A DNA stretch of 64,000 nt. Origin: an uncultured Spirochaetales bacterium. GTDB taxonomy: Bacteria > Spirochaetota > Spirochaetia > Sphaerochaetales > Sphaerochaetaceae. Where the stretch lies: positions 5,134 through 69,133 of the forward strand of contig CACZJR010000002.1 of NCBI GenBank assembly GCA_902781545.1, given 5' to 3'. Shown here one piece after another: positions 1 through 64,000 of this stretch. The position numbers and the translations under genes were made by a program. The first letter of the stretch is position 1, and each line of letters opens with the position of its first letter. Under the pieces are notes generated by a model that ran no database searches, was not told the DNA's origin, and saw only the letters and a program-made list of their open reading frames with translations.

Positions 1-1186
1 CCACCAGAGCCTTCTCCTTTGCCGTGATCTTGCTCAGGCTGTCAGAGAAGTTCTCCGCAGTCATCTCGACAAGAACATCTAGCGTATCGCTGTTGTTCAC
101 CCTATCAACTATGATCTGGTAGTTTGCAGGATAACCTTGCTGTATGAGGACGGTCTCGATCTGTGACGGGAACACGTTGACGCCCTTGATGATCAGCATG
201 TCATCACTGCGCCCCATAGGCCTTGACATCTTCACGAACGTCCTTCCGCAGGCGCATTTCTCAGCAGAGAGGATGCAGATGTCACGTGTGCGGTACCTGA
301 GAAGCGGGAAGCCCTTCTTGGTCAGTGAGGTTATGACAAGCTCTCCCTTTGACCCAAGCGGAAGGCTCTCCCCCGTATCCGGATCAATGACCTCGGCGTA
401 AAAGTGATCCTCATTGATATGCATGCCGTTCTGCACGCTGCACTCATAGGCCACTCCCGGCCCGCTCAGCTCAGTCAGTCCGTAGATGTCGTGGGCCTTG
501 ATCCCCAGAGATGACTCAATCGATGCCCTCATGTCCTCGCTCCAGGCCTCGGCACCGAATATTCCCTTTCTGAGATGGATCCTGTCACTCAGGACTCTCT
601 CATGGATTGACTCGGAGAGATATGCGGCATAAGACGGGGTGCAGCACAACACGGTGGACTTCAGGTCCTCCATGAACTGAAGCTGCCTGTCGGTGCTTCC
701 GGAAGACATGGGCAGAACCATGCATCCAAGTTTCTCGGCACCGCCGTGAAGCCCCAGGCCTCCTGTGAAAAGGCCGTACCCGTAACAGACCTGGACCACA
801 TCCTCATCTGAGATGTCTGCAGCGACAAGAGCCCTGGCGACACATGTTTCCCAGAGATCAATGTCCTCTTTGGTGTAATAGGCCACCACACGCTTTCCGG
901 TTGTTCCGCTTGTGGAGTGGATCCTGACGCACTCCTTTGCGGGGACACCCCTGAGGCCGTCAGGATAGGAGTCCCTCAGATCATCCTTCTTCAGGAAAGG
1001 TAGCTTTGTGATGTCATCGATTGACCTGATGTCAGCAGGGCTCACCCCGGCCTGCTCCATCTTGTGACGGTAATATGGGACGTTGTCCCAGACATGTCTC
1101 ACCTGGGAGACAAGTCTCTCACTCTGCATTGCCCGGAGTTGCTCTCTGGGCGCACATTCAATCTCTTTGCTGTAATACCTTTCCAT
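1..1186 (-). CDS. paaK: phenylacetate-CoA ligase (adenylate-forming), C-terminus cut by window edge
   Basis: Not in the ORF track because there is no stop in the window. My minus-strand translation from the ATG at 1184-1186 reads MERYYSKEIECAPREQLRAMQSERLVSQVRHVWDNVPYYRHKM...IHSTSGTTGKRVVAYYT...DIYGLTELSGPG...KGVNVFPSQIE. This has a PaaK-type N-terminus and the SGTTG AMP-binding loop. Confidence 0.85.
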   Translation of the reverse strand, partial: MERYYSKEIECAPREQLRAMQSERLVSQVRHVWDNVPYYRHKMEQAGVSPADIRSIDDITKLPFLKKDDLRDSYPDGLRGVPAKECVRIHSTSGTTGKRVVAYYTKEDIDLWETCVARALVAADISDEDVVQVCYGYGLFTGGLGLHGGAEKLGCMVLPMSSGSTDRQLQFMEDLKSTVLCCTPSYAAYLSESIHERVLSDRIHLRKGIFGAEAWSEDMRASIESSLGIKAHDIYGLTELSGPGVAYECSVQNGMHINEDHFYAEVIDPDTGESLPLGSKGELVITSLTKKGFPLLRYRTRDICILSAEKCACGRTFVKMSRPMGRSDDMLIIKGVNVFPSQIETVLIQQGYPANYQIIVDRVNNSDTLDVLVEMTAENFSDSLSKITAKEKALV

Positions 1187-1195
1187 TTTCCGAAT

Positions 1196-2818
1196 TCACT
1201 TATACTCAAGACAGAGCATTGTCAGGTCATCAAACTGCTCGGCATCTTTCACGAAACCATCGACAGCATTTCTCACATTACCGAGCAGGACCTCAGGAGA
1301 AGCCTCCGGATCCTCATTCAAGGCATCAACAAGGCGTTTCACACCGAACATCCGGCAGTCCGCGTCCGTTGCCTCCGGCACACCGTCGGTGTACAGGAAC
1401 AGCTTGGACCCGGACTGGAGTCTCAGCTCATATTCAGAGAAGGAGACTCCCTCAAAACCGCCTATGACTGCATTATGGTTGTCATTGACGATCTTGAAAA
1501 GCCCGTCTTGCCCGCGGAGAATCGGATACTCGTGTCCGGCATTCACGGCAACAAGCCTACCGGTTGGGATCTCAAGTATCCCAAGCCAGACCGTTATGAA
1601 CATGTCCTCTGTGTTTCTCTGACATATCTCATTGTTCGCCCTGGCAAGTATCTCGGCAGGAGACCTGCTCTTCATGGCGTTGTTGGAGATTATGCTCTTG
1701 GCACTCATCATGAAGAGCGCCGCGGGAATGCCCTTGCCGGAGACATCGGCTATGAGCAGGCAGAGATGATCGTTGTCAATCAGGAAGAAATCATAGAAAT
1801 CACCTCCGACCTCCTTTGCGGGATTCATTGATGCGAATATATCGAACTCACTCCTGTCCGGAAAGGCAGGGAACACATTGGGAAGCGAGTCAGTCTGGAT
1901 ACGCGCCGCAAGTGAGAGCTCAGTGCTGATCTTCTCCTTCTCGGCGGTGATCTGGGTTATGTTCTCAACGTAATTGTGGATCTTGGTCTCCATGGAGTCG
2001 ATTGACTCTGCAAGAAGCCCGATCTCATCCCTGTTGCGGATTGTCTTGGTCAGCTTATCCTTCTTGATCACGTTCTCCTGCGCGAAACGGCTTGCCTCTT
2101 CGGTGATCTTCTTCACAGGCATCAGGAGCATAAAGTGCAGGTAAAGACCCTGCGTCACTATGACCACTGCGGCAAGAATGATCAGCGCTATCACGACATT
2201 GCGCACATAAGTCTGTCTTGCACTCTCAAGCTCATCCATCTGGACCTGAACACAGATGATTGCCCTTGTCTCCCCGCTGCTTCCAACCAGCGGCATCATG
2301 ACCGTCACATGCTTCTCGGTCTCTATGTACCCCTTGTCCCTTATGACAGATGCCTTGCCGAGCCCATCCTCATACATGGCACGGTATGCCTGGCGGTATT
2401 CATCGTTTGTGGTCTCCCTGACATAACCGAACTTATAGAGCTCAAACGGGCTGCCTGTTCTCTTGACAGGGAACACAAAGGTGATGTGGTTGTAGTCTCT
2501 GGTGTCCGGCTCAATCACATAAATGAACTCCACTCCTGTTGAATCACAGATTTTCTGGAGCAATTCATTGACATTCATGTGCTCCGGGTTGTCGCCGCCG
2601 TTTTCCTTGTAGTGCTCCATCATGTCAGGGTCTATGCACAGCCTGGACATCTCGGCTGTCCAGAATGCATCTTCCGTGTACTGCTCCAGGAGGGCCTCAG
2701 TGAAACCCTTGTAGCCTATTGCGCTGATGATGACGGAGAAGACAGCCAGAATCAGGATGATTGTGGCTATGCTCTTTATAGCGATGCTTTCCCTGTACTT
2801 TGACTTGGCAACGGTCAT
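1196..2818 (-). CDS. membrane sensor PP2C/SpoIIE-family protein serine phosphatase
   Basis: 540-aa ORF with two TM segments bracketing an extracytoplasmic domain. The C-terminal GGDFYDFF...LLIADVSGKGIPAALFM motif is typical of SpoIIE/RsbU phosphatases. It overlaps the upstream gene by 4 nt. Confidence 0.8.
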   Translation of the reverse strand: MTVAKSKYRESIAIKSIATIILILAVFSVIISAIGYKGFTEALLEQYTEDAFWTAEMSRLCIDPDMMEHYKENGGDNPEHMNVNELLQKICDSTGVEFIYVIEPDTRDYNHITFVFPVKRTGSPFELYKFGYVRETTNDEYRQAYRAMYEDGLGKASVIRDKGYIETEKHVTVMMPLVGSSGETRAIICVQVQMDELESARQTYVRNVVIALIILAAVVIVTQGLYLHFMLLMPVKKITEEASRFAQENVIKKDKLTKTIRNRDEIGLLAESIDSMETKIHNYVENITQITAEKEKISTELSLAARIQTDSLPNVFPAFPDRSEFDIFASMNPAKEVGGDFYDFFLIDNDHLCLLIADVSGKGIPAALFMMSAKSIISNNAMKSRSPAEILARANNEICQRNTEDMFITVWLGILEIPTGRLVAVNAGHEYPILRGQDGLFKIVNDNHNAVIGGFEGVSFSEYELRLQSGSKLFLYTDGVPEATDADCRMFGVKRLVDALNEDPEASPEVLLGNVRNAVDGFVKDAEQFDDLTMLCLEYK

Positions 2819-4320
2819 GCCTTCACCTTGAGGATCCTGGGCGCCACATCAATCGCCTCTGTCGGGCATACCATCCTGCAGAGGTGGCATCCGACACATT
2901 TCGACCCCAGGAGCTTGGGAGTCCTGGTCTCCATGTCGAATGTGATTGCCTGATGTCCGCCGTCCATGCATGAGATGTAGCATCTGCCGCATCCGTTACA
3001 TGCATCCAGGTCAAAGACCGGAAGCAGCTTGATGTCACGCTCAATGCCCTGATGGCCAACGACCGTGTTCTTGGCGCCTCCGATAAGGTTGGCAAGTGAC
3101 GGGATGCCCTTGCAGCTGAGATAATTCCTGAGTCCGCCCACAAGGTCCTCGATTATCCTGTAGCCGTACTGCATGACGCTTGTGGTGACCTGGACGCTGC
3201 CTGCGCCGAGAAGAAGGAACTCAACTGCGTCCCTCCAGGTCTCAATTCCGCCCATTCCGCTGATGTGAAGACCCTGAAGGCCTTCACAGTTTGAGAGATC
3301 CGAGATGAATCTCAGCGCTATCGGCTTGACAGCAGGTCCGGAGTACCCTCCGACAATGGATTTCCCCTGAACGGCAGGCTCGGCGACCAGTGTGTCTATG
3401 TTGACTCCTGTGATTGAGTTGATCGTGTTGATGGCGGCAATACCGTCCGCGCCGCCGCGCTTAGCGGCAATTGCGAGCGGCACCATGTCAGTGATGTTCG
3501 GTGTGAGCTTCACAAGCACAGGAAGGCTTGTCCCCTTCTTGGTTGCGCGGGTGAAACGCTCCACAAGCTCCTCGGACTGACCGATTGTTATTCCCAGGTC
3601 GCTTGCCTCCATGTTGGGGCATGAGAAGTTGCACTCTATGACACTGGCACCGGCTTCCTCGCATCTGCGTGCGAGCATGGTCCATTCGGCCTCGTTCTGG
3701 CCCATGATGGATGCAACAATGACCTTTGTCGGGTACTTCCTCTTCAGCTCGTTGAACACCTTCATGTTCTCAGCCACACTGTGGTCTGATAGCTGCTCAA
3801 TGTTCTTGAAGCCGCAGAAAGAGTTCGCATGGCTGTAAATGGCGGAGAACCTCGGAGATGACTCATGCTGCGGGAAATTGCAGATTGTCTTGAACGCCAC
3901 CCCTGCCCATCCGGCGTCAAATGCACGGGCGCACATGTCATATGTGCTGGCCACGACCGAGCTGGAGAGCAAAAACGGGTTCTCCAGCCTGACACCGCAG
4001 ATGTCCGTTGAGATGTCCACTTCCTCAAGCTTCCTCTTGGGCAGGTCCGGGAAACTCTCCTTCACGCCCATGAAGATCTCGCGGATCTTGATCGGTATCT
4101 GCTTTGCCTCCAGGGTGCAGACCTTCTCGCAGGGAGAGTTGCAGTACGTGCAGTCAACATCCTTGAGCCTGTCAGCCACATCTATGAAATTGCCGAAATA
4201 CAGCGACCTGAGGATATTCCCGACATCGGCATGCTGAGGACATGCCTTTGTGCATGCGGGATCTGCGCAGAGCAGGCAACGGTTCACTTCTGAGTCATCA
4301 TACTTGAGCTTGTACGGCAT
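2815..4320 (-). CDS. PreA-like dihydroorotate/dihydropyrimidine dehydrogenase family flavoenzyme with Fe-S ferredoxin domains
   Basis: 501 aa. Cys-rich N-terminus (CLLCADPACTKACP), a DHOD-like TIM barrel (NFSCPN, GGIAAINT, GMGGI) and a C-terminal 2x4Fe-4S region (CNGCGRCYISC, CVGCHLCRMVCP). Confidence 0.75.
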   Translation of the reverse strand: MPYKLKYDDSEVNRCLLCADPACTKACPQHADVGNILRSLYFGNFIDVADRLKDVDCTYCNSPCEKVCTLEAKQIPIKIREIFMGVKESFPDLPKRKLEEVDISTDICGVRLENPFLLSSSVVASTYDMCARAFDAGWAGVAFKTICNFPQHESSPRFSAIYSHANSFCGFKNIEQLSDHSVAENMKVFNELKRKYPTKVIVASIMGQNEAEWTMLARRCEEAGASVIECNFSCPNMEASDLGITIGQSEELVERFTRATKKGTSLPVLVKLTPNITDMVPLAIAAKRGGADGIAAINTINSITGVNIDTLVAEPAVQGKSIVGGYSGPAVKPIALRFISDLSNCEGLQGLHISGMGGIETWRDAVEFLLLGAGSVQVTTSVMQYGYRIIEDLVGGLRNYLSCKGIPSLANLIGGAKNTVVGHQGIERDIKLLPVFDLDACNGCGRCYISCMDGGHQAITFDMETRTPKLLGSKCVGCHLCRMVCPTEAIDVAPRILKVKA

Positions 4321-4384
4321 CTTTACCCCCGATTATGTATAATAACCCGAAGAACCGCTTATGTGTATATTTAATCTCGGATAA

Positions 4385-6160
4385 TTATAATATCCGGGAA
4401 TCAAAACCCTGCATTTTGTCCATTATCCCGTAGAACGCCAAGTATGGCTCATCCCTCATGGCGGTCACGTCCCCCAGCTCAAGCACCATGTCCGAGTCTG
4501 TGTTCTGCCCGAATACAGGCAGGCCCTCCCCGTTCGGGTCCCCGGTCCTTGCAAAGTTGACCCAGTATGAGTGCATGATGTTGCTGACGTTCCTGTCCTC
4601 ACTGTCATACAGGGCCGAGCCTTCAGGAATGCGGCCGAAGGCATAACGGAGCTCACCGCTGTGCCATGATGAGAGACTCCTGTTCTTCTTGGTGAACAGG
4701 TACTCATACACTGCAATCCCGTCTGCCGCGGCAAGTCTGTTAAGGCAATAATGCGGGTAGTTGAAGAACACCGCACCGTAAATCTCTGCCCAGTACTCGG
4801 CCGCCTGCTTGTCTGTCTTTGCGTCATACAGCCTCAAGACATCATCCGCAGCATCCCGGAAATATGACCGAACCTTGGACTCATAGTTCTTCAGGCTCGT
4901 GCGGTCAAAGATGATAAACGGTCCGCTCTCAAGGTCGTTGAAGCCGTGGATCAGGGCCTCCTCATTGTGGATTCCCTGCTTCCTGAGATTGTATGGGGAA
5001 TCCGGGAGCACATAACCGTCAATGGTGACATGGTGCTGGCTGCTCATCTCACCCACAATGTCCTTTGCGTCCAGAAGCCTCAATTCATCGGCGCTCGAGC
5101 ACTTGTATTTCTCCAGAAGCATCCTGCCAGAGCTTAAGGCCTGGTCGAAAGGCCTGTATGAGTGAGGAGGGTTCACACTTGAGAGTGTGCTGCTCTCCAG
5201 TATGGCCCGTCTGAAGAGACCTTTTGCCAGAGGTGACACACAAAGTGCGTCGACGCAGACAGCACCTGCGGACTCTCCGACGATCGTCACGTTGTCAGGG
5301 TCTCCTCCGAAAGCCGCGATATTGTCCCTGACCCACTGCAGCGCCTTGATCTGATCCAGAAGCCCATAGTTGCCAGTGGTGCCGTCCTGCTTCAGGAGCT
5401 CATCATCAGCAAAGAATCCGAAGACACCCAAACGATAGCCCAGATTCACACATATTACGCCGTTTCTTGCAAATGATGTGCCATTGTAGTCATCTGTCCA
5501 GGCCTGCCCGGTCTGAAGTGACCCTCCATGGATATACACCAGGACGGGAAGATCCCGACATTCTCCGGCAGGTTTCCAGATGTTCAGGTAAAGGCTGTCC
5601 TCACTTACAGGAGGGACATAATTGTCCTTCAGTGAGATCTTGTAGTCATGGTACCCTATTATCCTGACAAGAGAGTCGTAGATCGGAAGATTCGTGACCT
5701 GCATGGACATCGGGGCAAAGCTGTCGCACTCAAGAACCCCGTCCCATGGTTCCGGATCCTGAGGCGCTCTCCACCTGAGTTCTCCCACAGGGGGCTTCGC
5801 ATAAGGGATTCCGGCATAGATCTCAACATCACCGTCGGAGTTCAGGACTCCCCTCACCTTGCCCTTGTCGGTCTGGATTATCCCTGTTGACGCAGGCTTT
5901 GAGGCGTCAGATGCAGGAACAGCCTTCACTGGCGGCCATGTGAGAAAGAGTATTCCGGCAAATAATGCCAGATAACAGGCCCAGAAAAGGAACTTCACAA
6001 AGCCGTTTGACTTCAGTGCCACAAGCCTGAACAGGACCGGGAACGCCACAAGAAGAAGAGCGAACAATGCCCATCCTAGCAATGTGTTCTTGTTCAGTTC
6101 CAGAACCGCGCAGAAAAGCGCGGACAGAATCGCATAAAGGATCCAGAAACCCGCTTTCAT
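4385..6160 (-). CDS. type-B carboxylesterase/lipase with N-terminal membrane anchor
   Basis: 591 aa with three N-terminal hydrophobic helices. Motifs: GIPYAKPPVGELRW, YIHGGSLQTG and the nucleophile elbow GESAGA. Confidence 0.85.
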   Translation of the reverse strand: MKAGFWILYAILSALFCAVLELNKNTLLGWALFALLLVAFPVLFRLVALKSNGFVKFLFWACYLALFAGILFLTWPPVKAVPASDASKPASTGIIQTDKGKVRGVLNSDGDVEIYAGIPYAKPPVGELRWRAPQDPEPWDGVLECDSFAPMSMQVTNLPIYDSLVRIIGYHDYKISLKDNYVPPVSEDSLYLNIWKPAGECRDLPVLVYIHGGSLQTGQAWTDDYNGTSFARNGVICVNLGYRLGVFGFFADDELLKQDGTTGNYGLLDQIKALQWVRDNIAAFGGDPDNVTIVGESAGAVCVDALCVSPLAKGLFRRAILESSTLSSVNPPHSYRPFDQALSSGRMLLEKYKCSSADELRLLDAKDIVGEMSSQHHVTIDGYVLPDSPYNLRKQGIHNEEALIHGFNDLESGPFIIFDRTSLKNYESKVRSYFRDAADDVLRLYDAKTDKQAAEYWAEIYGAVFFNYPHYCLNRLAAADGIAVYEYLFTKKNRSLSSWHSGELRYAFGRIPEGSALYDSEDRNVSNIMHSYWVNFARTGDPNGEGLPVFGQNTDSDMVLELGDVTAMRDEPYLAFYGIMDKMQGFDSRIL

Positions 6161-6161
6161 A

Positions 6162-7079
6162 TCATTCTCCCCTCACTATCGCCTTAAGGAAATCCATCTC
6201 ATCGTCATTACACTCTTTTGCCTCCGGCAGTCTCAGGTCGCAGTGGAACACATGGCTCAGCCTGTTCTTTTCAGTGCCATATACCTTGAATACGTGCCTT
6301 ACCCCGTTTCTCTCAAGGACAGGCAGAATGCAGTCAGGCTGTCTGACAAGGAAATCGCCCACCGCTGTCATCACAAAGACCGTGGGGAAACTCTTGTTGA
6401 TGTATTTGGCAGGACAAAGAAGAGCATCCTGCTCAACTGTAAGTGTCTGCGGTAATGCCTTGACCCCCAGAAGATCCTTCACAAGAGGCTTCAGGAGCAC
6501 CACGGAAGGATTGGGGTCCCTCAGCATCTCACATATGTCATAGATACCGCAGTTCAGCACTACTGCAGAAGGGACAAAGCCCTCCGGCGGAACAACCCCA
6601 AGCAAGCTGGCATATCTCCTGTCCGTGCACATGTCGCAGTACATTGCGGCCATATGGGCGCCTGCGGAGTCACCCACCAGAAACACATTTAACAGGTCAA
6701 AGCCGTACCTGTCAGCGCTTGAGAGGACAAAACGGACAACACTGTCCAGATCCTGCATGCTTGCAGGAAACACATGTTCCGGGGCAAGACGGTAGCTGAA
6801 GTTCACCACGGCGAATCCCCGCTGGGCAAGTGACATGCAGTAATACTGGTAGACATACTTGTCCCCGTAGACCCAGCCGCCGCCGTGAACGTCGATTATC
6901 ACGGGCAGTTTTCCCTGAGCCTCACGGGGACGGTAGACATCAAGCGTGTTCCAGACAGGATCCGGACCGTAGCTTATGTCATCAAAGCGTACAATATCAT
7001 CAGGCGTACTCAGGCCTGCGTTCTTCTTTCTGTCGGCAACGGCGAACGCCTTGCTGACCAGGCTGGCTATTCTGGACAT
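6162..7079 (-). CDS. alpha/beta hydrolase, HSL-like esterase/lipase family
   Basis: 305 aa with the HGGGW oxyanion motif (DVHGGGWVYGD) and the GDSAGA nucleophile motif. There is a 1-nt gap to the upstream esterase. Confidence 0.8.
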   Translation of the reverse strand: MSRIASLVSKAFAVADRKKNAGLSTPDDIVRFDDISYGPDPVWNTLDVYRPREAQGKLPVIIDVHGGGWVYGDKYVYQYYCMSLAQRGFAVVNFSYRLAPEHVFPASMQDLDSVVRFVLSSADRYGFDLLNVFLVGDSAGAHMAAMYCDMCTDRRYASLLGVVPPEGFVPSAVVLNCGIYDICEMLRDPNPSVVLLKPLVKDLLGVKALPQTLTVEQDALLCPAKYINKSFPTVFVMTAVGDFLVRQPDCILPVLERNGVRHVFKVYGTEKNRLSHVFHCDLRLPEAKECNDDEMDFLKAIVRGE

Positions 7080-7100
7080 GCGCCCAGTATATCAGCTCTG

Positions 7101-7892
7101 TCACGTTGAAGGCCAGCTCACAGGCACTGAAAAGTAGGTCATGACCTCGTTTTTAAGGGTCTCAGCCTGCTCCTCTGTCAGTGCATTGGGCTTGTAAGGG
7201 ACCTTTGTGGTATCTGCATGGAATATGTAGTTGAAGAACGTCAGTGCCACAAGATAGCTTCCGCCCCAGCCGGAGTGCTTGAGATCCTTGTTGTAAAGAG
7301 GCATCTCCCTGTCCTTCTCATACATGTCCAGCATTACCATGCCGCAGTACACGACCTCGACTCCGAGCTCCTCGGCCACCCTCTTGTAGGCATCGGCCAG
7401 CATGTACTCCATCTGGGCCGTGGTCCAGTTGTTGTACTTCAAATCCGGAAAGCCCTCGGCATAGCCCCAGGTCTCATAGAGCAGGACCCTGGCTCCGTTT
7501 GCCCTTGCCTTCTCCGTGAGGATTGCGGCAGCATCACGGAACTTCCCGTAGCTGTTGATCGGCCTGATGCTCTGCTCCTGGATTATGACAATGTCATAGG
7601 AGTTGTTCGCAAGCTTCTCATCAATCTGCTTGCAGTACTTGTTCTCCGGGTCGCAGAACATCTCAAGCGTATAGGATCCGACCATCACCGAATCGGCGGT
7701 CACTTTCTTGTAGCCGTAGCTCTCACAGATGTTGGAGAAAAGCCACGGCAGGTTATTTCCGTACGTGAAGCTGTTTCCTATGAACAGGATGTTGCACTCA
7801 GTTTTCTTTGAGACCTCACCGCCTTCTGTTGTGGCGCATGACACAAGCAGCATCAGGGCCAAAAGACCGGCAAGAAGAACCTTTGTCCTCAT
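7101..7892 (-). CDS. lipoprotein, SGNH/GDSL-like hydrolase fold
   Basis: 263 aa with signal peptide and lipobox LLVSC, then the ILFIGNSFTYGNN block typical of SGNH-like hydrolases. Confidence 0.6.
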   Translation of the reverse strand: MRTKVLLAGLLALMLLVSCATTEGGEVSKKTECNILFIGNSFTYGNNLPWLFSNICESYGYKKVTADSVMVGSYTLEMFCDPENKYCKQIDEKLANNSYDIVIIQEQSIRPINSYGKFRDAAAILTEKARANGARVLLYETWGYAEGFPDLKYNNWTTAQMEYMLADAYKRVAEELGVEVVYCGMVMLDMYEKDREMPLYNKDLKHSGWGGSYLVALTFFNYIFHADTTKVPYKPNALTEEQAETLKNEVMTYFSVPVSWPST

Positions 7893-7901
7893 TTCCCCTC
7901 C

Positions 7902-8672
7902 TCAGAACTCCAGCCACTGGCCGTTCTCAGGAATGATGAGCTTTCCCTTATAGGTCTCCCTCAGGATCCTGAGCTTCTCGACATTGCGCTCATCATGGAA
8001 CGGAATCTTCAGGTCATGATGATGCGGAATCAGCACGCCAGGCTGGATTGCATCTGCAAGCTCCGTCAGTGCAGAGGCTCCCTGCTTGGAGTACTGCATG
8101 AACGCCACATCCGGTTTCAGGCCCCTGAGATGCGAGATCTGGTTCTGCGAGATGTTGCCTCCCCAGAACAGAATCCTGAAGCCGTTCTCGAACGTGATCA
8201 GATAGGAGCACATCTCCATTCCACCTATTCCTTGAAGCTCATCCATGCCCGGATAGTCCTTCATGAACTCATAGGCACGGCACTTTGCCTCCTGCCTGGA
8301 TCTTGTGGAGTTCACGTTGGCATGACGGTTGTAGAACATCTTGATACTGACCTTCCCCATGTCCAGCTCCTGGTCGGGGAACATCGGGTAGATGAATGTG
8401 GTGTTGCAGTCAAGCCATCTGGCAAGAAGATCCGAACCCAGGGCACCTGTGAAGATGTTCGGATGGAACTTCCTCTCAATGTCTGGGAGCTCTGAGACAT
8501 GGTCCCAGTGAAGATGTGACACAAGGACATGGTCCACCTTATCAAAAGTGTCCGCATCAAAGCCCTTGTAGGTTGTCAGCTTAAGACAGGGATCGGTCAC
8601 AATGACCTCTCCGCAGCCGTGTATCTCAAAACTGGCGTTTGTAAGCCATCTGAGTCTTATGTCTTTTCCCAT
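7902..8672 (-). CDS. MBL-fold metallo-hydrolase
   Basis: 256 aa with the HxHxDH motif (SHLHWDHVS) and later His/Asp ligands (IPHHHD). Confidence 0.75.
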   Translation of the reverse strand: MGKDIRLRWLTNASFEIHGCGEVIVTDPCLKLTTYKGFDADTFDKVDHVLVSHLHWDHVSELPDIERKFHPNIFTGALGSDLLARWLDCNTTFIYPMFPDQELDMGKVSIKMFYNRHANVNSTRSRQEAKCRAYEFMKDYPGMDELQGIGGMEMCSYLITFENGFRILFWGGNISQNQISHLRGLKPDVAFMQYSKQGASALTELADAIQPGVLIPHHHDLKIPFHDERNVEKLRILRETYKGKLIIPENGQWLEF

Positions 8673-8684
8673 TGTTCCTCCCGC

Positions 8685-9638
8685 TTACTGCACACAAAGG
8701 TGGCAGGCGACAAAATGGCCCGGTCTGATCTCAATCATCTGGGGTTCCTTTCCATTGCACTTGTCACAGGTGCTGTAACAGCGCTTGAAGAACCTGCACT
8801 GGTCCGGAAGATTGACCGGAGACGTGATCTCTCCCTTAAGCAGAATCCTCTCCTGCTTGTATCTCAGATCAGGGACAGGGATTGCCGAAAGCAGTGCCTT
8901 GGTGTAAGGATGCATCGGATTGGCGAAGAGCTCTTCCGCAGGTGCCTTCTCGACCATCTTTCCCAGGTACATGACGGCAATGTCATCCGAGAAATGGTTG
9001 ACGACGCTCAGATCATGCGTGATGAAGATGTAAGTCAGCCCCAGCTTGTCCTGAAGGTCCTCCAGCAGGTTCAGGATCTGGGCCTGGATTGAGACATCAA
9101 GGGCGGACACAGGCTCATCACAGATTATCAGTTTGGGCTCCACACTCAGAGCCCTGGCAATACCTATTCTCTGCCTTCTTCCTCCGTCCAGCTCATGCGG
9201 ATAGGAGTTGATCAGACGCTCTGCAAGACCGACTGTCTTCATCAGCTCCAGGACACGGTTCTCAATGGCTTCCTTGCCCTTTATCAGCTTGTTCTGGATT
9301 ATTGGCTCTGCAATTGCCTGGAGGACGGTCTGCCTGGGGTCCAGAGATGAGAACGGGTCCTGGAAGATGATCTGGATGTCCTTCCTGGCCTTTCTCATCT
9401 GCCTGTTTGACAGAGTGGCAAGATCCACCCCGTCAAAGATGATCTTTCCGCTCGTAGGCTCTATCAGACGCATGATGCAGCGTCCTGTGGTTGATTTTCC
9501 ACAGCCTGATTCGCCGACAATACCGAGAGTTTTACCCCTTTCAATGGTAAAGGAGACATCATCAACAGCATGAAGCTGGCCTTTTGCAGTCTTGAAGTAT
9601 TTCTTAAGGTTCTTTACTTCCAGCAGTTTGTCACTCAT
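8685..9638 (-). CDS. oppF: oligopeptide/dipeptide ABC transporter ATP-binding protein
   Basis: 317 aa with Walker [10 protein letters not shown], signature-like LDGGRRQR, Walker B LIICDEP and an Opp/Dpp-type C-terminal extension. It overlaps oppD by 4 nt. Confidence 0.85.
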
Positions 9639-10645
9639 AGCTGTATATCCTCCCTTTCAATGCGGAAGCCAGGATCCTCATATCTGCTGCACCTGCAGTA
9701 ATGCGTTCCTCCGAAATGAATCTCCTCAGGCATTTTGTCAATGCAGGAATCCTTTGCGTAAGGGCATCTGGGAGCAAACGCGCATCCCTTGGGAAGCTTT
9801 GTCGGATCCGGCATAAGACCCGGGATGGGTTTCAGGCGCTCCTTGCGGTCAGCTATGTTGGGCAGGCTGTTGAAAAGACCTTCGGTGTACGGATGTCTTG
9901 CAGTGTTGAAGATTTCCTCAAGGCTTCCGCGCTCGATTATCTGTCCTGCGTACATGACAGCCACATCATCACAGGTCTCGGCTATGATTCCCAGATCATG
10001 TGTGATCAGGATCATTGCCATGCCGTATTTCTTCTTCAGCTCCTTCATCAGATCCAGCACCTGAGCCTGGATTGTGACGTCCAGGGCGGTGGTCGGCTCA
10101 TCTGCGATCAGAAGCTGGGGATTGCATGCCAGGGCTATTGCAATGACAACACGCTGCTTCATTCCTCCGGAGAACTGATGCGGGTACTCGTGTGCCCTCT
10201 CTCCGGGGATTCCAACGATCTCAAGCATCTCCTGTGCCTTCTTGAACGCAGCTCCCTTATCCAGGTTCTCATGGATCATCAGGGCCTCCGCGATCTGGTC
10301 ACCTACTGTGAACACAGGGTTCAGGCTTGTCATCGGGTCCTGGAAGATCATCGAGACCTCCTTGCCCCTGATGTGAGTCATCTCCTTCATGGACTTCTCA
10401 AGGACGTTCTCTCCGTCAAGCATGATCTTGCCGCCCTTGATGACTCCGGGTGGATCCGGAATCAGGTTGAGAATTGCCAGGGCGGTGGTTGTCTTACCGG
10501 CACCTGTCTCTCCTACAAGACCGAGTGTCTTTCCCTTCTCCACCTTGAAGCTGACATCACGTACTGCCTCGACTGTCTCATCCTCAAGCTCGTAATTGAC
10601 CGTGAGATGGTCAATATCCAGCAGAATATTTTTCTCTTTGTCCAT
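9635..10645 (-). CDS. oppD: oligopeptide/dipeptide ABC transporter ATP-binding protein
   Basis: 336 aa with Walker [30 protein letters not shown] and a Cys-containing C-terminal Opp domain. Confidence 0.85.
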
Positions 10646-10654
10646 ATCTGCCTC

Positions 10655-11542
10655 CTACTTCTTGAGTTTCGGATCCAACGCGTCACGCAGCCCGTCACCG
10701 ACCATGTTGAATGCAAGGACCGTGATCATGATCGCAAGACCCGGGAACAGTGTCATATAGCTGTAGCCTCTGAGATATGCCCTTCCTGTTGAGAGCATTG
10801 ATCCCCACTCCGGAGCCGGTGCGGGAACACCAAGGCCCAGGAAGCTCAGCGACGATGCGGAGATGATGGCAGATGAGACCCTGAGGGTTACTCTGACGAT
10901 GATCGGGCTGAGGCAGTTCGGGAGAATGTGCTTGAAGATGATCTTTGTCTCACTCTCTCCTATTGCCCTGGCGCTCTCAATGTACTCCTGCCCTGTTACT
11001 GTAAGGACTGCGGCCCTTGTGGTCCTGACGAACTGCGGGATGCTTGTGACACCTACGGAGATCATCAGGTTCAACGTGTTGGCACCAAGTGCGGCGACAA
11101 TGACTATGGCCATAAGCATGTTAGGAACAGCGGCGAAGATGTCGGTGAACCTCATGATGATGTCCTCGACTATTCCGCCGGTGTAATAACCTGCGAACGC
11201 ACCCAGTATGACACCAACCACAACAGCTATGGCAACGGCCACAACACCTACTGAGAGGCTGAACCTGGATCCGTACAGCAGCCTGGCGAATATGTCTCTT
11301 CCAAGATCATCCGTTCCCATTATATGCTGCTTGCTCGGAGCCTGGAGCCTGTCCTTGAGTGTCATTCCGATGACCTGTGTGTCATAGTCAACCAGCACAT
11401 CAGCGAAAATGGCCACCAGTGCAAGCAGGGCTATGATCACAAGACCGGCCATGGCACCCTTGTTCTTCTTCAGCCTGTGCCATACCTCGCCCGAGCGGCT
11501 TCTCTTCATGTACTGTCTGGAGACTAGTTTCTGTCTTGCCAT
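10655..11542 (-). CDS. oppC: oligopeptide/dipeptide ABC transporter permease
   Basis: 295 aa, multi-TM, OppC-like N-terminus and a binding-protein-dependent permease core. Confidence 0.8.
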   Translation of the reverse strand: MARQKLVSRQYMKRSRSGEVWHRLKKNKGAMAGLVIIALLALVAIFADVLVDYDTQVIGMTLKDRLQAPSKQHIMGTDDLGRDIFARLLYGSRFSLSVGVVAVAIAVVVGVILGAFAGYYTGGIVEDIIMRFTDIFAAVPNMLMAIVIVAALGANTLNLMISVGVTSIPQFVRTTRAAVLTVTGQEYIESARAIGESETKIIFKHILPNCLSPIIVRVTLRVSSAIISASSLSFLGLGVPAPAPEWGSMLSTGRAYLRGYSYMTLFPGLAIMITVLAFNMVGDGLRDALDPKLKK

Positions 11543-12513
11543 TATGCAGCCTCCTTTCTGACCTTCTTCACACGCTTCACGCCCTTGCGGCTGTACTTGC
11601 CTTTGATTCTCGGGTCAACCACAGCATACAGGAGGTCAACCGCTAGATGTATCACACCTGTGATTATCGTGGTCATGATTATTGCGCCTGTGACAACAGG
11701 GACATCTCTCTGGTGCACGTAGTCTATGATCAGTCTTCCGACTCCAGGCCATGAGAACACGGTCTCCGTGATGACAGCTCCGCCTATTCCTGCACAGAGC
11801 TGACCGCCGATGATTGTCAGGATCGGAATGAAGGCGTTCCTGAAGGCATGCTTTGTGATGACCTTGTTCTCGCTGACGCCCTTGGCCCTTGCGGTCCTGA
11901 GGTAATCCTGCCTGATGACATCGATCATCGAGGACCTGGTGGTTCTTGTCATGACCGCCATGTGGCCTGTTCCGATGGTGATGGCAGGCAAAATTACGGA
12001 GCTGAAGCCACGGAATCCTCCTGACGGGAACCATCCCAGGTTCAACGAGAACTCAATTATCAGCAGAAGCCCCAGCCAGAAGTTCGGCATAGATAGTCCC
12101 AGAAGAGCCAGGACCATACAGGAGTTGTCCACAAGCGAGCCGCTTTTCACGGCCGAGACAATTCCCAGGGGAATGCTCAGGCCTATTGCCACAACGCTTG
12201 CGCCTACTGCCAGCCAGAATGTCTTAGGCAGTCTGGAGATGTACATGTCCCAGACAGGCTTCTTGGTTATATATGATGTGCCCAGATCCCCGTGAAGAAG
12301 ACCCAGCATGTATTTTCCATATCTGTAGAACACCGAGCGGTCATAGCCGTACTCATGTTCCAGCGCCTTTATCTGTTCCTCTGTGGCATCCTCACCCACA
12401 AGCTGGGTGATGATGTCTCCCGGGGCCAGATCCATGATGAAGTAGATCATGAATGAGACTCCGATGATGACAGGAATCAGCAGGAGGATTCTCTTGATTA
12501 CGTAACGATGCAT
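11542..12513 (-). CDS. oppB: oligopeptide/dipeptide ABC transporter permease
   Basis: 323 aa. MHRYVIKRILLLIPVIIGVSFMIYF is a classic OppB/DppB N-terminus. Multi-TM. Confidence 0.85.
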   Translation of the reverse strand: MHRYVIKRILLLIPVIIGVSFMIYFIMDLAPGDIITQLVGEDATEEQIKALEHEYGYDRSVFYRYGKYMLGLLHGDLGTSYITKKPVWDMYISRLPKTFWLAVGASVVAIGLSIPLGIVSAVKSGSLVDNSCMVLALLGLSMPNFWLGLLLIIEFSLNLGWFPSGGFRGFSSVILPAITIGTGHMAVMTRTTRSSMIDVIRQDYLRTARAKGVSENKVITKHAFRNAFIPILTIIGGQLCAGIGGAVITETVFSWPGVGRLIIDYVHQRDVPVVTGAIIMTTIITGVIHLAVDLLYAVVDPRIKGKYSRKGVKRVKKVRKEAA

Positions 12514-12535
12514 CCTACCTCCGTAGTCAGTTATT

Positions 12536-12563
12536 GAAACAGCGCCGCAAAGGGCGCTGTTTC
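12536..12563 (-). promoter_or_regulatory. intercistronic stem-loop between SBP and permease genes
   Basis: GAAACAGCGCC-loop-GGCGCTGTTTC forms an 11-bp perfect stem with no U tract. This is the usual position for an mRNA-stabilising or attenuating hairpin after an SBP gene. Confidence 0.5.
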
Positions 12564-12594
12564 CCGTATAAAGTTCAGCTTGTTACTTCTGAGT

Positions 12595-14115
12595 TCAGAC
12601 TGTAACAACGATGTTGGAATAATCGTGGGCCTGATGTCCCTCCCAGATGATTCCGCTCACGCCCTTGTTGATGGCGATGCTCAGCTCTGTGTAGTAGAGA
12701 GGAATGTACCATGCATGCTCATGGTTCAGTACCTGAATCTCCTTGTAGTACTCTTTTCTCTTGGCATCATCGGTGCACTGTCTTCCGAGCTCAAGAAGCT
12801 CCATGACTCTGTCGTTGGACAGGGTTGCCTTGTTGGTGTTGGAGTTCTTTCCGTATGCGCGGCTTGCATCATCACCGTAGCTGTTCCAACCCATGGTGTA
12901 GATCATTGACTCATGCTCTGCGGTCTTGAATGCGCTCTTTGCTGTGAGAGCTGCGGCCTCAAGCTCCTCGATCACGACTGTCAGGCCGATCTCCTTGGCG
13001 TTTGCCTGGATGATCTGTGCTGCTCTGAGTCTTGCATTGTCCTTGACGCTGATTGTGATGGTCTTGTATGCGGACTTCTCAAGATACTGCTTTGCAAGAT
13101 CAAGGTCATATTTGTAGTCACCGAATCCATCATAGTAGCCGTATGTGGCAGGACCCCAGTTGGAGATTGCACGTGTTCCCTCTCCTGATGAGGCGCCGAG
13201 AATGACATCCTCATAGTTGATGCAGTGTGCAAGAGCAAGTCTGAGGTTCTCATCTGAGCCAGGTCCCTTTGATGTGTTGAATGCGAAGTAGCAGCATGTT
13301 GAGCTTGGGATCTCGATGAGCTTGAGGTTCGGATCCTCCTCGACATAACCCTTCTCTGTGTTGGCCGGGCTGATACAGACATCGACCTCACCGTTCTGCA
13401 GTGCGATGAGTCTTGCTGAAGCCTCACCCATGTAGCGGAGTGTGAGCTCTCTGGTAGGAGTCTTCTCTCCCCAGTAGTTGTCGTTCTTGACCATATGGAC
13501 ATAGTCGCCTTCCTCAAGAGCTGTGATTGTCCACATACCGGTTCCGACCCACGGTCCCTTCAGGGGATCAGCCTCGATTGCCTTCTGGTTCACGATTGAT
13601 GCCAGAGGCAGAGCCAGGGTGTCCAGCCAGTCGACGTTCGGCTTGACCAGGACAAGCTTGACTGTGTAGTCATCAATGACCTCTGTGTGATCAAGGACAC
13701 CGACGAACTTTGAGGAGGCTGTTGAGTTCAGGCTCATGATTCTCTCATATGAGTATTTGACATCATTGGCTGTGAACTTCTCACCGTTCTGGAATGTGAC
13801 ATCATTCCTGAGCTTGAGTGTCAGCTCTGTCAGGTCGGCATTCCACTCCCAGCTTGTTGCCAGCTCGGGCTCATACTTTGCCTCAGCTGAGTTGTATGAC
13901 ACCAGAGTGTTGTGGGAGCACTTGAAAAGTCTGTTGTGCTGGATGTTGTTGATTGACTGCGGGTCACCTGTTGTGATCTGGCTTCCGTCAGCACAGACAA
14001 CAGCTTCCTTGTATTTGACCTCACCGGTAGTTGTCTTCTGCTCGCCGGATCCGCCTGCGAACACAAAGCCGCAGATCAGAAACACGCAAATTAATGAAAC
14101 AAGTAGTTTTTTCAT
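12595..14115 (-). CDS. oppA: ABC transporter substrate-binding protein, family 5 (peptide/nickel)
   Basis: 506 aa with a signal peptide. Size and operon position fit family-5 SBPs. Substrate not determinable. Confidence 0.75.
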   Translation of the reverse strand: MKKLLVSLICVFLICGFVFAGGSGEQKTTTGEVKYKEAVVCADGSQITTGDPQSINNIQHNRLFKCSHNTLVSYNSAEAKYEPELATSWEWNADLTELTLKLRNDVTFQNGEKFTANDVKYSYERIMSLNSTASSKFVGVLDHTEVIDDYTVKLVLVKPNVDWLDTLALPLASIVNQKAIEADPLKGPWVGTGMWTITALEEGDYVHMVKNDNYWGEKTPTRELTLRYMGEASARLIALQNGEVDVCISPANTEKGYVEEDPNLKLIEIPSSTCCYFAFNTSKGPGSDENLRLALAHCINYEDVILGASSGEGTRAISNWGPATYGYYDGFGDYKYDLDLAKQYLEKSAYKTITISVKDNARLRAAQIIQANAKEIGLTVVIEELEAAALTAKSAFKTAEHESMIYTMGWNSYGDDASRAYGKNSNTNKATLSNDRVMELLELGRQCTDDAKRKEYYKEIQVLNHEHAWYIPLYYTELSIAINKGVSGIIWEGHQAHDYSNIVVTV

Positions 14116-14274
14116 ATGGTTGCTCTCCTTTTGTACTTTTAATTATCATATGCACAAATCAAATCCGCAACAGTAAATTTCATTAGTTTCAGCCTCTCCT
14201 TTTTTCAAGAATATCTGTTGTTGTAGAATGGAGTTGTTTTTATTGACAAAAACACATTTCATTGTTTATTGTTT

Positions 14275-14293
14275 ATTGTATACAAAATACAAT
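14275..14293. promoter_or_regulatory. candidate GntR-family operator
   Basis: ATTGTATACAAAATACAAT has 7-5-7 inverted arms (ATTGTAT/ATACAAT) and contains the perfect palindrome TTGTATACAA. It lies 14 nt upstream of the GntR start, in the divergent region shared with oppA. Confidence 0.4.
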
Positions 14294-14306
14294 GAGGTGT
14301 TTTTAA

Positions 14307-14969
14307 ATGATTCCGTTCACAAAACTTGAGGCCACTCCCCTCAGTGACAGGATATCCACGCTGCTGAAGGACGCCATAATCGAAGGACAGTTCAAGGCTG
14401 GAGAGGAAATTGTCCTCACAGCCATCGCAGAACGTTACGGCGTCTCAAGGACCCCGGTCAGGGAGGCCTTCCAGAGCCTTGCAAAGGACGGCTTTCTGAC
14501 ACTGAGGATGAACAAGAGCGCAATAGTGGTGGGAATTGACGAGCACTTTCTCAGAAACCACTATGAGATAAGAAGCGTGCTTGAGGCACAGGCAGCCTAC
14601 AATGCTGCGGCAAACGGCAAGGATTTCTCTCGACTGCAGAGAATACAGGACGATGCGGAGAAGATGCGTCTTCCGATGTCTCTTGATGAGTTCCGCTCCT
14701 ACAACATGAAGTTCCACAGGTGCATCTGGGATCTCTCCGGTAATGAGAGGCTGCAGCAGCTGCTGTCGGACATGTGGGTGAGCTCCTACTCCTCTAGCGC
14801 CCTGCCTGAGATCCACAGGCAGACAAGGACATTCAATTCCCACAGGCGCCTGATAAATGACATAATCAACCATGACTGTGATGCAGCGTTCGAGCACATG
14901 AAGAGACACATCATCGGAAGTCTGAATAATATCCTCAAGATACTTGATGAGGGAAAGAAGGAGGCATGA
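14307..14969 (+). CDS. GntR-family transcriptional regulator (FadR/FCD subfamily)
   Basis: 220 aa with an N-terminal winged HTH (IAERYGVSRTPVREAFQSLAKDGFL) and a helical FCD-like C-terminal domain. Confidence 0.85.
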   Translation: MIPFTKLEATPLSDRISTLLKDAIIEGQFKAGEEIVLTAIAERYGVSRTPVREAFQSLAKDGFLTLRMNKSAIVVGIDEHFLRNHYEIRSVLEAQAAYNAAANGKDFSRLQRIQDDAEKMRLPMSLDEFRSYNMKFHRCIWDLSGNERLQQLLSDMWVSSYSSSALPEIHRQTRTFNSHRRLINDIINHDCDAAFEHMKRHIIGSLNNILKILDEGKKEA

Positions 14970-14970
14970 G

Positions 14971-15297
14971 ATGTTCAGCGCATTTGAGGTAGGCTATTAT
15001 CTTTATTTCCTTATCCTGGGACTGGCCCTCTACTATCTGTACAAGGCAATCAAGCAGATCAAGACCAAGGACATGGATTTCTTCAAGAAGGAGATCTACA
15101 CCGATGAGTCAGTCGAGAAATGGGCTGTCAGGGACGGTTTCCTGAAAATAGGAGCAGGCCTTGCATTCGGAGTCTATGGCGGACTTGGCCTTGTAGGGAT
15201 AAACATCCTCTACATCACAATCGGGGTCCTTGCAGTCCTGGTCGCGCTTTATTTCTTCCTTTACTCCAGGACCCTGGTCAAGAAAGAGGAGTACTGA
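14971..15297 (+). CDS. small membrane protein, unknown function
   Basis: I trimmed the ORF to the ATG at 14971, which has a GGAGG 6 nt upstream and sits 1 nt after the GntR stop. It has 2-3 hydrophobic helices. Confidence 0.5.
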   Translation: MFSAFEVGYYLYFLILGLALYYLYKAIKQIKTKDMDFFKKEIYTDESVEKWAVRDGFLKIGAGLAFGVYGGLGLVGINILYITIGVLAVLVALYFFLYSRTLVKKEEY

Positions 15298-15300
15298 GAC

Positions 15301-16443
15301 TCAGGCAAAGTAGTTTGTCATGAAGTCCAGGAGCAGACGTGAGCCGTCAAGAAGGCTCTGAGGATCCAGCCACTCCTCCCTTGTATGGCACTTGCCTCCT
15401 ATCGCGCCGCCCATGCAGATTGCCGGAATCCCGATTGAGAGCGGGGTGTTCGCATCTGTGGAGCTGTACGCCCGCACCGGCTCCTTTCCTATGATGCGTC
15501 TCACGGAATCCTCGGCTTTTGCGATCAATGCCTCGTGGGCCGCAGGATCCACATCACCGGTACACGGCCTGTCACCGATTCTCTCACAAAGGACCTCGAT
15601 TCCGGTGCTCCTGTATGCCTCTATGACCTTGCCAAGCATTGTCTCCATTACGGCAAGACAGCTCTTGCTTGTCGAGCGGTACTCATAGAGCATGCTTGCC
15701 TCCTGGGCAATTGTGTTCACGCTTGTGCCGCCTGAGATCATCCCGACATTATAGGTGGTCCTGCTGTCCCCTTCAGAAGGCACCTTCACAGAATAAAGGG
15801 TACTGATCATGGATGACAGGCAGACAATGGCATTACGGTTCCCGAATGCCGCGAATGAGTGGCCGCCCTCTGTCCTGACAGTGATTCTGTATCTGTGAGA
15901 TCCTACTGCTTCGTTGACAACACGCTCCAGCCTGGTCCCGTCGACTGTGATGAACTCCTTTATGCGTTTCCCGTATCTGGAGACAATGGCACGGCTGCCT
16001 TTGAGGTTTCCAAGGCCCTCCTCGCAGGAGTTCGCCACAAACACCATCCCGCAGACGGTGGGTATGCGGTTCCTGAGGATATAGCGCTCAGCTATCAGAA
16101 GGCTTGCGAGGTTTCCGGTGTCATCAGTGACACCCGGGCTGCAGAAGAGACCGTCCTTCTCGACAAACGGCATAGGCTCAAGATCAGGGAACACTGTGTC
16201 GGTATGGGCCATGAAAACAACAACATCATTGTCTTCTGAGACATTGTACTCGCAGATTGCATTCAGGGCCTCATCAATGAAGACATTCTCCCCTCCTGCC
16301 TTGATGAACCAGTCCCTGCACCATGCGGCGCGCTTCTCCTCATGATGGCTCGGGGCCGGAATCGCGCAAAGCTGTCTGACAATGTCCTTGGCCTCCTCAT
16401 GGGAGGACCTGAGATACTGTTCCATCTGATAAGTCAGTGCCAT
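15301..16443 (-). CDS. M20-family metallopeptidase (PepT/ArgE-like)
   Basis: 380 aa with motifs AHTDTV, GVTDDTG, SCEEG, GGHS and HTREEW. Its start codon directly abuts the stop of the upstream gene. Confidence 0.8.
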   Translation of the reverse strand: MALTYQMEQYLRSSHEEAKDIVRQLCAIPAPSHHEEKRAAWCRDWFIKAGGENVFIDEALNAICEYNVSEDNDVVVFMAHTDTVFPDLEPMPFVEKDGLFCSPGVTDDTGNLASLLIAERYILRNRIPTVCGMVFVANSCEEGLGNLKGSRAIVSRYGKRIKEFITVDGTRLERVVNEAVGSHRYRITVRTEGGHSFAAFGNRNAIVCLSSMISTLYSVKVPSEGDSRTTYNVGMISGGTSVNTIAQEASMLYEYRSTSKSCLAVMETMLGKVIEAYRSTGIEVLCERIGDRPCTGDVDPAAHEALIAKAEDSVRRIIGKEPVRAYSSTDANTPLSIGIPAICMGGAIGGKCHTREEWLDPQSLLDGSRLLLDFMTNYFA

Positions 16444-17532
16444 TTATGGTTTCCTCCTTACGGTCATCACCATTCCGAATGCAAGTACCGCCACCGTACT
16501 GACTATCCCCGCAATGATGAGGACAATGCTGTACTGCGTCTTTGAATACACCCCTCCGTCTCCCGGTTTTGACATTGGCACCGGGTCATACTTTATGCCG
16601 TTGTCCGCTGCAAGCTGCTTGACGTTCAGCAGGTTTATGATGGGGATTCCCCTGTCCAGATACTCGAAGACAAGGCCCCGGTCACTGGTGGTGGGGATGT
16701 TCTGGAACGTCATCGCAAGTCCGGCAGGAAGCGTGAGGCTCACCGAGGATGTCCCCTCATTCACGGCTGCCCCTCCGACATTGACGAACAGGTCAACATC
16801 ATCTCCGAAAAGCTCAAAGCGGTGCCTGATGTTGTCGCTGATGTTGTTTATCTGTATGAACTCAGCACCTGTCCTTGCGGCCACATCAGCGCATATCTGC
16901 CGCGAGAGCTCCGCAGAGCCCTCATAGAACATGCCCTCCAGCACACCTCCGCCCTGGTCATTGGCAGAGCCACGGGATACAGCAATCAGGTCAAAGTCGG
17001 CGAACCCGCCTTCCTTAAGCGCAAGGATTATGTCAAAGATGTTGTACTCTACCCTTGTCGCCCCGTGCATAGAGGCTCCGAGACTTGCAATGACCCTAGT
17101 CCTGAGCCCCATCTGGCTTGCGGCGATTATGGTGGCTATGGCAAGACCCGGAAATGAGCCGCTTGTACCTACGGCAACCACATCTCCTCTCTTGAGTCCT
17201 GCCTCATGGTAATAGCGGACCATCGCAGCGGCGAAATTAGGATTCAGGCTTGTGCGTTTGGCGTCCTCCGAGCCCGGAGTACTGGTGAGCTCCGTGAACT
17301 CGGGGCCTATGAGAAGCATCTTGTTCAGGTCCTCGGGCTCCGGCTCAATGCCTTTTGAGAGCATCTCCTGCCTGATATATTCCTCTGCATCAGCCATTGT
17401 CCTTGCAGCTGAGAGCTGCATGTTCGCAAAGCGGTTCTCCTCACGGTCCGCCCCTGCCACAACCGCGACAAGAAAGACAACTGCCACAGCCATGGCGGCA
17501 AGAAGATACCAGATACCGATGCTTTTCCTCAT
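16444..17532 (-). CDS. two-TM extracytoplasmic protein, probable poly-gamma-glutamate system protein
   Basis: I trimmed the ORF to the MRKSIGIWYLL start at 17532. It has N- and C-terminal TM helices around a domain of about 320 aa. Size and topology match what I recall of the TIGR04332 family, which accompanies pgsB/pgsC. The family assignment is from memory, not a search. Confidence 0.5.
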   Translation of the reverse strand: MRKSIGIWYLLAAMAVAVVFLVAVVAGADREENRFANMQLSAARTMADAEEYIRQEMLSKGIEPEPEDLNKMLLIGPEFTELTSTPGSEDAKRTSLNPNFAAAMVRYYHEAGLKRGDVVAVGTSGSFPGLAIATIIAASQMGLRTRVIASLGASMHGATRVEYNIFDIILALKEGGFADFDLIAVSRGSANDQGGGVLEGMFYEGSAELSRQICADVAARTGAEFIQINNISDNIRHRFELFGDDVDLFVNVGGAAVNEGTSSVSLTLPAGLAMTFQNIPTTSDRGLVFEYLDRGIPIINLLNVKQLAADNGIKYDPVPMSKPGDGGVYSKTQYSIVLIIAGIVSTVAVLAFGMVMTVRRKP

Positions 17533-17546
17533 AACGACCTTCTCTG

Positions 17547-17582
17547 AAACAAAACCAGAGGTGCAGACAGCCGCACCTCTGG
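17547..17582 (-). terminator. rho-independent terminator after orphan gene X1
   Basis: The minus strand reads CCAGAGGTGC-GGCTGTCT-GCACCTCTGG followed by TTTTGTTT, a 10-bp perfect stem. Confidence 0.65.
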
Positions 17583-17611
17583 TCACATTTTAAACCGAAA
17601 TCACAAGACCG

Positions 17612-18283
17612 TTAATAGATGGTCTCGTAAATCATGGACTCAAGCGCCCTCAAACCTGTGCGGAACACAATATCGGTGAGATCCTGCGAAAGCGCTGCGG
17701 CGATTACACCTGGCCTGATGTAGTAGAAACCCTCAATGCCAGGAATCACCCTGTTGATCACTGTCGCAATCATGTTCAGCTCTTCATTGCCCACTGCATC
17801 AACGAACTTGAAGAAGAACGCTCCGTCCTTCAGCTCGAATCCGAAGTCATAGCCCACAATGCTGAACTGTTCGCTCGCTTCTGAGACCACATCCGTATAC
17901 CCTGTGCCTTTACCGTTCTTTGCAGTGTACATGGCAAGATGGATAGCTGCCCTCCTGAATGCGTTCAGGATATCAGTCTCCTCCACTCCTCTGGGGAAAA
18001 GCTTCTCCAGGTCCTCATTGGTTGTGACCGGTGTATAGCCGGGGCCATAACCAAGAAGAGAGAGAGCCCATGCGACCTCATCATCTTCTGCACCTGCCAT
18101 ATGCTTGTAGAACTCAACAGGATCATCATAATCACCTGCCAGGTTCTGAAGCACATCAGCGCAGTATGCAAGATCAAATGTCACTTTGGGGTCTGCCTTG
18201 CTGGCAGGACGGTAAGCGGCAAAAACCGACTGTGATACAAAGAGCACAACGAGAATTGCTAATACGACTTTAAGTTTCTTCAT
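17612..18283 (-). CDS. secreted protein of unknown function (orphan X1, paralog of 21711..22385)
   Basis: 223 aa with signal peptide KLKVVLAILVVLFVSQSVFAA. It is collinear with X2 (shared PVEFYK, FPRGVE, FRRAAIHLA.YTA.NG, ending Y..IY). I recognise no family. Confidence 0.7.
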   Translation of the reverse strand: MKKLKVVLAILVVLFVSQSVFAAYRPASKADPKVTFDLAYCADVLQNLAGDYDDPVEFYKHMAGAEDDEVAWALSLLGYGPGYTPVTTNEDLEKLFPRGVEETDILNAFRRAAIHLAMYTAKNGKGTGYTDVVSEASEQFSIVGYDFGFELKDGAFFFKFVDAVGNEELNMIATVINRVIPGIEGFYYIRPGVIAAALSQDLTDIVFRTGLRALESMIYETIY

Positions 18284-18295
18284 CTGCTCCTCCTA

Positions 18296-19936
18296 TCATT
18301 CCTCTGGTCTGAGCTTGTCTCCCATATTCTCGAGAATGATGTTTGTCCACCACTCCGGTCTTGAAGGAACCTTCATGTTGACGTTGCCGAGCATGTACTT
18401 CTGTGTGAGCTTGTCACCCAGTGCACTGTAGGTGTTGAACCAATCATTTGCGGTGTTGTTCATGAATGTGGTCAGATAATTGACCGCCAGATCCTCTCTG
18501 CCGACCTCGATCATGGATGCTGCGATCTCCTGTGCTGCTGCAGTCTGGACATACAGGCTATCCTGCTTCGGATCACGCACTGCCTTGACATCCTCGATTG
18601 CGGACTGGTAGTTGATTGTTGTCAGCTGCTGTACGACAGCCTCGTTCCACCAACCGGACTGTGGGTCATACTCTGTTCTGACACCGCGTCCGAAGTGCTC
18701 CGGGAAGTACTTTGCGGAAGCGAAGACAGGAGTGAGGTATGTGACGCTCGGTGCACCCCAACCGACCCAGACAAGACATCTTGCTTCCTCAGGAAGGTAA
18801 GCCTTGACGTTTGCAATCTGGATGTATGTGCAGCGGAACATGTTGATAGGTCTTGCAATACCGACCTGTGTATCCTGCTTCAGGCTATTGTTGTTGTTGC
18901 TCAGCGGGTTGCCGAACTCTCCGGCCTGGACTGTCCTTGAGACATCGAACTGTGTGCCCTGATAGTAATCTGAGCACATGTCCTTGATTGTCTGGACGCT
19001 GATCTTCTCTGCCGGCTTGACGAACAGAGGATACTCGTTTGCGTCTCCGAACGGATCAAGGTCTTTTCCGACCTCAGGATTCAGCAGGTTGATTGCTCTC
19101 CACTCTCTGAGTGTGCATCCCATGTTGTTGAAGTCATTCCATGAATATGCCATGCAAGGCTGGAACTCTCCCTCTCCGTTCCACAGACCGCTCTCAAGGG
19201 CAAAAGACTTGAGTGTCGGGCTGCACTTGAAATCAGGATCATTCTCCTTGTAGACGTTGATCCTTGCCCTGTTGGCAGCAACGAATGCCATGTCATCAGG
19301 AACTCTGATGGCTGCCCACTCATATCCGCCGTAAGCCTCGAAGATCCAAGCCTCGTTTCCGTCACAGATGTTGATACACTCGCAGCAGAAATCAGCCCAT
19401 CCGCCTTCCTCGATGCACTTTCCCATGAACTCAACGGCCTCTCTTGCTGTTGAGCAGTTCTCAAGAGCCGCATCCTGGAGCATGTAGCAGTCCCACTTTG
19501 CCTTGCCTCTGATGTCGTTGAAGGCATAGTAAGCAGCCATTCCACGGTCATCTGAGAATGACATGGCACATGTGGACTCACCAATGGCAAGACCCTTGTC
19601 GTTCATGAATGAGTACATTCCATGGACATACTGGTTTGTGGCCTTCTCATTGACATAGGAGTCAACGATCTTGGCATTAGGACCGTAAGCGACATCCGGG
19701 AAGTTGCTGAAGTCTGAGCCTGCACGGCCGGAGACAACAACGTCACGAGTTGAGCCTGCCTCCATTGACGGGATGAGCCAGAGCCTGAGGTCATCACTGT
19801 TTGAGTCACAGGTGTGGCTGATCATTGTGGAGCCGTCAGTTGTGGCATCCTTACCTACTGCGAAAATGGTACATGCGGCCACGGACTGGAGTCCGATCAG
19901 AAGCACTACCAATAATGCTGTAAATACTTTCTTCAT
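18296..19936 (-). CDS. secreted C69-family Ntn cysteine peptidase (copy 1, B-type)
   Basis: 546 aa. The signal peptide ends VAA|CTIFAVGKDATTDGST, the C69 N-terminal nucleophile Cys motif. The C-terminal helical tail contains MIEVG. Confidence 0.8.
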   Translation of the reverse strand: MKKVFTALLVVLLIGLQSVAACTIFAVGKDATTDGSTMISHTCDSNSDDLRLWLIPSMEAGSTRDVVVSGRAGSDFSNFPDVAYGPNAKIVDSYVNEKATNQYVHGMYSFMNDKGLAIGESTCAMSFSDDRGMAAYYAFNDIRGKAKWDCYMLQDAALENCSTAREAVEFMGKCIEEGGWADFCCECINICDGNEAWIFEAYGGYEWAAIRVPDDMAFVAANRARINVYKENDPDFKCSPTLKSFALESGLWNGEGEFQPCMAYSWNDFNNMGCTLREWRAINLLNPEVGKDLDPFGDANEYPLFVKPAEKISVQTIKDMCSDYYQGTQFDVSRTVQAGEFGNPLSNNNNSLKQDTQVGIARPINMFRCTYIQIANVKAYLPEEARCLVWVGWGAPSVTYLTPVFASAKYFPEHFGRGVRTEYDPQSGWWNEAVVQQLTTINYQSAIEDVKAVRDPKQDSLYVQTAAAQEIAASMIEVGREDLAVNYLTTFMNNTANDWFNTYSALGDKLTQKYMLGNVNMKVPSRPEWWTNIILENMGDKLRPEE

Positions 19937-19947
19937 TCATGGCCTCC

Positions 19948-21570
19948 TTACTTTGCGATTGAGTCATTGACCTCATGAACCGCAGTCTTGACTGCTGTCC
20001 ACCAGTCTGCATCAGGAGTCGGTGCATTCTTGAACAGGACTCTGTTTGTTGCATACCTGGCAAGAAGCTGCACCTGCAGGTCCTTGTACAGGTCAAACCA
20101 CATGTTGGCCTGCTGGTCAGCATATGTGGTCAGAAGATCAATAGCCTCTTCTCTCATTCCGTTCTTGATCATCTTTGTTGCCTGATTCTGAACGGCGAAT
20201 GTCGTCTCATACTGGTCATTCATGAGAGGATCACGCACAGCCTTGATCTGCTCAATGGCATCTGCGTAATTGATTGTGGCGACCTGCTGGAGGAATGCCT
20301 CGTTCCACCATCCGGACTCTGGGTCATACTCTGCTCTTCTTCCTCTTCCGAAGGAATCGACAAGATGTCTTGCAGAGGCGAAGACCGGTGTCAGGTATGT
20401 TGTGCTGGGAGCACCGAAACCGAAGTAAACCAGACATCTGGCCTCTTCCGGCAGCCAGGCCTTGACGTTGGAGCACTGGAAGTATGTGCACTGTGAGACG
20501 TTGGTCGGTCTGTACTCGTACTCACCTGATGAGAGGAGGATGTTGCCGTAGCGTCCTGCATCAGCGGTCTTGGAGAGATCCCACTTTGTTCCCTCGTATG
20601 CATCTGAGCAGACCTCGTGGATCTTTGCCACGCTGACCTTCTCATCCGGCTTGAAGTAGATCGGGAACACATCATCAGGATTCTCGCAGATTGCAAGATC
20701 CTCGTTTGCCACGATCTCAGGATACTGGAGTCCTGCCAGGTTGCAGACAGCTCTCCACTCTCTTGCGATACAGCTGAAGCTGTAGTTTCCGGCTCCGAAG
20801 CACTGGCAGGGCCTGAACTCTCCCTTACCGTCCCAGAGGCCGTTGTCAATTGCGAACTCCTTCATGTTCGGAGCTGCAAGGTAGTTGTCAGGATCATTCT
20901 CGACGTAGAAGTCGATTCTTGAGCGGTTTGCACACACGAACACGGCATCCTCAGGAAGCCTGAATGCACACCACATCTTTCCGCCGTATGCCTCGAAAAC
21001 CCATACATCGGTTCCGTCACCGATTGTCATGGTCTCAGGAGATCCGCTCCATCCGCTCTCATTGAGCCTTGCACCCATGTACTCGACAGCCTCTCTTGCT
21101 GTGGCACAGTTCTCAAGTGCGGCATCCTGAAGCATGTAGCAATCCCATATTCCCTCATACTTTGCAAAGACGGCACGCTGGTCCCTTGTGGTTCCGCAGG
21201 TTGACTCTGTCATTGTCAGGCCCTTCTCATTGGCGAATGAGTACATTGCGTGCAGGTACTGGTATGTATCCTTGTCATTGACATATGTGTCCATGACAAT
21301 TCCACGTGTTCCGTAGTCCTTGACCTCAGGGAAATTGCCGTAATCGGCATCTCTGCGTCCGCTCAGGACAATATCTCTCTCAGAGCCCTCCTCCATTGAG
21401 GGGATGAGCCAAAGCCTGAGATCATCACCTGTTGAGTCACAGGTATGAGATGTCATCGTGGATCCGTCTGTCGTTGCCAGACGTCCAACACCGAAGATAA
21501 TGCATGCGAAGGTGCTCTGAAGGCAAATGCACAGCAGCACAAGCAATGCAATCAACAGTTTCCTTTTCAT
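19948..21570 (-). CDS. secreted C69-family Ntn cysteine peptidase (copy 2, A-type)
   Basis: I trimmed the ORF to the MKRKLLIALL start at 21570, which has a GAGGAGG SD. The signal peptide ends TFA|CIIFGVGRLATTDGST. The C-terminal tail contains MIKNG. Confidence 0.8.
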   Translation of the reverse strand: MKRKLLIALLVLLCICLQSTFACIIFGVGRLATTDGSTMTSHTCDSTGDDLRLWLIPSMEEGSERDIVLSGRRDADYGNFPEVKDYGTRGIVMDTYVNDKDTYQYLHAMYSFANEKGLTMTESTCGTTRDQRAVFAKYEGIWDCYMLQDAALENCATAREAVEYMGARLNESGWSGSPETMTIGDGTDVWVFEAYGGKMWCAFRLPEDAVFVCANRSRIDFYVENDPDNYLAAPNMKEFAIDNGLWDGKGEFRPCQCFGAGNYSFSCIAREWRAVCNLAGLQYPEIVANEDLAICENPDDVFPIYFKPDEKVSVAKIHEVCSDAYEGTKWDLSKTADAGRYGNILLSSGEYEYRPTNVSQCTYFQCSNVKAWLPEEARCLVYFGFGAPSTTYLTPVFASARHLVDSFGRGRRAEYDPESGWWNEAFLQQVATINYADAIEQIKAVRDPLMNDQYETTFAVQNQATKMIKNGMREEAIDLLTTYADQQANMWFDLYKDLQVQLLARYATNRVLFKNAPTPDADWWTAVKTAVHEVNDSIAK

Positions 21571-21631
21571 TTTTCCTCCTCTTGCCTCTCGGCTTGCGCA
21601 ATGCCGGCAGACAGCCGGCAAAAACGATTGT

Positions 21632-21682
21632 AAAAACAACAGGGAACACCCCTGACCATGAAACAAATCAGAAGTGTTCCCT
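21632..21682 (-). terminator. terminator-like hairpin after orphan gene X2
   Basis: The minus strand reads AGGGAACAC-(24-nt loop)-GTGTTCCCT followed by GTTGTTTTT. A second hairpin, GCCGGC-TGTCT-GCCGGC, follows at 21603..21619. Confidence 0.5.
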
Positions 21683-21710
21683 AACTCTGTTTAAAGATAC
21701 CTCCAGATCA

Positions 21711-22385
21711 TTAGTAGATCATGGCGTACATCAAGCATCTGGCATATGCCGTCAGGTAATCAAATCCGAACTGGGTCATTCCTGATGTGGTAATGTCAAT
21801 CTCTCCATATCTCGGGGATGAGATGCCCTCGAATTCTGCTCCGGACACGCACATGCCAAGCATGGAGGAAATGACCGCAAGCTCCTCTTCACTGTAAATG
21901 TCAATGAAGTTGAACTTGACTGTATTACCCTCAAGTGTGAGCAGATACTTGTAACCCACGATATCAAATTCGGCCTGTGCCTCATTGATGACCGCAGTGT
22001 CATGCAGGCGACCGTTGCGGGCTGTATAAGCTGCAAGGTGGATTGCGGCTCTCCTGAAAGCACTGACATAATCTGTGGGCTCCACTCCACGCGGGAAGAT
22101 CCTTGCAAGATCATCCATGGTGGTAACACTTCTGTACCCGTCCTCCGGCAATGCGTACAACAGCAAAATCATCTGAAGTGCTTCGTCAGGAGCTGCGGCG
22201 AATTCCTTGTAGAACTCCACGGGGTCTTTCTGAGACTCGCCTAGAAGCTGCAGGATATCGCAATATCTTGCCAGCTGGTCCGTGACTGCGGGATCAGCCT
22301 TCTGCACCGGAACAAATGCCGCAAATGCTGCCTGACAAACAAAGAGCACAACGAGAATGGCTACTGTAATCTTAAGTTTCCTCAT
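21711..22385 (-). CDS. secreted protein of unknown function (orphan X2, paralog of 17612..18283)
   Basis: 224 aa with signal peptide KLKITVAILVVLFVCQAAFAA. It is collinear with X1. Confidence 0.7.
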   Translation of the reverse strand: MRKLKITVAILVVLFVCQAAFAAFVPVQKADPAVTDQLARYCDILQLLGESQKDPVEFYKEFAAAPDEALQMILLLYALPEDGYRSVTTMDDLARIFPRGVEPTDYVSAFRRAAIHLAAYTARNGRLHDTAVINEAQAEFDIVGYKYLLTLEGNTVKFNFIDIYSEEELAVISSMLGMCVSGAEFEGISSPRYGEIDITTSGMTQFGFDYLTAYARCLMYAMIY

Positions 22386-22405
22386 CTGTGTCTCCTCTCA
22401 AAAAT

Positions 22406-23989
22406 TCACTCGACAATCTGATCCTTGACTGCCTTCCATGCATCCGGCTCCTTAGGAACGCTCATGTTGACATTTCCTAGAGCATACTTTGTCTCAAGGG
22501 CATTGCTGAGCTTCTGCCATGTCTTGAACCAGTCGTTTGCAGTTGTGTTCGCATAAGCTGTCAGATAATCCACAGCCTGATCCTTCATTCCGACCTCAAT
22601 CATGGATGCTGCGATCTGCTGGGCAACTTTAGTCTGCTCGTAGACTGTAGCCATCTTCGGGTCTCTGACTGCCTTGATGTCCTCGATTGCAGCCCTGAAG
22701 TTCCTCTGGGCCTGCATCTGGACAACCTCACTGAGCCACCATCCGGAATTCGGGTCATACTCGCTTCTCAGTCCGCGTCCGAAGAAATCCGGGAGAGTCT
22801 TCTGTGATGCGAAGACAGGAGTGAGGTATGTTGTGTTCGGTGCACCCCATCCGAAGTAAGCAAGACACCTTGCCTCCTCAGGAAGTGTGGCATCGACAGC
22901 TGCGATCTCGATGTATGTGCAGCGGTAGCAGTTGATTGTCCTGAGGGTGTTGTTGGAGTTGAGCGGGTTGCCGAAAGCACCTGCCTCGATTGTCTTGGTG
23001 ACATCGATCTCGGTTCCCTCATAGTTGGATGAGCTGATCTTGTAGATTGTATCAACTGTGACAGGCTCCTCAGGATATGCGAACAGCGGCCAGTTGAGGT
23101 CGTGGTCCGGATCCAGACGGTCGAGGTTGAGGCTTGGCTGGAGCTGCATGAGAGCTGACCACTCTCTGTTCACTGAGTAAGCATCGCTTCTCGGGCAGAA
23201 GATCCTGCACGGGATGAAATCACTCTTGCCGTCCCAGAGACCGTTGTCAATTGCCCACTCTCTGATATCAGGAGTGCAGAGGTAGTTCTCAGGATCGTCG
23301 AAATCAAAGTGGTTGATTCTTGCCCTGTTGGCGCATACAAAGACCGCACCCTCAGGAACTCTTACAGCAACCCAGATTCTTCCGCCGTAGAACTCAACTA
23401 CCCATGCCTCGTTTCCGTCTGCGACACAGACACACTCACATGAGTTTGTGCCGTACCAGCCGTACTCCTCAACAAGGGCGCCCATCTTCTCAACTGCCTC
23501 ACGTGCTGTTGAGGATGTCTCAAGGGCGTAATCCTGGATCATGTAGCAGTCAACAATGCCCTCTTCCTTTGCAAAGGCATCCTGAAGCTTCTGATCCTGC
23601 TCTGTGTATGACCAGTACCAGCAGGTCGACTCGTTGCAGGAAACTCCCTTGTCATTGATGAAGGAGTACATTGCATGCAGATACTGGTTGGTCGGCTTGT
23701 CATAGTTCAGTGTGCCAAGGACCATGCCGTTTTTGCCGTAATCCTTGACCTCCGGGAACTTTGAGTAGTCTGCACCGGCACGTCCGTCAAGGACAAGGTC
23801 TCTGTCTCCGGCCTCAAATGAGGGGATCACCCACAGTCTGAGGTCATCACTTGTTGAATCGCAGGTATGGGAGGTGATGGTGATTCCATCAGCTGTGGCT
23901 CCCTTGGAGACTGCGAAGATCGTGCATGCGGCTACGCTCTGGAGAGCAACCAGCAGGACGACTGTAAGGGCTAATAAAAATTTCTTCAT
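22406..23989 (-). CDS. secreted C69-family Ntn cysteine peptidase (copy 3, B-type)
   Basis: 527 aa. The signal peptide ends VAA|CTIFAVSKGATADGIT. It shares the VRVPEGAVF and MIEVG signatures with copy 1. Confidence 0.8.
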   Translation of the reverse strand: MKKFLLALTVVLLVALQSVAACTIFAVSKGATADGITITSHTCDSTSDDLRLWVIPSFEAGDRDLVLDGRAGADYSKFPEVKDYGKNGMVLGTLNYDKPTNQYLHAMYSFINDKGVSCNESTCWYWSYTEQDQKLQDAFAKEEGIVDCYMIQDYALETSSTAREAVEKMGALVEEYGWYGTNSCECVCVADGNEAWVVEFYGGRIWVAVRVPEGAVFVCANRARINHFDFDDPENYLCTPDIREWAIDNGLWDGKSDFIPCRIFCPRSDAYSVNREWSALMQLQPSLNLDRLDPDHDLNWPLFAYPEEPVTVDTIYKISSSNYEGTEIDVTKTIEAGAFGNPLNSNNTLRTINCYRCTYIEIAAVDATLPEEARCLAYFGWGAPNTTYLTPVFASQKTLPDFFGRGLRSEYDPNSGWWLSEVVQMQAQRNFRAAIEDIKAVRDPKMATVYEQTKVAQQIAASMIEVGMKDQAVDYLTAYANTTANDWFKTWQKLSNALETKYALGNVNMSVPKEPDAWKAVKDQIVE

Positions 23990-24005
23990 GTTCTACCGTC
24001 TCCTC

Positions 24006-25619
24006 TTATTTGTACTTGCCCCATTCTGAAGCGTTCAGTTCCTTCCAGAAGTCTGTGTACTGTGCTGATCTTGTGTTCATGTTGACTGCGCCGAACATGT
24101 ACTTTGCAATCAGCTCGCCTGTCAGCTCATCCCAGACGCCCTTCCACATCTGTGCCTGTGAGTTCGCATAGTTCGTGAGAAGTGCAACTGCCGCGTCCTT
24201 CTGACCGTTCTTGATCATCTTGGCCGCCTGATTCTGAAGTGCGAATGTGACATCATACTGTGTCTTCATCAGACCGTCACGCTTGGCGTGGATGTCCTCT
24301 CTTGCCATTCTGTAGTTGATTCTTGAGAGCTGCTGGACAAGAGCTGAAGTCCACCAGATTGTTGAAGGATCATACTCTGACCTGAGTCCGTGTGTGAACA
24401 TCGGATCAAGCTCTGTCATTGAACCGAACAGCGGTGTCAGGAAGTTTGTGTCGGATGCGCCGCAGCCGTACCATACCAGACATCTTGCCTCTTCCGGCAG
24501 CCATGCCTTGACGTTTGCGATCTGGACATATGTGCATCTGTAGCTGTTGATTGCTCTCTGGCTGAAGTCCTGTGCGCAGTTGAGTGCATCACCGAACTGT
24601 CCGCCCCAGATTGACTCTGATACATCGTACTCTGTGCCGGCATAGTAGTCACCGCAGATCTCATAGATCTTCTGGACGCTGACAGGCTCTGCAGGAACGA
24701 CGTAGCAAGGCCATGCTGTGTCAGGATTCTGCTCCTCGGGATCAAGATCCAGAGACGGATTCAGCAGAGTCATGGCTCTCCACTCTCTTCTTGTTGAGTA
24801 AGGCCTGTATCCGTAAGGTGCGAATGTCCAGCAAGGAATGAACTTGCTCCAGTCTGTTCCGTCCCAGAGGTTGTACTTGGCGACGAAGTTCTTCAGATCC
24901 GGTGCATAGAGGTAGTTCTCAGGATCATCCTCAACGAAGAAGTTGATTCTGGCTCTGTTGGCTGCCACGAAAACAGCATCCTCAGGAAGTCTGAAAGCAA
25001 CCCAGACATGTGCGCCGTAGCACTCCATGATCCATGCCTCGTTTCCGTCACAGATGTTGATACACTCAGGAGATCCGTTCCAGCCGTACTCGTCAATGAG
25101 CTTACCCATGAACTCAACTGCCTCTCTTGCTGTTGAGCAATTCTCAAGGGCGGCATCCTGGATCATGTAGCAGTCGATGATTCCGTCATAGTCGCGGTAG
25201 GCTGCCCTGACCTTCTGGCCCTGCTCGATGTTTCCGTTGATGGAACATGTTGACTCACCCATTGCAAGACCCTTGTCATTCATGAAGGAATACATTGCAT
25301 GAATGTAGCGGTTGGTGTCCTTCTCATAAGTGATTGTACCGAGCTCCATTCCACGTGTTCCGTAGTCTTTCACCTCCGGGAACTGTGAATAGTCGGCTCC
25401 GGCACGGCCGTCAAGAACGATGTCTCTCTCTGTTCCTGCAGGCATTGAAGGAATCATCCACAGCCTGAGGTCATCACCGGTGGAATCACAAGTATGTGAA
25501 ATCATCGTTGATCCGTCATCGCTGGCTTTCTTTCCTACAGCGAAGATTGTGCAGGCGAACACGCTCTGTGCGCAAAGGCAAAGAACAATGAGCACTGCCA
25601 AGAATACTCTTTTCTTCAT
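24006..25619 (-). CDS. secreted C69-family Ntn cysteine peptidase (copy 4, A-type)
   Basis: I chose the start at MKKRVFLAVL (25619), which follows GGAGGG. An alternative ATG lies at 25631. The signal peptide ends VFA|CTIFAVGKKASDDGST. It shares the FRLPEDAVF and MIKNG signatures with copy 2. Confidence 0.8.
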   Translation of the reverse strand: MKKRVFLAVLIVLCLCAQSVFACTIFAVGKKASDDGSTMISHTCDSTGDDLRLWMIPSMPAGTERDIVLDGRAGADYSQFPEVKDYGTRGMELGTITYEKDTNRYIHAMYSFMNDKGLAMGESTCSINGNIEQGQKVRAAYRDYDGIIDCYMIQDAALENCSTAREAVEFMGKLIDEYGWNGSPECINICDGNEAWIMECYGAHVWVAFRLPEDAVFVAANRARINFFVEDDPENYLYAPDLKNFVAKYNLWDGTDWSKFIPCWTFAPYGYRPYSTRREWRAMTLLNPSLDLDPEEQNPDTAWPCYVVPAEPVSVQKIYEICGDYYAGTEYDVSESIWGGQFGDALNCAQDFSQRAINSYRCTYVQIANVKAWLPEEARCLVWYGCGASDTNFLTPLFGSMTELDPMFTHGLRSEYDPSTIWWTSALVQQLSRINYRMAREDIHAKRDGLMKTQYDVTFALQNQAAKMIKNGQKDAAVALLTNYANSQAQMWKGVWDELTGELIAKYMFGAVNMNTRSAQYTDFWKELNASEWGKYK

Positions 25620-25637
25620 TTTTCCCTCCATGAATAA

Positions 25638-26918
25638 TTAGTATTTATCGTAATTTGCACCTACTGGTTTGTAGTAGATGGTAAACGCACGGTCCTTGTT
25701 CTCCGGAGCATTCGGATCCTTGAGGAAGTATCCGACACTGTCAATGCCCTGCTCCTCCAGCTCTGCCATCTCGAGATATGTCGGCCATGTGACCTGGCAG
25801 TCCATCTCAGGATAGAAGAAGCTTGCCCAGAAGATTACCTCCAGGGCTCCGGTCAGGTGACGACCGGTTCTGTACCACATCGGGGTTCCGAACTCCATGT
25901 CGTACGGGAAGTATGTCAGACCCTTGTCGGTGACCTTCTGCAGGAACTCGTCCTTACCCTCTGTCATGAGGGCCTCTGTCCTTGGTCCGGTGATCTTATC
26001 AATGAAGATCTCAGGAGTCTCCATCAGGAATGTCAGGCTGTCAGACCAGTCTGCCCACTCTCTGTGGCTCAGTCCGTGCAGTGTGTTCGGTGAAGCTGCG
26101 CTCTTCATGAGGAACTGGTCCGAGATGTTCATTCCGGCCATCATTGCAACGTCCAGTGAGCTCTTCTCCGGCTCATAATACTCCATCTCTCCTGTCTCCA
26201 GGAATTTCTCGCGGTCAAGGACCTTGGACGGTGCGACATAGGTGGATGTGACAGGATAAAGGATCTCTGCCTCATGCATGTCTATTGCAATGTCCACATG
26301 CTCCTGCCTGATGATCTCCATCACGGCATAAGCGGCTCTCTCGGTGAGGGTTCCGTTCTCACGTCCGGGGTATGTCCTGTTCAGGTTTCTGATGTCCTGA
26401 TATGCCAGGTTCTGTCCTGAAGGATAGTTGACGTATGTGAACGGATCAGGCCACTGGTCAAGCGGGTTGGTGTATCTGTCACCGATACGGTACTTTGAGA
26501 TTCCCCAGTCTGAGCTGACATGGAAGAACATGGGGTATGCGTCACCGACCATGCCCTCTGTGGAACCTGAGTAGTTGGCCCTCGGGACAATGATAACCTT
26601 TCCGGTCTCGACCTTGAGGTTCTCGATCATCAGATATGCCGCCATTGTGGATGCCGGCTCATACGGATGCGGACATCCGCAGATAAATACCGTTCCACCC
26701 TCGACGCCTGAGTCAAAGATGAACACCGGAGTATCCATCCATGTGTTCTTGAGTGACGGGACATAGTCGCTGAACCACTTGACCTCTGTCAGGTCCTCAG
26801 ATGCGACTATTGTCTCCTTGTAGTGCCTGAGCTGCCAGAACTCGATTCCTGCAAGAAGTGCAAGGACAAGCGCAAGAGCCAGCACGATAATCTTTACTAT
26901 CAATGATTTCTTTGCCAT
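25638..26918 (-). CDS. membrane-anchored zinc hydrolase, M14-like (AstE/AspA succinylglutamate desuccinylase/aspartoacylase-like)
   Basis: 426 aa with an N-terminal TM anchor. Candidate metal and substrate motifs are HPYE (CGCPHPYEPAS), PRANYSG and DMHEAE. The assignment is by motif only. Confidence 0.5.
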   Translation of the reverse strand: MAKKSLIVKIIVLALALVLALLAGIEFWQLRHYKETIVASEDLTEVKWFSDYVPSLKNTWMDTPVFIFDSGVEGGTVFICGCPHPYEPASTMAAYLMIENLKVETGKVIIVPRANYSGSTEGMVGDAYPMFFHVSSDWGISKYRIGDRYTNPLDQWPDPFTYVNYPSGQNLAYQDIRNLNRTYPGRENGTLTERAAYAVMEIIRQEHVDIAIDMHEAEILYPVTSTYVAPSKVLDREKFLETGEMEYYEPEKSSLDVAMMAGMNISDQFLMKSAASPNTLHGLSHREWADWSDSLTFLMETPEIFIDKITGPRTEALMTEGKDEFLQKVTDKGLTYFPYDMEFGTPMWYRTGRHLTGALEVIFWASFFYPEMDCQVTWPTYLEMAELEEQGIDSVGYFLKDPNAPENKDRAFTIYYKPVGANYDKY

Positions 26919-26928
26919 GCCCGCCTCC

Positions 26929-27102
26929 TCACTTTATGTAGAGAACCCTGAGAAGGAACGGGATGAGGCAGTATGCATACATGATGTCAAACACAACACC
27001 CTGGTTCTTCTTTCTCTTGAAAAGGCTCTTGAGCATGCTGAACGCTACAAGCCCGGCCATGACGAAATAAAGAATATGAATAAGATTCTCGAAAAATATC
27101 AT
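26929..27102 (-). CDS. 57-aa small membrane protein (not in the ORF track)
   Basis: My translation is MIFFENLIHILYFVMAGLVAFSMLKSLFKRKKNQGVVFDIMYAYCLIPFLLRVLYIK. It has an AAGGAGG SD 8 nt upstream and fills the gap between two minus-strand genes. The listed + strand ORF 26917..27120 is antisense to the operon. Confidence 0.5.
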   Translation of the reverse strand: MIFFENLIHILYFVMAGLVAFSMLKSLFKRKKNQGVVFDIMYAYCLIPFLLRVLYIK

Positions 27103-27116
27103 GTCTCATATCCTCC

Positions 27117-28424
27117 TTAGTACAGGAATGCAAATGCCGCAGGCTTGATGATCATGATCACGGCCATGAGACCAAGCACCAGCATCGGGATGAGCAGGGT
27201 CTTGAAGAATCCGATATAGGACTCCTTGTAACCTGTCTCCTCGCAGGCAAGCCTTCCGACGATCCTTGACGGAGGCAGTGTGTCTCCGAGCGGGAATATG
27301 AGCGAAAGAGCGGCACAAATGACGGTGACATCCATTCCAAGGGTATTGAACATGAAGATCAGCGGTCCGCCCAGGACAATTGATACGCCGTAGTTGAAGC
27401 ATCCCTGGCAGATAGGTCCGACAACCAGGATCAGCGAGTAGATCAGCACCAGCGGCAGTCCGACACATGTTGATCCGATCAGGCCTCTGACACCTGTTGC
27501 GGCCATTGCGCTCTGCAGGACTCCGATTGACAGGACGTTCGCGACCAGCGGGAACACCTGCTCCATTGTGTCATCAAGGATTCCCAGGTACTGCTTTGCG
27601 GTTGTCTTCTTCGGATTGCAGAGAAGAGCCACCAGAGCGGCAATGAGGAACATGAGAGGAAGTCCAAGAACCGGAAGTCCCCATGGGTCATAGAGAGCCA
27701 GGAGGAACAGTGCTATGATGGCGACGAACGGAAGGACAATCCTCCACCATGTGAGCTTTGGATCCTTAGGCGGGAACTTGGCAAGTGTCTCTTCCTTGCT
27801 CTGCGGCTTTGCGCCCCAGCCGATGAAGATGATCGTGAACGCGCCTGCAATGACAATAGGAATCAGCAGCAGCCATGTGAATCCGACATACGGCATGTTG
27901 GCCTGTGCTGTCATAAGCATTGTCCAGAGGTTGATCGGAGGACATGCGGCAGAGAGCATTGCGAAGAAGCAGATGAAGACGGTTCTCTTCTTCTTTGAGA
28001 TTCCCAGATACTCGAGGACAGTGTTCACAAGTCCGCCAAGGACGAAGATAGCAACTGATCCGGCACCGGTCAGGGCACCCGGAATCAGCATCATGATGCC
28101 CATGATTGAGAGGAGGATCCACTTGTTGTTGATCTTCTCCACGACCATTCTCGTGATGGCTGCGATTGCTCCGCTGTGGGAGTAGATGTTGACGAAGATG
28201 GATGCGGCAATGAAGAGCAGAGCCAGATCCAGGTTCACAAATAATCCCTCAACCAGGTACCTCACAGGGCTTCCAAGTGCCGGAACAGCGATTGTTCCAG
28301 CAATGGCGAGCACCACAGCTGCGACAGCCATTGAGATATCAGGTGATTTAAGCTTGATACTGCTCAGCACAAAGGCTGCGATCATGATGATCAGCAGGAT
28401 CAAAGTCAAAGTTGTAGTTGTCAT
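27117..28424 (-). CDS. polytopic permease (about 12-13 TM), ion-transporter-superfamily-like, substrate unknown
   Basis: 435 aa and hydrophobic throughout, with a central polar loop (GAKPQSKEETLAKFPPKDPK). I do not recognise a specific family signature. Confidence 0.55.
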   Translation of the reverse strand: MTTTTLTLILLIIMIAAFVLSSIKLKSPDISMAVAAVVLAIAGTIAVPALGSPVRYLVEGLFVNLDLALLFIAASIFVNIYSHSGAIAAITRMVVEKINNKWILLSIMGIMMLIPGALTGAGSVAIFVLGGLVNTVLEYLGISKKKRTVFICFFAMLSAACPPINLWTMLMTAQANMPYVGFTWLLLIPIVIAGAFTIIFIGWGAKPQSKEETLAKFPPKDPKLTWWRIVLPFVAIIALFLLALYDPWGLPVLGLPLMFLIAALVALLCNPKKTTAKQYLGILDDTMEQVFPLVANVLSIGVLQSAMAATGVRGLIGSTCVGLPLVLIYSLILVVGPICQGCFNYGVSIVLGGPLIFMFNTLGMDVTVICAALSLIFPLGDTLPPSRIVGRLACEETGYKESYIGFFKTLLIPMLVLGLMAVIMIIKPAAFAFLY

Positions 28425-28436
28425 CCAGACCTCCGC

Positions 28437-29054
28437 TTATTTCTTGATGAAGATCTTTGGTGCGGCCTGTACAAGGTCCATTGGCTTGTCGATGATTGTA
28501 AGAGGAATGCCGTACTGCTGGCTGATCTTTGTGAAGCGGTCATCAGCATTGTTGGCCTTGAGTGAGATGATCCAGTCTGACTGCGGGCAGACAAGATCGA
28601 TGATTCTTTCGTTTCCGTTGGTCGGAAGCTTAGGTGCACGTGCATCAGCCTCCATGCTGACTGCGACGATCTTCATGTTCTGGGCCTTTGCCTTTGCAAG
28701 GACTTCCTTGAGGAATCCGATCTCATCCTCGATTGTGATTCCGGATGCACCGAGTCCCTTCTCCGTGACGCTTATGACAATGACAAGTGTCGTGTATCTG
28801 CCTGAGTCGATATAGGCATATCTCTCCGGAGTCTCATCCTCAAGCCAGAAATCAGCATCCTCACCAAGTGTGAATTTCTTTGACTGGTTGATCAGGAGCC
28901 TGAGCATCTTGGAGCCGGCGCCCTGTCCGCCTGATGTGAGAAGGAACGGACATTCGAATGTCTGAATAGGATCTCCAGAAAGAACGGCAAAAAGACTTGC
29001 CGGTACAGCCAGGAGCATGATTGCAAGAATCAAGGTAATAACAACTTTCTTCAT
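28437..29054 (-). CDS. secreted protein of unknown function, possible accessory or binding partner of the permease
   Basis: 205 aa with a signal peptide (ILAIMLLAVPASLFA) and a 12-nt gap to the permease. It is the first gene after a sigma-70-like promoter. Confidence 0.55.
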   Translation of the reverse strand: MKKVVITLILAIMLLAVPASLFAVLSGDPIQTFECPFLLTSGGQGAGSKMLRLLINQSKKFTLGEDADFWLEDETPERYAYIDSGRYTTLVIVISVTEKGLGASGITIEDEIGFLKEVLAKAKAQNMKIVAVSMEADARAPKLPTNGNERIIDLVCPQSDWIISLKANNADDRFTKISQQYGIPLTIIDKPMDLVQAAPKIFIKK

Positions 29055-29124
29055 TCTTATCTCCTTATTTTATGTAAAGGTCTCTCCCGATATGAAAGAA
29101 ACCAAACAGTTTTCCCAATGAATA

Positions 29125-29153
29125 ATTTTAAACCTGCATAAGATAGATGTCAA
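29125..29153 (-). promoter_or_regulatory. sigma-70-like promoter for the 205-aa/permease/peptidase block
   Basis: The minus strand reads TTGACA-17 nt-TAAAAT, about 70 nt upstream of the ATG at 29054, within the only AT-rich 205-nt gap of the block. Confidence 0.5.
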
Positions 29154-29259
29154 ACAGTATTTATTACGAATACTAGATCAAAGTCAGATTTCATGTCGCA
29201 ATTTCATGTTTTCCGCAAATTAATGTTGCATTATTGCGGCAAACAGCAATTAGTAAAAA

Positions 29260-29694
29260 TTAAAGAATCCCAGACAGAATAATTAATCTTATTATGGCAG
29301 AAAGAATTGTCACGGCGGCCAAAGTCTTAACCACACCCTGCTTGAACATGTCGTTGGCAATCAGTCCCGGGATAATGAATCCGACCATCCTCACATCCTG
29401 TCCTATGAAGCCCAGATACTTGGAGAACACCTGCTCCACAAGCCATGTCCCTATGAGGGAGAGAAGCACAACCACCATGAAACGCCTTCTCCCGTATATA
29501 ATTATGAACTTCTGAAGCAATATTGTCAGAAAGTAGATGGCCATTGACAGGACAAGAGTGCTGATGATCCTTGCAGGAGTGGCCATGAAAAAGGCCATGT
29601 ATCCTGCGGAGACAAGACCTCCAGTGGCTATTCCAAGAAACTCAGAGAAAAGAAATCCCAGTATAATGCTGATCCCTATCGCCTTGTGTAACAT
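29260..29694 (-). CDS. pgsC: poly-gamma-glutamate biosynthesis membrane protein PgsC/CapC
   Basis: I trimmed the ORF to the MLHKAIG start at 29694, which has a GGAGAG SD and sits 1 nt after the pgsB stop. At 144 aa it aligns with B. subtilis PgsC, including IYGRRRF and FIIPGLIAN. Confidence 0.85.
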   Translation of the reverse strand: MLHKAIGISIILGFLFSEFLGIATGGLVSAGYMAFFMATPARIISTLVLSMAIYFLTILLQKFIIIYGRRRFMVVVLLSLIGTWLVEQVFSKYLGFIGQDVRMVGFIIPGLIANDMFKQGVVKTLAAVTILSAIIRLIILSGIL

Positions 29695-29695
29695 C

Positions 29696-30850
29696 TCACT
29701 CTCCATCCGCAGGCTGCTGAAGCATGTCCAGCACCCTCTCACCTGCACCCTTTATGTTGCCCATGCACACTATGTTCTTTCTGCAGGAATCCCAGAAACC
29801 GTCCGTCATGTCTTTAGGCCTTACTGTCCTGACACTGCCGTCTTTAATGGACCTTGAGAAAAACCGCCTGCATTTTGCGGCATTGTCCCCTATCACCACC
29901 AAGTCGCTGATCCCAAGATCAGCAAGAAGGTCCCTGAAAATGGGGAGACGGAACTCCCTGTCCGCCCTGTTGTTGTAGATCACAGTCACATCTGCAGGCT
30001 CCAGGCCGTCAAAGAGCTTCCTTGCGCTCTTGGGGTCATTGGATGCGAAACCGTTTATCAGGTTATGACCTCTTGCCTGTGTCTGTCCTGTCATACCGAA
30101 ATCAGGAACGGCATCTATGACGGAATCAATGACCTTTGCCTCATCAAGGCCCAGGTCCCTGCAGACATCCAGCACAAGTGCAAGATTCTCCTCATACACA
30201 GGGAACGAGAATCTCTGAAGCACAGGCCTGAGCTCCTCCCTGAGATGTCCGGACTCATGGACCCTGACTGTCTTGTCCGCCGCAATGCAGGAGAGGATGT
30301 TCTTGTCCGCGGTATAGACATCCTTGGACGGTCCGATGCATTTGCACAGCACCTGCGCGGTGCTCTCTTCCGTGTCCCCCATCTGGTCAACATGGTCCAC
30401 ACGCGCATTGGTTATTATTGTTATTGACGGCCTGACCAGCCTTGAGCCCACAACAGTCTGGCTCTCCTCCCTGATGGCCATGCATTCACAGACAACTGCC
30501 CTTGCATTGCTTCTGACTGCCTTGTCGAAGAGCAGCGTATGCTCTCTGACAAGCCTCACTCCGTGCCTCCTGGGGACAGGCTCCTCTGTAAGGTCAGGGA
30601 AAATGAAACGTGCGGCAGAGCCGGTGGTCTTCCCGAAGGTCCTTATCCCGCAGCCGTTCAGCGCCGCTATCAGCATTCTCGCGGTGCTGCTCTTCCCGCG
30701 GGTCCCGTTGACAAGGATCCTCAGCTCAACCTTGTCGGAGAGCCTTTTAAGGCGGGTGCTCTCACAGACGCCCGCACAGAGAATCAGAATGAAAAGTACA
30801 ATGACCAACCACACAACAACGATTATCTGCCAGAATTCCCTTATGGACAA
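29696..30850 (-). CDS. pgsB: poly-gamma-glutamate synthase PgsB/CapB (Mur-ligase-like amide ligase)
   Basis: 384 aa with an N-terminal TM. Motifs VNGTRGKSSTARM, GKTTGSAARFIF, ECMAI, NGFASNDP, NNRADREFR and GNIKGAGE are collinear with B. subtilis PgsB. The start codon is TTG and overlaps the upstream gene by 10 nt. Confidence 0.9.
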   Translation of the reverse strand: MSIREFWQIIVVVWLVIVLFILILCAGVCESTRLKRLSDKVELRILVNGTRGKSSTARMLIAALNGCGIRTFGKTTGSAARFIFPDLTEEPVPRRHGVRLVREHTLLFDKAVRSNARAVVCECMAIREESQTVVGSRLVRPSITIITNARVDHVDQMGDTEESTAQVLCKCIGPSKDVYTADKNILSCIAADKTVRVHESGHLREELRPVLQRFSFPVYEENLALVLDVCRDLGLDEAKVIDSVIDAVPDFGMTGQTQARGHNLINGFASNDPKSARKLFDGLEPADVTVIYNNRADREFRLPIFRDLLADLGISDLVVIGDNAAKCRRFFSRSIKDGSVRTVRPKDMTDGFWDSCRKNIVCMGNIKGAGERVLDMLQQPADGE

Positions 30851-32055
30851 GCCCCACGGTCATAGAAAATGCTCTCCAGCTCGTCCGCAAAAGCATCCAG
30901 GTTCTCCTGAGGATAAGAGGGGGCAAGCCTTCTCAGATATGCTGGAGGCGTCTCATAGGCGGGTCGTCTTATTCCTTTTCTCCGCATGTGGCGCTCAAAC
31001 CGGATGAAACGGCCTGCAGGAGTGTTGCGGTTTCTGAGATAACGGATCCAGAACGCTATGGGTGCCACCAGTCTCCTGTACAGGCGCTCCGACCTGCCAG
31101 TGCGGATCCTCGTCCTCTCCTCACTGCCAGCCCTTGCCCTCTTCCTTTTCTTTCCGAGGCGTTTTCTCCTGAATCTGATTATCAGGACCAGGCCCACGGC
31201 AATGACTGTTACCGCAATGACAGGAATGAGCCAGGAGACATCCTTGTACTCCCTGTATATCTCAGATCCCACGCGCTGGCTGTATGCATTTGCATCAAAG
31301 TCGTAGACATAGCTCTCACCGAAGAGCGAGCTCAGCCAGGCATAGAAGGCATCTATGATCCTTCTCAGGAATGAACCGACGGCGGAGATGACCCTTGTAA
31401 GGAAGCTGATCAGTGACGAGGATACAGACTCAAGGTCACGCATTGACAGAAAGGCCAGAAAGCCAAGAGCCCCCATGACAAGTGTCAGGACCGCATAACC
31501 TGCGGCAGACCTCCTTGAGGACCTCTCGCCCCGTCTCTGCCTGACTCTGAGCACGGTGAGGGTCATGAGGATCATGATGCATGAGATGAAGCCCCATATT
31601 ATGAACTGGGACGGATTGCTGAGCAGCGTGGTACCTGAAAGAGCTATCAGCGACCCTTCAAGGACTATTGAGATATCGAACATGAAGACAAGCTCCGTCC
31701 TGCCGACCACTCTCAGCGCTGTCACCGCAACATCCGTGAACAGCAGCAGGACCATTGCCGAGAAAATGATATGGGTGACCGCGGAATGCCCGGAGAGCAC
31801 AAGCAGCCTCTGGACCAGGAATGCGGACACAGATGCACCTGCGATGTTCACTGCGGCAAATACCGGAAGCCCCACCTCATGTCCAAGGAGGATCATGTCT
31901 GCGGCCATGACAACCGACATGGCGGAAAACAGTACGGTCAGAGGAAGTGATATCACATGTCCCCTGGGCTCAAGCATGCACCAGATGCTTAGGAGGATCA
32001 TCATGTGAGAGGGAAGAATGCTCCACCTGGAGAGATTCTCAGCTGTCCTGTCCAT
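30841..32055 (-). CDS. polytopic membrane protein with DUF4129-like C-terminal domain (TgpA-like, without a transglutaminase core)
   Basis: 404 aa with about 6 N-terminal TM helices, an Arg/Lys-rich linker and a C-terminal ETPPAYLRRL...FADELESIFYDRG segment like DUF4129. It has a strong SD (GAGGAGGGGAG) and overlaps DUF58 by 17 nt. Confidence 0.55.
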   Translation of the reverse strand: MDRTAENLSRWSILPSHMMILLSIWCMLEPRGHVISLPLTVLFSAMSVVMAADMILLGHEVGLPVFAAVNIAGASVSAFLVQRLLVLSGHSAVTHIIFSAMVLLLFTDVAVTALRVVGRTELVFMFDISIVLEGSLIALSGTTLLSNPSQFIIWGFISCIMILMTLTVLRVRQRRGERSSRRSAAGYAVLTLVMGALGFLAFLSMRDLESVSSSLISFLTRVISAVGSFLRRIIDAFYAWLSSLFGESYVYDFDANAYSQRVGSEIYREYKDVSWLIPVIAVTVIAVGLVLIIRFRRKRLGKKRKRARAGSEERTRIRTGRSERLYRRLVAPIAFWIRYLRNRNTPAGRFIRFERHMRRKGIRRPAYETPPAYLRRLAPSYPQENLDAFADELESIFYDRGACP

Positions 32056-33265
32056 CTCCCCTCCTCAGATTCCTCATCTCTATGATTCTCCTGGCAGAGT
32101 TTCCGGCACTTCCACGACGTATTATCTGCCCCGCATCCCACGGGTCTGGGAACTCCCTTGCAAGCGGTAATGAGGGTTTCTCCTTGTCTGTGACCAGCCA
32201 TATCTGACCCAAGCCGAATGAGCGTGAGCCCAAGCCGTGGAAGGAGCATTCCTCACCCATGTACTCAAGGCCGGCAAGCTCGGTCAGAAGAAGAGGGATC
32301 TGGTCATCAAGGCCGTTACCGTCAATGACCCTCATGTCACTTTTGCCGAATGCCGGAATGACAAGCGAGCAGCGGACCTTCCGGCCGGTCATGGCCAGGA
32401 TGCATGATGCCGTGAGGCTGATCATGTCCTCCATCCCTTCCGCATCCATGCTGTCCAGGACCATGACAGAACCTGCATTCGTCACTTCCTCTCGCCAGGT
32501 CGTGAAGGACATCAGGTCAAGGACAAACGTCACCAATCTCGGAATCACTGGCTGATACTCATTGACGGCAAGCTCACCCTGATGGGCGAGGATCCTCCAG
32601 TTTATGTGCTTTATGCTGTCCCCGTGCTGATAGTCATGGATCCCCTTGAACAAGGTGTCATCCTCCACACAGCCTCGGTCAAACGGAAGCATGCTGGAGC
32701 TGTTCTCAACAAGAATTCCTGCATCAACGGGATAGACCTTGGGATAGACCACAATCATCGGAGGCTTTGGAAGCGGATAATCAAGTGTATCGGTGCAGAG
32801 GCCGAACCCGTCACCTGATGATGCGCCTATTGTCTCCATGAATGCGATTCCACGCCTCTTTGTCTGCATTGAGGTTGTCCATGTTGCCTTCTGTCTTGGC
32901 ATGAGCCAAGCCACACGGTGCTCTATCTCAGATGAATCTGATAGAAAAACAGGCGGATTCTTGAAATAACGGACATTGATCCAGATGACAGGTATGGCCT
33001 TGTTGTTTGAGACACTGATGTTGACCCTGATATCCTCCCCCGGGAAGACATTGCAGGACATGGCAGATGCCTCCACCTCCACGGACCTGAGGGAGAGCTT
33101 CCCCCATATGAATGAGAACAGGGCCATGAACAGTACCGCCAGGAGAAAGACCGTCAGATTCATCAGGTGGAAGTATGCGGTCAGTACAGACAGGACTACG
33201 AGGCAGATGATCCCTCCAAGACTGGTGAACCAGCTGCTGGCTTCTCCCCGTGATGCGGTTCTCAA
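32039..33265 (-). CDS. DUF58 (vWA-like) family protein
   Basis: 408 aa with two N-terminal TM helices and a DYQHGDSIKHINWRILA motif characteristic of DUF58. The TTG start overlaps the MoxR stop (TTGA). Confidence 0.75.
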   Translation of the reverse strand: MRTASRGEASSWFTSLGGIICLVVLSVLTAYFHLMNLTVFLLAVLFMALFSFIWGKLSLRSVEVEASAMSCNVFPGEDIRVNISVSNNKAIPVIWINVRYFKNPPVFLSDSSEIEHRVAWLMPRQKATWTTSMQTKRRGIAFMETIGASSGDGFGLCTDTLDYPLPKPPMIVVYPKVYPVDAGILVENSSSMLPFDRGCVEDDTLFKGIHDYQHGDSIKHINWRILAHQGELAVNEYQPVIPRLVTFVLDLMSFTTWREEVTNAGSVMVLDSMDAEGMEDMISLTASCILAMTGRKVRCSLVIPAFGKSDMRVIDGNGLDDQIPLLLTELAGLEYMGEECSFHGLGSRSFGLGQIWLVTDKEKPSLPLAREFPDPWDAGQIIRRGSAGNSARRIIEMRNLRRGDGQDS

Positions 33266-34224
33266 AGCATCTTTTCCTTTTCCGGAGGGACAGGCTCTGA
33301 CTCAATCAAGGCCCTTAGGATGGAGTTCTTGTCCGCACCCCGGTATGTGGCCTGTGTGGAGAGGTCCGTCCTGTGTGAGACAACCGGGAGGAAAAGGTCC
33401 TGGACATCCTCCGGAATGACGTAGTCCCTGCCGCGTATAGCTGCAAGGGCCTTTGATCCCTGATAGAGGCATCGGCTTGCCCTGGGGCTTGCACCTGTGC
33501 GGAAGTTTGCGTCGGATCTGGTCTTCTGCACAACACGGACAATGTAGTCCTTAACCGGTTCGCTCATGCGCACAGCTTTCACCGCCTCACGCATTCCGGC
33601 AATCCCGGATGGGTCTGTGACGGCTCTCACGCTGTCAAACGGAATCACATCCCCCACCCTGTCAAGCATGGCAAGCTCCTCGGCTTTGTCCGGATATCCC
33701 AATGAGAGCTTGATGAAGAACCTGTCCAGCTGTGCCGCCGGAAGCGGGAACGTGCTCTCCTTCTCTATGGGGTTCTGTGTGGCCATGACAAAGAACGGGT
33801 CCGGCAGGAGGAAGGTCTTTCCGTCAATCGTCACCTGACGTTCCTCCATGGCCTCAAGCAGTGCGGCCTGTGTCCTTGGTATGGCACGGTTTATCTCGTC
33901 GGCAAGAAGAAGGTTCGTGGAGACCGGCCCCAGCCTTGTCTCAAAGCTCCCTGTCGCCTGGTTGAATATCGTGGTTCCCACCACATCAGACGGCAGAAGG
34001 TCAGGGGTGAACTGGATGCGTTTCCTGTCACATCCGAGGGCAATGGCAAGGGTCCTGACCAGTGTGGTCTTGCCGGATCCCGGCAGATCCTCCAGAAGCA
34101 CATGGCCTCCGCAGATTATGGCCGTAATTATCAGCTCAAGCTGCTTTCTCTTTCCGATTATTATCTTGCCGGTCTCATTGATCAGCGCCTCTGATGTCTC
34201 TCTGACTTTGGAAATGCCGGACAT
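33262..34224 (-). CDS. MoxR-family AAA+ ATPase
   Basis: I trimmed the ORF to the MSGISKVRE start at 34224, which has a GGAGAGGAGG SD. It has Walker A LLEDLPGSGKTT, Walker B LLADEINR and the MoxR-type VMATQNP and PLPAAQLDRF motifs. Confidence 0.85.
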   Translation of the reverse strand: MSGISKVRETSEALINETGKIIIGKRKQLELIITAIICGGHVLLEDLPGSGKTTLVRTLAIALGCDRKRIQFTPDLLPSDVVGTTIFNQATGSFETRLGPVSTNLLLADEINRAIPRTQAALLEAMEERQVTIDGKTFLLPDPFFVMATQNPIEKESTFPLPAAQLDRFFIKLSLGYPDKAEELAMLDRVGDVIPFDSVRAVTDPSGIAGMREAVKAVRMSEPVKDYIVRVVQKTRSDANFRTGASPRASRCLYQGSKALAAIRGRDYVIPEDVQDLFLPVVSHRTDLSTQATYRGADKNSILRALIESEPVPPEKEKML

Positions 34225-34332
34225 AACGCCTCCTCTCCAACTAACCACATATCCAAGGATATGAGTGTCAACGGCATATGTCAACTTCAAGATTGATGTC
34301 CGGCGGACTGTTTTGTGCGGAAAAACTGCACG

Positions 34333-34365
34333 AAAAAGGGGCCCTGCACTTTGCAAAGGCCCCTT
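34333..34365 (-). terminator. rho-independent terminator of the tct/enzyme operon
   Basis: The minus strand reads AAGGGGCC-TTTGCAAAGTGCA-GGGCCCCTT followed by TTT, 17 nt after the dehydrogenase stop. Confidence 0.6.
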
Positions 34366-34381
34366 CCTTAATTGAAAGAAG

Positions 34382-35371
34382 TTACGGTCTGAACACAACC
34401 TTGATCGCAGTGTCGTCCTTGTCCACGAAGTCGAAACCCTGCTTCAGATCGGCAAGCTTGAACTCTGCGTTAATCAGCGGCTTGATCTTGACTGTGCCCT
34501 GGATCAGAGGTCTCATGACCTCAGGGAACCAGACATAGCGCTGCTGCCATGTGTGGTGCACAAGACAGGTGTTGACGAACTCAAGGCCGTCATCATGCCA
34601 GCGGCTGATGTTCAGTGTGATGGGTGTTGTGACCCAGCTGTAGAAGACGAACTTTCCGTTGTGCTTGATCATCGCGGATGCGGCGTTGAAGGACTCAGCG
34701 CTTCCGGCTGCCTCCACAACAACATCAGCTCCGACTCCGCCTGTGAGCTTCTTGACTGCGGCAACGACATCCTGCTCCTTCGGGTTCAGGACAACGTCGG
34801 CTCCGAGCTTCTTGGCAAGGTTCAGCTTTCCCTCAAGAGGATCAACAACCACTACCTGGTAGGCGCCCTTGAGCTTTGCGCACTGTGCGATGATCTGGCC
34901 TGCAAAGCCTCCGCCCATGACAACAACAGTGTCACCGAGCTGTACTCCGCTGTTCATGCCGCTGAACATTCCGCATGCAATAGGCTCTCCCAGAGCTGCA
35001 AGGTCCTTGTCCAGTCCCTTTGGCGCAGGCTGGAGCTGGAAGCTCTCTGCCTTGAAGTAGTCTGCGTAGTTGTTGTTCCAGCCGAATGAGATGACCTCAT
35101 CTCCGACCTTGTAGTCAGCGACCCTGCTTCCAACGGCAACGACTGTTCCGCCGCTCTCATGTCCGAGAAGGAACGGGAACTCAGGCGGCTGACGGAACTC
35201 AGCAGTCTGTGGGGGCATGAATCCGCGGTAGAAGCTCTTGTCTGAGCCGCAGATACCGCAGAGGTGGTTCTTCACGATGATGTCATTCTCACCGCAGACA
35301 AGGTCTCTCTCAATGAGCTCAATGTCATAAGGTCCGTTCAGCCTTGCGGCTCTTGTTGTGAATTTCTCCAT
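34382..35371 (-). CDS. zinc-dependent alcohol/polyol dehydrogenase (MDR family)
   Basis: I trimmed the ORF to the MEKFTTRAARL start at 35371, which has a GAGGAGGG SD. Motifs: CGICGSD, GHESGG and GGGFAGQ (Rossmann). Confidence 0.8.
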   Translation of the reverse strand: MEKFTTRAARLNGPYDIELIERDLVCGENDIIVKNHLCGICGSDKSFYRGFMPPQTAEFRQPPEFPFLLGHESGGTVVAVGSRVADYKVGDEVISFGWNNNYADYFKAESFQLQPAPKGLDKDLAALGEPIACGMFSGMNSGVQLGDTVVVMGGGFAGQIIAQCAKLKGAYQVVVVDPLEGKLNLAKKLGADVVLNPKEQDVVAAVKKLTGGVGADVVVEAAGSAESFNAASAMIKHNGKFVFYSWVTTPITLNISRWHDDGLEFVNTCLVHHTWQQRYVWFPEVMRPLIQGTVKIKPLINAEFKLADLKQGFDFVDKDDTAIKVVFRP

Positions 35372-35382
35372 GCAGGCCCTCC

Positions 35383-36429
35383 TCAAAGGCTCTTTCTCTC
35401 CTCAGCGATGATGTCAAGCGCCTGCTTCCAGTTCTTCCTGAAGCTTGAGCAGAACAGCTCGACAGGACCGTAGTCATGATACTCCTCAGGCTTGAGTGAG
35501 CCTGTGAAGTAACCCTTCCTGAAGTCAGGGAGCTTCTTGACCAACTCGTCAATGACATCAAGCGGTACGGGATTGTTGAAGCAAGGAACCACTGGAGCAT
35601 CCTTCTCAAGAAGCTTGTCGGCTGTTCCGAGCCAGTTGATTGTGTTGGAGACATCGCCTCCGACCCACTCTGTGAAGTGCTGCAGGCCTCTGGCTCCGCC
35701 GTTGATCAGCTTCACCTTTCCGCCGCGGAGGTCCATGTAGTATCTGACCTTCTGTGCACATGCCTTTCCGGCAAGATACAGGGCATCGGGTGAGATGTCG
35801 ATGTTCTCTGCCTTGACGACCTTTCCGAGATACTCGTCGAAGATACCTGCGATGTGTGAGATGTAAGTGACAGGAGCCTTTCCGCAACCTCTTGCCACAC
35901 CTCTCTCATAGGCGTTCAGGACGTCGATAGTCTGGTCCATGCTCATGACCTCAGTGCAGTTGAGAGGGATTCCCTCTGCAGCGCACTGCTCAATTGCCCT
36001 TATGCCGTCATCGGTCGCGGGGATCTTGATCATGATGTTCGGGCCGGCCTCGCGGTTGAAATGAGCGAGCTTCATGATTGTCTCGTAGCTCTCATCATAC
36101 GGATCGCCCTGGATGCTGACATAACCCAGCTCACCGTTCGTGGCCTCGTAGATGGGCAGGAAGATCTTTGCGATCTTCGCCACCAGCTCACGCTGGAGCT
36201 TGACCTCGACCATTGCGTCGTCCTTCTCTTCCTTCAGGATCTGGCGCAGGACCTTGCGGGCCTCCTCGCTCTTTGTGGGATGAACCAGCATCTTGTATGC
36301 GAATGAGGGGTTCTGTGTGCATCCGACCGCACCGGCGTCGATTGCCATGTGAGCCTCTTCCTCTGTGACGTTATTGATCCAGAACTGTGTCGGCGTCATT
36401 GCCGAAACTCTTTTGAAATAATCTGCCAT
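35383..36429 (-). CDS. transaldolase-family protein
   Basis: I chose the ATG at 36429 (AAGGAG 8 nt upstream); the ORF-track start at 36438 is GTG. The N-terminus MADYFKRVSAMTPTQFWINN...GCTQNPS is typical of the transaldolase family. Confidence 0.7.
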   Translation of the reverse strand: MADYFKRVSAMTPTQFWINNVTEEEAHMAIDAGAVGCTQNPSFAYKMLVHPTKSEEARKVLRQILKEEKDDAMVEVKLQRELVAKIAKIFLPIYEATNGELGYVSIQGDPYDESYETIMKLAHFNREAGPNIMIKIPATDDGIRAIEQCAAEGIPLNCTEVMSMDQTIDVLNAYERGVARGCGKAPVTYISHIAGIFDEYLGKVVKAENIDISPDALYLAGKACAQKVRYYMDLRGGKVKLINGGARGLQHFTEWVGGDVSNTINWLGTADKLLEKDAPVVPCFNNPVPLDVIDELVKKLPDFRKGYFTGSLKPEEYHDYGPVELFCSSFRKNWKQALDIIAEERKSL

Positions 36430-36444
36430 TTTAAACACTCCTTG

Positions 36445-37818
36445 TTAAATCTCTAATCCTTTCGTAAAGAACTCATAGGCGGCCGAGAGAGCCGGATCTA
36501 TGCGCACCTTGTCCTTTGTTATGAACTCACCGGCCTTGATGTCTGCCGTCACCTCTGCCCAGTTGAGCAGATAGAACGGAAGCACTCCGGCAGGGACCTT
36601 GTCCTTCTCGTAGAGCTGAGGTGTGACATTCTCGATTGTGTGATGATGTCCCTCAACCTTGAGTGTCGAGCCTTTTTTCATGTCAACCTCGACCTTTCCG
36701 ACCATCACTGAGACCTGACGGCAGCTCTTGTGGAGGCCTATTCCCAGAAAATCCATCAGAAGGATCGACGCCGGTGTCTCAACACCGAGGAAGTGATACG
36801 GCCAGTAGATGCAGGCGTACTTCCCGTTCTTTCCCACGACATGGCCCTTGCCCCTGAGAGGCTCCCAGGTCTGCTCGTCGTTGCATCTGACAATGACGAA
36901 TTCTCCGCCGCCGAAGCTGACCTCGTCGGTGTACCTGTAATCGTAGAAGACATCCACGACTCCGGTCTCCTTCAGGATACCGCCGTCCTCCACAGGCACG
37001 AACACGTCTGCAAGCTCTGTGATCCTTGCCACCGGATAGTTGAGCTCAACTGCGGCAGGCCTGAGGCCTGTGACGTTCGAGACAAGGTTCATCTCACAGA
37101 GGTCTGCGGAGATCGGGCCCAGAAGTGACTTCAAAAGCTCTCCCCTTGCCTTGAGTGTCTCCACACCCTTGTACTCCCTGTACTTCTTGAGCTCAGGGAT
37201 GACTGCGGAGGGTTTCTCCTCAAAATAGGTGATCTCACATGTGTCCGGGTTGAAGATGATGTCGTTCTCACTGGACTTACCGGCGCAGATGATCTCAAGG
37301 CCCAGGGCCCTTGCCCATGAGCAGAGATCAGCCAGGTTTCTCGGCTGGTCGCCGTTTGCAAGCGTGTAGATGACACCCTTCTCCATGGCGAGCTTTGTGA
37401 GATAAGGTCCGCAGACGCTGTCTGTCTCCTTGGAGACCATGCAGACATTGATTCCGTTCTCAATTGCAAGAGCAGCCGCGGATGAGCTCAGGTCGACCTT
37501 TCCGGTGCACTCCACAACAGTGTTGAGCCCTGCAAAGGCAATGAGCCTGTAGTCGCTGACAACAAGTATATCATCAGCGCCTGCGGCCTTGACCTGTGCC
37601 TCTGTCTCGCAGACCTTGACCAGGCTCTTGTCGTAGCCGACCTTCTCCAGGACACTGACACACTCATCAGGGTGCCTTGAGCAGATAAGCCTGAGGGAGC
37701 ACTGCGGCGTGTACAGAAGCTGGACGACTATTGTGTAGCCGTAGCCTCTTGTGGCTCCGATAATACCGACTTTGGTCTTCTGACCCTTGAATTTATCCTC
37801 GATATATGAATAATCCAT
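36445..37818 (-). CDS. NAD(P)-binding oxidoreductase with C-terminal SAF-like domain (homoserine-dehydrogenase-like, COG4091-type)
   Basis: 457 aa with an N-terminal KVGIIGATRGYGYT dinucleotide-binding loop. Family recalled by overall architecture only. Confidence 0.5.
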   Translation of the reverse strand: MDYSYIEDKFKGQKTKVGIIGATRGYGYTIVVQLLYTPQCSLRLICSRHPDECVSVLEKVGYDKSLVKVCETEAQVKAAGADDILVVSDYRLIAFAGLNTVVECTGKVDLSSSAAALAIENGINVCMVSKETDSVCGPYLTKLAMEKGVIYTLANGDQPRNLADLCSWARALGLEIICAGKSSENDIIFNPDTCEITYFEEKPSAVIPELKKYREYKGVETLKARGELLKSLLGPISADLCEMNLVSNVTGLRPAAVELNYPVARITELADVFVPVEDGGILKETGVVDVFYDYRYTDEVSFGGGEFVIVRCNDEQTWEPLRGKGHVVGKNGKYACIYWPYHFLGVETPASILLMDFLGIGLHKSCRQVSVMVGKVEVDMKKGSTLKVEGHHHTIENVTPQLYEKDKVPAGVLPFYLLNWAEVTADIKAGEFITKDKVRIDPALSAAYEFFTKGLEI

Positions 37819-37831
37819 TCACTCCCCCTTG

Positions 37832-39343
37832 TCAGGCCTTCTTTGCCTTTGCTTTCTTGACGATGTTCATGACAACCGGAGCCAGGCAGAGAATCACTGT
37901 AATTCCGAGGAACACAGCTGAGATCGGCTTCTGCACGAAGATCAGCAGGTTGCAGTTGGAGATCTCCAGCGCCTGACGTGCCTTGAGCTCGAATATCGGA
38001 CCAAGGACAAACGCAAGGACAATCGGAGCCATCGGGTAACCGCACTTCTTCATGTAATATGCGGCAATACCGGCAATGATCATGACCTCGACATCGAAGA
38101 TGCTGTTTCCGACTGAATAAGATCCGATTACACAGACACCGATGATGATCGGGGCAAGGATCTTCTTGGGCACCTTCAGGATTCTCATCAGGATAGGAAT
38201 GACAAGAATACCTGCAATGACACACATGATGTTACCGATGTACATGGATGCGGTCATACCCCAGACGAACTCAGCCTCCTGCTCGTAAAGGAGCGGACCG
38301 GGCTTGAGGCCCCATGCCTGCAGTCCTCCGAGAAGGACAGCTGTTGTGGATGAGCCGGGGATTCCAAGTGCAAGAAGAGGAACAAAGGCACCTGCGGCGG
38401 CAGCGTTGTTGGCGGCCTCTGATGCCGAGACACCCTCAAGGACACCTGTTCCCATCTCTTTCTTATGACGGCCTATCTTCTTCTCAAGGATGTATGAGAG
38501 GAATGCGCCTGTTGTTCCGCCTGCTCCGGGCAGGAAGCCGACGAACATTCCGAGAATGGCACTTCTGACCATGACAGGCAGCAGCTGCAAGAACTGCTTG
38601 AAGCTGTAGAAGCTGTCGCGGATCCTGAGCTTTCCGGCATAGTCATGGCCCTGCTTGCTCGGATCCTCTGGCTCGAGCATCTCCATGACCTGGCTCAGAC
38701 CGAACATTCCGATTACAAGCGGGATGAAGTTGATTCCGGCCAGAAGCTTCATGGATCCGAATGTGTACCTGAAGTGGTTGGAGCTCTGGTCAATACCGAT
38801 TGTTGACAGGAGGACTCCTATACCAGTGGCGATCAGACAGGTGATCGGGTCATCACCAAGAAGCCATCCGATTGATGTCAGTGCCATGAAGACCAGTGAT
38901 GCAAGCTCTGCAGGACCGAACTTCAGACCGACCTTGGCAAGAGTCGGGCCCATGGCGGTGAGGAACAGGATTCCAATGAAGCCGCCGATGAATGAGGAGA
39001 TGTTGGCATTGAACAGTGCCTGTCCGGCCTTACCCTTTCTGGTAAGCGGATATCCGTCAAGGCTTGTCATGACAGCCGAACTGTCTCCCGGGATATTCAG
39101 CAGGATTGCGCTGTAAGCTCCGCCGAACATGTTTCCATAATAGATTCCGGCGAGCATGATTATTCCGGTTGTGGGATTCATCTTGTAGGTCATGGGCAGG
39201 AGAAGAGAACAGCCAGCGACTGCTCCGATTCCAGGCATGGCACCGACAAGGATTCCGATAATGCCTCCGATGAGGCAGGCAAAAAGGTTCATCGGGCTGA
39301 TTGCAGTGACAAAACCATGTGCAAGTAAAGCAAAGTTAGACAT
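37832..39343 (-). CDS. tctA: tripartite tricarboxylate transporter permease TctA
   Basis: 503 aa, polytopic, with TctA-type G-rich motifs (GAMPGIGAVAG, LPGAGGTTGAF). Confidence 0.85.
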   Translation of the reverse strand: MSNFALLAHGFVTAISPMNLFACLIGGIIGILVGAMPGIGAVAGCSLLLPMTYKMNPTTGIIMLAGIYYGNMFGGAYSAILLNIPGDSSAVMTSLDGYPLTRKGKAGQALFNANISSFIGGFIGILFLTAMGPTLAKVGLKFGPAELASLVFMALTSIGWLLGDDPITCLIATGIGVLLSTIGIDQSSNHFRYTFGSMKLLAGINFIPLVIGMFGLSQVMEMLEPEDPSKQGHDYAGKLRIRDSFYSFKQFLQLLPVMVRSAILGMFVGFLPGAGGTTGAFLSYILEKKIGRHKKEMGTGVLEGVSASEAANNAAAAGAFVPLLALGIPGSSTTAVLLGGLQAWGLKPGPLLYEQEAEFVWGMTASMYIGNIMCVIAGILVIPILMRILKVPKKILAPIIIGVCVIGSYSVGNSIFDVEVMIIAGIAAYYMKKCGYPMAPIVLAFVLGPIFELKARQALEISNCNLLIFVQKPISAVFLGITVILCLAPVVMNIVKKAKAKKA

Positions 39344-39354
39344 CAGTCACCTCC

Positions 39355-39849
39355 TCAAATTCCGAAGATCCCGCGTGGGAACGGAACCTTGAGCCAAAGA
39401 ACGAACACCGCATAGAAGAACAGTGTTATGACAGCGGTCACCCAGAGGGACTTGACCCATTTGTCATTGTTTACGACCTTCATGTAGAAGAAAAGCGAGA
39501 GATAAGTTCCGATCACCATTCCGAGGAACTTGATCAGAAGAATGGCAAGGATTGCGGTCACTGCGGGAAGCAGCGGCTTGAGCTTGACAAGCACATCCTT
39601 GAAGGAGACGGCGCTCTTCTCAACTGCAGCCTCTCCCTGACGCGATGCCACATAGGCCTTGATGTCCTTCACGAGCTTCACCACTGAGAACAGAAGCACA
39701 ATGGCGCCGAAAACTGTGGGAATGAAGCCGGTGTCTGCGGAAACGCCTGGAATCCACATACCGTATTCATTGATTCCCATGAACATCCATACGCATGATA
39801 TGATTATCAGTATCACTGAAATAACGATTCTAAGCATGGAATACCCCAT
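39355..39849 (-). CDS. tctB: tripartite tricarboxylate transporter small subunit TctB
   Basis: 164 aa with 4 TM helices, lying between tctC and tctA. Confidence 0.75.
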   Translation of the reverse strand: MGYSMLRIVISVILIIISCVWMFMGINEYGMWIPGVSADTGFIPTVFGAIVLLFSVVKLVKDIKAYVASRQGEAAVEKSAVSFKDVLVKLKPLLPAVTAILAILLIKFLGMVIGTYLSLFFYMKVVNNDKWVKSLWVTAVITLFFYAVFVLWLKVPFPRGIFGI

Positions 39850-39852
39850 TTC

Positions 39853-39884
39853 AAAAATGCCGCTGCATTTCGGGCAGCGGCATT
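39853..39884 (-). terminator. intercistronic attenuator/terminator hairpin after tctC
   Basis: The minus strand reads ATGCCGCTGC-CCGAAAT-GCAGCGGCAT followed by TTTTTG, between the tctC stop and the tctB start. Confidence 0.55.
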
Positions 39885-39900
39885 ATGTTTTCAAGACTTA

Positions 39901-40863
39901 TCAGAGAGCACCGGCCTTCTTTGCGGTCTCAAGAAGCATCTTCTCGTTCTCGAGATAGAATGTCCTGTAGTCGTCGCAGTTCATGTAGCGGTTCTCGATT
40001 CCGTTCTGGTTGCAGTAGTTCTGCCACTTCTCTGAAGCACAGACCTTAGCAAATGCATCTGACCACCAGAGCTGAGCCTCTCTGCTCATGCCGGCGCCTG
40101 CGAGCATTCCACGTGAGAAGTAGTATACCAGATCCTTGAAGCCCATCTCGACGAATGACGGAGCATCTGCGAAAGGAGCACCGAGTCTCTTCTCAGCCAT
40201 TGTTGCGATAGCCTTGAGCTGTCCGCCCTCGACAAGACCTGCACACTCTGACGGGTTGAACATACCGAACTCGATGTGGCCGCCGAGGATAGCTGTTGCG
40301 ATCTCTCCTGCGCTGTTGAAGTAGACTGTGTTGAACTGGGCACCGGTCTCGGTGTTGATGTTGTAGACACAGACCTTGTCGATGTCGTCTGCACAACCGA
40401 CTGTGAGCTTCATCGGGTTGGCCTTTGAGGCCTCAAGAGCCTGCTCATATGTCTGGTACGGGCTGTCTGCCTTTGTCACGAAGAGGACGTTGTCAACGCC
40501 GACAGATGCGAGCATTGTGAAGTTGTCCTTGGGGATTGTGCCGGCCTTGTTTCCGCCGACTGTATGACCGTCATTGATTGTGAAGATGGTGTAGTTCGGG
40601 TCTGACTTGGAATTGACATAAGCCTGGCCGACTGAACCGGATCCGCCACCCTTGTTGACAGGAACGATTGTCTGGTTTGTGAGCTTGAGGTCCTGGATGA
40701 TCTCAATGAGAAGACGTCCCATGATGTCGCTTCCGCCACCTGCTGAAGCCGGGATGACCAGCTCGATTGACTGTGATGGATAAGTTGACTCGCCAGATGC
40801 GTTGGCGAAAACGAATGTCATTGCGCTGAGAAGCACAAGAGCAAGAACAAGAATACGCTTCAT
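39901..40863 (-). CDS. tctC: tripartite tricarboxylate transporter substrate-binding protein TctC (Bug family)
   Basis: I trimmed the ORF to the MKRILVLALVLL start at 40863, which has an AGGAGG SD. It has a signal peptide and Bug/TctC size and composition. Confidence 0.8.
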   Translation of the reverse strand: MKRILVLALVLLSAMTFVFANASGESTYPSQSIELVIPASAGGGSDIMGRLLIEIIQDLKLTNQTIVPVNKGGGSGSVGQAYVNSKSDPNYTIFTINDGHTVGGNKAGTIPKDNFTMLASVGVDNVLFVTKADSPYQTYEQALEASKANPMKLTVGCADDIDKVCVYNINTETGAQFNTVYFNSAGEIATAILGGHIEFGMFNPSECAGLVEGGQLKAIATMAEKRLGAPFADAPSFVEMGFKDLVYYFSRGMLAGAGMSREAQLWWSDAFAKVCASEKWQNYCNQNGIENRYMNCDDYRTFYLENEKMLLETAKKAGAL

Positions 40864-40917
40864 CGTATTTCCTCCTTTTTGTTTTGGGTCTGCCTTCGTG
40901 GCAGGCAATTTCCATTT

Positions 40918-40933
40918 AGCAAAAACCGTGCCA
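40918..40933 (-). promoter_or_regulatory. sigma-54 (-24/-12) promoter
   Basis: The minus strand reads TGGCACGGTTTTTGCT, an exact fit to TGGCACG-N4-TTGCW. It is 55 nt upstream of the tctC ATG and downstream of the divergently placed enhancer-binding protein (EBP) gene end. Confidence 0.8.
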
Positions 40934-40976
40934 ATTGGTTTAAAAGGCGAAAATGCAATGGTTAAATTTAACTAAC

Positions 40977-40993
40977 TGTTGCAATTTGCAACA
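40977..40993. promoter_or_regulatory. candidate enhancer (UAS) for the sigma-54 activator
   Basis: TGTTGCAATTTGCAACA is a 7-3-7 inverted repeat. Additional TGCAA(C/T) half-sites lie nearby at 40953, 40999 and 41023. It is about 45-60 nt upstream of the -24 element. Confidence 0.45.
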
Positions 40994-41028
40994 CTTTGTC
41001 GCAACAATGCCACACAAATTTGATGCAA

Positions 41029-42897
41029 TCAGTCAGGTATACCGTATTTTGCCATTTTGCGGTAAAGCGTGCTCCTGTCCATGTTCAGTGCCCGGGCAGC
41101 CTCGGCCTTGCTCCTGTAGTTCTCAAGGGCTTCCTCTATCCTCTTCCTCTCATGTACCCCAACTGAGTCCGCATCTGATGACTTGCTTGCCTGACCGAAC
41201 AGCGTCTCAAGGTCATCTGCCGTGATTGTCTTTGACTCAGTTACGACAGAGAGCCTCTCGCACATGTTCTCAAGTTCCCTGACATTTCCCTCAAATCCAT
41301 AAGAGAGAAGATACGGATAGCAGTCCGGAGAGAACTCGTGGGACACACTGCCCATCTTCCTGTCGTAGAGCTCCAGGAAGAACTTCGCAAGTGTCACTAT
41401 GTCACCGCCCCTGTTTCTAAGGGCAGGGACATCGATTCTCAGGACATTCAGACGGAAGAACAGGTCTTTTCTGAAGCGGCCTTCCTTGACCTCATTCTCT
41501 ATGTCCCTGTTTGTCGCGGCTATGATCCTGACGTCGACCGGAATCACGGAGTCATCACCCAGACGGATGATTGAGTGCTCCGCAAGGACCCTCAGGAGCC
41601 TGGCCTGGAGCTGAAGGCCCATCTCCGAGACCTCGTCAAGGAATATGGTGCCGTTATGGGCAAGCTCGAAAAGCCCTGCCTTACCTGAGCGGGATGCTCC
41701 GGTGAAAGCACCTGCGGCATAACCGAAGAGCTCGCTCTCAAGGAGGTTCTCCGGAAGCGCGGCGCAGTTTATGGCCACGAACGGCCCGTTCTTCCTGTTG
41801 CTTGCACGGTGGATGCTCTGCGCGAAGAGCTCCTTTCCTGTTCCCGTCTCCCCCACAATCAGGATGCTTGAGTTAACCTTGCTGTACTTGAGCGCAAGCT
41901 CCTTGGCCTGCACCAGCGGCTTGCTCTTGCCTATGATGTCGTCAAAACCGTATTTGGCAACAAAACCCTTGGAGTACGCCGTCTGGCGGATCTTGGTCTC
42001 CATGTCCCTGATGACGTTGACCTTCTGGAGGATTAGGATGGCGCCGCTGAAGACACCGTCGATTCTTGTAGGGAACTTGTTTATGGAGTAATCCTTCTCC
42101 CCTATCCTGATGACCGTTCCGAACGTGGAGCCTATCATCGTGGAGATGTCGGGGTTGTCCAGGCTGGGCAGGATCTCATCGATTCTCTTGCCTATGGCAT
42201 TGTCCTCCCTGAGCCCGAAGAACTTGCAGGCATCGGAGTTGAATACCGTAACACGCTTCTGGGCGTCTATGGAGATGATGCCCTCTGAGACATTGTCCAG
42301 GATTGTCTGGAACTTCTCTGCACGTGCCTTCTGGTCCGCCGAGTACTCAAGAAGGGATATCGCCTCGTCTATCGCCTGTCTGACGCTGGCCTTGCTGGTG
42401 GTTATTAGAGAGCACGGAATCCCCTTGTTCCTGGCAAACTCAACAACGGCGTTGCCTCCCACAATGCAGTCCGCCCCGTCAGACAGGGCCTTGGAGACCA
42501 CTTTCCCGTAGTCCATGTCCTTTGAGACGGTAAGCACGGAATAATCGTCGAACATCCCTTTCATGATCTCTTCAACACCGTATGTGGTATTGGGAAGCGC
42601 AATCAGTGCCACATGGGACGGATTGCCCTCCTTTGCCTTGTTCAGGGCATTGAGGATATCATAGGCGCTCATGGGAATCTCGATGATCGGCATCTCGGGA
42701 TAATGCGTCTTGAGGAACTGGACGCTCATTCCCCTGGCAATGGCTATGTCACCGTAGAGCTTGTAATCCGGGATGTCATAGACGGCCATCGGGTGGGAGC
42801 GGAACTGGACCTTGTCCCTGTACGGATGCTCTGCCCAGACCTCGGTCACAACCTCGAGAAGGTTCGGATACGGGACTATACAGTCAATCAGATACAT
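41029..42897 (-). CDS. sigma-54-dependent transcriptional activator, PrpR-N + PAS + AAA+ + Fis HTH
   Basis: 622 aa with Walker A GETGTGKE, the GAFTGA loop (GYAAGAFTGA), ESELFG and a C-terminal HTH (AARALNMDRSTLYRKM). The N-terminal domain is PrpR-like. Confidence 0.85.
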   Translation of the reverse strand: MYLIDCIVPYPNLLEVVTEVWAEHPYRDKVQFRSHPMAVYDIPDYKLYGDIAIARGMSVQFLKTHYPEMPIIEIPMSAYDILNALNKAKEGNPSHVALIALPNTTYGVEEIMKGMFDDYSVLTVSKDMDYGKVVSKALSDGADCIVGGNAVVEFARNKGIPCSLITTSKASVRQAIDEAISLLEYSADQKARAEKFQTILDNVSEGIISIDAQKRVTVFNSDACKFFGLREDNAIGKRIDEILPSLDNPDISTMIGSTFGTVIRIGEKDYSINKFPTRIDGVFSGAILILQKVNVIRDMETKIRQTAYSKGFVAKYGFDDIIGKSKPLVQAKELALKYSKVNSSILIVGETGTGKELFAQSIHRASNRKNGPFVAINCAALPENLLESELFGYAAGAFTGASRSGKAGLFELAHNGTIFLDEVSEMGLQLQARLLRVLAEHSIIRLGDDSVIPVDVRIIAATNRDIENEVKEGRFRKDLFFRLNVLRIDVPALRNRGGDIVTLAKFFLELYDRKMGSVSHEFSPDCYPYLLSYGFEGNVRELENMCERLSVVTESKTITADDLETLFGQASKSSDADSVGVHERKRIEEALENYRSKAEAARALNMDRSTLYRKMAKYGIPD

Positions 42898-43718
42898 CTC
42901 TCGAACTCTCTCATGTTGTCTATGATTTTCTTTCCGGCCGCAGTCGGATCCGGACCGCTCTTCAGCTCTCCTGACAGATATCCATTGTAAGCACCATCTC
43001 TCAGGACTCTGAGATGTGATACGAAATCAATCTTGCCCATTCCGGGAATCATGCGGTCGGTGTCCGCGATATGGAAATGCAGGAGCTTTCCCGCATCAAG
43101 TGTCTTCTTCAGCGCTGCCAGCGGATCGTCCTCCGTGGCATCACCGTTATAAGTGTCAAAGAGCACACCGACATTCGGGTTTCCTGTCCTCTCTATGAAG
43201 GACATGGTCTCGGCGCAGGTGTTGAAGATGTCCGTCTGTCCCCTGTTCACGGGCTCAAGGGCTATTCTCACATCATTCTCCCTCAGCCTGGTCTCCAGCT
43301 TCTGGAAAAGGTCAGCCAGTATCTCCTCCGCAATGGCCACAGACCCGACATCCCTGGCCCAGCCGCGGAACGCCCCTATGGTGACAATGTGGTTGCCCAG
43401 CCTGGCTGCAAGCTCCACCATGTCGGAGAAAAGCGAGGCGCAGTCCTTCATCGTCTGCCTGTCAGAGGAAAGCAGCGTAAGGCCTGTGGCCGTGAACACG
43501 GCGCCGCTTGAGACATCTGATATCTCAAGTCCGTTCTTCCGGCAGGTCTCTAGCACATACCTGTAGTCACAGTCCCTGGGATACCCGCAGAGAAGCTCAA
43601 TCCCGTCATAGCCGAATGAGGTCATGTCGGACAGCTTTTTGTCAAATGAGCCTGACATCATTGAGAAGATAAAATCTTTCTTTATCTCCGGACTTGTTAT
43701 GCAAAGAGCGTACTTCAT
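42888..43718 (-). CDS. sugar phosphate isomerase/epimerase (xylose-isomerase-like TIM barrel)
   Basis: 276 aa. Family pattern: GYDGIEL...ALEPVNR...HFHIADT. It overlaps the EBP gene by 10 nt. Confidence 0.7.
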   Translation of the reverse strand: MKYALCITSPEIKKDFIFSMMSGSFDKKLSDMTSFGYDGIELLCGYPRDCDYRYVLETCRKNGLEISDVSSGAVFTATGLTLLSSDRQTMKDCASLFSDMVELAARLGNHIVTIGAFRGWARDVGSVAIAEEILADLFQKLETRLRENDVRIALEPVNRGQTDIFNTCAETMSFIERTGNPNVGVLFDTYNGDATEDDPLAALKKTLDAGKLLHFHIADTDRMIPGMGKIDFVSHLRVLRDGAYNGYLSGELKSGPDPTAAGKKIIDNMREFERCI

Positions 43719-43855
43719 GGAGCAACAACCAACACCCTATATATTGAGTTTTAATTCATTTTAAACCATGAGAACCCGTTTGCCAATTGAATAAGAAAAC
43801 AGTTTACTCTGCTCTGTTTTCATTATAAAGTTCACATAACCGCGCGGAGGATAAC

Positions 43856-44365
43856 ATGGGAAACATCGTGCTTGTTGTCATATTGGTGCTGATCGGAGTC
43901 ATCAGCATATTCAACCTGACCATCGGCAAGAAGAACCGCCAGAAGGCAAATGCGCACAACCGTGATGTGTTCGGGGCCCTGAGGGACAAGGCCGTGGATG
44001 AGTTCGGACAGGCCAAGTTCGACAAGATGAAGAAAATTCCGTACATGAGCGACAGCTCCAACGGCTATATCCTCTGCTTTGACAAAGAATCAGATGTAAT
44101 GGCAATGATAACCTATGAGGATGTTTTCAAGATGAAATGCAGCTCAAAGAAGAGTTTTGAGGCTATCATTGATGGAGATGACAGGTATTTCAACAGCCTT
44201 GTATGCCGCATAAGCGCCCCCGAGCTCGAGCAGGATGTGGATATCCGGCTCGCCGGAAGCAGGCACAGGAGAAACGGCTTCATGGGCAAGGCGATCCTGC
44301 AGGACGCCGAGGAGATGAGGACAATCATCACAACAGGGAAGATTCCTTCGGGGAAGGAGGACTGA
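43856..44365 (+). CDS. membrane-anchored hypothetical protein
   Basis: 169 aa with one N-terminal TM (IVLVVILVLIGVISIF). It has a GGAGG SD and I recognise no family. Confidence 0.5.
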   Translation: MGNIVLVVILVLIGVISIFNLTIGKKNRQKANAHNRDVFGALRDKAVDEFGQAKFDKMKKIPYMSDSSNGYILCFDKESDVMAMITYEDVFKMKCSSKKSFEAIIDGDDRYFNSLVCRISAPELEQDVDIRLAGSRHRRNGFMGKAILQDAEEMRTIITTGKIPSGKED

Positions 44366-44367
44366 TC

Positions 44368-45396
44368 ATGGACATGGTCACATTGGGGAGCACAGGGATT
44401 ACAGTGAACAAGAACGGGTTCGGAGCACTTCCGATCCAGAGGATATCAGAGGAAGATGCCGTGATGCTGCTGCGTAAGGCATACAATGCCGGGATGAGGT
44501 TCTTCGACACCTCACGCAAATACACTGACAGCGAGAAGAAGATCGGCATTGCATTCGAGAACATCCCGAGAGACAGCTACTACATCGCCACAAAGACAGG
44601 TGCTCAGACCGGAGACCAGCTCAGGGCGGGCATAGAGACCACCCTGCAGATGCTCAAGACTGATTACGTGGACATCTACCAGTTCCACAATCCGACCTTC
44701 TGTCCCCTTCCCGGTGACGGCACAGGCCTTTATGAGGCCATGCTTGAGGCAAAGCAGCAGGGCAAGGTCAGGCACATCGGAATCACCAACCACCGTCTTC
44801 ATGTGGCGCACACCGCGATTGACAGCGGCCTTTACGAGACATTGCAGTTCCCGTTCAGCTATGTGAGCGGAAAGCAGGAGCTTGAGCTTGTGGAGAAGTG
44901 CAAGGCACGCAACATGGGCTTCATAGCCATGAAGGGGCTCTCCGGAGGATTGCTTACGAACTTCAGGGCCTGCTATGCCTTTGAGGCCCAGTTCGACAAT
45001 GTGCTTCCGATCTGGGGCATTCAGAGGGAGAGAGAGCTTGACCAGTGGATCAGCTGCATAGACAATCCGCCTGCAATGACAGAGGAGATGAGACAGGTCA
45101 TCCAGAAGGACCGTGAGGAGCTCTGCGGTGATTTCTGCAGAAGCTGCGGCTACTGCATGCCCTGTACCGTAGGAATAGACATCAAGGACTGCGCCAGGAT
45201 GATCCAGCTGATTCGCAGGAACCCAAGCGCCAAATTCCTCACTGATGAGTGGATCGCCAAGATGCGCAAGATCAACGACTGCGTGGACTGCGGCAAATGC
45301 AAGTCAAAGTGCCCTTATGAGCTTGACACTCCGAACCTGCTCCGCAAGAACCTTGAGGACTACGAGAACATACTCGCAGGAAGAGCCAGCATCTGA
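44368..45396 (+). CDS. aldo/keto reductase with C-terminal 4Fe-4S binding region
   Basis: I trimmed the ORF to the ATG at 44368 (GGAAGGAGG SD, 2 nt after the previous stop). It has an AKR core (GFGALPIQR, DIYQFHN) plus CRSCGYCMPC...CVDCGKCKSKCP. Confidence 0.75.
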   Translation: MDMVTLGSTGITVNKNGFGALPIQRISEEDAVMLLRKAYNAGMRFFDTSRKYTDSEKKIGIAFENIPRDSYYIATKTGAQTGDQLRAGIETTLQMLKTDYVDIYQFHNPTFCPLPGDGTGLYEAMLEAKQQGKVRHIGITNHRLHVAHTAIDSGLYETLQFPFSYVSGKQELELVEKCKARNMGFIAMKGLSGGLLTNFRACYAFEAQFDNVLPIWGIQRERELDQWISCIDNPPAMTEEMRQVIQKDREELCGDFCRSCGYCMPCTVGIDIKDCARMIQLIRRNPSAKFLTDEWIAKMRKINDCVDCGKCKSKCPYELDTPNLLRKNLEDYENILAGRASI

Positions 45397-45457
45397 GCAT
45401 CTCACACCACTTTAATACTTCTCTCTGTTGTGATAGCATCGGCACAGAGGTTTTGCT

Positions 45458-47806
45458 ATGACATTGGATAAACTGAAACCGGGCCAGAGTGCCAGAATCA
45501 CGCAAGTAGGAGGCGAAGGCTCGCTCAGGCAGCATTTCCTGGACATGGGAGTCATTCCCGGTGCAGAGATCACGCTTGTGAAGCTTGCGCCCATGAAAGA
45601 CCCCATGGAATTCCGGATCCATGGTTACGAGCTGACCCTGAGAGTGGCAGATGCATCCCAAATAAAGGCTCAGATTATTGATCAGAGCGAAGAAACAGAT
45701 GTAAAAGCCAAGAACAAGGCCATTGAACACCCCGGCTTAGGTGAGGACGGCAGATACCATGACCCAAAGAACGAGAATCCGCTTCCCGAAGGCACAAAAC
45801 TGAAGTTCGCCCTTGTGGGTAACCAGAACAGCGGTAAGACCACCCTCTTCAACCAGCTCACAGGATCTAACCAGCATGTCGGGAACTTCCCCGGCGTCAC
45901 AGTTGACAGGAAGGACGGCGTTCTGAGGGGGTACCCGGATGCGGTTGTCACAGACCTTCCCGGAATCTATTCCATGTCACCCTACTCAAGTGAGGAGATC
46001 GTTTCCAGGGACTTTGTCCTCAAGGAGAGACCCCACTGCATAATCAACATAGTGGATGTCACCAGCATCGACCGCAGCCTTTATCTGACCATGCAGCTCC
46101 TGGAGCTCGGGATTCCGATGGTCGTGGCCCTGAACATGATGGACGAGATGACAGGAAACGGCGGCTCTGTGGACATCAACTCCATGGAGGCGATGCTCGG
46201 TGTCCCTGTTGTCCCCATCTCGGCGGCAAAGAACCAGGGTGTTGACGAGCTTGTGAAGCATGCGATTCACATAGCGATGTATCAGGAATGCCCGCTCAAA
46301 CAGGATTTCTGCGGTTCTGACGACAACGGTGGAGCCGTGCACAGATGCATCCATGCCGTGATCCACCTCATTGAGGACCATGCCTCTGAGGCAGGCATCC
46401 CCGTGAGGTTCGCCGCAAGCAAGATCATAGGCGGAGACCATCTGATCCTTGATCAGCTGAGGCTGGACCAGAATGAGCTGGAGCTCCTTGACCACATCGT
46501 CATCCAGATGGAAAAGGAACGAGGCCTTGACCGCAGCGCCTCCATCGCGGACATGCGCTACGCCTACATCAGGACTGTCACAGCAACCTGCGTCAAGAAA
46601 CCGCGGGAAAGCGGAGAGCATATCCGCAGCCAGAAGCTGGACAAGGTCCTGACCGGCAGATTCACCGCAATACCGATGTTCATACTTATAATGGGAGCGG
46701 TGTTCTTCCTCACCTTCTTTGTGATAGGACCGTTTTTACAGGATCTGCTTGCATCAGGGATCGGAGCGCTTCACACCCTTGTTGTCCGGGCGATGGAGGC
46801 GGGAAACGTCAATCCTGCAGTCGTAAGTCTTGTATCAGAGGGATTATTCGAGGGAGTCGGAAGCGTCCTGAGCTTCCTGCCCATTATAGTCACCATGTTC
46901 CTGTTCCTCTCACTGCTTGAGGACAGCGGCTATATCGCAAGGGTCGCCTTTGTCATGGATAAGATGCTCAGGAAGATAGGTCTTTCCGGCAGGAGCATAG
47001 TCCCCATGCTCATCGGATTCGGATGCACCGTCCCGGCTGTCATGTCAACCAGGACGCTGCCGAGTGAGCGCGACAGGAAGATGACGATCCTGCTCACCCC
47101 GTTCATGTCCTGTACGGCAAAGCTTCCCATCTACAGCTTCTTCGTGGCCTTCTTCTTCCCCAAGGCAGGCTGGCTTGTCATAACCGCACTTTACCTGATC
47201 GGGATATGCATCGGCATCTTGGTCGCACTTGTCTTCAAGAAGACCCTGTTCAAGGGCGAGGCTGTTCCGTTTGTCATGGAGCTTCCGAACTACAGGATGC
47301 CCCAGGCCAAGAACGTCATTCAGCTGATGTGGGACAAGACAAAGGACTTCATCCACAGGGCATTCTCCGTGATCCTTCTTGCCACCATAATCGTATGGTT
47401 CCTCAAGAGCTTTGACTTCCACTTCAACCTTGTCGCAGATTCACACAGCAGCATCCTTGCGACCATAGCAGGTCTGCTTGTGCCGGTGATGAGGCCGATC
47501 GGCCTTGGAGACTGGAGGCTGATCACATCCCTTGTCAGCGGCTTCCTGGCAAAGGAGGGAGTGGTATCCATGATAGGAATGCTCTTCAGGACAGAAGGCG
47601 GAATCAATACAGTGATCACTCCCCTTGTCGCAAGCAGCATGCTGGTCTTCAGCCTGCTCTACACCCCGTGTATCGCCGCAGTGGCATCAATCAGAAGGGA
47701 GATGGGCCGCAAGTGGGCCCTTGGCGTTGTGCTGTGGCAGTGTTCCGTAGCCTGGCTTTGCGCCTTGATTGTGAGGCTCATTGGCCTGGCATTCGGAATG
47801 GTCTGA
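45458..47806 (+). CDS. feoB: ferrous iron transporter, FeoA-FeoB fusion
   Basis: 782 aa. The N-terminal roughly 75 aa form a FeoA SH3-like domain (ITQVGGEGSLRQHFLDMGVIPGAEI). They are followed by the G-domain (GNQNSGKTTLFNQLTG, DLPGIYS) and the polytopic FeoB core. Confidence 0.85.
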   Translation: MTLDKLKPGQSARITQVGGEGSLRQHFLDMGVIPGAEITLVKLAPMKDPMEFRIHGYELTLRVADASQIKAQIIDQSEETDVKAKNKAIEHPGLGEDGRYHDPKNENPLPEGTKLKFALVGNQNSGKTTLFNQLTGSNQHVGNFPGVTVDRKDGVLRGYPDAVVTDLPGIYSMSPYSSEEIVSRDFVLKERPHCIINIVDVTSIDRSLYLTMQLLELGIPMVVALNMMDEMTGNGGSVDINSMEAMLGVPVVPISAAKNQGVDELVKHAIHIAMYQECPLKQDFCGSDDNGGAVHRCIHAVIHLIEDHASEAGIPVRFAASKIIGGDHLILDQLRLDQNELELLDHIVIQMEKERGLDRSASIADMRYAYIRTVTATCVKKPRESGEHIRSQKLDKVLTGRFTAIPMFILIMGAVFFLTFFVIGPFLQDLLASGIGALHTLVVRAMEAGNVNPAVVSLVSEGLFEGVGSVLSFLPIIVTMFLFLSLLEDSGYIARVAFVMDKMLRKIGLSGRSIVPMLIGFGCTVPAVMSTRTLPSERDRKMTILLTPFMSCTAKLPIYSFFVAFFFPKAGWLVITALYLIGICIGILVALVFKKTLFKGEAVPFVMELPNYRMPQAKNVIQLMWDKTKDFIHRAFSVILLATIIVWFLKSFDFHFNLVADSHSSILATIAGLLVPVMRPIGLGDWRLITSLVSGFLAKEGVVSMIGMLFRTEGGINTVITPLVASSMLVFSLLYTPCIAAVASIRREMGRKWALGVVLWQCSVAWLCALIVRLIGLAFGMV

Positions 47807-47812
47807 TCGGAT

Positions 47813-48691
47813 TCAGAACTTGTTCTCGTCGGGGTTGCGCTGAGGTGTGATCCCTAGTGCCTCATAGTCAATCTCGGAAATCGCCTTGCAGTCATCCTCT
47901 GAAAGCTCAAAGTCAAAGACCTTGGAGTTCTCAATTATCCTGTCCTCATTCACGCTCTTCGGAAGAGGGATGGCGCCCTGTTGCATGCTCCATCTGACAC
48001 AGATCTGTGAGATGGGTCTTCCGTATTTCGCGGAAAGCTCCTGCATGAGAGTGCTCTTGAAGATTCCGCCGGTTCCGAGCGGGCTGTAGCCCTCGACAAG
48101 CATGCCGTGAGCCTTGCAGTAGCTGATAAGGGAAGTCTGAGCTATTCCCGGACATATTTTGATCTGATCCACAACAGGAGCCACTTTCGCAGTCTCCATC
48201 AGCTTCTCATGGTGGCGCTCCATGAAGTTGGAAAGACCAAGAGATCTGATCTTGCCCTCCTCTCTGGCCTCCTCCATTGCCTTCCAGGAGCCTGCATTCG
48301 CCTCTGCCCAGCAGTCACGGAACTTGATCGGATTGGGCCAGTGGATGAGATACAGGTCAAGATAATCAAGGCCAAGCATATTCAGGGATTTCTCAATGGC
48401 GGCCTTGGTGAGGTCATAACCATGATCCTGATTATGCAGCTTTGTGGTGATGAAAAGCTCTGAGCGTTTTACAGAGCCCTCTCTCAGAAAGTCATTGATT
48501 GCCTTTCCTACACTCTCCTCATTGCCGTATGCAGTCGCAGTGTCTATGTGTCTGTACCCGTTTCTCAGGGCAGCAAGCACTGATTTGTATGCGACATCAC
48601 CATCCGGTGTCTGCCATGTGCCGAATCCCACGCAGGGAATCCTGTTACCGTCTGCAAGAGTGTAAGTTGACTTAAGCGAATCCTGTTCCAT
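47813..48691 (-). CDS. aldo/keto reductase (2,5-diketo-D-gluconate reductase-like)
   Basis: 292 aa with motifs GFGTWQ, YRHIDTA and LDYLDLYLIHWP. Confidence 0.85.
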   Translation of the reverse strand: MEQDSLKSTYTLADGNRIPCVGFGTWQTPDGDVAYKSVLAALRNGYRHIDTATAYGNEESVGKAINDFLREGSVKRSELFITTKLHNQDHGYDLTKAAIEKSLNMLGLDYLDLYLIHWPNPIKFRDCWAEANAGSWKAMEEAREEGKIRSLGLSNFMERHHEKLMETAKVAPVVDQIKICPGIAQTSLISYCKAHGMLVEGYSPLGTGGIFKSTLMQELSAKYGRPISQICVRWSMQQGAIPLPKSVNEDRIIENSKVFDFELSEDDCKAISEIDYEALGITPQRNPDENKF

Positions 48692-48799
48692 CGGCCCCTC
48701 CTGAAATAATCGAAGAATACTGTTTTTTTCATTTTACGATTATTCGTTTGCACGAAAAAGCTTTTTTTTGTGATCCGCGTCAATTTGAGCATCCAATAA

Positions 48800-49054
48800 T
48801 CAGCCCAGTCCGAACAGCCCCTTCTTCTCATAGGGGCTGGATTTGACATCGCTGCATGTGTATCCCGTGGCGTTTATCGCCTCCATCAGCTTCCCGGCAT
48901 CAACGGCGACGTCCGAGATGAAAGTCGCCTCGTTGCGTCTCCTTGCGGCAGACACCTTCTTTGCTCCGGGAACCGTCTTCCGGATCACATCACAGATGTG
49001 GGCCTCGCACATCCCGCACACCATACCCTCAACAGTCAGAACGTATCTCAACAT
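48800..49054 (-). CDS. heavy-metal-associated (HMA) domain protein, CopZ-like
   Basis: 84 aa with a GMVCGMCEAH metal-binding motif. It has a GGAGGTG SD. Confidence 0.75.
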   Translation of the reverse strand: MLRYVLTVEGMVCGMCEAHICDVIRKTVPGAKKVSAARRRNEATFISDVAVDAGKLMEAINATGYTCSDVKSSPYEKKGLFGLG

Positions 49055-49068
49055 GATCTCACCTCCAA

Positions 49069-49322
49069 TCAGAAACTGTATGTGGCCCCGAGCCTGACGC
49101 AGCTCAGGTCCTTGAACGCACCATACGTGCCGGCCTCATCCGGCCCTTCCAGCACAAAGACCGCTCCGGCAGTGGCCTTGAGCTCGTCAGAGAAGCTGTA
49201 GGTCACACCTGCCACTGCAGCCCCGTCCAGCTCCCTGAGCTCCAGTATTCCGGCAACGGAGAGCTCAATATCTGGAATCTGCCGAAAGACTCAAACCAGT
49301 TGTTAATTCTTGAAGTTCTCAT
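49069..49322 (-). pseudogene. small ORF with apparent frameshift near its 5' end
   Basis: A 73-codon open frame (VFRQIPDIELSVAGILELRELDG...LGATYSF*) has no canonical start. The only ATG (49320-49322, MRTSRINNWFESF) is in another frame and that frame stops early. The stop overlaps the SD of the HMA gene. Confidence 0.3.
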
Positions 49323-49387
49323 CAAGGCCTCTTTTTAGTGAGCGCATGCATTGGAGCGCATGCTTAGTTAGAGTTGTTTAACTATCG

Positions 49388-49404
49388 ATTAGAGTAATCT
49401 AACC
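49388..49404. promoter_or_regulatory. DtxR/IdeR-like box upstream of the HMA locus
   Basis: The minus strand reads GGTTAGATTACTCTAAT, a 14/17 match to the box at 54979..54995. GGTTAG/CTAA half-sites resemble the DtxR/IdeR consensus TWAGGTTAGSCTAACCTWA. Confidence 0.4.
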
Positions 49405-49434
49405 TTAAGGCTTTGGTCAATACACAGCGGAAAT

Positions 49435-49473
49435 AAAAAACCGGCAAATGCAAGATCGGTTGCAGATGCCGGC
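49435..49473 (-). terminator. rho-independent terminator of the GPH transporter gene
   Basis: The minus strand reads GCCGGCA-(loop)-TGCCGG followed by TTTTTT. Confidence 0.6.
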
Positions 49474-49500
49474 TTATGTTCAGGATTTCCTGGTCTGGAA

Positions 49501-51006
49501 TCAGATGTCGATTGTCTTGTTCTCGTAGTGCTCCTTGAGCTTGGCCTCCTTCTTGTCCTGAAGCTCGGCGACCATCGGCTTTGTCAGCGGATAAATGAAA
49601 TAGAGGATCAGGGCCATCGCTCCGAACATGACCGCAGGAATGAGGGTGGCGAGGTTGTACATGTGCCTGAGGTTCTCCAGAGTCTGGACCGCACCCTTCT
49701 CGTACTTGTAGTTCATGGCCATCAGGGCACCGTTTACGCAGATGGCTGAGATGACCTGACCGAGCTTACGGAAGAACGCGAAGTATGAGTATGCGGTTCC
49801 GTCATCCCTGTTTCCTGTCTTGACGTAGACATCATCTATGGCATCAGTGGCCATGGCCCAGAGCTGCATGACAAGGATCGTGAGTCCCAAGCCGCTGATG
49901 AAGCACAGGCCCAGGAACGGCCAGATCAGCTTGTCCGGGGAGATTCCCCTCATGAAGAAAAGCGCCAGGTTCGCAAGGGCCGCAAGAGCCACGCCGCTGA
50001 CAGAGATCTCGCGCTTTCCGATGTTCTTTGCCATCTTGGGCAGAATGAACATCATGATCAGCATCGGCGAGTAAGTGCAGGCCTGTGATGCCAGGTTCAT
50101 CCAGTTGGCGTGGAAGTAATCGTTGAACAGGTATGTGTAGAAGCTCTGCGTGAACATCTGGCCGGCAAGCAGGAGCATGGATGCAAGGCTTATTCCCATG
50201 AAGGCCCTGTTCCTGAACAGGATCTTGATTGCCTTGCGGCCGGCACCCTTCTGCTTGGGCTGCGGCTTTGTCTTAACCCTCTCCTTGTTCAGCTTGAAGC
50301 TGATGAAGAGCATGATCATCGAGATGACCGAGATGGCTATGACACCCATGATGACAGGCTTGTACTGAAGGTCTGTGATGACCTTTCCGTTCTCTCCTAT
50401 CACAGGGTTTCCGGAGGCATCAAGGCGCTTTGCATAGGCGAAGCTTGCAAGAGCAAGGGCCGGGATTGATCCGAGTGCCGCACCCATGGAACGCCAGACA
50501 GAGAGCTTGCTGCGCTCATGAGCGTCTGTCGTGACGACTGACGCCAGAGATCCGTACGGGATCTGGAGTGCGGTGTAGACCATTCCGAAAAGCACATAGG
50601 TGACCGTGGCATAAAGGCACGTGGCCCTGTAGTGCTCAGGCTCTCCTATTCCGGGGAACTTGAAGAACATCAGGATTCCGGAGATGGCGAACGGGACTGC
50701 CACATACATTATCCATGCGCGGTAGCGGCCGTGGCGGCTGGGCTTGACGGTGTCCGCTATGCGGCCCATGATCGGGTCATTGATGCCGTCCCACACCCTG
50801 GCGAATATGAACATGATCATGATGAACAGCGGACTGAGGTGGAAGACGTCCGTGTAGAATTTCTGCAGCAATGTCGTCACAAGGGCGAACACGAAACATC
50901 CTGCGGTATCGACCATGGCGTAACCGAGGTAGTCCTTTGTCTTGAGTCCGCTGGTACGTGCGATGTAAGAGCGGTGAACAGTCTTTACTTCTTCGTTTGA
51001 GCTCAT
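49501..51006 (-). CDS. glycoside-pentoside-hexuronide (GPH):cation symporter family transporter
   Basis: 501 aa with 12 TM helices. MelB/GPH-like N-terminus: KDYLGYAMVDTAGCFVF...RVWDGINDPIMGRIAD. Confidence 0.75.
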   Translation of the reverse strand: MSSNEEVKTVHRSYIARTSGLKTKDYLGYAMVDTAGCFVFALVTTLLQKFYTDVFHLSPLFIMIMFIFARVWDGINDPIMGRIADTVKPSRHGRYRAWIMYVAVPFAISGILMFFKFPGIGEPEHYRATCLYATVTYVLFGMVYTALQIPYGSLASVVTTDAHERSKLSVWRSMGAALGSIPALALASFAYAKRLDASGNPVIGENGKVITDLQYKPVIMGVIAISVISMIMLFISFKLNKERVKTKPQPKQKGAGRKAIKILFRNRAFMGISLASMLLLAGQMFTQSFYTYLFNDYFHANWMNLASQACTYSPMLIMMFILPKMAKNIGKREISVSGVALAALANLALFFMRGISPDKLIWPFLGLCFISGLGLTILVMQLWAMATDAIDDVYVKTGNRDDGTAYSYFAFFRKLGQVISAICVNGALMAMNYKYEKGAVQTLENLRHMYNLATLIPAVMFGAMALILYFIYPLTKPMVAELQDKKEAKLKEHYENKTIDI

Positions 51007-51065
51007 TTTTTTCTCCGTGAAAATAATTGTATCACGGGTTTACTGAACACACAAAGGGAAATGAT

Positions 51066-51095
51066 AAAAAGAAGAAGGCCGCATTTGCGGCCCTC
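51066..51095 (-). terminator. rho-independent terminator of the AGCS gene
   Basis: The minus strand reads GGGCCGCA-AA-TGCGGCC followed by TTCTTCTTTTT. Confidence 0.6.
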
Positions 51096-51099
51096 TGCA

Positions 51100-52464
51100 T
51101 CAGGATTTGAATCCGTTCTCCTGGAAGTACTGTTTCTTCTCCTTCACAACCTCGTTGCTGAGAAGCAGAAGTCCTATCAGGTTCGGGATGATCATCAGCC
51201 CGTTGAATGTGTCCGCAAGGTCCCAGACAAAACCGAGTGTCGTCTGGCTGCCGACGATGATCGCCGCGACCCACAGGATCTTGATGACGATCTTGCTCTT
51301 CTCACCGAACAGATACTCTGCCGCCTGTGTGGCATAGTCGAAGTAGCTGATCAGGCAGCTGAATCCGAACAGGATGACAGATCCAATCGCAATCCAGTAT
51401 CCGATGTTTCCGGGAAGCATCTGCTTGAAGGCGTTGACCGTAAGTGTCGCGCCGTCAAGTCCGGATGTCCAAAGCCCTGACATGACAATTGCAAGAGCAG
51501 TGATTGTACAGACGACGATTGTGTCGAGGAAGACCTCAATCGGTCCCCAGACGCCCTGCTCAGCAGGCTCGCTGACCTTTGCCGGGGAATGGACCATTGC
51601 GGCGGTTCCAAGACCTGCCTCATTGGAGTACATTCCTCGCGCAACTCCCATCTTCATGGTCACCAGAATTGATCCGATCACACCTCCGGTTGCAGCTGCA
51701 GGATTGAATGCGGCTGTAATGATTGTGCCAAGGGCTGCGGGAACCTTGCCGATGTTCAGGATGATGATGAAAAGTCCTGCGATCAGATATGCGCCGCCCA
51801 TGAACGGAGCAACAACAGCACATACATAACCTACTCTCTTCGCACCGCCAAGGACTATGACTCCTGTGATAACTGCAAGCACAATACCTGTGACGATTGT
51901 CGGGATCTTGAACTCATCGAACAGTGTGGTTGCGATTGTGTTGGTATCGACAATGCCGCTTATGACAAACGCAAACGGGATAACAAGGATTGAGAACAGG
52001 ATTCCGAGCCATTTCTGCTTCAGGCCGTCTGCAAGGTAGTACATGGCGCCACCACGGACAGAGCCGTCCTCATTGAATTTCCTGTACTTGATTCCCAATG
52101 TGATCTCAGCGAACTTGGAGGCCATTCCGAAGATTGCCGCTATGATCATCCAGAAGAGTGCACCAGGACCACCGACGACTATGGCTGTTGCCACACCTGC
52201 GATGTTTCCTGAACCCACAATGGCCGAGACACTTGTCATTGCAGCCTGGAAACTGGAGAGCTCTCCTTTGGCACGGTCGCCAGGCTCCTTTTTCCTGAAT
52301 GCCTTGACTATGGTGTCCTTGAAGAGGAAACCGAAATGACTGAACTGGAAGAAACCCAGTCTGATAGTGAAAAACAGTCCTGTTGCAAGTATCAGGACCA
52401 GAATCGGAACTCCCCAGACAATACCGTTGACAAAAGCATTGACCTTGACAATGAAATCCATCAT
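51100..52464 (-). CDS. alanine/glycine:cation symporter (AGCS family)
   Basis: I trimmed the ORF to the MMDFIVKVNAFVNG start at 52464, which has an AAAGGGGG SD. AGCS hallmarks: SSFQAAMTSVSAIVGSGNIAGVATAI and GMYSNEAGLGTAAM. Confidence 0.85.
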   Translation of the reverse strand: MMDFIVKVNAFVNGIVWGVPILVLILATGLFFTIRLGFFQFSHFGFLFKDTIVKAFRKKEPGDRAKGELSSFQAAMTSVSAIVGSGNIAGVATAIVVGGPGALFWMIIAAIFGMASKFAEITLGIKYRKFNEDGSVRGGAMYYLADGLKQKWLGILFSILVIPFAFVISGIVDTNTIATTLFDEFKIPTIVTGIVLAVITGVIVLGGAKRVGYVCAVVAPFMGGAYLIAGLFIIILNIGKVPAALGTIITAAFNPAAATGGVIGSILVTMKMGVARGMYSNEAGLGTAAMVHSPAKVSEPAEQGVWGPIEVFLDTIVVCTITALAIVMSGLWTSGLDGATLTVNAFKQMLPGNIGYWIAIGSVILFGFSCLISYFDYATQAAEYLFGEKSKIVIKILWVAAIIVGSQTTLGFVWDLADTFNGLMIIPNLIGLLLLSNEVVKEKKQYFQENGFKS

Positions 52465-52528
52465 TACCCCCTTTACCTCGGTGCACCAAGATGAACCGTT
52501 TTGATATTCAGTTTGCGGTTGTAAGGAC

Positions 52529-52557
52529 ACTATAAATGCATATAAGGCGGGGGTCAA
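52529..52557 (-). promoter_or_regulatory. sigma-70-like promoter of the AGCS gene
   Basis: The minus strand reads TTGACC-17 nt-TATAGT, about 65 nt upstream of the start. Confidence 0.5.
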
Positions 52558-52659
52558 ACAATTATTTGCTTTTTTTGTGGCCCCTGGCTGAAATAGCTGG
52601 TATCATCTAATTTACAAACGCGTTTTTTCACGCTTCATCACGCTTTTCAGGAGCCGGCA

Positions 52660-54096
52660 ATGGAAGGAAAGAATCCTGTCATTCTGTCCTCTGACCCCAA
52701 GGTCAAGGAGATGTTCCGCAAGATGATCGCAGACACCACAGATGCGATCATCGGATCCTATGATGACAACACCGCCTATTCAGGCAAGAATGTCTACGAG
52801 CTGAGGAAAAGCCTTGAGGATCTGGGATTCCTGCCTGACCAAGGACTGGGATTCGACAAGACCCTGGAGACTGTGAGAAAGGAGATCATGCCGCATCTGC
52901 TTCGCACATGGTCCACAATGTACATGCCTCATCTCCATGCCCCCGCCCTCACTGAGACAATTGCATCCGAGCTCATAATCGGGACCTTCAATGACAGCAT
53001 GGACAGCTGGGACCAAGGACCGGCAGCCACGGAGATCGAGGAGGACATGGTCCACGGCCTTGTCAGGCTCTTCGGCTTAGGAAGCGGCGCTGACGGCACA
53101 TTCACCTCCGGCGGAACGCAGTCCAACATGGCTGCCCTAATCGCCGCACGTGACTGGTACTGCAACCGGAAGCACGGCTGCGACGTGAAGAAGGAGGGTC
53201 TTCCCCCGTTCTACGGCAAGATGAGGCTCTACACATCCGAGGTCTCCCATTTCTCAATGGAGAAGAGCTGCCATGTCATGGGTCTGGGCTACAACTCCGT
53301 GAGAAAGCTTCCGGTAGACTCAAAGTGCAAGGTTGACATAAAAAAGTTCGATGAGATGGTACAACAGGACATCAAAGACGGCCTTCTTCCATTCTGCGCC
53401 GTTGCAACAATAGGCACAACGGACTACGGTTCGATTGATGATGTGAAAGAGATGCGCAGGATCTGTGACAAGTACGGGATGTTCCTGCATGCCGATGCAT
53501 CATATGGAAGCGGTCTTGTCGTCAGCGGAAAATACCGTGACCGCATGGGAGATCTGAGTGTCTGCGACAGCATCACGGTTGACTTCCACAAGATGTTCCT
53601 TCTTCCGATCTCATGTTCGGTGATCCTCTTCAAGGACAAGACCGTGCAGGAATGCTTTGAGCTTCATGCGGACTACCTCAACCGTGAGGAGGATGAGGAG
53701 GAAGGTTACATAAACCTCGTGGACAAGAGCCTCCAGACAACAAGGCGATTTGACGCGCTTAAGGTCTTCATGGCATTCCAGACCCGCGGAAAGGACGGCT
53801 TTGCCTCCATCATAGACACCGCAGTGGAGAATGCCGGCTACTTCTACAGCCGCCTGGTCAAGGATCCTGCGTTCATCGCCCCTGTCGAACCGGAGATAAG
53901 CTCGGTGGTGTTCGCGGTCATTGACGGCGATGAGGCGAACAAGAACATCCGAAAACGCCTGATGGACGAGGGCACTGTCATTGGCCAGACATCCAAGGAC
54001 GGCAAGGTCATGCTGAAGTTCACCCTTCTCAACCCTGCCCTGACCCATGACCATATAGACAAAATCATTGCCAGAATCAAGGAACTGAGACCATAA
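52660..54096 (+). CDS. group II pyridoxal-phosphate-dependent amino-acid decarboxylase
   Basis: 478 aa with SGGTQSNMAAL, HADASYG and the PLP-lysine motif DFHKMF. Confidence 0.85.
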   Translation: MEGKNPVILSSDPKVKEMFRKMIADTTDAIIGSYDDNTAYSGKNVYELRKSLEDLGFLPDQGLGFDKTLETVRKEIMPHLLRTWSTMYMPHLHAPALTETIASELIIGTFNDSMDSWDQGPAATEIEEDMVHGLVRLFGLGSGADGTFTSGGTQSNMAALIAARDWYCNRKHGCDVKKEGLPPFYGKMRLYTSEVSHFSMEKSCHVMGLGYNSVRKLPVDSKCKVDIKKFDEMVQQDIKDGLLPFCAVATIGTTDYGSIDDVKEMRRICDKYGMFLHADASYGSGLVVSGKYRDRMGDLSVCDSITVDFHKMFLLPISCSVILFKDKTVQECFELHADYLNREEDEEEGYINLVDKSLQTTRRFDALKVFMAFQTRGKDGFASIIDTAVENAGYFYSRLVKDPAFIAPVEPEISSVVFAVIDGDEANKNIRKRLMDEGTVIGQTSKDGKVMLKFTLLNPALTHDHIDKIIARIKELRP

Positions 54097-54140
54097 TAGT
54101 CAGCCTTCAGTCCTCATCTGCCTCCTCGTCACAAGAAAGC

Positions 54141-54869
54141 CTACAAGATGCATTTGATGATCATGTATATGCCGTTGACTCCGATGAATCCGTAGACAAG
54201 CTTCTTGAAGACCTTGCTGTCGATCTTCTTCAGGAGCTTAAGCCCGACAACACTGCCAAGCAGAAGACCCGCAATCAGACTCAATAACACGGGGATGTCC
54301 GTCTTGTCATAGATCCCAGACACCACACGGCCAACAAGGCATGGGATGGAAGAGAAAAGGAAGAAAGCCTGAGAAGTGGCGAAATACTGTAGATTGCCGT
54401 CAACCGCAGGGACAAGATACATCACCACCGGAGGGCCAGCCATCCCGAAGAATGCATTTGTGATTCCTGAGCATGAGCCCATGAGGAAACCCATCGTCTT
54501 GCTCGTATTCACACGCACATTTCCAGAGAACACCAGCTCGTAGAGTGAGAGCAATATGAACACGACTCCGAGGCAGATTGTAAGGACATTAGATTCCAAG
54601 GAGACCGACCAGAGCGTGAAAACAAGTCCAAAGACCGAAGCAGGAATCAGTGCCGGAGCCAGGACTTTCCAGACCACAGAGTCACGGTATCTGATAAAGA
54701 AGTAGATATTCAGAACGATCAACGACATCTGCATCACGGCAACTGACTTTGCCAGAGGGAAAAACAAAGGCAGCACATTCAGGAGAACCAGAGGGGAACC
54801 GAATCCCATGGTGGAGTGAATGATTGAGGCGAGGATTGCGGACAAGCCTACTATCAGATACGTGCTCAT
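54141..54869 (-). CDS. TauE/SafE (DUF81) family anion exporter
   Basis: About 242 aa with 7-8 TM helices. The ATG is at 54869; the ORF-track start at 54878 is GTG. Confidence 0.65.
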   Translation of the reverse strand: MSTYLIVGLSAILASIIHSTMGFGSPLVLLNVLPLFFPLAKSVAVMQMSLIVLNIYFFIRYRDSVVWKVLAPALIPASVFGLVFTLWSVSLESNVLTICLGVVFILLSLYELVFSGNVRVNTSKTMGFLMGSCSGITNAFFGMAGPPVVMYLVPAVDGNLQYFATSQAFFLFSSIPCLVGRVVSGIYDKTDIPVLLSLIAGLLLGSVVGLKLLKKIDSKVFKKLVYGFIGVNGIYMIIKCIL

Positions 54870-54935
54870 TTGTCTCACATTCTAACTGCTCCGGTCAAAA
54901 AAACAAGTCCGTTAAACAAATCTAACCAATTTTAG

Positions 54936-54965
54936 TTGACAAAATTAGACAACTCTAACTATACT
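54936..54965 (+). promoter_or_regulatory. sigma-70-like promoter of the feoA-feoA-feoB operon
   Basis: TTGACA-18 nt-TATACT. The spacer contains the 13-mer ACAACTCTAACTA, which is shared with the HMA locus. Confidence 0.5.
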
Positions 54966-54978
54966 CGTTGGCGAGAGG

Positions 54979-54995
54979 GTTAGATATATCTAATT
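54979..54995. promoter_or_regulatory. DtxR/IdeR-like iron box overlapping the feo leader
   Basis: GGTTAGATATATCTAAT contains the perfect 14-bp palindrome TTAGATATATCTAA (54980..54993). It lies between the -10 element and the feoA start. Extra TCTAACC half-sites are at 54921 and 55004. Confidence 0.45.
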
Positions 54996-55036
54996 AGTCG
55001 CCTCTAACCATATCTTTTGAACACAGGAAGCAACAC

Positions 55037-55249
55037 ATGATGCCACTGTCACTAGCAGACATTGAACAAGACAACATCATCCGCAGGATCGGAGGAAGCC
55101 CTGAGGTCAAGAAGCACCTTGAAAATCTGGGCTTTGTGGTAGGCGGAAACGTCAAGGTCGTCAACAGGCTTGGCGGAAACATAATCGTGAACGTCAAGGA
55201 AGCAAGAATCGCCATCAGCCAGGAGATGGCCATGAAGATTATGATCTGA
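55037..55249 (+). CDS. feoA: FeoA family protein
   Basis: 70 aa, SH3-like FeoA (GGSPEVKKHLENLGFVVGGNVKVV). Confidence 0.85.
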   Translation: MMPLSLADIEQDNIIRRIGGSPEVKKHLENLGFVVGGNVKVVNRLGGNIIVNVKEARIAISQEMAMKIMI

Positions 55250-55269
55250 ATTCAAAATGGAGATAAAAG

Positions 55270-55491
55270 ATGAGAACACTGAAAGAGGTAAGAATCGGTG
55301 AGACCGTTAAGGTCTCGAGAATCAACGGCGAAGGTGCCATCAAGAGAAGGATCATGGACATGGGAATCACCCGTGGAGTCGAGATCTACGTCCGCAAGGT
55401 CGCACCGCTCGGAGATCCGGTAGAGATCACCGTCCGCGGCTATGAGCTGTCCATCAGAAAGGCCGATGCCGCGATGATTGACGTCGAATAA
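55270..55491 (+). CDS. feoA: FeoA family protein (second copy)
   Basis: 73 aa (VSRINGEGAIKRRIMDMGITRGVEIYV). Confidence 0.85.
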   Translation: MRTLKEVRIGETVKVSRINGEGAIKRRIMDMGITRGVEIYVRKVAPLGDPVEITVRGYELSIRKADAAMIDVE

Positions 55492-55511
55492 GTATCAATA
55501 GGAGAAATATT

Positions 55512-57923
55512 ATGGGAATTAGAATTGCTCTGGCAGGTAACCCCAACAGCGGAAAGACAACACTGTTCAACGCCCTCACAGGCTCGAACCAGTTTGTCGG
55601 AAACTGGCCCGGGGTCACCGTTGAGAAGAAAGAAGGAAAGCTCAAGAAGCACAACGATGTCATCATCACAGACCTTCCTGGAATCTACTCGCTGTCACCC
55701 TACACTCTTGAGGAAGTGGTGGCAAGAAACTACCTGATCGGCGAGAGGCCCGATGCCATCCTGAACATCGTGGACGGCACGAACCTGGAGAGAAACCTCT
55801 ATCTGACCACACAGCTCGTGGAGCTCGGAATCCCGGTTGTCATGGCAATCAACATGATCGACCTGGTCAAGAAGGCCGGAGACAAGATCAACCTGCAGGA
55901 GCTCTCAAGGGAAATCGGATGTCCTGTCGTTGAGATCTCAGCCCTGAAGGGCACCGGAGTCGCACTTGCAGCAGAGACAGCGATCAAGGCTGCCCAGGGC
56001 GGAAAGACAGTCCCGATGCACACATTCTCAGGTCCTGTAGAGCATGCTCTGGCACACATTGAGGAAGCGGTTGTACATGATCTTCCTGAGGACATGCAGA
56101 GATGGTACGCCATCAAGGTCTTCGAGAAAGACAAGAAGGTCATGGAGCAGCTCAAGATAAAGCCTGAGACACTGCAGCATGTCCAGGCCGACATCGCCGC
56201 TGCGGAGAAAGAGCTTGATGATGACTCCGAGTCAATCATCACCAACGAGCGTTACGTCTACATCGCCCAGGTCATAAAGGCCTGCTACAAGAAGAAAAAC
56301 GCCGGAAAACTCTCCACATCGGATAAGATCGACAGGGTCGTGACAAACCGCTGGCTCGGACTTCCGATATTCGCAGTCGTCATGTTCCTGGTCTATTACA
56401 TATCAATGGTCACCATAGGAACTGCAGCAACTGATTGGGCAAACGATGGCCTGTTCGGTGATGGTTATCATCTTTTCGGAATCGGAAGCGGAGCATACGG
56501 CGATGATTCTGAAGAATATACCGATGCGGCCAATGTCCTTGACGCATATGTGGGGCTTGACGAGGAAGCCGAATACACCGACATAATCAAGGCCGCCAAA
56601 GCAGTCAAGCCGGGAACAACAGCAGACTATGTGCTTGTAGATGAGGATACCCTTGCCCCTGAGGAAGTGACATACGAGTATGACGACCTTCAGAATGCAA
56701 TCACCGTCTATGAGAAATATGAGGGTGAGGAGCCTGATCCTGCGGACTACGGCGTATGGGTTCCGGGTGTTCCGGCACTTATCGGAGGCCTGCTTGAGAA
56801 GATGAACACAGCCCCATGGCTTGAGGGCCTGATCCTTGACGGTATCGTGGCCGGTGTCGGAGCTGTCCTCGGATTCGTTCCGCAGATGCTTGTCCTGTTC
56901 CTGCTCCTTGCAATCCTCGAGGGCTGCGGCTACATGGCCAGAATCGCATTCGTCCTTGACAGGATCTTCCGCAAGTTCGGTCTCTCAGGAAAGTCATTCA
57001 TCCCTATCCTGATCGGTACAGGCTGCGGAATCCCGGGAATCATGGCCTCCAGGACCATAGAGAACGAGCGTGACAGAAGGATGACCATCATGACAACGAC
57101 ATTCATCCCCTGCGGCGCGAAGCTTCCGTTCATCTCAATGGTGGCAGGAGCCATCTTCGGAGGATCAGCAATTGTCTCCACATCAGCCTACTTTGTCGGA
57201 ATGGCGGCGATCATCATCTCAGGAATCATCCTGAAGAAGACAAGACCGTTCCTCGGAGACCCCGCCCCGTTCGTCATGGAGCTTCCGGCATACCACATCC
57301 CGACAGTCGGCTCAGTTCTGCGCCTGACATGGGAGAGAGGCTGGTCATTCATCAAGAAGGCCGGAACAATCATCCTGCTCTCTACAATCGTCATCTGGTT
57401 CCTCACCTACTTCGGATTCACTGATGAAGGCTTCAGGATGCTCTCAGAGGAGGAGCTTGACCTGAGCATACTCGCAAAGATCGGATCAATCTTCGCATTC
57501 ATCTTCAAGCCGCTCGGATTCGGCACATGGCAGGCTACAGTCGCATCTGTCACAGGCCTTGTGGCAAAGGAGAACATCGTCGGAACAATGGGTATTGTCT
57601 ACGGAGCAAACGGACTCGCCCAAGTCTATACCACACTGGCCGCCTCGTTCACCAAGGTCGCAGGATACTCATTCCTGATCTTCAACCTGCTCTGCGCACC
57701 ATGCTTCGCAGCAATGGGAGCAATCAAGAGGGAGATGAACAACCGCAAGTGGACATGGTTCGCAATCCTCTATGAGTGCGGCTTCGCCTATCTGGTTGCC
57801 CTTGCGATCTACCAGATCGGCAGCATGTTCGCAGGTTACGGCAATGTTTTCGGTTTCATAATCGGCATTCTTGTGGTAGCCTTCGGAGTATACATGCTTG
57901 TCAGAAAGCCGAAGGAGAACTGA
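55512..57923 (+). CDS. feoB: ferrous iron transporter FeoB
   Basis: 803 aa with G-domain motifs GNPNSGKTTLFNALTG and DLPGIYS, a polytopic core, and an acidic loop insertion of about 110 aa. Confidence 0.9.
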   Translation: MGIRIALAGNPNSGKTTLFNALTGSNQFVGNWPGVTVEKKEGKLKKHNDVIITDLPGIYSLSPYTLEEVVARNYLIGERPDAILNIVDGTNLERNLYLTTQLVELGIPVVMAINMIDLVKKAGDKINLQELSREIGCPVVEISALKGTGVALAAETAIKAAQGGKTVPMHTFSGPVEHALAHIEEAVVHDLPEDMQRWYAIKVFEKDKKVMEQLKIKPETLQHVQADIAAAEKELDDDSESIITNERYVYIAQVIKACYKKKNAGKLSTSDKIDRVVTNRWLGLPIFAVVMFLVYYISMVTIGTAATDWANDGLFGDGYHLFGIGSGAYGDDSEEYTDAANVLDAYVGLDEEAEYTDIIKAAKAVKPGTTADYVLVDEDTLAPEEVTYEYDDLQNAITVYEKYEGEEPDPADYGVWVPGVPALIGGLLEKMNTAPWLEGLILDGIVAGVGAVLGFVPQMLVLFLLLAILEGCGYMARIAFVLDRIFRKFGLSGKSFIPILIGTGCGIPGIMASRTIENERDRRMTIMTTTFIPCGAKLPFISMVAGAIFGGSAIVSTSAYFVGMAAIIISGIILKKTRPFLGDPAPFVMELPAYHIPTVGSVLRLTWERGWSFIKKAGTIILLSTIVIWFLTYFGFTDEGFRMLSEEELDLSILAKIGSIFAFIFKPLGFGTWQATVASVTGLVAKENIVGTMGIVYGANGLAQVYTTLAASFTKVAGYSFLIFNLLCAPCFAAMGAIKREMNNRKWTWFAILYECGFAYLVALAIYQIGSMFAGYGNVFGFIIGILVVAFGVYMLVRKPKEN

Positions 57924-57924
57924 G

Positions 57925-58080
57925 ATGGGAACCGCAATCGTTGTAATCATACTTGTAGCCGTTGTCACACTGATCATCTGGAGGATGGTCAAGGACAGGA
58001 AGGCCGGTAAGAGCAGCTGCGGTTGCGGTTGTGCCAGCTGCCCCATGGCCGGGCAGTGCCACTCCAAGAACAAGAAATAA
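57925..58080 (+). CDS. FeoB-associated Cys-rich membrane protein
   Basis: I trimmed the ORF to the ATG at 57925, 1 nt after the feoB stop. It is 51 aa with one TM helix and the CGCGCASCP motif. Confidence 0.75.
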   Translation: MGTAIVVIILVAVVTLIIWRMVKDRKAGKSSCGCGCASCPMAGQCHSKNKK

Positions 58081-58102
58081 CGGCGGACCTGCCGTATATT
58101 AG

Positions 58103-58136
58103 AGACCTGAGAACTCCTTGGTTCCCAGGTCTTTTT
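58103..58136 (+). terminator. rho-independent terminator of the feo operon
   Basis: AGACCTGAGAAC-TCCTTG-GTTCCCAGGTCT followed by TTTTTC. Confidence 0.65.
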
Positions 58137-58150
58137 CATTTGTGCTCGGT

Positions 58151-58207
58151 GGAGGCTTTGGAAGTATTGGAGGCTTTGGAGGCCGTGGAAGCTTTCGAAA
58201 ACCTTCC
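58151..58207. repeat. left 9-nt-periodic repeat array (GGAGGCTTT-type units)
   Basis: ggaggcttt ggaagtatt ggaggcttt ggaggccgt ggaagcttt cgaaaacct tcc. It is the inverse complement of the right array. The inner end GGAAGCTTTCGAAAACCTTCC is an imperfect palindrome. Confidence 0.8.
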
Positions 58208-58289
58208 AATCATAAAAAAAACAAAGTTTTTGTCTAGAACCTGAAATATTTCCTGCACTTTTTTCGTATATAAGGGCAGGAGTAGAAAA

Positions 58290-58973
58290 ATGGTCAAAAT
58301 AACAAGAAGTGAATTATTAGGCTCAAGGCCTGGCGAGGATTTTCGGATAGGAGTGGCAAGTAAGAGCACTGTCCGGAAGAACGGGACGGTCTACCATGTC
58401 ATCACGACATCGTGGAGAAAGAAGTGGCTGTTTGATTCCACCCTGGCGGCTTACCGCAAGGATCTTCTGCATGAGCTATGTATAAAAAGAGGAATCACAA
58501 TCCTGTTTTCAGCGACAATGCCCACCCATACCCATGATGTGTTCATCACACCTGATTGGGAGACATTGTCCGGTGTCATGAAGACGCTGGACTCAGCCGT
58601 GGCAAAATATGTGAGGCGGCATTTTCCAGAGCGGATCAAAGGCAGGAACCTGGTATTCTCAAAGGATCCTGTCTACATCATGGTTGAAGACATAAGGCAT
58701 CTGTTCTTTCTGGGGAAATACATACATGGAAACTGCCAGTATCTGAAGGATGAGGGGAAACCCGTCCCGGACTCATGCTTCTGGATGTTCAGGAAGAATT
58801 ATCTCGCCCCGCCATATAACGAGAGAATCTACAGCCGTCTGTTCGGTATGTCTGCTCCCGAGTTGATCGAATTCTATGAGTCTCATTCAGATGCAGAGGT
58901 CCGGAGGTTTGCGAAAGAGAAATACAAGGACTGGACAAAAGAGGACAATGACAATCTTTTTGTAAGACGGTGA
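58290..58973 (+). CDS. Y1 HUH transposase (IS200/RayT-like, divergent)
   Basis: 227 aa. Motifs in canonical order: YHVITTSWRKKWLF (N-terminal strand), the HUH motif MPTHTHDVF and the catalytic Tyr motif KYIHGNCQY. Confidence 0.65.
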   Translation: MVKITRSELLGSRPGEDFRIGVASKSTVRKNGTVYHVITTSWRKKWLFDSTLAAYRKDLLHELCIKRGITILFSATMPTHTHDVFITPDWETLSGVMKTLDSAVAKYVRRHFPERIKGRNLVFSKDPVYIMVEDIRHLFFLGKYIHGNCQYLKDEGKPVPDSCFWMFRKNYLAPPYNERIYSRLFGMSAPELIEFYESHSDAEVRRFAKEKYKDWTKEDNDNLFVRR

Positions 58974-58982
58974 GGTTTCTGC

Positions 58983-59063
58983 AAGGTTTTCCAAAGCCTC
59001 CTATGCTTCCAAAGCTTCCTCAGCCCCCAAAGCCCCCAAAGCCTCCAAAGCCTCTAAAGCCCC
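58983..59063. repeat. right 9-nt-periodic repeat array (CCAAAGCCN units)
   Basis: About 8-9 units of ccaaagcct, ccaaagctt or ccaaagccc. It begins 10 nt after the transposase stop. Confidence 0.8.
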
Positions 59064-59072
59064 ACAATAACA

Positions 59073-59102
59073 AACCCCGGATTGCAATTAACAACCCGGG
59101 GT
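59073..59102 (-). terminator. terminator-like hairpin after the ABC permease gene
   Basis: The minus strand reads ACCCCGG-(15-nt loop)-CCGGGGT followed by TTGTTATTG. The U tract is weak. Confidence 0.4.
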
Positions 59103-59129
59103 CTGCAACGTTGAATCAGCGTGTTTGTC

Positions 59130-61463
59130 TTAGAACAGCTCCCACTCGGAAGCATCGATTCCGGCAAGGATCTTCTTGTCTGATCTTCTTCTCGGATCGA
59201 TCTTCTTCTGGATCATCTTCACGATCCTGACCATTATGCCCTGGATCACAAAGTAGACCACGGCGGTGAGGATCAGAGCGAAGAATGCCTCGTATGTGCG
59301 GCTTCTGACAAGGTCGCTTATCTTTGTCAGGTCAAGGACAGCGATGTAACCAACGACTGATGTCTCCTTGATCAGGGTCACGACCTCGTTGCTGTAGATC
59401 GGCAGGAAGTGATGGGCTGCCTGAGGAAGCAGGATTTTGAAGAAGCTCTGTCCGTCTGAGTAGCCCAGGGCGGTAGAGGCCTCATACTGGCCCTTTCCTA
59501 TCGCGTTGTAACCCACACGCAGCATGTCGATCATGGAGCATGCGAAGATCAGGGAGAAGCCCACTACGGAGATCCACATTCCGGACAGCCTGGAGGATCC
59601 GAAGATCACATAGTACAGGATCATCAGGAACAGGACCGTAGGCATTCCGTGGATCAGCCACATGAAGAAGTTCGTGGTCTTGTTTGCGAACACGTTGCCG
59701 TGCCTGCATGCCATGTAGACCGCAAAGCCGAGGATTGTTCCGATCAGGATCGAGCAGACGGTGATCAGTGTCGTGACTCCGGCTCCGGAGACGAACAGCT
59801 TCCACCTGTTCTCCCTGATGAAGGTCTTGTAGAAGCTGGTCTGCAGCTTCTCGAAGAATCCGGCCTTTGCCACCTCGGTCGTCCCAGATCCGGTTGCACC
59901 GGCATATGGTGAGTCCTCAAGTACGACAAGGTACACAGGGCATGTGTAATAGACATCTGAGAGCGTTCCGGTCTCGTTGCGCTCCTCGCTTACGACGATG
60001 TTCATTCCGATGTCGAACTTACCTGTCTCGACTCCCGGTGCGATTGACTCGAACGGGATCTCGTTGAAGACCGGTGTGTAACCGTACTCCTCGCAGAAGC
60101 GGCAGACGAACTCGACGTCAAAGCCTGCGAGGTTTCCGTCGCTGACGAAGCTGAACGGCTCGTATCCGCCCTCTACCGCGACATTGATGGTTCCGTTCTC
60201 ACCGGTGAAATTGAAGTCCTTGACTCCGACATTGTCGGTGGCAGGATCAAAGTCCGCGATCCAGTACTGGTACAGGCTGCCGTTGTCACCCAGAAGACCG
60301 TTCTTGTAGCCGTTGTCGATGAACTCGTTCATCTCACGGAGCAGGCGCTCCTGCTTGTCATTGTTTCCGATGATGTTGCTGGCGCTGATGTAGCCCGGAA
60401 TCTCCTTGAATGTGGTGAGCTCAGGATGGTTTGCCTTATGCACGCCGTAGCCTACTCCCTCAACGAGATAGCCTGCTACCTTGCCTGACTTGAGGGCAAG
60501 GATCATGTCGGTCGGCATGGTGAAGTAAGCGAACTCAGTGTTCGGGACACGGTCCTGGATCAGCTCCTCATAGAGCACCGCGGTCTGGACTCCGATCGGA
60601 AGACCGTCCAGGTCCTCTATCCTGTTGTACTGACCTGAAGCTGATGCAGCTGCAGCAGTGTTGTCCGAACCCAGCACGACCATATAGACAGGACATGTGT
60701 AGTAGATGTCTGAGAGCGTTCCGGTCTCGTTGCGCTCCTCGCTTACGACGATGTTCATTCCTATGTCGAACTTACCTGTCTCCACTCCCGGTGCGATTGA
60801 CTCGAACGGGATCTCATTGAAGACCGGAGTATAGCCGTACTCCACGCAGAAACGGCATACGAACTCGACGTCAAAGCCTGCGAGGTTTCCGTCGCTGACG
60901 AAGCTGAACGGCTCATAACCGCCCTCGACCGCCACATTAAGGGTACCGTTCTCACCGGTGAACTCAAAGTCCTTGACGCCCACATTGTCGGTAAGAGGGT
61001 CAAAATCAGCGATCCAGTACTGGTACAGGCTGCCGTTGTCACCCAGAAGACCGTTCTCATAACCCTTTCTGATGAACTCGTTCATCTCACGGAGCAGGCG
61101 CTCCTGCTTGTCATTGTTTCCGATGATGTTGCTGGCGCTGATATAGCCGGGAACTTCCTTGAATACATCAAGCTCAGGGTGGTTCGCCTTGTGAACGCCG
61201 TAGCCCACAGCCTCAACAAGGTATGCGGCCACCTTGCCTGACTTGAGGGCAAGGATCATGTCGGTAGGCATGGTGAAGTAAGAGAACTCAGTGTCAGGGA
61301 CACGGTCCTGGATCAGCTCCTCATAAAGGACAGCGGTCTGGACTCCGATGGGAAGGCCGTTGAAATCCTCGATCTTGGTGAACTTGCTTGTGTCGACCGT
61401 TGCGGCGGACACTGCGGTGCAGAGGAGGATAAGGACAGTAATGAAAGAAAGTAATCTCTTCAT
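59130..61463 (-). CDS. amino-acid ABC transporter, fused tandem substrate-binding region + permease (GlnP-like)
   Basis: I trimmed the ORF to the MKRLLSF start at 61463 (GGAGGAG SD, 2 nt after the ATPase stop). It has a signal peptide, two 235-aa repeats of PBP type-3 sequence, then a HisM/GlnP-type TMD. Confidence 0.85.
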   Translation of the reverse strand: MKRLLSFITVLILLCTAVSAATVDTSKFTKIEDFNGLPIGVQTAVLYEELIQDRVPDTEFSYFTMPTDMILALKSGKVAAYLVEAVGYGVHKANHPELDVFKEVPGYISASNIIGNNDKQERLLREMNEFIRKGYENGLLGDNGSLYQYWIADFDPLTDNVGVKDFEFTGENGTLNVAVEGGYEPFSFVSDGNLAGFDVEFVCRFCVEYGYTPVFNEIPFESIAPGVETGKFDIGMNIVVSEERNETGTLSDIYYTCPVYMVVLGSDNTAAAASASGQYNRIEDLDGLPIGVQTAVLYEELIQDRVPNTEFAYFTMPTDMILALKSGKVAGYLVEGVGYGVHKANHPELTTFKEIPGYISASNIIGNNDKQERLLREMNEFIDNGYKNGLLGDNGSLYQYWIADFDPATDNVGVKDFNFTGENGTINVAVEGGYEPFSFVSDGNLAGFDVEFVCRFCEEYGYTPVFNEIPFESIAPGVETGKFDIGMNIVVSEERNETGTLSDVYYTCPVYLVVLEDSPYAGATGSGTTEVAKAGFFEKLQTSFYKTFIRENRWKLFVSGAGVTTLITVCSILIGTILGFAVYMACRHGNVFANKTTNFFMWLIHGMPTVLFLMILYYVIFGSSRLSGMWISVVGFSLIFACSMIDMLRVGYNAIGKGQYEASTALGYSDGQSFFKILLPQAAHHFLPIYSNEVVTLIKETSVVGYIAVLDLTKISDLVRSRTYEAFFALILTAVVYFVIQGIMVRIVKMIQKKIDPRRRSDKKILAGIDASEWELF
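59919..61376 (-). repeat. intragenic tandem duplication, period 753 bp (2 x about 705 bp)
   Basis: Copies at 59919..60623 and 60672..61376. An identical 51-mer, tgagagcgttccggtctcgttgcgctcctcgcttacgacgatgttcattcc, occurs at 59958 and 60711. The protein repeats are residues 36-270 and 287-521. Confidence 0.9.
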
Positions 61464-61465
61464 GC

Positions 61466-62578
61466 TCACTCCTCCACCCACTTGAAGCTCATGTCGATCT
61501 GATACTCACATCCATCCGGGTCATCGGTAAGCTTCTTCTCGCTGACGGATGTCGTGGGCTCATCAAGCAGAAGCAGGAAGAGTTTGCTTTCCGACTCCCT
61601 TGGAGTGAAATGCTCCTCTGCCTTGTACTTGACTGAGAGATACAGTGTGTCCTGTTTCTCCGAATACTCGATCTTGACCATGATGAACGGGTTGTCCGAG
61701 TAGTTGGCGATGTTGTTGATACAGATTTCCTCGATTGCAAGGCTGAGCTTCGTGAGACGCTCGGCCTCGATCAGGAGCTTCTCACCATAGGCCTGAAGTT
61801 CCTCGTTCATCGCCTCGAAATCGAACTCCGTGCTGTCGATCTTGTAGCTGAGAGTGGTGAGTCTCTGGACGAACTTGCGTGTGAGCTCCTTCTGGGGATG
61901 GTCGAAGATCTGCTTCGGGGTCCCCTCCTCATAGATGACACCGTCAGCCATGAACAGGACGCGGTTGGAGATCTTGCGGGCGAAATCCATCTCGTGGGTG
62001 ACAATCATCATGGTCCTTCCGGTCTTGGCAAGGAGCTTGATGACTGACTGGACCTCACCTATCATGCTCGGGTCCAGTGCGCTTGTAGGCTCGTCAAAGA
62101 GGATGATGTCAGGATCCATCGCCAGAGTCCTGGCGATTGCGATTCTCTGCTGCTGTCCGCCTGAGAGCTCGTCCGGATAAGAGAACACCTTTGTGGCAAG
62201 ACCGACCTGGGTCAGAAGGTACATGGCCTTGTCAAAGGCCTCCTGCCTGCTTCTTCCCAACAGGGTGATCTGAGGATTCATGATGTTCTCGATTACTGTG
62301 AGATGACCGAAGAGGTTGAAGGACTGGAAGACCATTCCCATCTTCTTTCTCACTTCGTTGAGGTTGCAGCCTCTAGCTGTGATGTCCTGGCCATCAACGA
62401 TGATCTCGCCGCTTGTGGGCTCTGTGAGCATGTTGATGCATCTGAGCAATGTGGACTTGCCCGTGCCAGAAGGTCCGATGATGCTTATCACATCCCCGTT
62501 GTTGATGGTAACGTTCACATCTTTCAATGGAATTGTGTTATCATCAAACTCCTTTCTCAAATGACGTATTTCAATCAT
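61466..62578 (-). CDS. amino-acid ABC transporter ATP-binding protein (GlnQ-like) with a C-terminal extension of about 130 aa
   Basis: I trimmed the ORF to the MIEIRHLRKEF start at 62578. It has Walker A GPSGTGKST, the LSGGQQQR signature and Walker B ILFDEPTSALD. The extra C-terminal domain (LTTLSYKIDSTEFDF...FKWVEE) is of unknown family. Confidence 0.85.
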   Translation of the reverse strand: MIEIRHLRKEFDDNTIPLKDVNVTINNGDVISIIGPSGTGKSTLLRCINMLTEPTSGEIIVDGQDITARGCNLNEVRKKMGMVFQSFNLFGHLTVIENIMNPQITLLGRSRQEAFDKAMYLLTQVGLATKVFSYPDELSGGQQQRIAIARTLAMDPDIILFDEPTSALDPSMIGEVQSVIKLLAKTGRTMMIVTHEMDFARKISNRVLFMADGVIYEEGTPKQIFDHPQKELTRKFVQRLTTLSYKIDSTEFDFEAMNEELQAYGEKLLIEAERLTKLSLAIEEICINNIANYSDNPFIMVKIEYSEKQDTLYLSVKYKAEEHFTPRESESKLFLLLLDEPTTSVSEKKLTDDPDGCEYQIDMSFKWVEE

Positions 62579-62780
62579 TCGCTTAACCCTAGGTAAAATG
62601 ACGTTCGCCGCGGGCTTGTCTTGCTTGACTAGGGACGCACCACATGCATTGTTTGTGCCAGCGGCTGTGGGGATTCTTGGATATAGTTGGTCCCCGCACT
62701 TTACAAGGGCCACCATACCCGCTAAGAGGGTTAGGGTCAACCCTTTCTGAGGCAAAAATCTTTATTTTTCTCTCATCCTG
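62579..62780 (-). ncRNA. structured 5' leader, candidate cis-regulatory RNA of unknown class
   Basis: 202-nt GC-rich non-coding gap. UAACCCU (62727..62733) can pair with AGGGUUA (62584..62590), which covers the weak SD. A competing local hairpin GGGUU..AACCC and GGGGA..UCCCC and GCCGC..GCGGC helices are also possible. Confidence 0.35.
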
Positions 62781-63938
62781 TCAATTGAAGAAAGTCGCAG
62801 TGTCAATCTTCTGGTAACCGCCGAAGCTTGTGGGATAACTGAAGATCTCAGAAGCAAGCGGTTTGCCCAGGAAGACCTTTGTTATCTCGTCCATCTTGGC
62901 TGCAAGATCAACATCAGAAAACAGCTCAGGATAAACGGATTTGGCGATGAACCATGTGTTCGCAAGGGCCAGCTCATAGTTGGTGTAATATGCATTGAAG
63001 GCCATCTGGAGGTACACCTCCCCGTCCTGCCATGCCTTGCAGGAACTGAACATCCCAGGGTCCTCCTTGAAGAGCGGCTTGACGTTCTTCACGGCGGCGG
63101 CATCCATCACAATGATGTCGATGTCCTTCCCCAGGGCCTCGAAATACTCCTTCTCAATGGCCTGGACGCCCTTGTTGGTCAGACCTGATGCGGCATTCCT
63201 GACATTGGCCACATCAAAGGCCACATAGTTTGGCATTGTCATCAGGTGGTTGGCGGTGCCCCAGTTCCCGAGACCGCAGATGTAGACCGACGGCTTCTGG
63301 TCCTCAGCCACAGAGGTTGTCCTTGCAGAGATCGCCGCTCTCTCCGAATCAATGAAAGAGATGAGATTCTCAGCGCGCTCCTCTTTTCCGAAAAGCTGTC
63401 CGAGAAGCCTGAGTGAACCCTTGAATGAGTCATCAAAGACATTGTTCGGACCGGATCTGAGTGTGATCACCGGCACCCCCAGCTGCTCCTGAAGCGCATT
63501 CTCCTTGTCCACATCCTCATACTCAGAGATCACTATGTCCGGGTTGCAGGACAGGATCTTCTCCGCCTCCGCTGCCTGGGCCTGAGGTCCGCCGACACCG
63601 CATGACGGAAGACGGGAGAGCTCACTCTCATATGCAATCCTGTAAGGAATGGCAACAGAGTCAAACATCTTGGGCCTGTTCTGCAATGATGTGTTGTCTA
63701 TGTCCTCAACACCGCACAGAAGATCAGCCCCGTTTATGTAGCTGTACATCCTCAGGGCTCCTGCACCGATGCACACAACCCGGGTATAGCTTCCCGGCAC
63801 AACCTCGACTTCCCTTCCTATCATGTCCTTGACCACAACGGAGGAAGCATTCGATGTGCTCTCCGAAACGGGTGTAGCGCATACTGCCGTAACGGCCAAA
63901 ACAAGAGTTGCGAACAGAACAAACAGTCTCCTCATCAT
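62781..63938 (-). CDS. ABC transporter substrate-binding protein, siderophore/cobalamin (type 8, FecB/BtuF-like) family
   Basis: 385 aa with a signal peptide and RVVCIGAGALR.. and DIVI.. blocks typical of periplasmic-binding-protein family 8. Confidence 0.65.
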   Translation of the reverse strand: MMRRLFVLFATLVLAVTAVCATPVSESTSNASSVVVKDMIGREVEVVPGSYTRVVCIGAGALRMYSYINGADLLCGVEDIDNTSLQNRPKMFDSVAIPYRIAYESELSRLPSCGVGGPQAQAAEAEKILSCNPDIVISEYEDVDKENALQEQLGVPVITLRSGPNNVFDDSFKGSLRLLGQLFGKEERAENLISFIDSERAAISARTTSVAEDQKPSVYICGLGNWGTANHLMTMPNYVAFDVANVRNAASGLTNKGVQAIEKEYFEALGKDIDIIVMDAAAVKNVKPLFKEDPGMFSSCKAWQDGEVYLQMAFNAYYTNYELALANTWFIAKSVYPELFSDVDLAAKMDEITKVFLGKPLASEIFSYPTSFGGYQKIDTATFFN

Positions 63939-64000
63939 TTTCCTGACTCCCTATAATAATGGATTATTCTCTCCCCACAGCTGTCCACCACCCTGGCGTC

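Follow-up and report, generated by a model that had tools for sequence, protein, structure and literature searches.

Gene content and terminators of the locus

The window, by which we mean the whole 64,000-nucleotide stretch of DNA that was analysed, carries on its minus strand two co-directional runs of open reading frames in which two C69 peptidase genes are followed by a gene designated X and by a terminator. The first run consists of A2 (24006..25619, with an alternative start at 25631), B2 (22406..23989) and X2 (21711..22385), and the second of A1 (19948..21570, its start ATG preceded by AGGAGG), B1 (18296..19936) and X1 (17612..18283). These six minus-strand frames occur in the order given by the initial annotation, C69-4, C69-3, X2, C69-2, C69-1, X1, in which C69-4 to C69-1 are A2, B2, A1 and B1, respectively. 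Spacing inside each triplet is 11–20 nt, and the gap between C69 and X is 12–20 nt.

A seven-gene operon ends with the first run. Upstream of A2, and on the same strand, the operon encodes an exported soluble DUF6305 protein of 205 aa (28437-29054), a large polytopic DctM-like membrane protein of 435 aa (27117-28424), a 57-aa membrane protein (26929-27102), and a membrane-anchored AstE/AspA-like hydrolase of 426 aa (25638-26918); A2, B2, and X2 complete it. The A1-B1-X1 run is a separate unit. The triplets lie among genes for poly-gamma-glutamate (PGA) synthesis, all on the minus strand. PgsC (29260-29748) scores 108.7 bits with TIGR04011 (cutoff 96.45) and PgsB (29696-30850) scores 238.8 bits with TIGR04012 (cutoff 222.7). 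Downstream of X1 are a TIGR04332 poly-gamma-glutamate system protein (16444-17532; 263.6 bits, cutoff 100) and an M20 peptidase (15301-16443). The assignment to a PGA system is based on PgsB and PgsC, both above curated cutoffs, with the TIGR04332 protein as the third component; no PgsA/CapA or PgsE homologue was detected among the neighbouring proteins scanned. A peptide ABC transporter and a GntR regulator, like the M20 peptidase, adjoin the locus.

Each triplet is closed by a hairpin resembling an intrinsic terminator. The one after X2, which ends the upstream operon (21640..21683, minus strand), has an 18-bp stem, a T-run and a folding z-score of -3.8, and the one after X1 (17553..17584, minus strand) has a 14-bp stem and a T-run. 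Read along the coding strand (21683-21640 and 17584-17553), these are the two best such hairpins in a 17.5-kb scan. It had been proposed that each module ends with a hairpin whose loop contains the same 10-mer, GGCTGTCTGC. The part of this proposal that holds is a terminator after each triplet and the 10-mer at the apex of the X1 terminator (17563-17572). On the X2 side, however, the 10-mer (21607-21616) lies downstream of the true terminator, in a separate small GC hairpin without a T-tail, TGCCGGC-TGTCT-GCCGGCA (21602..21620, minus strand), and the hairpins are not homologous. The window contains three copies of the 10-mer, where 0.32 would be expected by chance. Among 50 related loci, designated here by L numbers, it occurs after X1 in L005-L008 only and after X2 in none, so it is not a conserved element.

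The C69 peptidases

Each of the four C69 proteins matches the PF03577 profile over its whole length, with E values of 1e-46 to 1e-60 (A2, 3e-57; B2, 3e-55; A1, 2e-46; B1, 9e-60) and scores of 159–203 bits against a cutoff of 23. The end of the leader reads A-C-T/I-I-F, including the conserved C-T/I-I-F motif with the nucleophile Cys, in each of the four copies and in 115 of 127 relatives; the A2 leader ends in ..VFA|C. Cleavage of the signal peptide would expose the nucleophile Cys at the N-terminus of each copy. Of the 116 columns with at least 95% conservation, A2 retains 115. The four copies are anciently diverged, Sec-exported Ntn-cysteine peptidases, apparently all catalytically intact.

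Characterised members of C69 are alpha-dipeptidases, which speaks against the gamma-glutamyl role proposed below. The window proteins share with this family (dipeptidase A or PepD type; Ntn-hydrolase clan PB; solved example 5IAU) the full PF03577 match and the N-terminal nucleophile Cys, and a phmmer comparison with 5IAU gives weak similarity (E 1e-20). They differ from it in the Sec leader, the cleavage of which would create the N-terminal Cys, in a C-terminal extension of ~90 aa, and in their occurrence as one to four tandem paralogues within a PGA-type locus, an arrangement for which no report was found in the searchable literature. A2, the one copy scanned against NF033678, scores 197 bits and does not reach the equivalog cutoff of 250 bits.

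Relationships among the four peptidase genes

The initial annotation held that a whole A-B-X unit was duplicated in tandem. As a full explanation, this means that an ancestral A-B-X operon was doubled, that the A and B types form a heteromer, and that X is their partner, chaperone or inhibitor. Several observations agree with it. The two triplets are identical in gene order and orientation, tightly spaced, and each is followed by a terminator. All of the quoted sequence motifs are present: FRLPEDAVF and QNQA(A/T)KMIKNG in A2 and A1, and RVP(E/D)..F, AQ(Q/E)IAASMIEVG and Y(A/M)LGNVNM(S/K)VP in B2 and B1. The tails of B2 and B1 are 53.5% identical, against 31–41% for other pairs, and X1 and X2 are, as had been described, collinear paralogs with 45% identity. 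The expectation that A-B-X triplets occur in other genomes was borne out as well, since the A2-B2-X trio recurs in another species (L049) at 82%, 83%, and 42% identity, and the same species has both the A2-B2 (L049) and the A1-B1 (L021) pairing.

Over their full length, however, C69 genes that occupy corresponding positions in the two triplets are not recovered as closest paralogues. The four C69 proteins are nearly equidistant, with pairwise identities of 52–57% and no A or B pairing. In a neighbour-joining tree of 127 sequences, built with simple distances, each copy falls in its own old clade together with orthologues from other species; bootstrap values are 100 for the A1, A2, and B1 clades (the A1 clade forms a long branch), whereas relations between clades are not resolved (35, 14, and 3). 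When a four-point test was applied to the full length as well as to the catalytic domain, the adjacent copies grouped together (A2,B2 | A1,B1) in 195–200 of 200 resamplings; the initial annotation itself had set this grouping against its proposal. Only the last 71 columns favour A1A2 | B1B2. Informative sites in the clade consensus sequences back no partition (1–3 sites each) and carry no A/B signal.

The signatures themselves are confined to close relatives of the window and are absent from most members of the same clades. The B-type tail is found, within the B2 clade, in the sub-clade nearest the window, and the rest of that clade has the "A-type" QNQAAKMIKNG tail; FRLPEDAVF is similarly limited within the A2 clade to the sub-clade nearest the window. 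A deep split between A and B types is not borne out; a shared position in the run could have led to convergence in these lineage-specific signatures. At the DNA level, direct repeats are limited to coding DNA (60–83% identity). Similarity between the two units was not found through the non-coding junctions or terminators, the intergenic regions being as non-homologous as the hairpins.

The composition of the runs in relatives also stands against a fixed A-B-X unit. Among the 50 related loci, the same C69 clades are paired differently (A2-B1-Y, A1-Y, A1-A2-Y, and B2-o-Y, where Y is the lipoprotein relative of X described below). In other genera, A2-clade genes are paired with B1-clade genes and A1 stands alone, and a single X or Y is accompanied by one, two or three C69 genes from different clades. 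B1 orthologues occur at 63–74% identity in genera that have Y. Near-identical strains differ in whether they have B2; the indel maps to 22430-24005 of the window in comparison with L005 and L001, and strains that lack B2 possibly hold a relic of its 3' end. The make-up of the runs varies combinatorially between genera, and strains of one species can do without B2. Taking both sides together, we regard duplication of an A-B-X unit with an A/B heteromer as very unlikely. The narrower idea that the two triplets are a recent duplicate of one three-gene unit was rejected; what is found is four old, distinct peptidase genes and two fast-evolving accessory genes.

X and Y, a family of small exported proteins

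X1 (223 aa) and X2 (224 aa) are exported proteins, and X2 combines a signal peptide with a helical N-domain and a Y-type C-domain. Neither X1 nor X2 matches Pfam, NCBIfam or PHROG, but X is not the orphan it had been taken for: its C-terminal ~90 residues match Y, a new and small family of lipoproteins of ~120 aa found with C69 arrays throughout Sphaerochaetaceae, and the C-domain of X2 is homologous to these. In the AlphaFold2 model of X1 (pLDDT 90, pTM 0.83), a helical N-terminal domain (approximately residues 24-128) precedes a Y-type alpha/beta domain (residues 133-223). Compared with the PDB, the X1 fold has no match at E below 0.05. The Foldseek matches, all weak, are to type III secretion chaperones and other protein-binding sandwiches (E 0.05–0.4, TM <=0.48).

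An exhaustive profile search of 1.84 billion proteins returned 45 representatives of the Y family, and all of the named ones are from Spirochaetales or Sphaerochaetaceae. Some lipoproteins contain four to five tandem Y domains, which point to a binding module. The N-domain of X has stand-alone relatives, secreted proteins in unrelated context. X is a lineage-specific long form of Y that has lost the lipobox and gained the helical N-terminal domain.

X diverges much faster than its surroundings. The C-domains of X1 and X2 are 29% identical. X2 alleles are 58–78% identical, and X alleles in all 57–78%, between strains whose C69 genes are 91–100% identical; between the window and L003, for example, B2 is 100% identical and the adjoining X2 is 70% identical. 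The dN/dS ratio of X is 0.16–0.26 versus 0.03–0.12 in neighbouring genes, and dS of X2 is ~1.0–1.3 where that of the neighbours is 0.02–0.4. These values indicate fast evolution combined with allelic replacement. So large a difference in rate between X and the C69 genes speaks against a tightly co-evolving complex.

The cassette in related spirochaetes and the role of X/Y

The locus belongs to a cassette that is common to gut and rumen Sphaerochaeta-like spirochaetes and includes PGA synthesis genes. The conserved unit consists of the DUF6305 protein, the DctM-like protein, the 57-aa protein, the AstE-like hydrolase, one to four C69 genes and Y/X, adjoining PgsB-PgsC-TIGR04332. Wherever a locus has sufficient flank, the order DUF6305-Mem435-s57-AstE-C69(n) does not vary. 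About 30 species-level genomes, together with further metagenome contigs, have one to four C69 genes of this subfamily with X or Y in the same cassette. The suggestion that C69 and X belong together is upheld by this association, which supports a functional link between them. Both halves of the cassette, the C69 genes and the PGA genes, are present in every locus seen, so synteny cannot tell which of the two X/Y serves.

Small inhibitor genes encoded after their protease are familiar from staphopain-staphostatin and SpeB-Spi, and X/Y could likewise be a dedicated exported inhibitor or folding chaperone that keeps the C69 enzymes inactive until needed. As in those systems, cysteine peptidase genes are followed directly, within one transcription unit, by the gene for a small non-enzymatic protein, here with an alpha/beta domain. 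X/Y directly follows C69 in most loci, and the Foldseek likeness to type III secretion chaperones, although weak, points the same way. In contrast to staphostatin and Spi, X/Y is exported, as a lipoprotein or with a signal peptide, and it is neither in a 1:1 ratio to the peptidases (one Y serves 1–3 C69 genes of different clades) nor always linked to them: in six loci Y sits past the PGA genes on the other strand, with four genes between it and the C69 genes. X is also 57–78% identical where its supposed C69 targets are 91–100% identical. No structural match to staphostatin/Spi-type inhibitors was found (Foldseek best E 0.05, TM <=0.48), nor significant similarity to any known inhibitor or chaperone. 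Such a role appears improbable.

It is also conceivable, though we consider it unlikely, that X/Y is part of the PGA machinery, perhaps anchoring the polymer or replacing PgsA/CapA or PgsE as a periplasmic or outer-membrane partner, and that the C69 proteins are nutritional dipeptidases that merely lie nearby. Y travels with the PgsB-PgsC-TIGR04332-AstE block in an inversion (L018 compared with L031, L033, and L042), no PgsA/CapA homologue is present among the proteins scanned, and the peptide ABC transporter, GntR regulator and M20 peptidase lie beside the window locus. However, TIGR04332-type systems are named from other phyla (for example Francisella), whereas the 45 Y representatives include named members from Spirochaetales or Sphaerochaetaceae only, so Y does not belong to PGA systems in general. 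Y/X in most loci shares the direction of a C69 gene and lies within 20–130 nt of it, and in the window a terminator separates X from the PGA genes.

Proposed function and comparison with known systems

We lean, with modest confidence, towards reading the region as the peptidase part of a Sphaerochaetaceae cassette that would act as an exported hydrolase and uptake module in the turnover of a PGA-type polymer, with X/Y as its accessory, rather than as a recent three-gene duplicate. The exported AstE-like enzyme and the C69 peptidases would degrade either a gamma-glutamyl-type peptide or polymer that PgsBC/TIGR04332 produces or exogenous peptides of a similar kind; the adjoining tripartite-like transporter would take up the products, and cytoplasmic M20 or C26 enzymes would complete their degradation. 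The several C69 paralogues may represent different substrate specificities rather than obligate A/B heteromers. X/Y would be a non-catalytic binding or anchoring accessory that places enzymes or polymer at the membrane or cell surface. This role is suggested by domain architecture, the fold having no significant match, and surface exposure would explain the rapid, allele-like evolution of X.

The putative transporter of this model resembles TRAP transporters (DctP/DctQ/DctM) in its three-part make-up. Its genes lie upstream of those for the hydrolases and encode the exported soluble DUF6305 protein, the large polytopic 435-aa protein and the very small 57-aa membrane protein. In contrast to TRAP systems, the 205-aa DUF6305 protein and the 57-aa protein have no sequence likeness to DctP or DctQ, and the DctM match (PF06808) of the 435-aa protein is weak (E 1.3e-4) and under the Pfam gathering threshold (21.3 versus 23.8 bits).

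CapD and GGT are Ntn-hydrolases, as the C69 peptidases are. The locus shares with Bacillus pgsBCAE-pgdS and capBCADE the PgsB/PgsC homologues and the placement, as for pgdS, of exported hydrolase genes beside the synthase genes. It differs in having the TIGR04332 protein in place of a detectable PgsA/CapA or PgsE, in its hydrolases, which are C69 (Cys-Ntn) and AstE/M14-like rather than NlpC/P60 (PgdS) or GGT (CapD), and in the additional DUF6305, DctM-like, 57-aa and Y/X proteins. Flanking of PGA synthase genes by a dedicated hydrolase is exemplified by pgsBCAE with pgdS (PMC5751247). A bolder and rather doubtful version of the model is a new PGA-type turnover system of Sphaerochaetaceae, in which C69 arrays would take the role of GGT/CapD or PgdS as gamma-glutamyl hydrolases or transpeptidases, together with the AstE/M14-like enzyme and a new tripartite transporter; a new, fast-diversifying Y-domain protein, X in this lineage, would tether enzymes or polymer to the cell surface, and its divergent alleles would be kept by phage or host selection. 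In two of the related loci (L014 and L016), the PGA genes are followed by genes of the C26 gamma-glutamyl-hydrolase family.

Organization of the two triplets

Six co-directional genes lie on the minus strand in the order given by the initial annotation: A2 (24006–25619/25631), B2 (22406–23989) and X2 (21711–22385), followed by A1 (19948–21570), B1 (18296–19936) and X1 (17612–18283). Within both triplets, the genes are spaced 11–20 nt apart. The A and B ORFs encode C69 peptidases with full-length matches to Pfam Peptidase_C69 (E 1e-46 to 1e-60) and with every motif previously quoted for them. X1 and X2 encode small exported proteins and are, as noted earlier, collinear paralogues (45% identity). 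Neither has a match in Pfam, NCBIfam or PHROGs, and the PHROG scan returned nothing beyond one match at signal-peptide level.

Judged by these profile matches, the four peptidases are genuine members of Pfam C69. A2, however, scores below the NCBIfam equivalog cutoff (197 vs 250 bits), and the solved dipeptidase 5IAU is weakly similar (Phmmer, E 1e-20). Of the 116 columns with ≥95% conservation, each copy retains 115 or all 116, the Cys after the leader among them, and none looks like a dead enzyme. The C69 leaders (25540–25619, 23920–23989, 21500–21570 and 19870–19936) end in L/V-(A/F)-A-C with the catalytic Cys at +1, compatible with an SPase-I site and a lipobox alike. The identity of the signal peptidase matters because lipidation would block the Ntn nucleophile.

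Each triplet was described as ending with a hairpin whose loop contains the 10-mer GGCTGTCTGC. The hairpins hold up: in a 17.5-kb scan, the two top intrinsic-terminator-like structures lie directly after X2 (21683–21640) and after X1 (17584–17553). The 10-mer is also real, but it forms the terminator apex only after X1; its copy after X2 sits within a second hairpin without a T-tail, downstream of the actual X2 terminator. Among 50 related loci, the 10-mer occurs after X1 in four near-identical contigs only and after X2 in none, and for this absence it was rejected as a conserved regulatory element. An Rfam scan of 14000–31500 gave zero matches.

Relationship among the four C69 proteins

The initial annotation paired A2 with A1 ("A-type") and B2 with B1 ("B-type") and concluded that a whole A-B-X unit had been duplicated. 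Pairwise identities among the four proteins are 52–57% with no preferred pairs. A neighbor-joining (NJ) tree was built from 127 sequences: the window's four copies, those of syntenic contigs and 120 relatives from the database. The four window copies belong to four separate clades, each of which also includes orthologues of other organisms. Bootstrap values are 100 for the A1, A2 and B1 clades and weaker for B2, and the nodes linking the four clades reach only 35, 14 and 3. A four-point test on clade-mean distances with 200 resamplings preferred the partition (A2,B2 | A1,B1) in 195/200 resamplings at full length and in 200/200 for the catalytic 445 residues. The last 71 columns alone preferred (A1,A2 | B1,B2) in 158/200, because the B2 and B1 tails are 53.5% identical. 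Neither the tree nor the full-length test thus recovers the pairing of A2 with A1 and B2 with B1. Sites conserved within each clade provide 1–3 informative positions for any partition, therefore the relation of the clades is effectively a star.

The signatures behind the two types are lineage-specific, and a deep division into A and B is not supported. Most proteins of the B2 clade carry the "A-type" tail (AVQNQAAKMIKNG), and a B1-like tail is found there only in the sub-clade nearest the window (P0094, P0096, P0099). Similarly, most of the A2 clade has ARVPDD, and FRLPEDAVF is confined to the window's near relatives. Recent gene conversion was considered as the origin of the shared tail and motif and rejected, since DNA identity there is merely ~62–83%. 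Paralogue DNA identity as a whole is 60–83% and limited to coding sequence, therefore any gene conversion behind the shared patches is old. The lineage-specific pattern may reflect either old gene conversion or convergence.

Gene order in related loci

Gene order was compared across contigs with X homologues, contigs with B1-clade orthologues, one distant locus with Y (a ~120-aa lipoprotein family related to X), and 32 loci from species-representative genomes gathered with the C69 alignment; all were annotated by HMMs and reference proteins. The named records belong to Sphaerochaeta, Sphaerochaetaceae, Ornithospirochaeta or Spirochaetales MAGs of rumen and gut origin. The compared loci share an invariant block of DUF6305, a 435-aa membrane protein, a 57-aa protein and an AstE-like protein of ~420 aa, followed by the C69 genes, and PgsB-PgsC-TIGR04332 adjoins this block in every case.

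The C69 runs themselves vary, with one to three C69 genes ahead of each single X or Y. The order A2-B2-X, then A1-B1-X is found in the window, L002 and L003, and close relatives of the window have A2-X, then A1-B1-X. Several loci each show A1-Y, then A2-B1-Y; A2-B1-Y, then A1-Y; or A2-B1-Y. L043 and L044 have A1-A2-Y, and L018/L035 has B2-o-Y. In six loci the order is B2-(B2)-o-PgsB-PgsC-TIGR04332-AstE, and Y is encoded on the other strand. The pairing of the C69 clades thus differs between genera. In a more distant MAG, one contig carries A2(82%)-B2(83%)-X(42%)-TIGR04332 and another A1(75%)-B1(73%)-Y(120 aa), so the A2-B2 and A1-B1 pairings are common to at least two species. The long X form closes just one of the two runs in this MAG.

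Strains with 91–100% identity in their other genes differ in whether they have B2. The indel corresponds exactly to 22430–24005, that is, one C69 gene. In B2-less strains, the short intergenic DNA is an inverted repeat weakly resembling the B2 3' end, which suggests that B2 was lost there.

Sequence identity, the phylogeny and the comparison of gene order lead us to reject a simple unit duplication; look-alike tandem triplets can come from shuffled old paralogues instead. The proposed link between C69 genes and X is supported and extends to other loci: the comparison strongly supports that runs of C69 genes are functionally tied to an X or Y gene. The reading in terms of A and B types is not supported.

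An inversion of the Y-AstE-TIGR04332-PgsC-PgsB block distinguishes L018/L035 from L031, L033, L040, L042, L045 and L048; because of it, some species have Y beside C69, and others have it past the PGA (poly-gamma-glutamate) genes on the other strand. These species also have a second AstE-like gene. In L025, L026 and L027, the Sphaerochaetaceae cassette occurs at high identity in bins labelled Bacteroidaceae, Clostridium sp. and Lachnospiraceae, which is probably bin contamination.

X and Y proteins

X had been taken for an orphan, and a word-indexed search with it found merely 20 relatives. However, the Y proteins, of ~120 aa and encoded behind the C69 genes of other genera, align to X residues 133–223 (blastp E 1e-15 to 1e-9), so X is no orphan, and the aligned region defines a new small domain, Y. 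X and Y have in common the invariant residues G144, Y145, D162, G192, F207 and Y219 and, at the C-terminus, a conserved ..LIYDTIY. Y proteins have lipoprotein-type signal sequences (L-x-G/S-C), whereas X has an SPase-I-type leader and an additional helical domain of ~100 residues. With an exhaustive profile search across 1.84 billion representatives, the family grew to 45 members. Two of them (P0167, P0168; L017, L053), on contigs <2 kb, are lipoproteins with 4–5 tandem Y domains and a Pro/Ala-rich linker.

A few of the 45 are stand-alone secreted proteins (P0193–P0197) that match the X N-domain alone, with the motif FPRGI..T..YDTFRR.A.HLA. Since such relatives exist, comparison of the sequences suggests that X arose by domain fusion. 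One N-domain-only gene (L051, 4027–4719) lies in an unrelated neighbourhood of Wzz, methyltransferase and PTA genes. AlphaFold models are confident (X1 pLDDT 90, pTM 0.83; C-domain alone pLDDT 87) and predict a five-helix N-domain and a beta-beta-beta-alpha-beta-beta-alpha C-domain. Foldseek against the PDB with the full and C-domain models gave no match below E 0.05 (TM at most 0.48), and a profile search of PDB sequences gave noise only.

X1 and X2 are 52% identical in the N-domain and 29% in the C-domain, the latter no closer than X is to Y. All X forms group together in an NJ tree of the C-domains, with a bootstrap of only 69%; this clade had at first suggested that X1 and X2 split later than the C69 copies, a proposal downgraded because of the low C-domain identity.

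Association with poly-gamma-glutamate genes

PgsB, PgsC and the TIGR04332 protein ("poly-gamma-glutamate system protein") each pass their NCBIfam cutoffs. The AstE-like protein of the window (426 aa) carries a membrane anchor at its N-terminus and weakly matches AstE/AspA (M14-like); for the 435-aa protein, the match to DctM is below threshold. TIGR04332 is followed by an M20 gene in the window and by a C26 gamma-glutamyl-hydrolase-family gene in L014 and L016.

In Bacillus, the degradative pgdS flanks the pgsBCAE synthase genes (PMC5751247). Compared with known PGA loci, the window locus is PGA-type with dedicated exported hydrolases, plus an undescribed small domain family. It is reasoned that the cassette would couple synthesis of a gamma-glutamyl-type polymer to exported hydrolases (the AstE-like protein and the C69 paralogues), an uptake system and cytoplasmic peptidases. 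The simplest role for the C69 paralogues would be that of specificity variants, and X/Y may be a non-catalytic binding or anchoring accessory. Each locus found carries both the C69 and the PGA halves of the cassette, therefore synteny does not separate a C69-directed from a PGA-directed role of Y. The distribution of Y is narrow, whereas TIGR04332-type proteins are annotated in other phyla, e.g. Francisella, which argues that Y is not a general PGA component.

If true, this coupling would give the first functional context for a large, unstudied C69 expansion in gut and rumen spirochaetes and a new enzyme class for poly-gamma-glutamate biology outside Firmicutes. The searchable literature yielded no paper joining C69 with PGA, Sphaerochaeta, TIGR04332 or DUF6305.

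At 26929–29054, the exported 205-aa DUF6305 protein, the polytopic 435-aa protein and the 57-aa membrane protein are encoded, always ahead of the AstE-like and C69 genes, and look like an undescribed tripartite transporter. This candidate and the Y domain are directly testable. Upstream of pgsB (30841–34398) lies a set resembling a Bat/MoxR-type operon and syntenic in close relatives: a MoxR AAA+ ATPase and two proteins with weak matches, one of 408 aa (DUF58) and one membrane protein of 404 aa (GT87 and DUF4129).

Rapid evolution of X

Among strains whose C69 proteins are 91–100% identical, X2 orthologues are 58–78% and X1 orthologues 71–100% identical. The dN/dS of X is 0.16–0.26 vs 0.03–0.12 for its neighbours, and the dS of X2 is ~1.0–1.3 vs 0.02–0.4 in flanking genes. 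The most variable portion is the Y-type C-domain. Between the window and L003, B2 is 100% identical, yet the adjoining X2 is 70% identical, which indicates allelic replacement by recombination. The X genes of the window, L001–L010 and L019–L020 behave like divergent alleles. Between the window and L001 or L009, dS is far higher for PgsB, PgsC and TIGR04332 (29260–30850, 16444–17532), at 1.0–2.5, than for the C69 and central transporter genes, at 0.4–0.7, which makes the locus a recombination mosaic.

Follow-up and report, generated by a model that had tools for sequence, protein, structure and literature searches.

The locus described here probably belongs to a REPtron- or TIRtron-like system, so far known mainly from a single genus of rumen Sphaerochaetaceae, in which the repeat that accompanies a Y1/HUH transposase gene is a phased tandem array. 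It appears to be an undescribed form of the REP/RayT partnership with phased tandem repeats in place of hairpins, because some 50 genes share this layout and gene-less arrays are scattered between other genes. The locus lies in a window of 64,000 nucleotides, the whole stretch of DNA that was analysed.

The compact family of about 50 loci would represent a gene-plus-repeat partnership in which the repeat does not fold, is phased and has a different unit in every element. Across elements, the period (9, sometimes 10) and the mirror symmetry are conserved, not the sequence of the arrays. Such a family offers a tractable test case for substrate definition by domesticated HUH enzymes, and also for the origin and turnover of short intergenic tandem repeats in bacteria.

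The gene and its flanking arrays

The element comprises one gene between two inverted arrays and is bounded by hairpins on both sides. Its features are the following (positions refer to the window):

58103–58132, plus strand: terminator-like hairpin with a T-run, which follows the FeoB-associated Cys-rich ORF and bounds the element on the left (inverted repeat I10)
58150–58198: left array, five units of period 9 (TGGAGGCTT, TGGAAGTAT, TGGAGGCTT, TGGAGGCCG, TGGAAGCTT; TRF and repeat search)
58196–58212: left 'head' TTCGAAAACCTTCCAATCA, the module end that lies next to the gene (conserved in loci L002, L003 and L008 and in gene-less modules of the same genome)
58209–58236, minus strand: weak outward-facing sigma-70-like promoter match, TAGACA-16-TATGAT, 10/12 (scan)
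58216–58289, plus strand: stretch preceding the Y1 gene, one copy of a promoter cassette that recurs almost unchanged throughout the genome and has its core GAAATATTTCCTGCACTTTTTTCGTATA at 58243–58270 (cassette search)
58290–58973, plus strand: predicted Y1/HUH transposase gene, 227 aa (Pfam, 16-sequence alignment, AF2 model, Foldseek)
Residues ~150–227 of the protein encoded at 58290–58973: family-specific C-terminal domain, predicted to be helical (AF2 model)
58978–58992: right 'head' TCTGCAAGGTTTTCC, an inverted copy of the left head (sequence and inverted-repeat search)
58990–59063: right array, eight units of period 9, consensus TCCAAAGCC (TRF score 81, 79% matches; repeat family D1)
59071–59105, minus strand: GC-rich hairpin that follows the convergent ABC-transporter gene and bounds the element on the right (inverted repeat I9, 86% complementarity in 14-nt arms)

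TRF delimits the left array at 58150–58195 (period 9, 5.1 copies, consensus TGGAGGCTT) and the right array at 58990–59061 (period 9, 8.0 copies, consensus TCCAAAGCC). The two arrays pair as inverted repeats, with 75% complementarity over 59-nt arms and 83% over 48-nt arms. At their inner ends, GGAAGCTTTCGAAAACCTT (58189–58207) and the reverse complement of 58984–59002 (GGAGGCTTTGGAAAACCTT) differ at 2 of 19 positions. On the left side, a terminator scan gives a match at 58117–58129 which is followed by TCTTTTTCAT. The right-hand hairpin (59071–59105), which is probably the terminator of the ABC-transporter gene, was not called by the promoter/terminator scan. The GC content is 0.45–0.49 across the element versus 0.52–0.56 in its neighbours. 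No known RNA family came near threshold.

Two promoter-like features require comment. The outward-facing match is a lead at most, since it is a single match where 1.2 are expected in shuffled sequences. The region upstream of the Y1 gene was considered as an element-specific promoter, but this proved wrong: the genome contains this cassette 24 times, with up to 3 mismatches in 28 allowed, and every copy lies upstream of a start codon.

The sequence and the structural model place the 227-aa protein in the Y1/HUH superfamily, with the predicted core fold of IS200/IS605 TnpA. The Pfam model Y1_Tnp (PF01797) matches residues 34–146 over profile positions 6–119 of 121, with 33.7 bits and an E-value of 4e-8 (cutoff 23). 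The AF2 model has a pLDDT of 89.5, and its best 30 Foldseek matches, which include all 28 at E<=1e-3, are ISDra2, IS608, IS200-like or RayT structures. In the alignment of 16 homologues H80, T81 and H82, which form the HUH motif H80-T-H82, are invariant, as is Y144, the predicted catalytic tyrosine within Y-I-H-G-N. N148 is likewise invariant among these 16 sequences; the residue after it is a proline in the distant members P0028–P0038 and a cysteine (N-C) in the protein of the window. A threonine at the 'u' position of the HUH motif is unusual.

The preliminary description of this DNA was largely accurate for both the gene and its surroundings. The motifs MPTHTHDVF and KYIHGNCQY are present in the ORF at 58290–58973 (plus strand) exactly as it quoted them, and the Pfam match, together with the fold match to ISDra2/IS608 TnpA and RayT, confirms its divergent Y1/HUH transposase. 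The more specific RayT assignment lacks an HMM match: Y1_Tnp is passed, whereas the NCBIfam RayT model REP_Tyr_transpos (NF047646) gives 16.8 bits against a cutoff of 80. Period-9 arrays that bracket the gene as mutual reverse complements were reproduced by TRF and inverted-repeat pairing, and inner ends matching at 17 of 19 positions in inverted orientation by the sequence itself. The proposed location between the feo and ABC terminators agrees with the terminator-like hairpins at both boundaries, and the GC content, judged by eye to be lower than in the neighbours, is indeed lower.

The C-terminal domain is more difficult to relate to known proteins. When modelled separately it had no fold match in the PDB, and no second Pfam domain was detected in the protein even at E<=10. 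The idea that it could be a DnaA-box-type HTH reading the 9-bp units, which derives from subclass 2.1 (PMC6006769), was rejected on account of these two results.

Related loci and gene-less modules

About 50 homologous loci were examined, and nearly all of them come from a single genus of rumen Sphaerochaetaceae. A contig search with the single protein returned none of them, and an alignment-based profile search returned 6 loci. The family is small: a search of 1.84 billion representatives yields 38 clusters at E<=1e-10. Nearly all of the homologues are flanked by inverted period-9 arrays and four by period-10 arrays. Inverted period-9 arrays surround the gene in most of the first 31 loci; among 19 further loci, the period is 9 on both sides in 14 and 10 on both sides in three, and the fourth period-10 element was found separately in genome G018. 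The period-10 elements have period-9 sisters and at least three independent origins. A comparison of periods 5–15 over 59 flanks of homologous genes puts 9 first in 47.

The mirror symmetry can be quantified in 43 elements. When the right flank of an element is reverse-complemented, the median number of 8-mers that it has in common with the left flank is 23. The median falls to 1 if the right flank is kept in direct orientation, and it is likewise 1 if the left flank is compared with other elements. The flanks are inverted in 41 of these elements, while the remaining two share no 8-mers. On either side of the gene, it is always the head that points toward it. Unit sequence and left/right complementarity are specific to each element; inspection revealed no motif conserved inside the units across elements, and the AAAACCTTCC head is restricted to the closest clade. 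The orthologous loci L003 and L008 encode proteins that are 82% identical and differ in their predominant units, which makes a protein-encoded recognition of the unit doubtful.

The number of Y1 genes per genome ranges from 1 to 6, with one in the genome of the window. Copies within a genome are 39–67% identical (8 genomes), and no genome was seen to carry two near-identical copies. In four orthologous pairs, dN/dS values of 0.06–0.10 indicate purifying selection on the Y1 genes. Taken together, low copy number, this range of identity and purifying selection form a RayT-like pattern rather than an IS-like one.

Modules also occur without a gene. Each module has two parts, a head of 12–20 nt and, behind it, a tandem array. 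The array numbers from 5 to more than 40 units, which are 9 nt long or, in some lineages, 10 nt. The gene-less modules lie in intergenic DNA, mostly just after stop codons or between convergent genes, and some form stacked, compound clusters. The majority of solo modules consist of a complete head and array after a stop codon, with neither a partner end nor a gene fragment nearby. In four cases, modules are located directly upstream of the promoter cassette. Positions at gene ends or upstream of this cassette raise the question of whether the modules influence neighbouring genes.

In the genome of the window, TRF identifies 13 solo arrays in two families. Ten modules, including the two at the gene, possess the head of the window (consensus CCAAACCCTTCCAA) and carry related units, for example TGGAAGATA, or GGAGGCTYT at C46. 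The module at C32 is a stub of 1–2 units. The second family (family B) has 7 copies; it matches the flanks of the Y1 gene L014 in the sister genome G005 and has no cognate gene in its own assembly (93% complete). Most solo modules of this genome have units unlike those at the Y1 gene. Of 9 solo arrays in genome G010, 7 match the flanks of that genome's own Y1 genes. The preliminary description had proposed that the 9-mer array, if dispersed, could define a new REP-like family. In its exact form this proposal fails: a whole-genome search found GGAGGCTTTGG and CCAAAGCCTCC as an array at this locus only, the other single matches of the window 11-mers being confined to C2:37893, C9:13400 and C40:1961. 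Searches based on head and period were therefore used instead, and the ten head-sharing modules and the second family of seven preserve the proposal at the level of the module.

Comparisons of orthologous sites attest to turnover. The gap between feoB and the ABC-transporter gene harbors this element in its own genome. In G015 the gap is occupied by a sister element that points the other way, and in G005, G023, G008 and G009 by arrays without a gene; in G023 an array-plus-head fragment remains at this site. The solo module at C30:12980–13066 is common to the genome of the window and G005 and absent in G023 and G015, and that at C20:2210–2275 is absent in G023. In G010, a near-identical gene-less compound cluster is duplicated 10 kb apart, and the duplication is recent. 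At a flank divergence of 16–20%, filled and empty sites do not define a target-site duplication, a target signature or exact insertion ends.

Genomes without the gene give a mixed picture. No non-coding period-9/10 arrays were found in 400 kb of a genome from another genus which lacks the gene. In G004 no gene is detectable at E<=1e-10, yet 375 kb contain 7 AT-rich period-9/10 arrays, so that a recognisable cognate gene is no precondition for arrays. The association between gene and arrays is supported by G001 and G029 but not by G004, in a test that is only partly clean.

Comparison with known Y1 systems

Folding does not distinguish the arrays from shuffled sequence. The ends of the element in the window, folded as single-stranded DNA on both strands, have z-scores of −0.07, −1.7, +0.77 and +0.40. 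Among 50 strand folds, 42 show no hairpin potential beyond shuffles, and z-scores lie mostly between −2 and +2; the strong hairpins that do occur belong to units with a TTGCAA core only. Hairpin or REP-like folding of the ends and solo modules was consequently abandoned as a description, except for these units. The two ends are inverted tandem arrays in which no same-strand subterminal hairpins were found, and the heads contain no GTAG foot. To our knowledge, every characterised Y1 transposase (IS608, ISDra2, RayT) recognises its DNA via a hairpin.

A REPtron consists of a RAYT/TnpA_REP gene and flanking REP/BIME sequences (Nunvar 2010 PMC2817692; Ton-Hoang 2012 PMC3333891; Bertels and Rainey 2011 PMC3116915). 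The RAYTs of REPtrons belong to class 2 of Quentin et al. 2018 (PMC6006769), whose tyrosine motif is Y---NP. The present family resembles the REPtron of E. coli yafM (PDB 4ER8) in its predicted Y1/HUH fold, 4ER8 giving the longest Foldseek alignment (160 columns, TMq 0.49), and in its Y-x-x-x-N(P) tyrosine motif, the P of which is present in the distant members and absent from the protein of the window. Low copy number, low identity within a genome and vertical persistence under purifying selection are further likenesses. In both systems the gene lies between inverted copies of a repeat which is also scattered through intergenic DNA on its own, every lineage of the gene goes with a particular type of repeat, and the repeats cluster. 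In contrast, a REP is a 20–40-nt hairpin with a GT[AG]G foot, whereas the repeat described here is a non-palindromic 9–10-nt tandem array with a head and without hairpin potential. The HUH motif is T-H-T-H instead of the D/N-H-(V/I/L/F/Y)-H of Table 1 in Quentin et al. (PMC6006769), and the NF047646 score stays below cutoff, as given above. The module families number 7 and 10 copies, while REPs usually exceed 100 per genome (Nunvar 2010 PMC2817692).

TIRtrons provide a second point of comparison. The TIRtron/TIRYT of Di Nocera et al. 2013 (PMC3733652) is equated with TnpAY1 subclass 2.1 by Quentin et al. 2018 (PMC6006769). TIRtrons likewise have a RAYT-like Y1 gene between terminal inverted repeats other than REP hairpins, some of which belong to small dispersed repeat families (PMC3733652), and a protein of ~230 aa with a C-terminal extension. 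Their GGGGWSAS motif is absent from the present ends, and the C-terminal domain has no Bac_DnaA_C, HTH_23 or HTH_28 signal, in contrast to subclass 2.1. Phased tandem arrays such as those found here are not described in the searched text of PMC3733652. Several Y1 subclasses are listed without a repeat partner in Quentin et al. 2018 (PMC6006769) and Di Nocera et al. 2013 (PMC3733652).

The IS200/IS605 TnpA proteins (IS608, ISDra2; subclass 1.1) share the Pfam Y1_Tnp match, and ISDra2 and IS608 give the best Foldseek E-values. They differ in their tyrosine motif, Y---Q compared with Y---N here, and in size, the present protein being ~90 residues longer. The present loci have no subterminal hairpins, no tnpB and no multiple copies of high identity, and the IS200/IS605 model NF033573 gives 25.1 bits against a cutoff of 55. 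Since the curated RayT and IS200 models are not reached and the arrays lack hairpins, the locus is best described as REPtron-like in layout and not as a canonical RAYT/REP member.

Proposed mechanism and alternative explanations

We infer the action of the enzyme on the modules, its cut site and the reason for a period of 9–10 nt as follows. A low-copy, vertically kept gene for a putative Y1/HUH single-stranded DNA endonuclease is flanked head-to-head by its two cognate modules. By analogy with other Y1 transposases, the enzyme would probably act as a dimer which cuts and rejoins one strand at or near the head. This reaction may copy or move modules, as is thought for RayT with REP/REPIN. The arrays might then expand, contract and homogenise via slippage or unequal exchange, and from these processes a fast drift of units with period and left/right complementarity kept would follow.

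A bolder version of this mechanism is conceivable but rather doubtful. In it, recognition would be hairpin-free, and the enzyme itself would write and maintain the arrays, either by repeated one-unit cut-and-rejoin steps or by a pairing of the left and right arrays of one strand as a register-tolerant stem presenting the two heads. Both variants would explain why period and complementarity are kept while the units drift freely. If true, this would give HUH transposases a new way of defining their substrates and bacteria a new route to short tandem repeats.

The locus could instead be an ordinary autonomous IS, which we regard as unlikely. The unit of array, gene and array would transpose as a whole, and the arrays would be long terminal inverted repeats composed of multiple transposase-binding sites. 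The ends of Mu, Tn7 and IS21 have such multiple sites. Inverted ends that are element-specific agree with such an IS, as does an element which occupies one site in its own genome and in G015 and is absent in four relatives. The gene-less arrays would then be decayed ends or one-ended products, and several solo modules do resemble remnants, for instance the G023 fragment at the feo site and the stub at C32. Against transposition of the whole stand the low identity of copies within a genome without any near-identical gene pair, and the persistence of orthologous copies across species under purifying selection. Furthermore, most solos are complete modules after stop codons instead of pieces with a partner end or gene fragment, and it is a gene-less compound cluster that was recently duplicated.

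Quite improbable is the proposal that the arrays are host elements independent of the enzyme, either phased sites for nucleoid or regulatory proteins or elements of transcript ends, and that the Y1 gene inserts in or beside them. IS1397, for instance, targets REPs. The arrays of G004, their location at gene 3' ends and the drift of units independently of the protein fit this proposal, and a period of 9–10 nt would approximate one turn of the DNA helix. However, insertion into an array would leave flanks in direct orientation, whereas they are inverted in 41 of 43 elements and direct sharing stays at background. The invariable orientation of the head toward the gene and the array type proper to each gene lineage, which recurs as solos in the same genome, also argue against it. 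A gene-less inverted pair able to serve as a target was not seen in the genome of the window.

Lastly, it is very improbable that the arrays are coding, with small outward ORFs of (M/L)EGF and tripeptide repeats for which 9 nt would be three codons. In support of this reading, the window has open outward frames (MRFLQGFPKPPMLPKLPQPPKPP... at 58970–59230, with a GTG overlapping the Y1 stop codon), as do L002 and L003, in both of which small ORFs over the arrays were called as genes, and the Y1 ORF reads into the array in L033 and L019. On the other hand, TAG or TGA interrupts at least one frame of many units, most frames of a 9-mer repeat should be free of stops by chance according to our estimate, and the start codon at the left end is located upstream of the sole promoter-like site. 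A tripeptide origin of period 9 is also weakened by the four period-10 elements, which have the same layout and arose at least three times beside period-9 sisters.

The element in the window and its protein

Reading of positions 58100-59110 bears out the preliminary description of the region as a Y1 (HUH, single-strand DNA) transposase gene between two inverted period-9 arrays. The following features are delimited (arrays by Tandem Repeats Finder):

58103-58132: terminator-like hairpin 3' of the FeoB-associated Cys-rich ORF (left boundary)
58150-58195: left array, period 9, 5.1 copies, TGGAGGCTT
58216-58289: copy of a promoter-like cassette
58290-58973 (+): Y1 ORF of 227 aa, carrying MPTHTHDVF and KYIHGNCQY
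58990-59061: right array, period 9, 8.0 copies, TCCAAAGCC
59071-59105: GC-rich hairpin 3' of the convergent ABC-transporter gene (right boundary)
59130-61481 (-): 783-aa ABC-transporter protein with two near-identical tandem substrate-binding-type domains and a fused permease domain

The two hairpins agree with the proposed location between terminators, and the GC content is indeed lower inside the element (0.45-0.49) than outside (0.52-0.56). In a repeat search the arrays pair as inverted repeats, with 75% complementarity over 59 nt and 83% over 48 nt, and their inner ends are identical at 17 of 19 positions, as had been quoted.

The cassette is near-invariant (CAACAGAAAAAAA-N5-8-TTTTTTCC-GAAAGTT-GAAATATTTCCTGCACTTTTTTCGTATA). 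It occurs at 24 sites of the source genome with at most 3 mismatches in a 28-nt core (for example C17:1448, C20:7785, C24:6444, C78:1936 and C116:340; C numbers are contigs), and every copy precedes the start codon of an unrelated gene by 15-60 nt. Its conservation is far above what promoters usually show; a strong promoter, a regulator site and a mobile promoter are candidate natures.

The protein scores 33.7 bits against Pfam Y1_Tnp (gathering score 23). The suggested RayT affiliation fared otherwise: the NCBIfam model for REP-associated tyrosine transposases yields 16.8, far below its cutoff of 80, and the IS200 model 25.1, far below 55. In an alignment of 16 sequences H80, T81 and H82 are invariant, forming an HUH motif with threonine at the 'u' position. 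Y144 and N148 are also invariant (Y---N motif), and more distant members have a proline after this motif; Y---NP is the signature of class 2 (TnpA_REP) in Quentin et al. 2018 (PMC6006769). AlphaFold models the protein with confidence (pLDDT 89.5, pTM 0.88). The best PDB matches of this model are ISDra2 TnpA, IS608 TnpA and 4ER8, the RayT structure from E. coli, which aligns over the greatest length (160 columns, TMq 0.49). A conserved domain of helices spans residues ~150-227; modelled alone (pLDDT 82), it has no PDB match. The family is small: only 38 clusters at E<=1e-10 rank ahead of generic Y1 proteins when 1.84 billion representative proteins are searched with its profile. At four homologous loci (L033, L019, L018, L035) the Y1 frame stays open up to and into the right array, which adds a tail of tripeptide repeats (...QTHQTHQTPQTHQ in L033).

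Distribution of the gene and its flanking arrays

Relatives with homologues are MAGs of rumen Sphaerochaetaceae or Spirochaetales. The gene is present in 21/27 genomes of the genus, the source genome counted, at 1-6 copies each, in 1/10 genomes of other genera of the family and in 0/24 of other families of the class. Copies within one genome are only 39-67% identical, and dN/dS is 0.06-0.10 for orthologous pairs between genomes. A single copy is present in the source genome, which is 93% complete and comprises 2.2 Mb in 128 contigs.

The arrays are a trait of this Y1 family. Sliding-window periodicity revealed period-9 segments on both gene sides in most of 31 loci from genomes and metagenomes, and on one side at contig ends, with almost no signal for periods 6, 10 or 12 around the same genes. 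When periods 5-15 are compared, 9 scores best in 47/59 flanks; among 19 further loci period 9 lies on both sides in 14, and period 10 in 3. A fourth period-10 element is found at G018:C5:47278-47889 (G numbers denote relative genomes), and period-10 elements have at least three origins on the protein tree, each beside period-9 sisters.

The unit sequence is specific to each element (for example CTTGCAMAY, CTGGTGCGT, CCATTGGAG, GGTTGTGGC and TCAAACAGT), and arrays range from about 5 to >40 units. Left and right arrays are reverse complements: 41 of 43 elements are inverted, and the other two share no 8-mers. In shared 8-mers, the median over these 43 elements is 23 between a left flank and its own right flank taken as reverse complement; it is 1 for that same pair in direct orientation and 1 against other elements. 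Where the partner flank is not the best match, orthologous sister elements mostly are. In the closest clade the gene-proximal array ends, or heads, read CCAAAACCTTCCA (left) and TGGAAGGTTTTGG (right).

Single-strand DNA folding gives no hairpin signal for the ends of the window's element (z-scores -1.7 to +0.8); for modules (head plus array) of this and other genomes, 42/50 strand folds differ from shuffles by at most about 2 sd. Units with a self-complementary TTGCAA core are the ones that stand out strongly. The modules are accordingly not REP-type palindromes.

Non-coding period-9 and period-10 arrays counted in sampled DNA of five genomes

G029 (another genus): no Y1 gene; 400 kb; 0 arrays
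G001 (same genus): no Y1 gene; 400 kb; 1 array (AT-rich)
G018: 5 Y1 copies; 390 kb; 7 arrays
G010: 6 Y1 copies; 88 kb; 6 arrays
G004: no Y1 gene detected at E<=1e-10; 375 kb; 7 arrays (AT-rich)

The association of arrays with the gene is suggestive but not clean, because G004, a 97%-complete genome of the same genus, has arrays without a detectable gene. These are intergenic (L142, L146, L149, L152, L153 and L156; for example GCRTAATTT x14) and, by shared 8-mers, show no likeness to any known Y1 flank.

Gene-less modules and site turnover

The preliminary description had raised the possibility that the 9-mer array is dispersed. The exact GGAGGCTTTGG/CCAAAGCCTCC arrays occur only at this locus, whereas related modules sharing the head are dispersed. 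All genomes here are MAGs, in which repeats may be collapsed or break contigs; the source genome was scanned whole (Tandem Repeats Finder) and the others in parts. Modules without a Y1 gene (solos) form two period-9 families:

Family A: unit TGGAAGATA, head TTGGAAGGGTT; C20:2226, C40:1918, C103:1631, C108:2241, C3:27800, C73:521
Family B: unit TAGATGCCC, head CTAGATGTAGT; C22:12613, C30:12993, C69:4191, C73:6153, C121:1215, C110:4147, C122:307

Head searches add a module at C46:275-355 (head AGAACCTTCCAAT; mixed units, among them GGAGGCTYT, also in the window) and a stub at C32:20815, so that ten modules carry the window's head (consensus CCAAACCCTTCCAA), the two at the gene included. Each solo has one head and one array, equivalent to one end of a full element, and most lie directly 3' of a stop codon or where two genes converge. 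By 8-mers, the flanks closest to family A are those of a 59%-identical homologue (L002), and those closest to family B belong to L014, a Y1 gene from sister genome G005; no cognate gene for family B is in the source assembly (93% complete). In G010, 7/9 solo arrays match flanks of a same-genome Y1 gene.

Modules are also stacked in compound clusters. One at G010:C4:14590-14900 (L118:14590-14900) holds four different modules (periods 9, 10, 10, 9); an inverted copy of the cluster, near-identical to it in the last two modules, lies 10 kb off at C4:25000-25250 (L119:5000-5250). The pair could mediate inversion. Between the copies are ordinary-looking chromosomal ORFs, one of 956 aa.

At C3:27800-27920, C103:1500-1670 and C46:275-460, gene-less modules in 'left-end' orientation stand directly upstream of the promoter-like cassette, followed by non-transposase genes: a secreted protein starting MKKARNIIMSVLILMALAS, an ORF starting MSETYELVKF, which we take to be RhuM-like, and a small ORF. 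Two readings offer themselves: decayed elements, or modules landing beside a cassette.

The synteny of feoB, Cys-rich ORF, gap and ABC gene is kept in the five closest genomes compared, with 81-84% nucleotide identity at the feoB end. The gap holds the window's element in the source genome and, in G015 (L046, G015:C44), its sister on the protein tree (65% identity, unit GTACGMGGA) in opposite orientation, which fits recombination between the flanking inverted arrays (inversion) or independent insertion. Gene-less arrays of other units occupy it in G005, G008 and G009; G023 has gene-less arrays there too, together with a remnant, CCATATCTTCCAAAACCTTCCAG, that carries the head of the window's element. 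The family B solo at C30 is also in G005, its units drifted to TAGTTGCCC, and is absent at the site in G023 and G015; the family A solo at C20 is absent at the site in G023. Loci L003 and L008 are one orthologous insertion (proteins 82% identical) in which different unit variants have expanded. Filled and empty sites together with unit drift indicate rapid evolution of the arrays, in the manner of tandem repeats, within modules that move slowly. Comparing sites defined neither insertion ends nor target sites.

In L008 (G021:C58) the interval from the left head to the Y1 promoter contains an inserted ORF MMMGTKFNDFLAEQL..., by eye of XRE/HigA-type helix-turn-helix appearance (oriented 1000-1500); at 2170-2560 the right array is down to about 3 units, followed by another small ORF. 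The two ORFs are a possible nested toxin-antitoxin pair.

Proposed enzyme substrate and known systems

From these patterns we infer that the modules are probably the substrate of the Y1 enzyme, which would cleave and rejoin a single strand at or near the head, the arrays then evolving by slippage or unequal exchange. An autonomous insertion sequence with multi-site terminal inverted repeats is conceivable though unlikely. That the arrays are host elements targeted by the Y1 gene is more doubtful still, because a gene inserted into an array would have flanks in direct orientation, whereas those of the Y1 genes are inverted. Coding tripeptide repeats are highly improbable given the period-10 elements.

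In layout the elements match REPtrons, RAYT genes with cognate REP repeats (Nunvar 2010; Ton-Hoang 2012; Bertels and Rainey 2011). With these and with TIRtrons, their TIR-flanked variant (Di Nocera 2013, PMC3733652), the elements share a conserved Y1 gene of low copy number, its head-to-head flanking by two copies of a lineage-specific repeat, dispersal of the cognate repeat without the gene, and low identity among within-genome copies. Full-text literature searches turned up no account of a Y1 transposase whose ends are short tandem arrays; the REP types in Quentin et al. 2018 (PMC6006769) are hairpins only, with 'no' for subclasses 1.2, 2.1 and 2.3, and spirochaetes are not mentioned there. 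In contrast to both systems, the repeat here is a phased, non-folding tandem array, and the protein has T-H-T-H and a novel C-terminal domain and falls below the cutoffs of both curated equivalogs.
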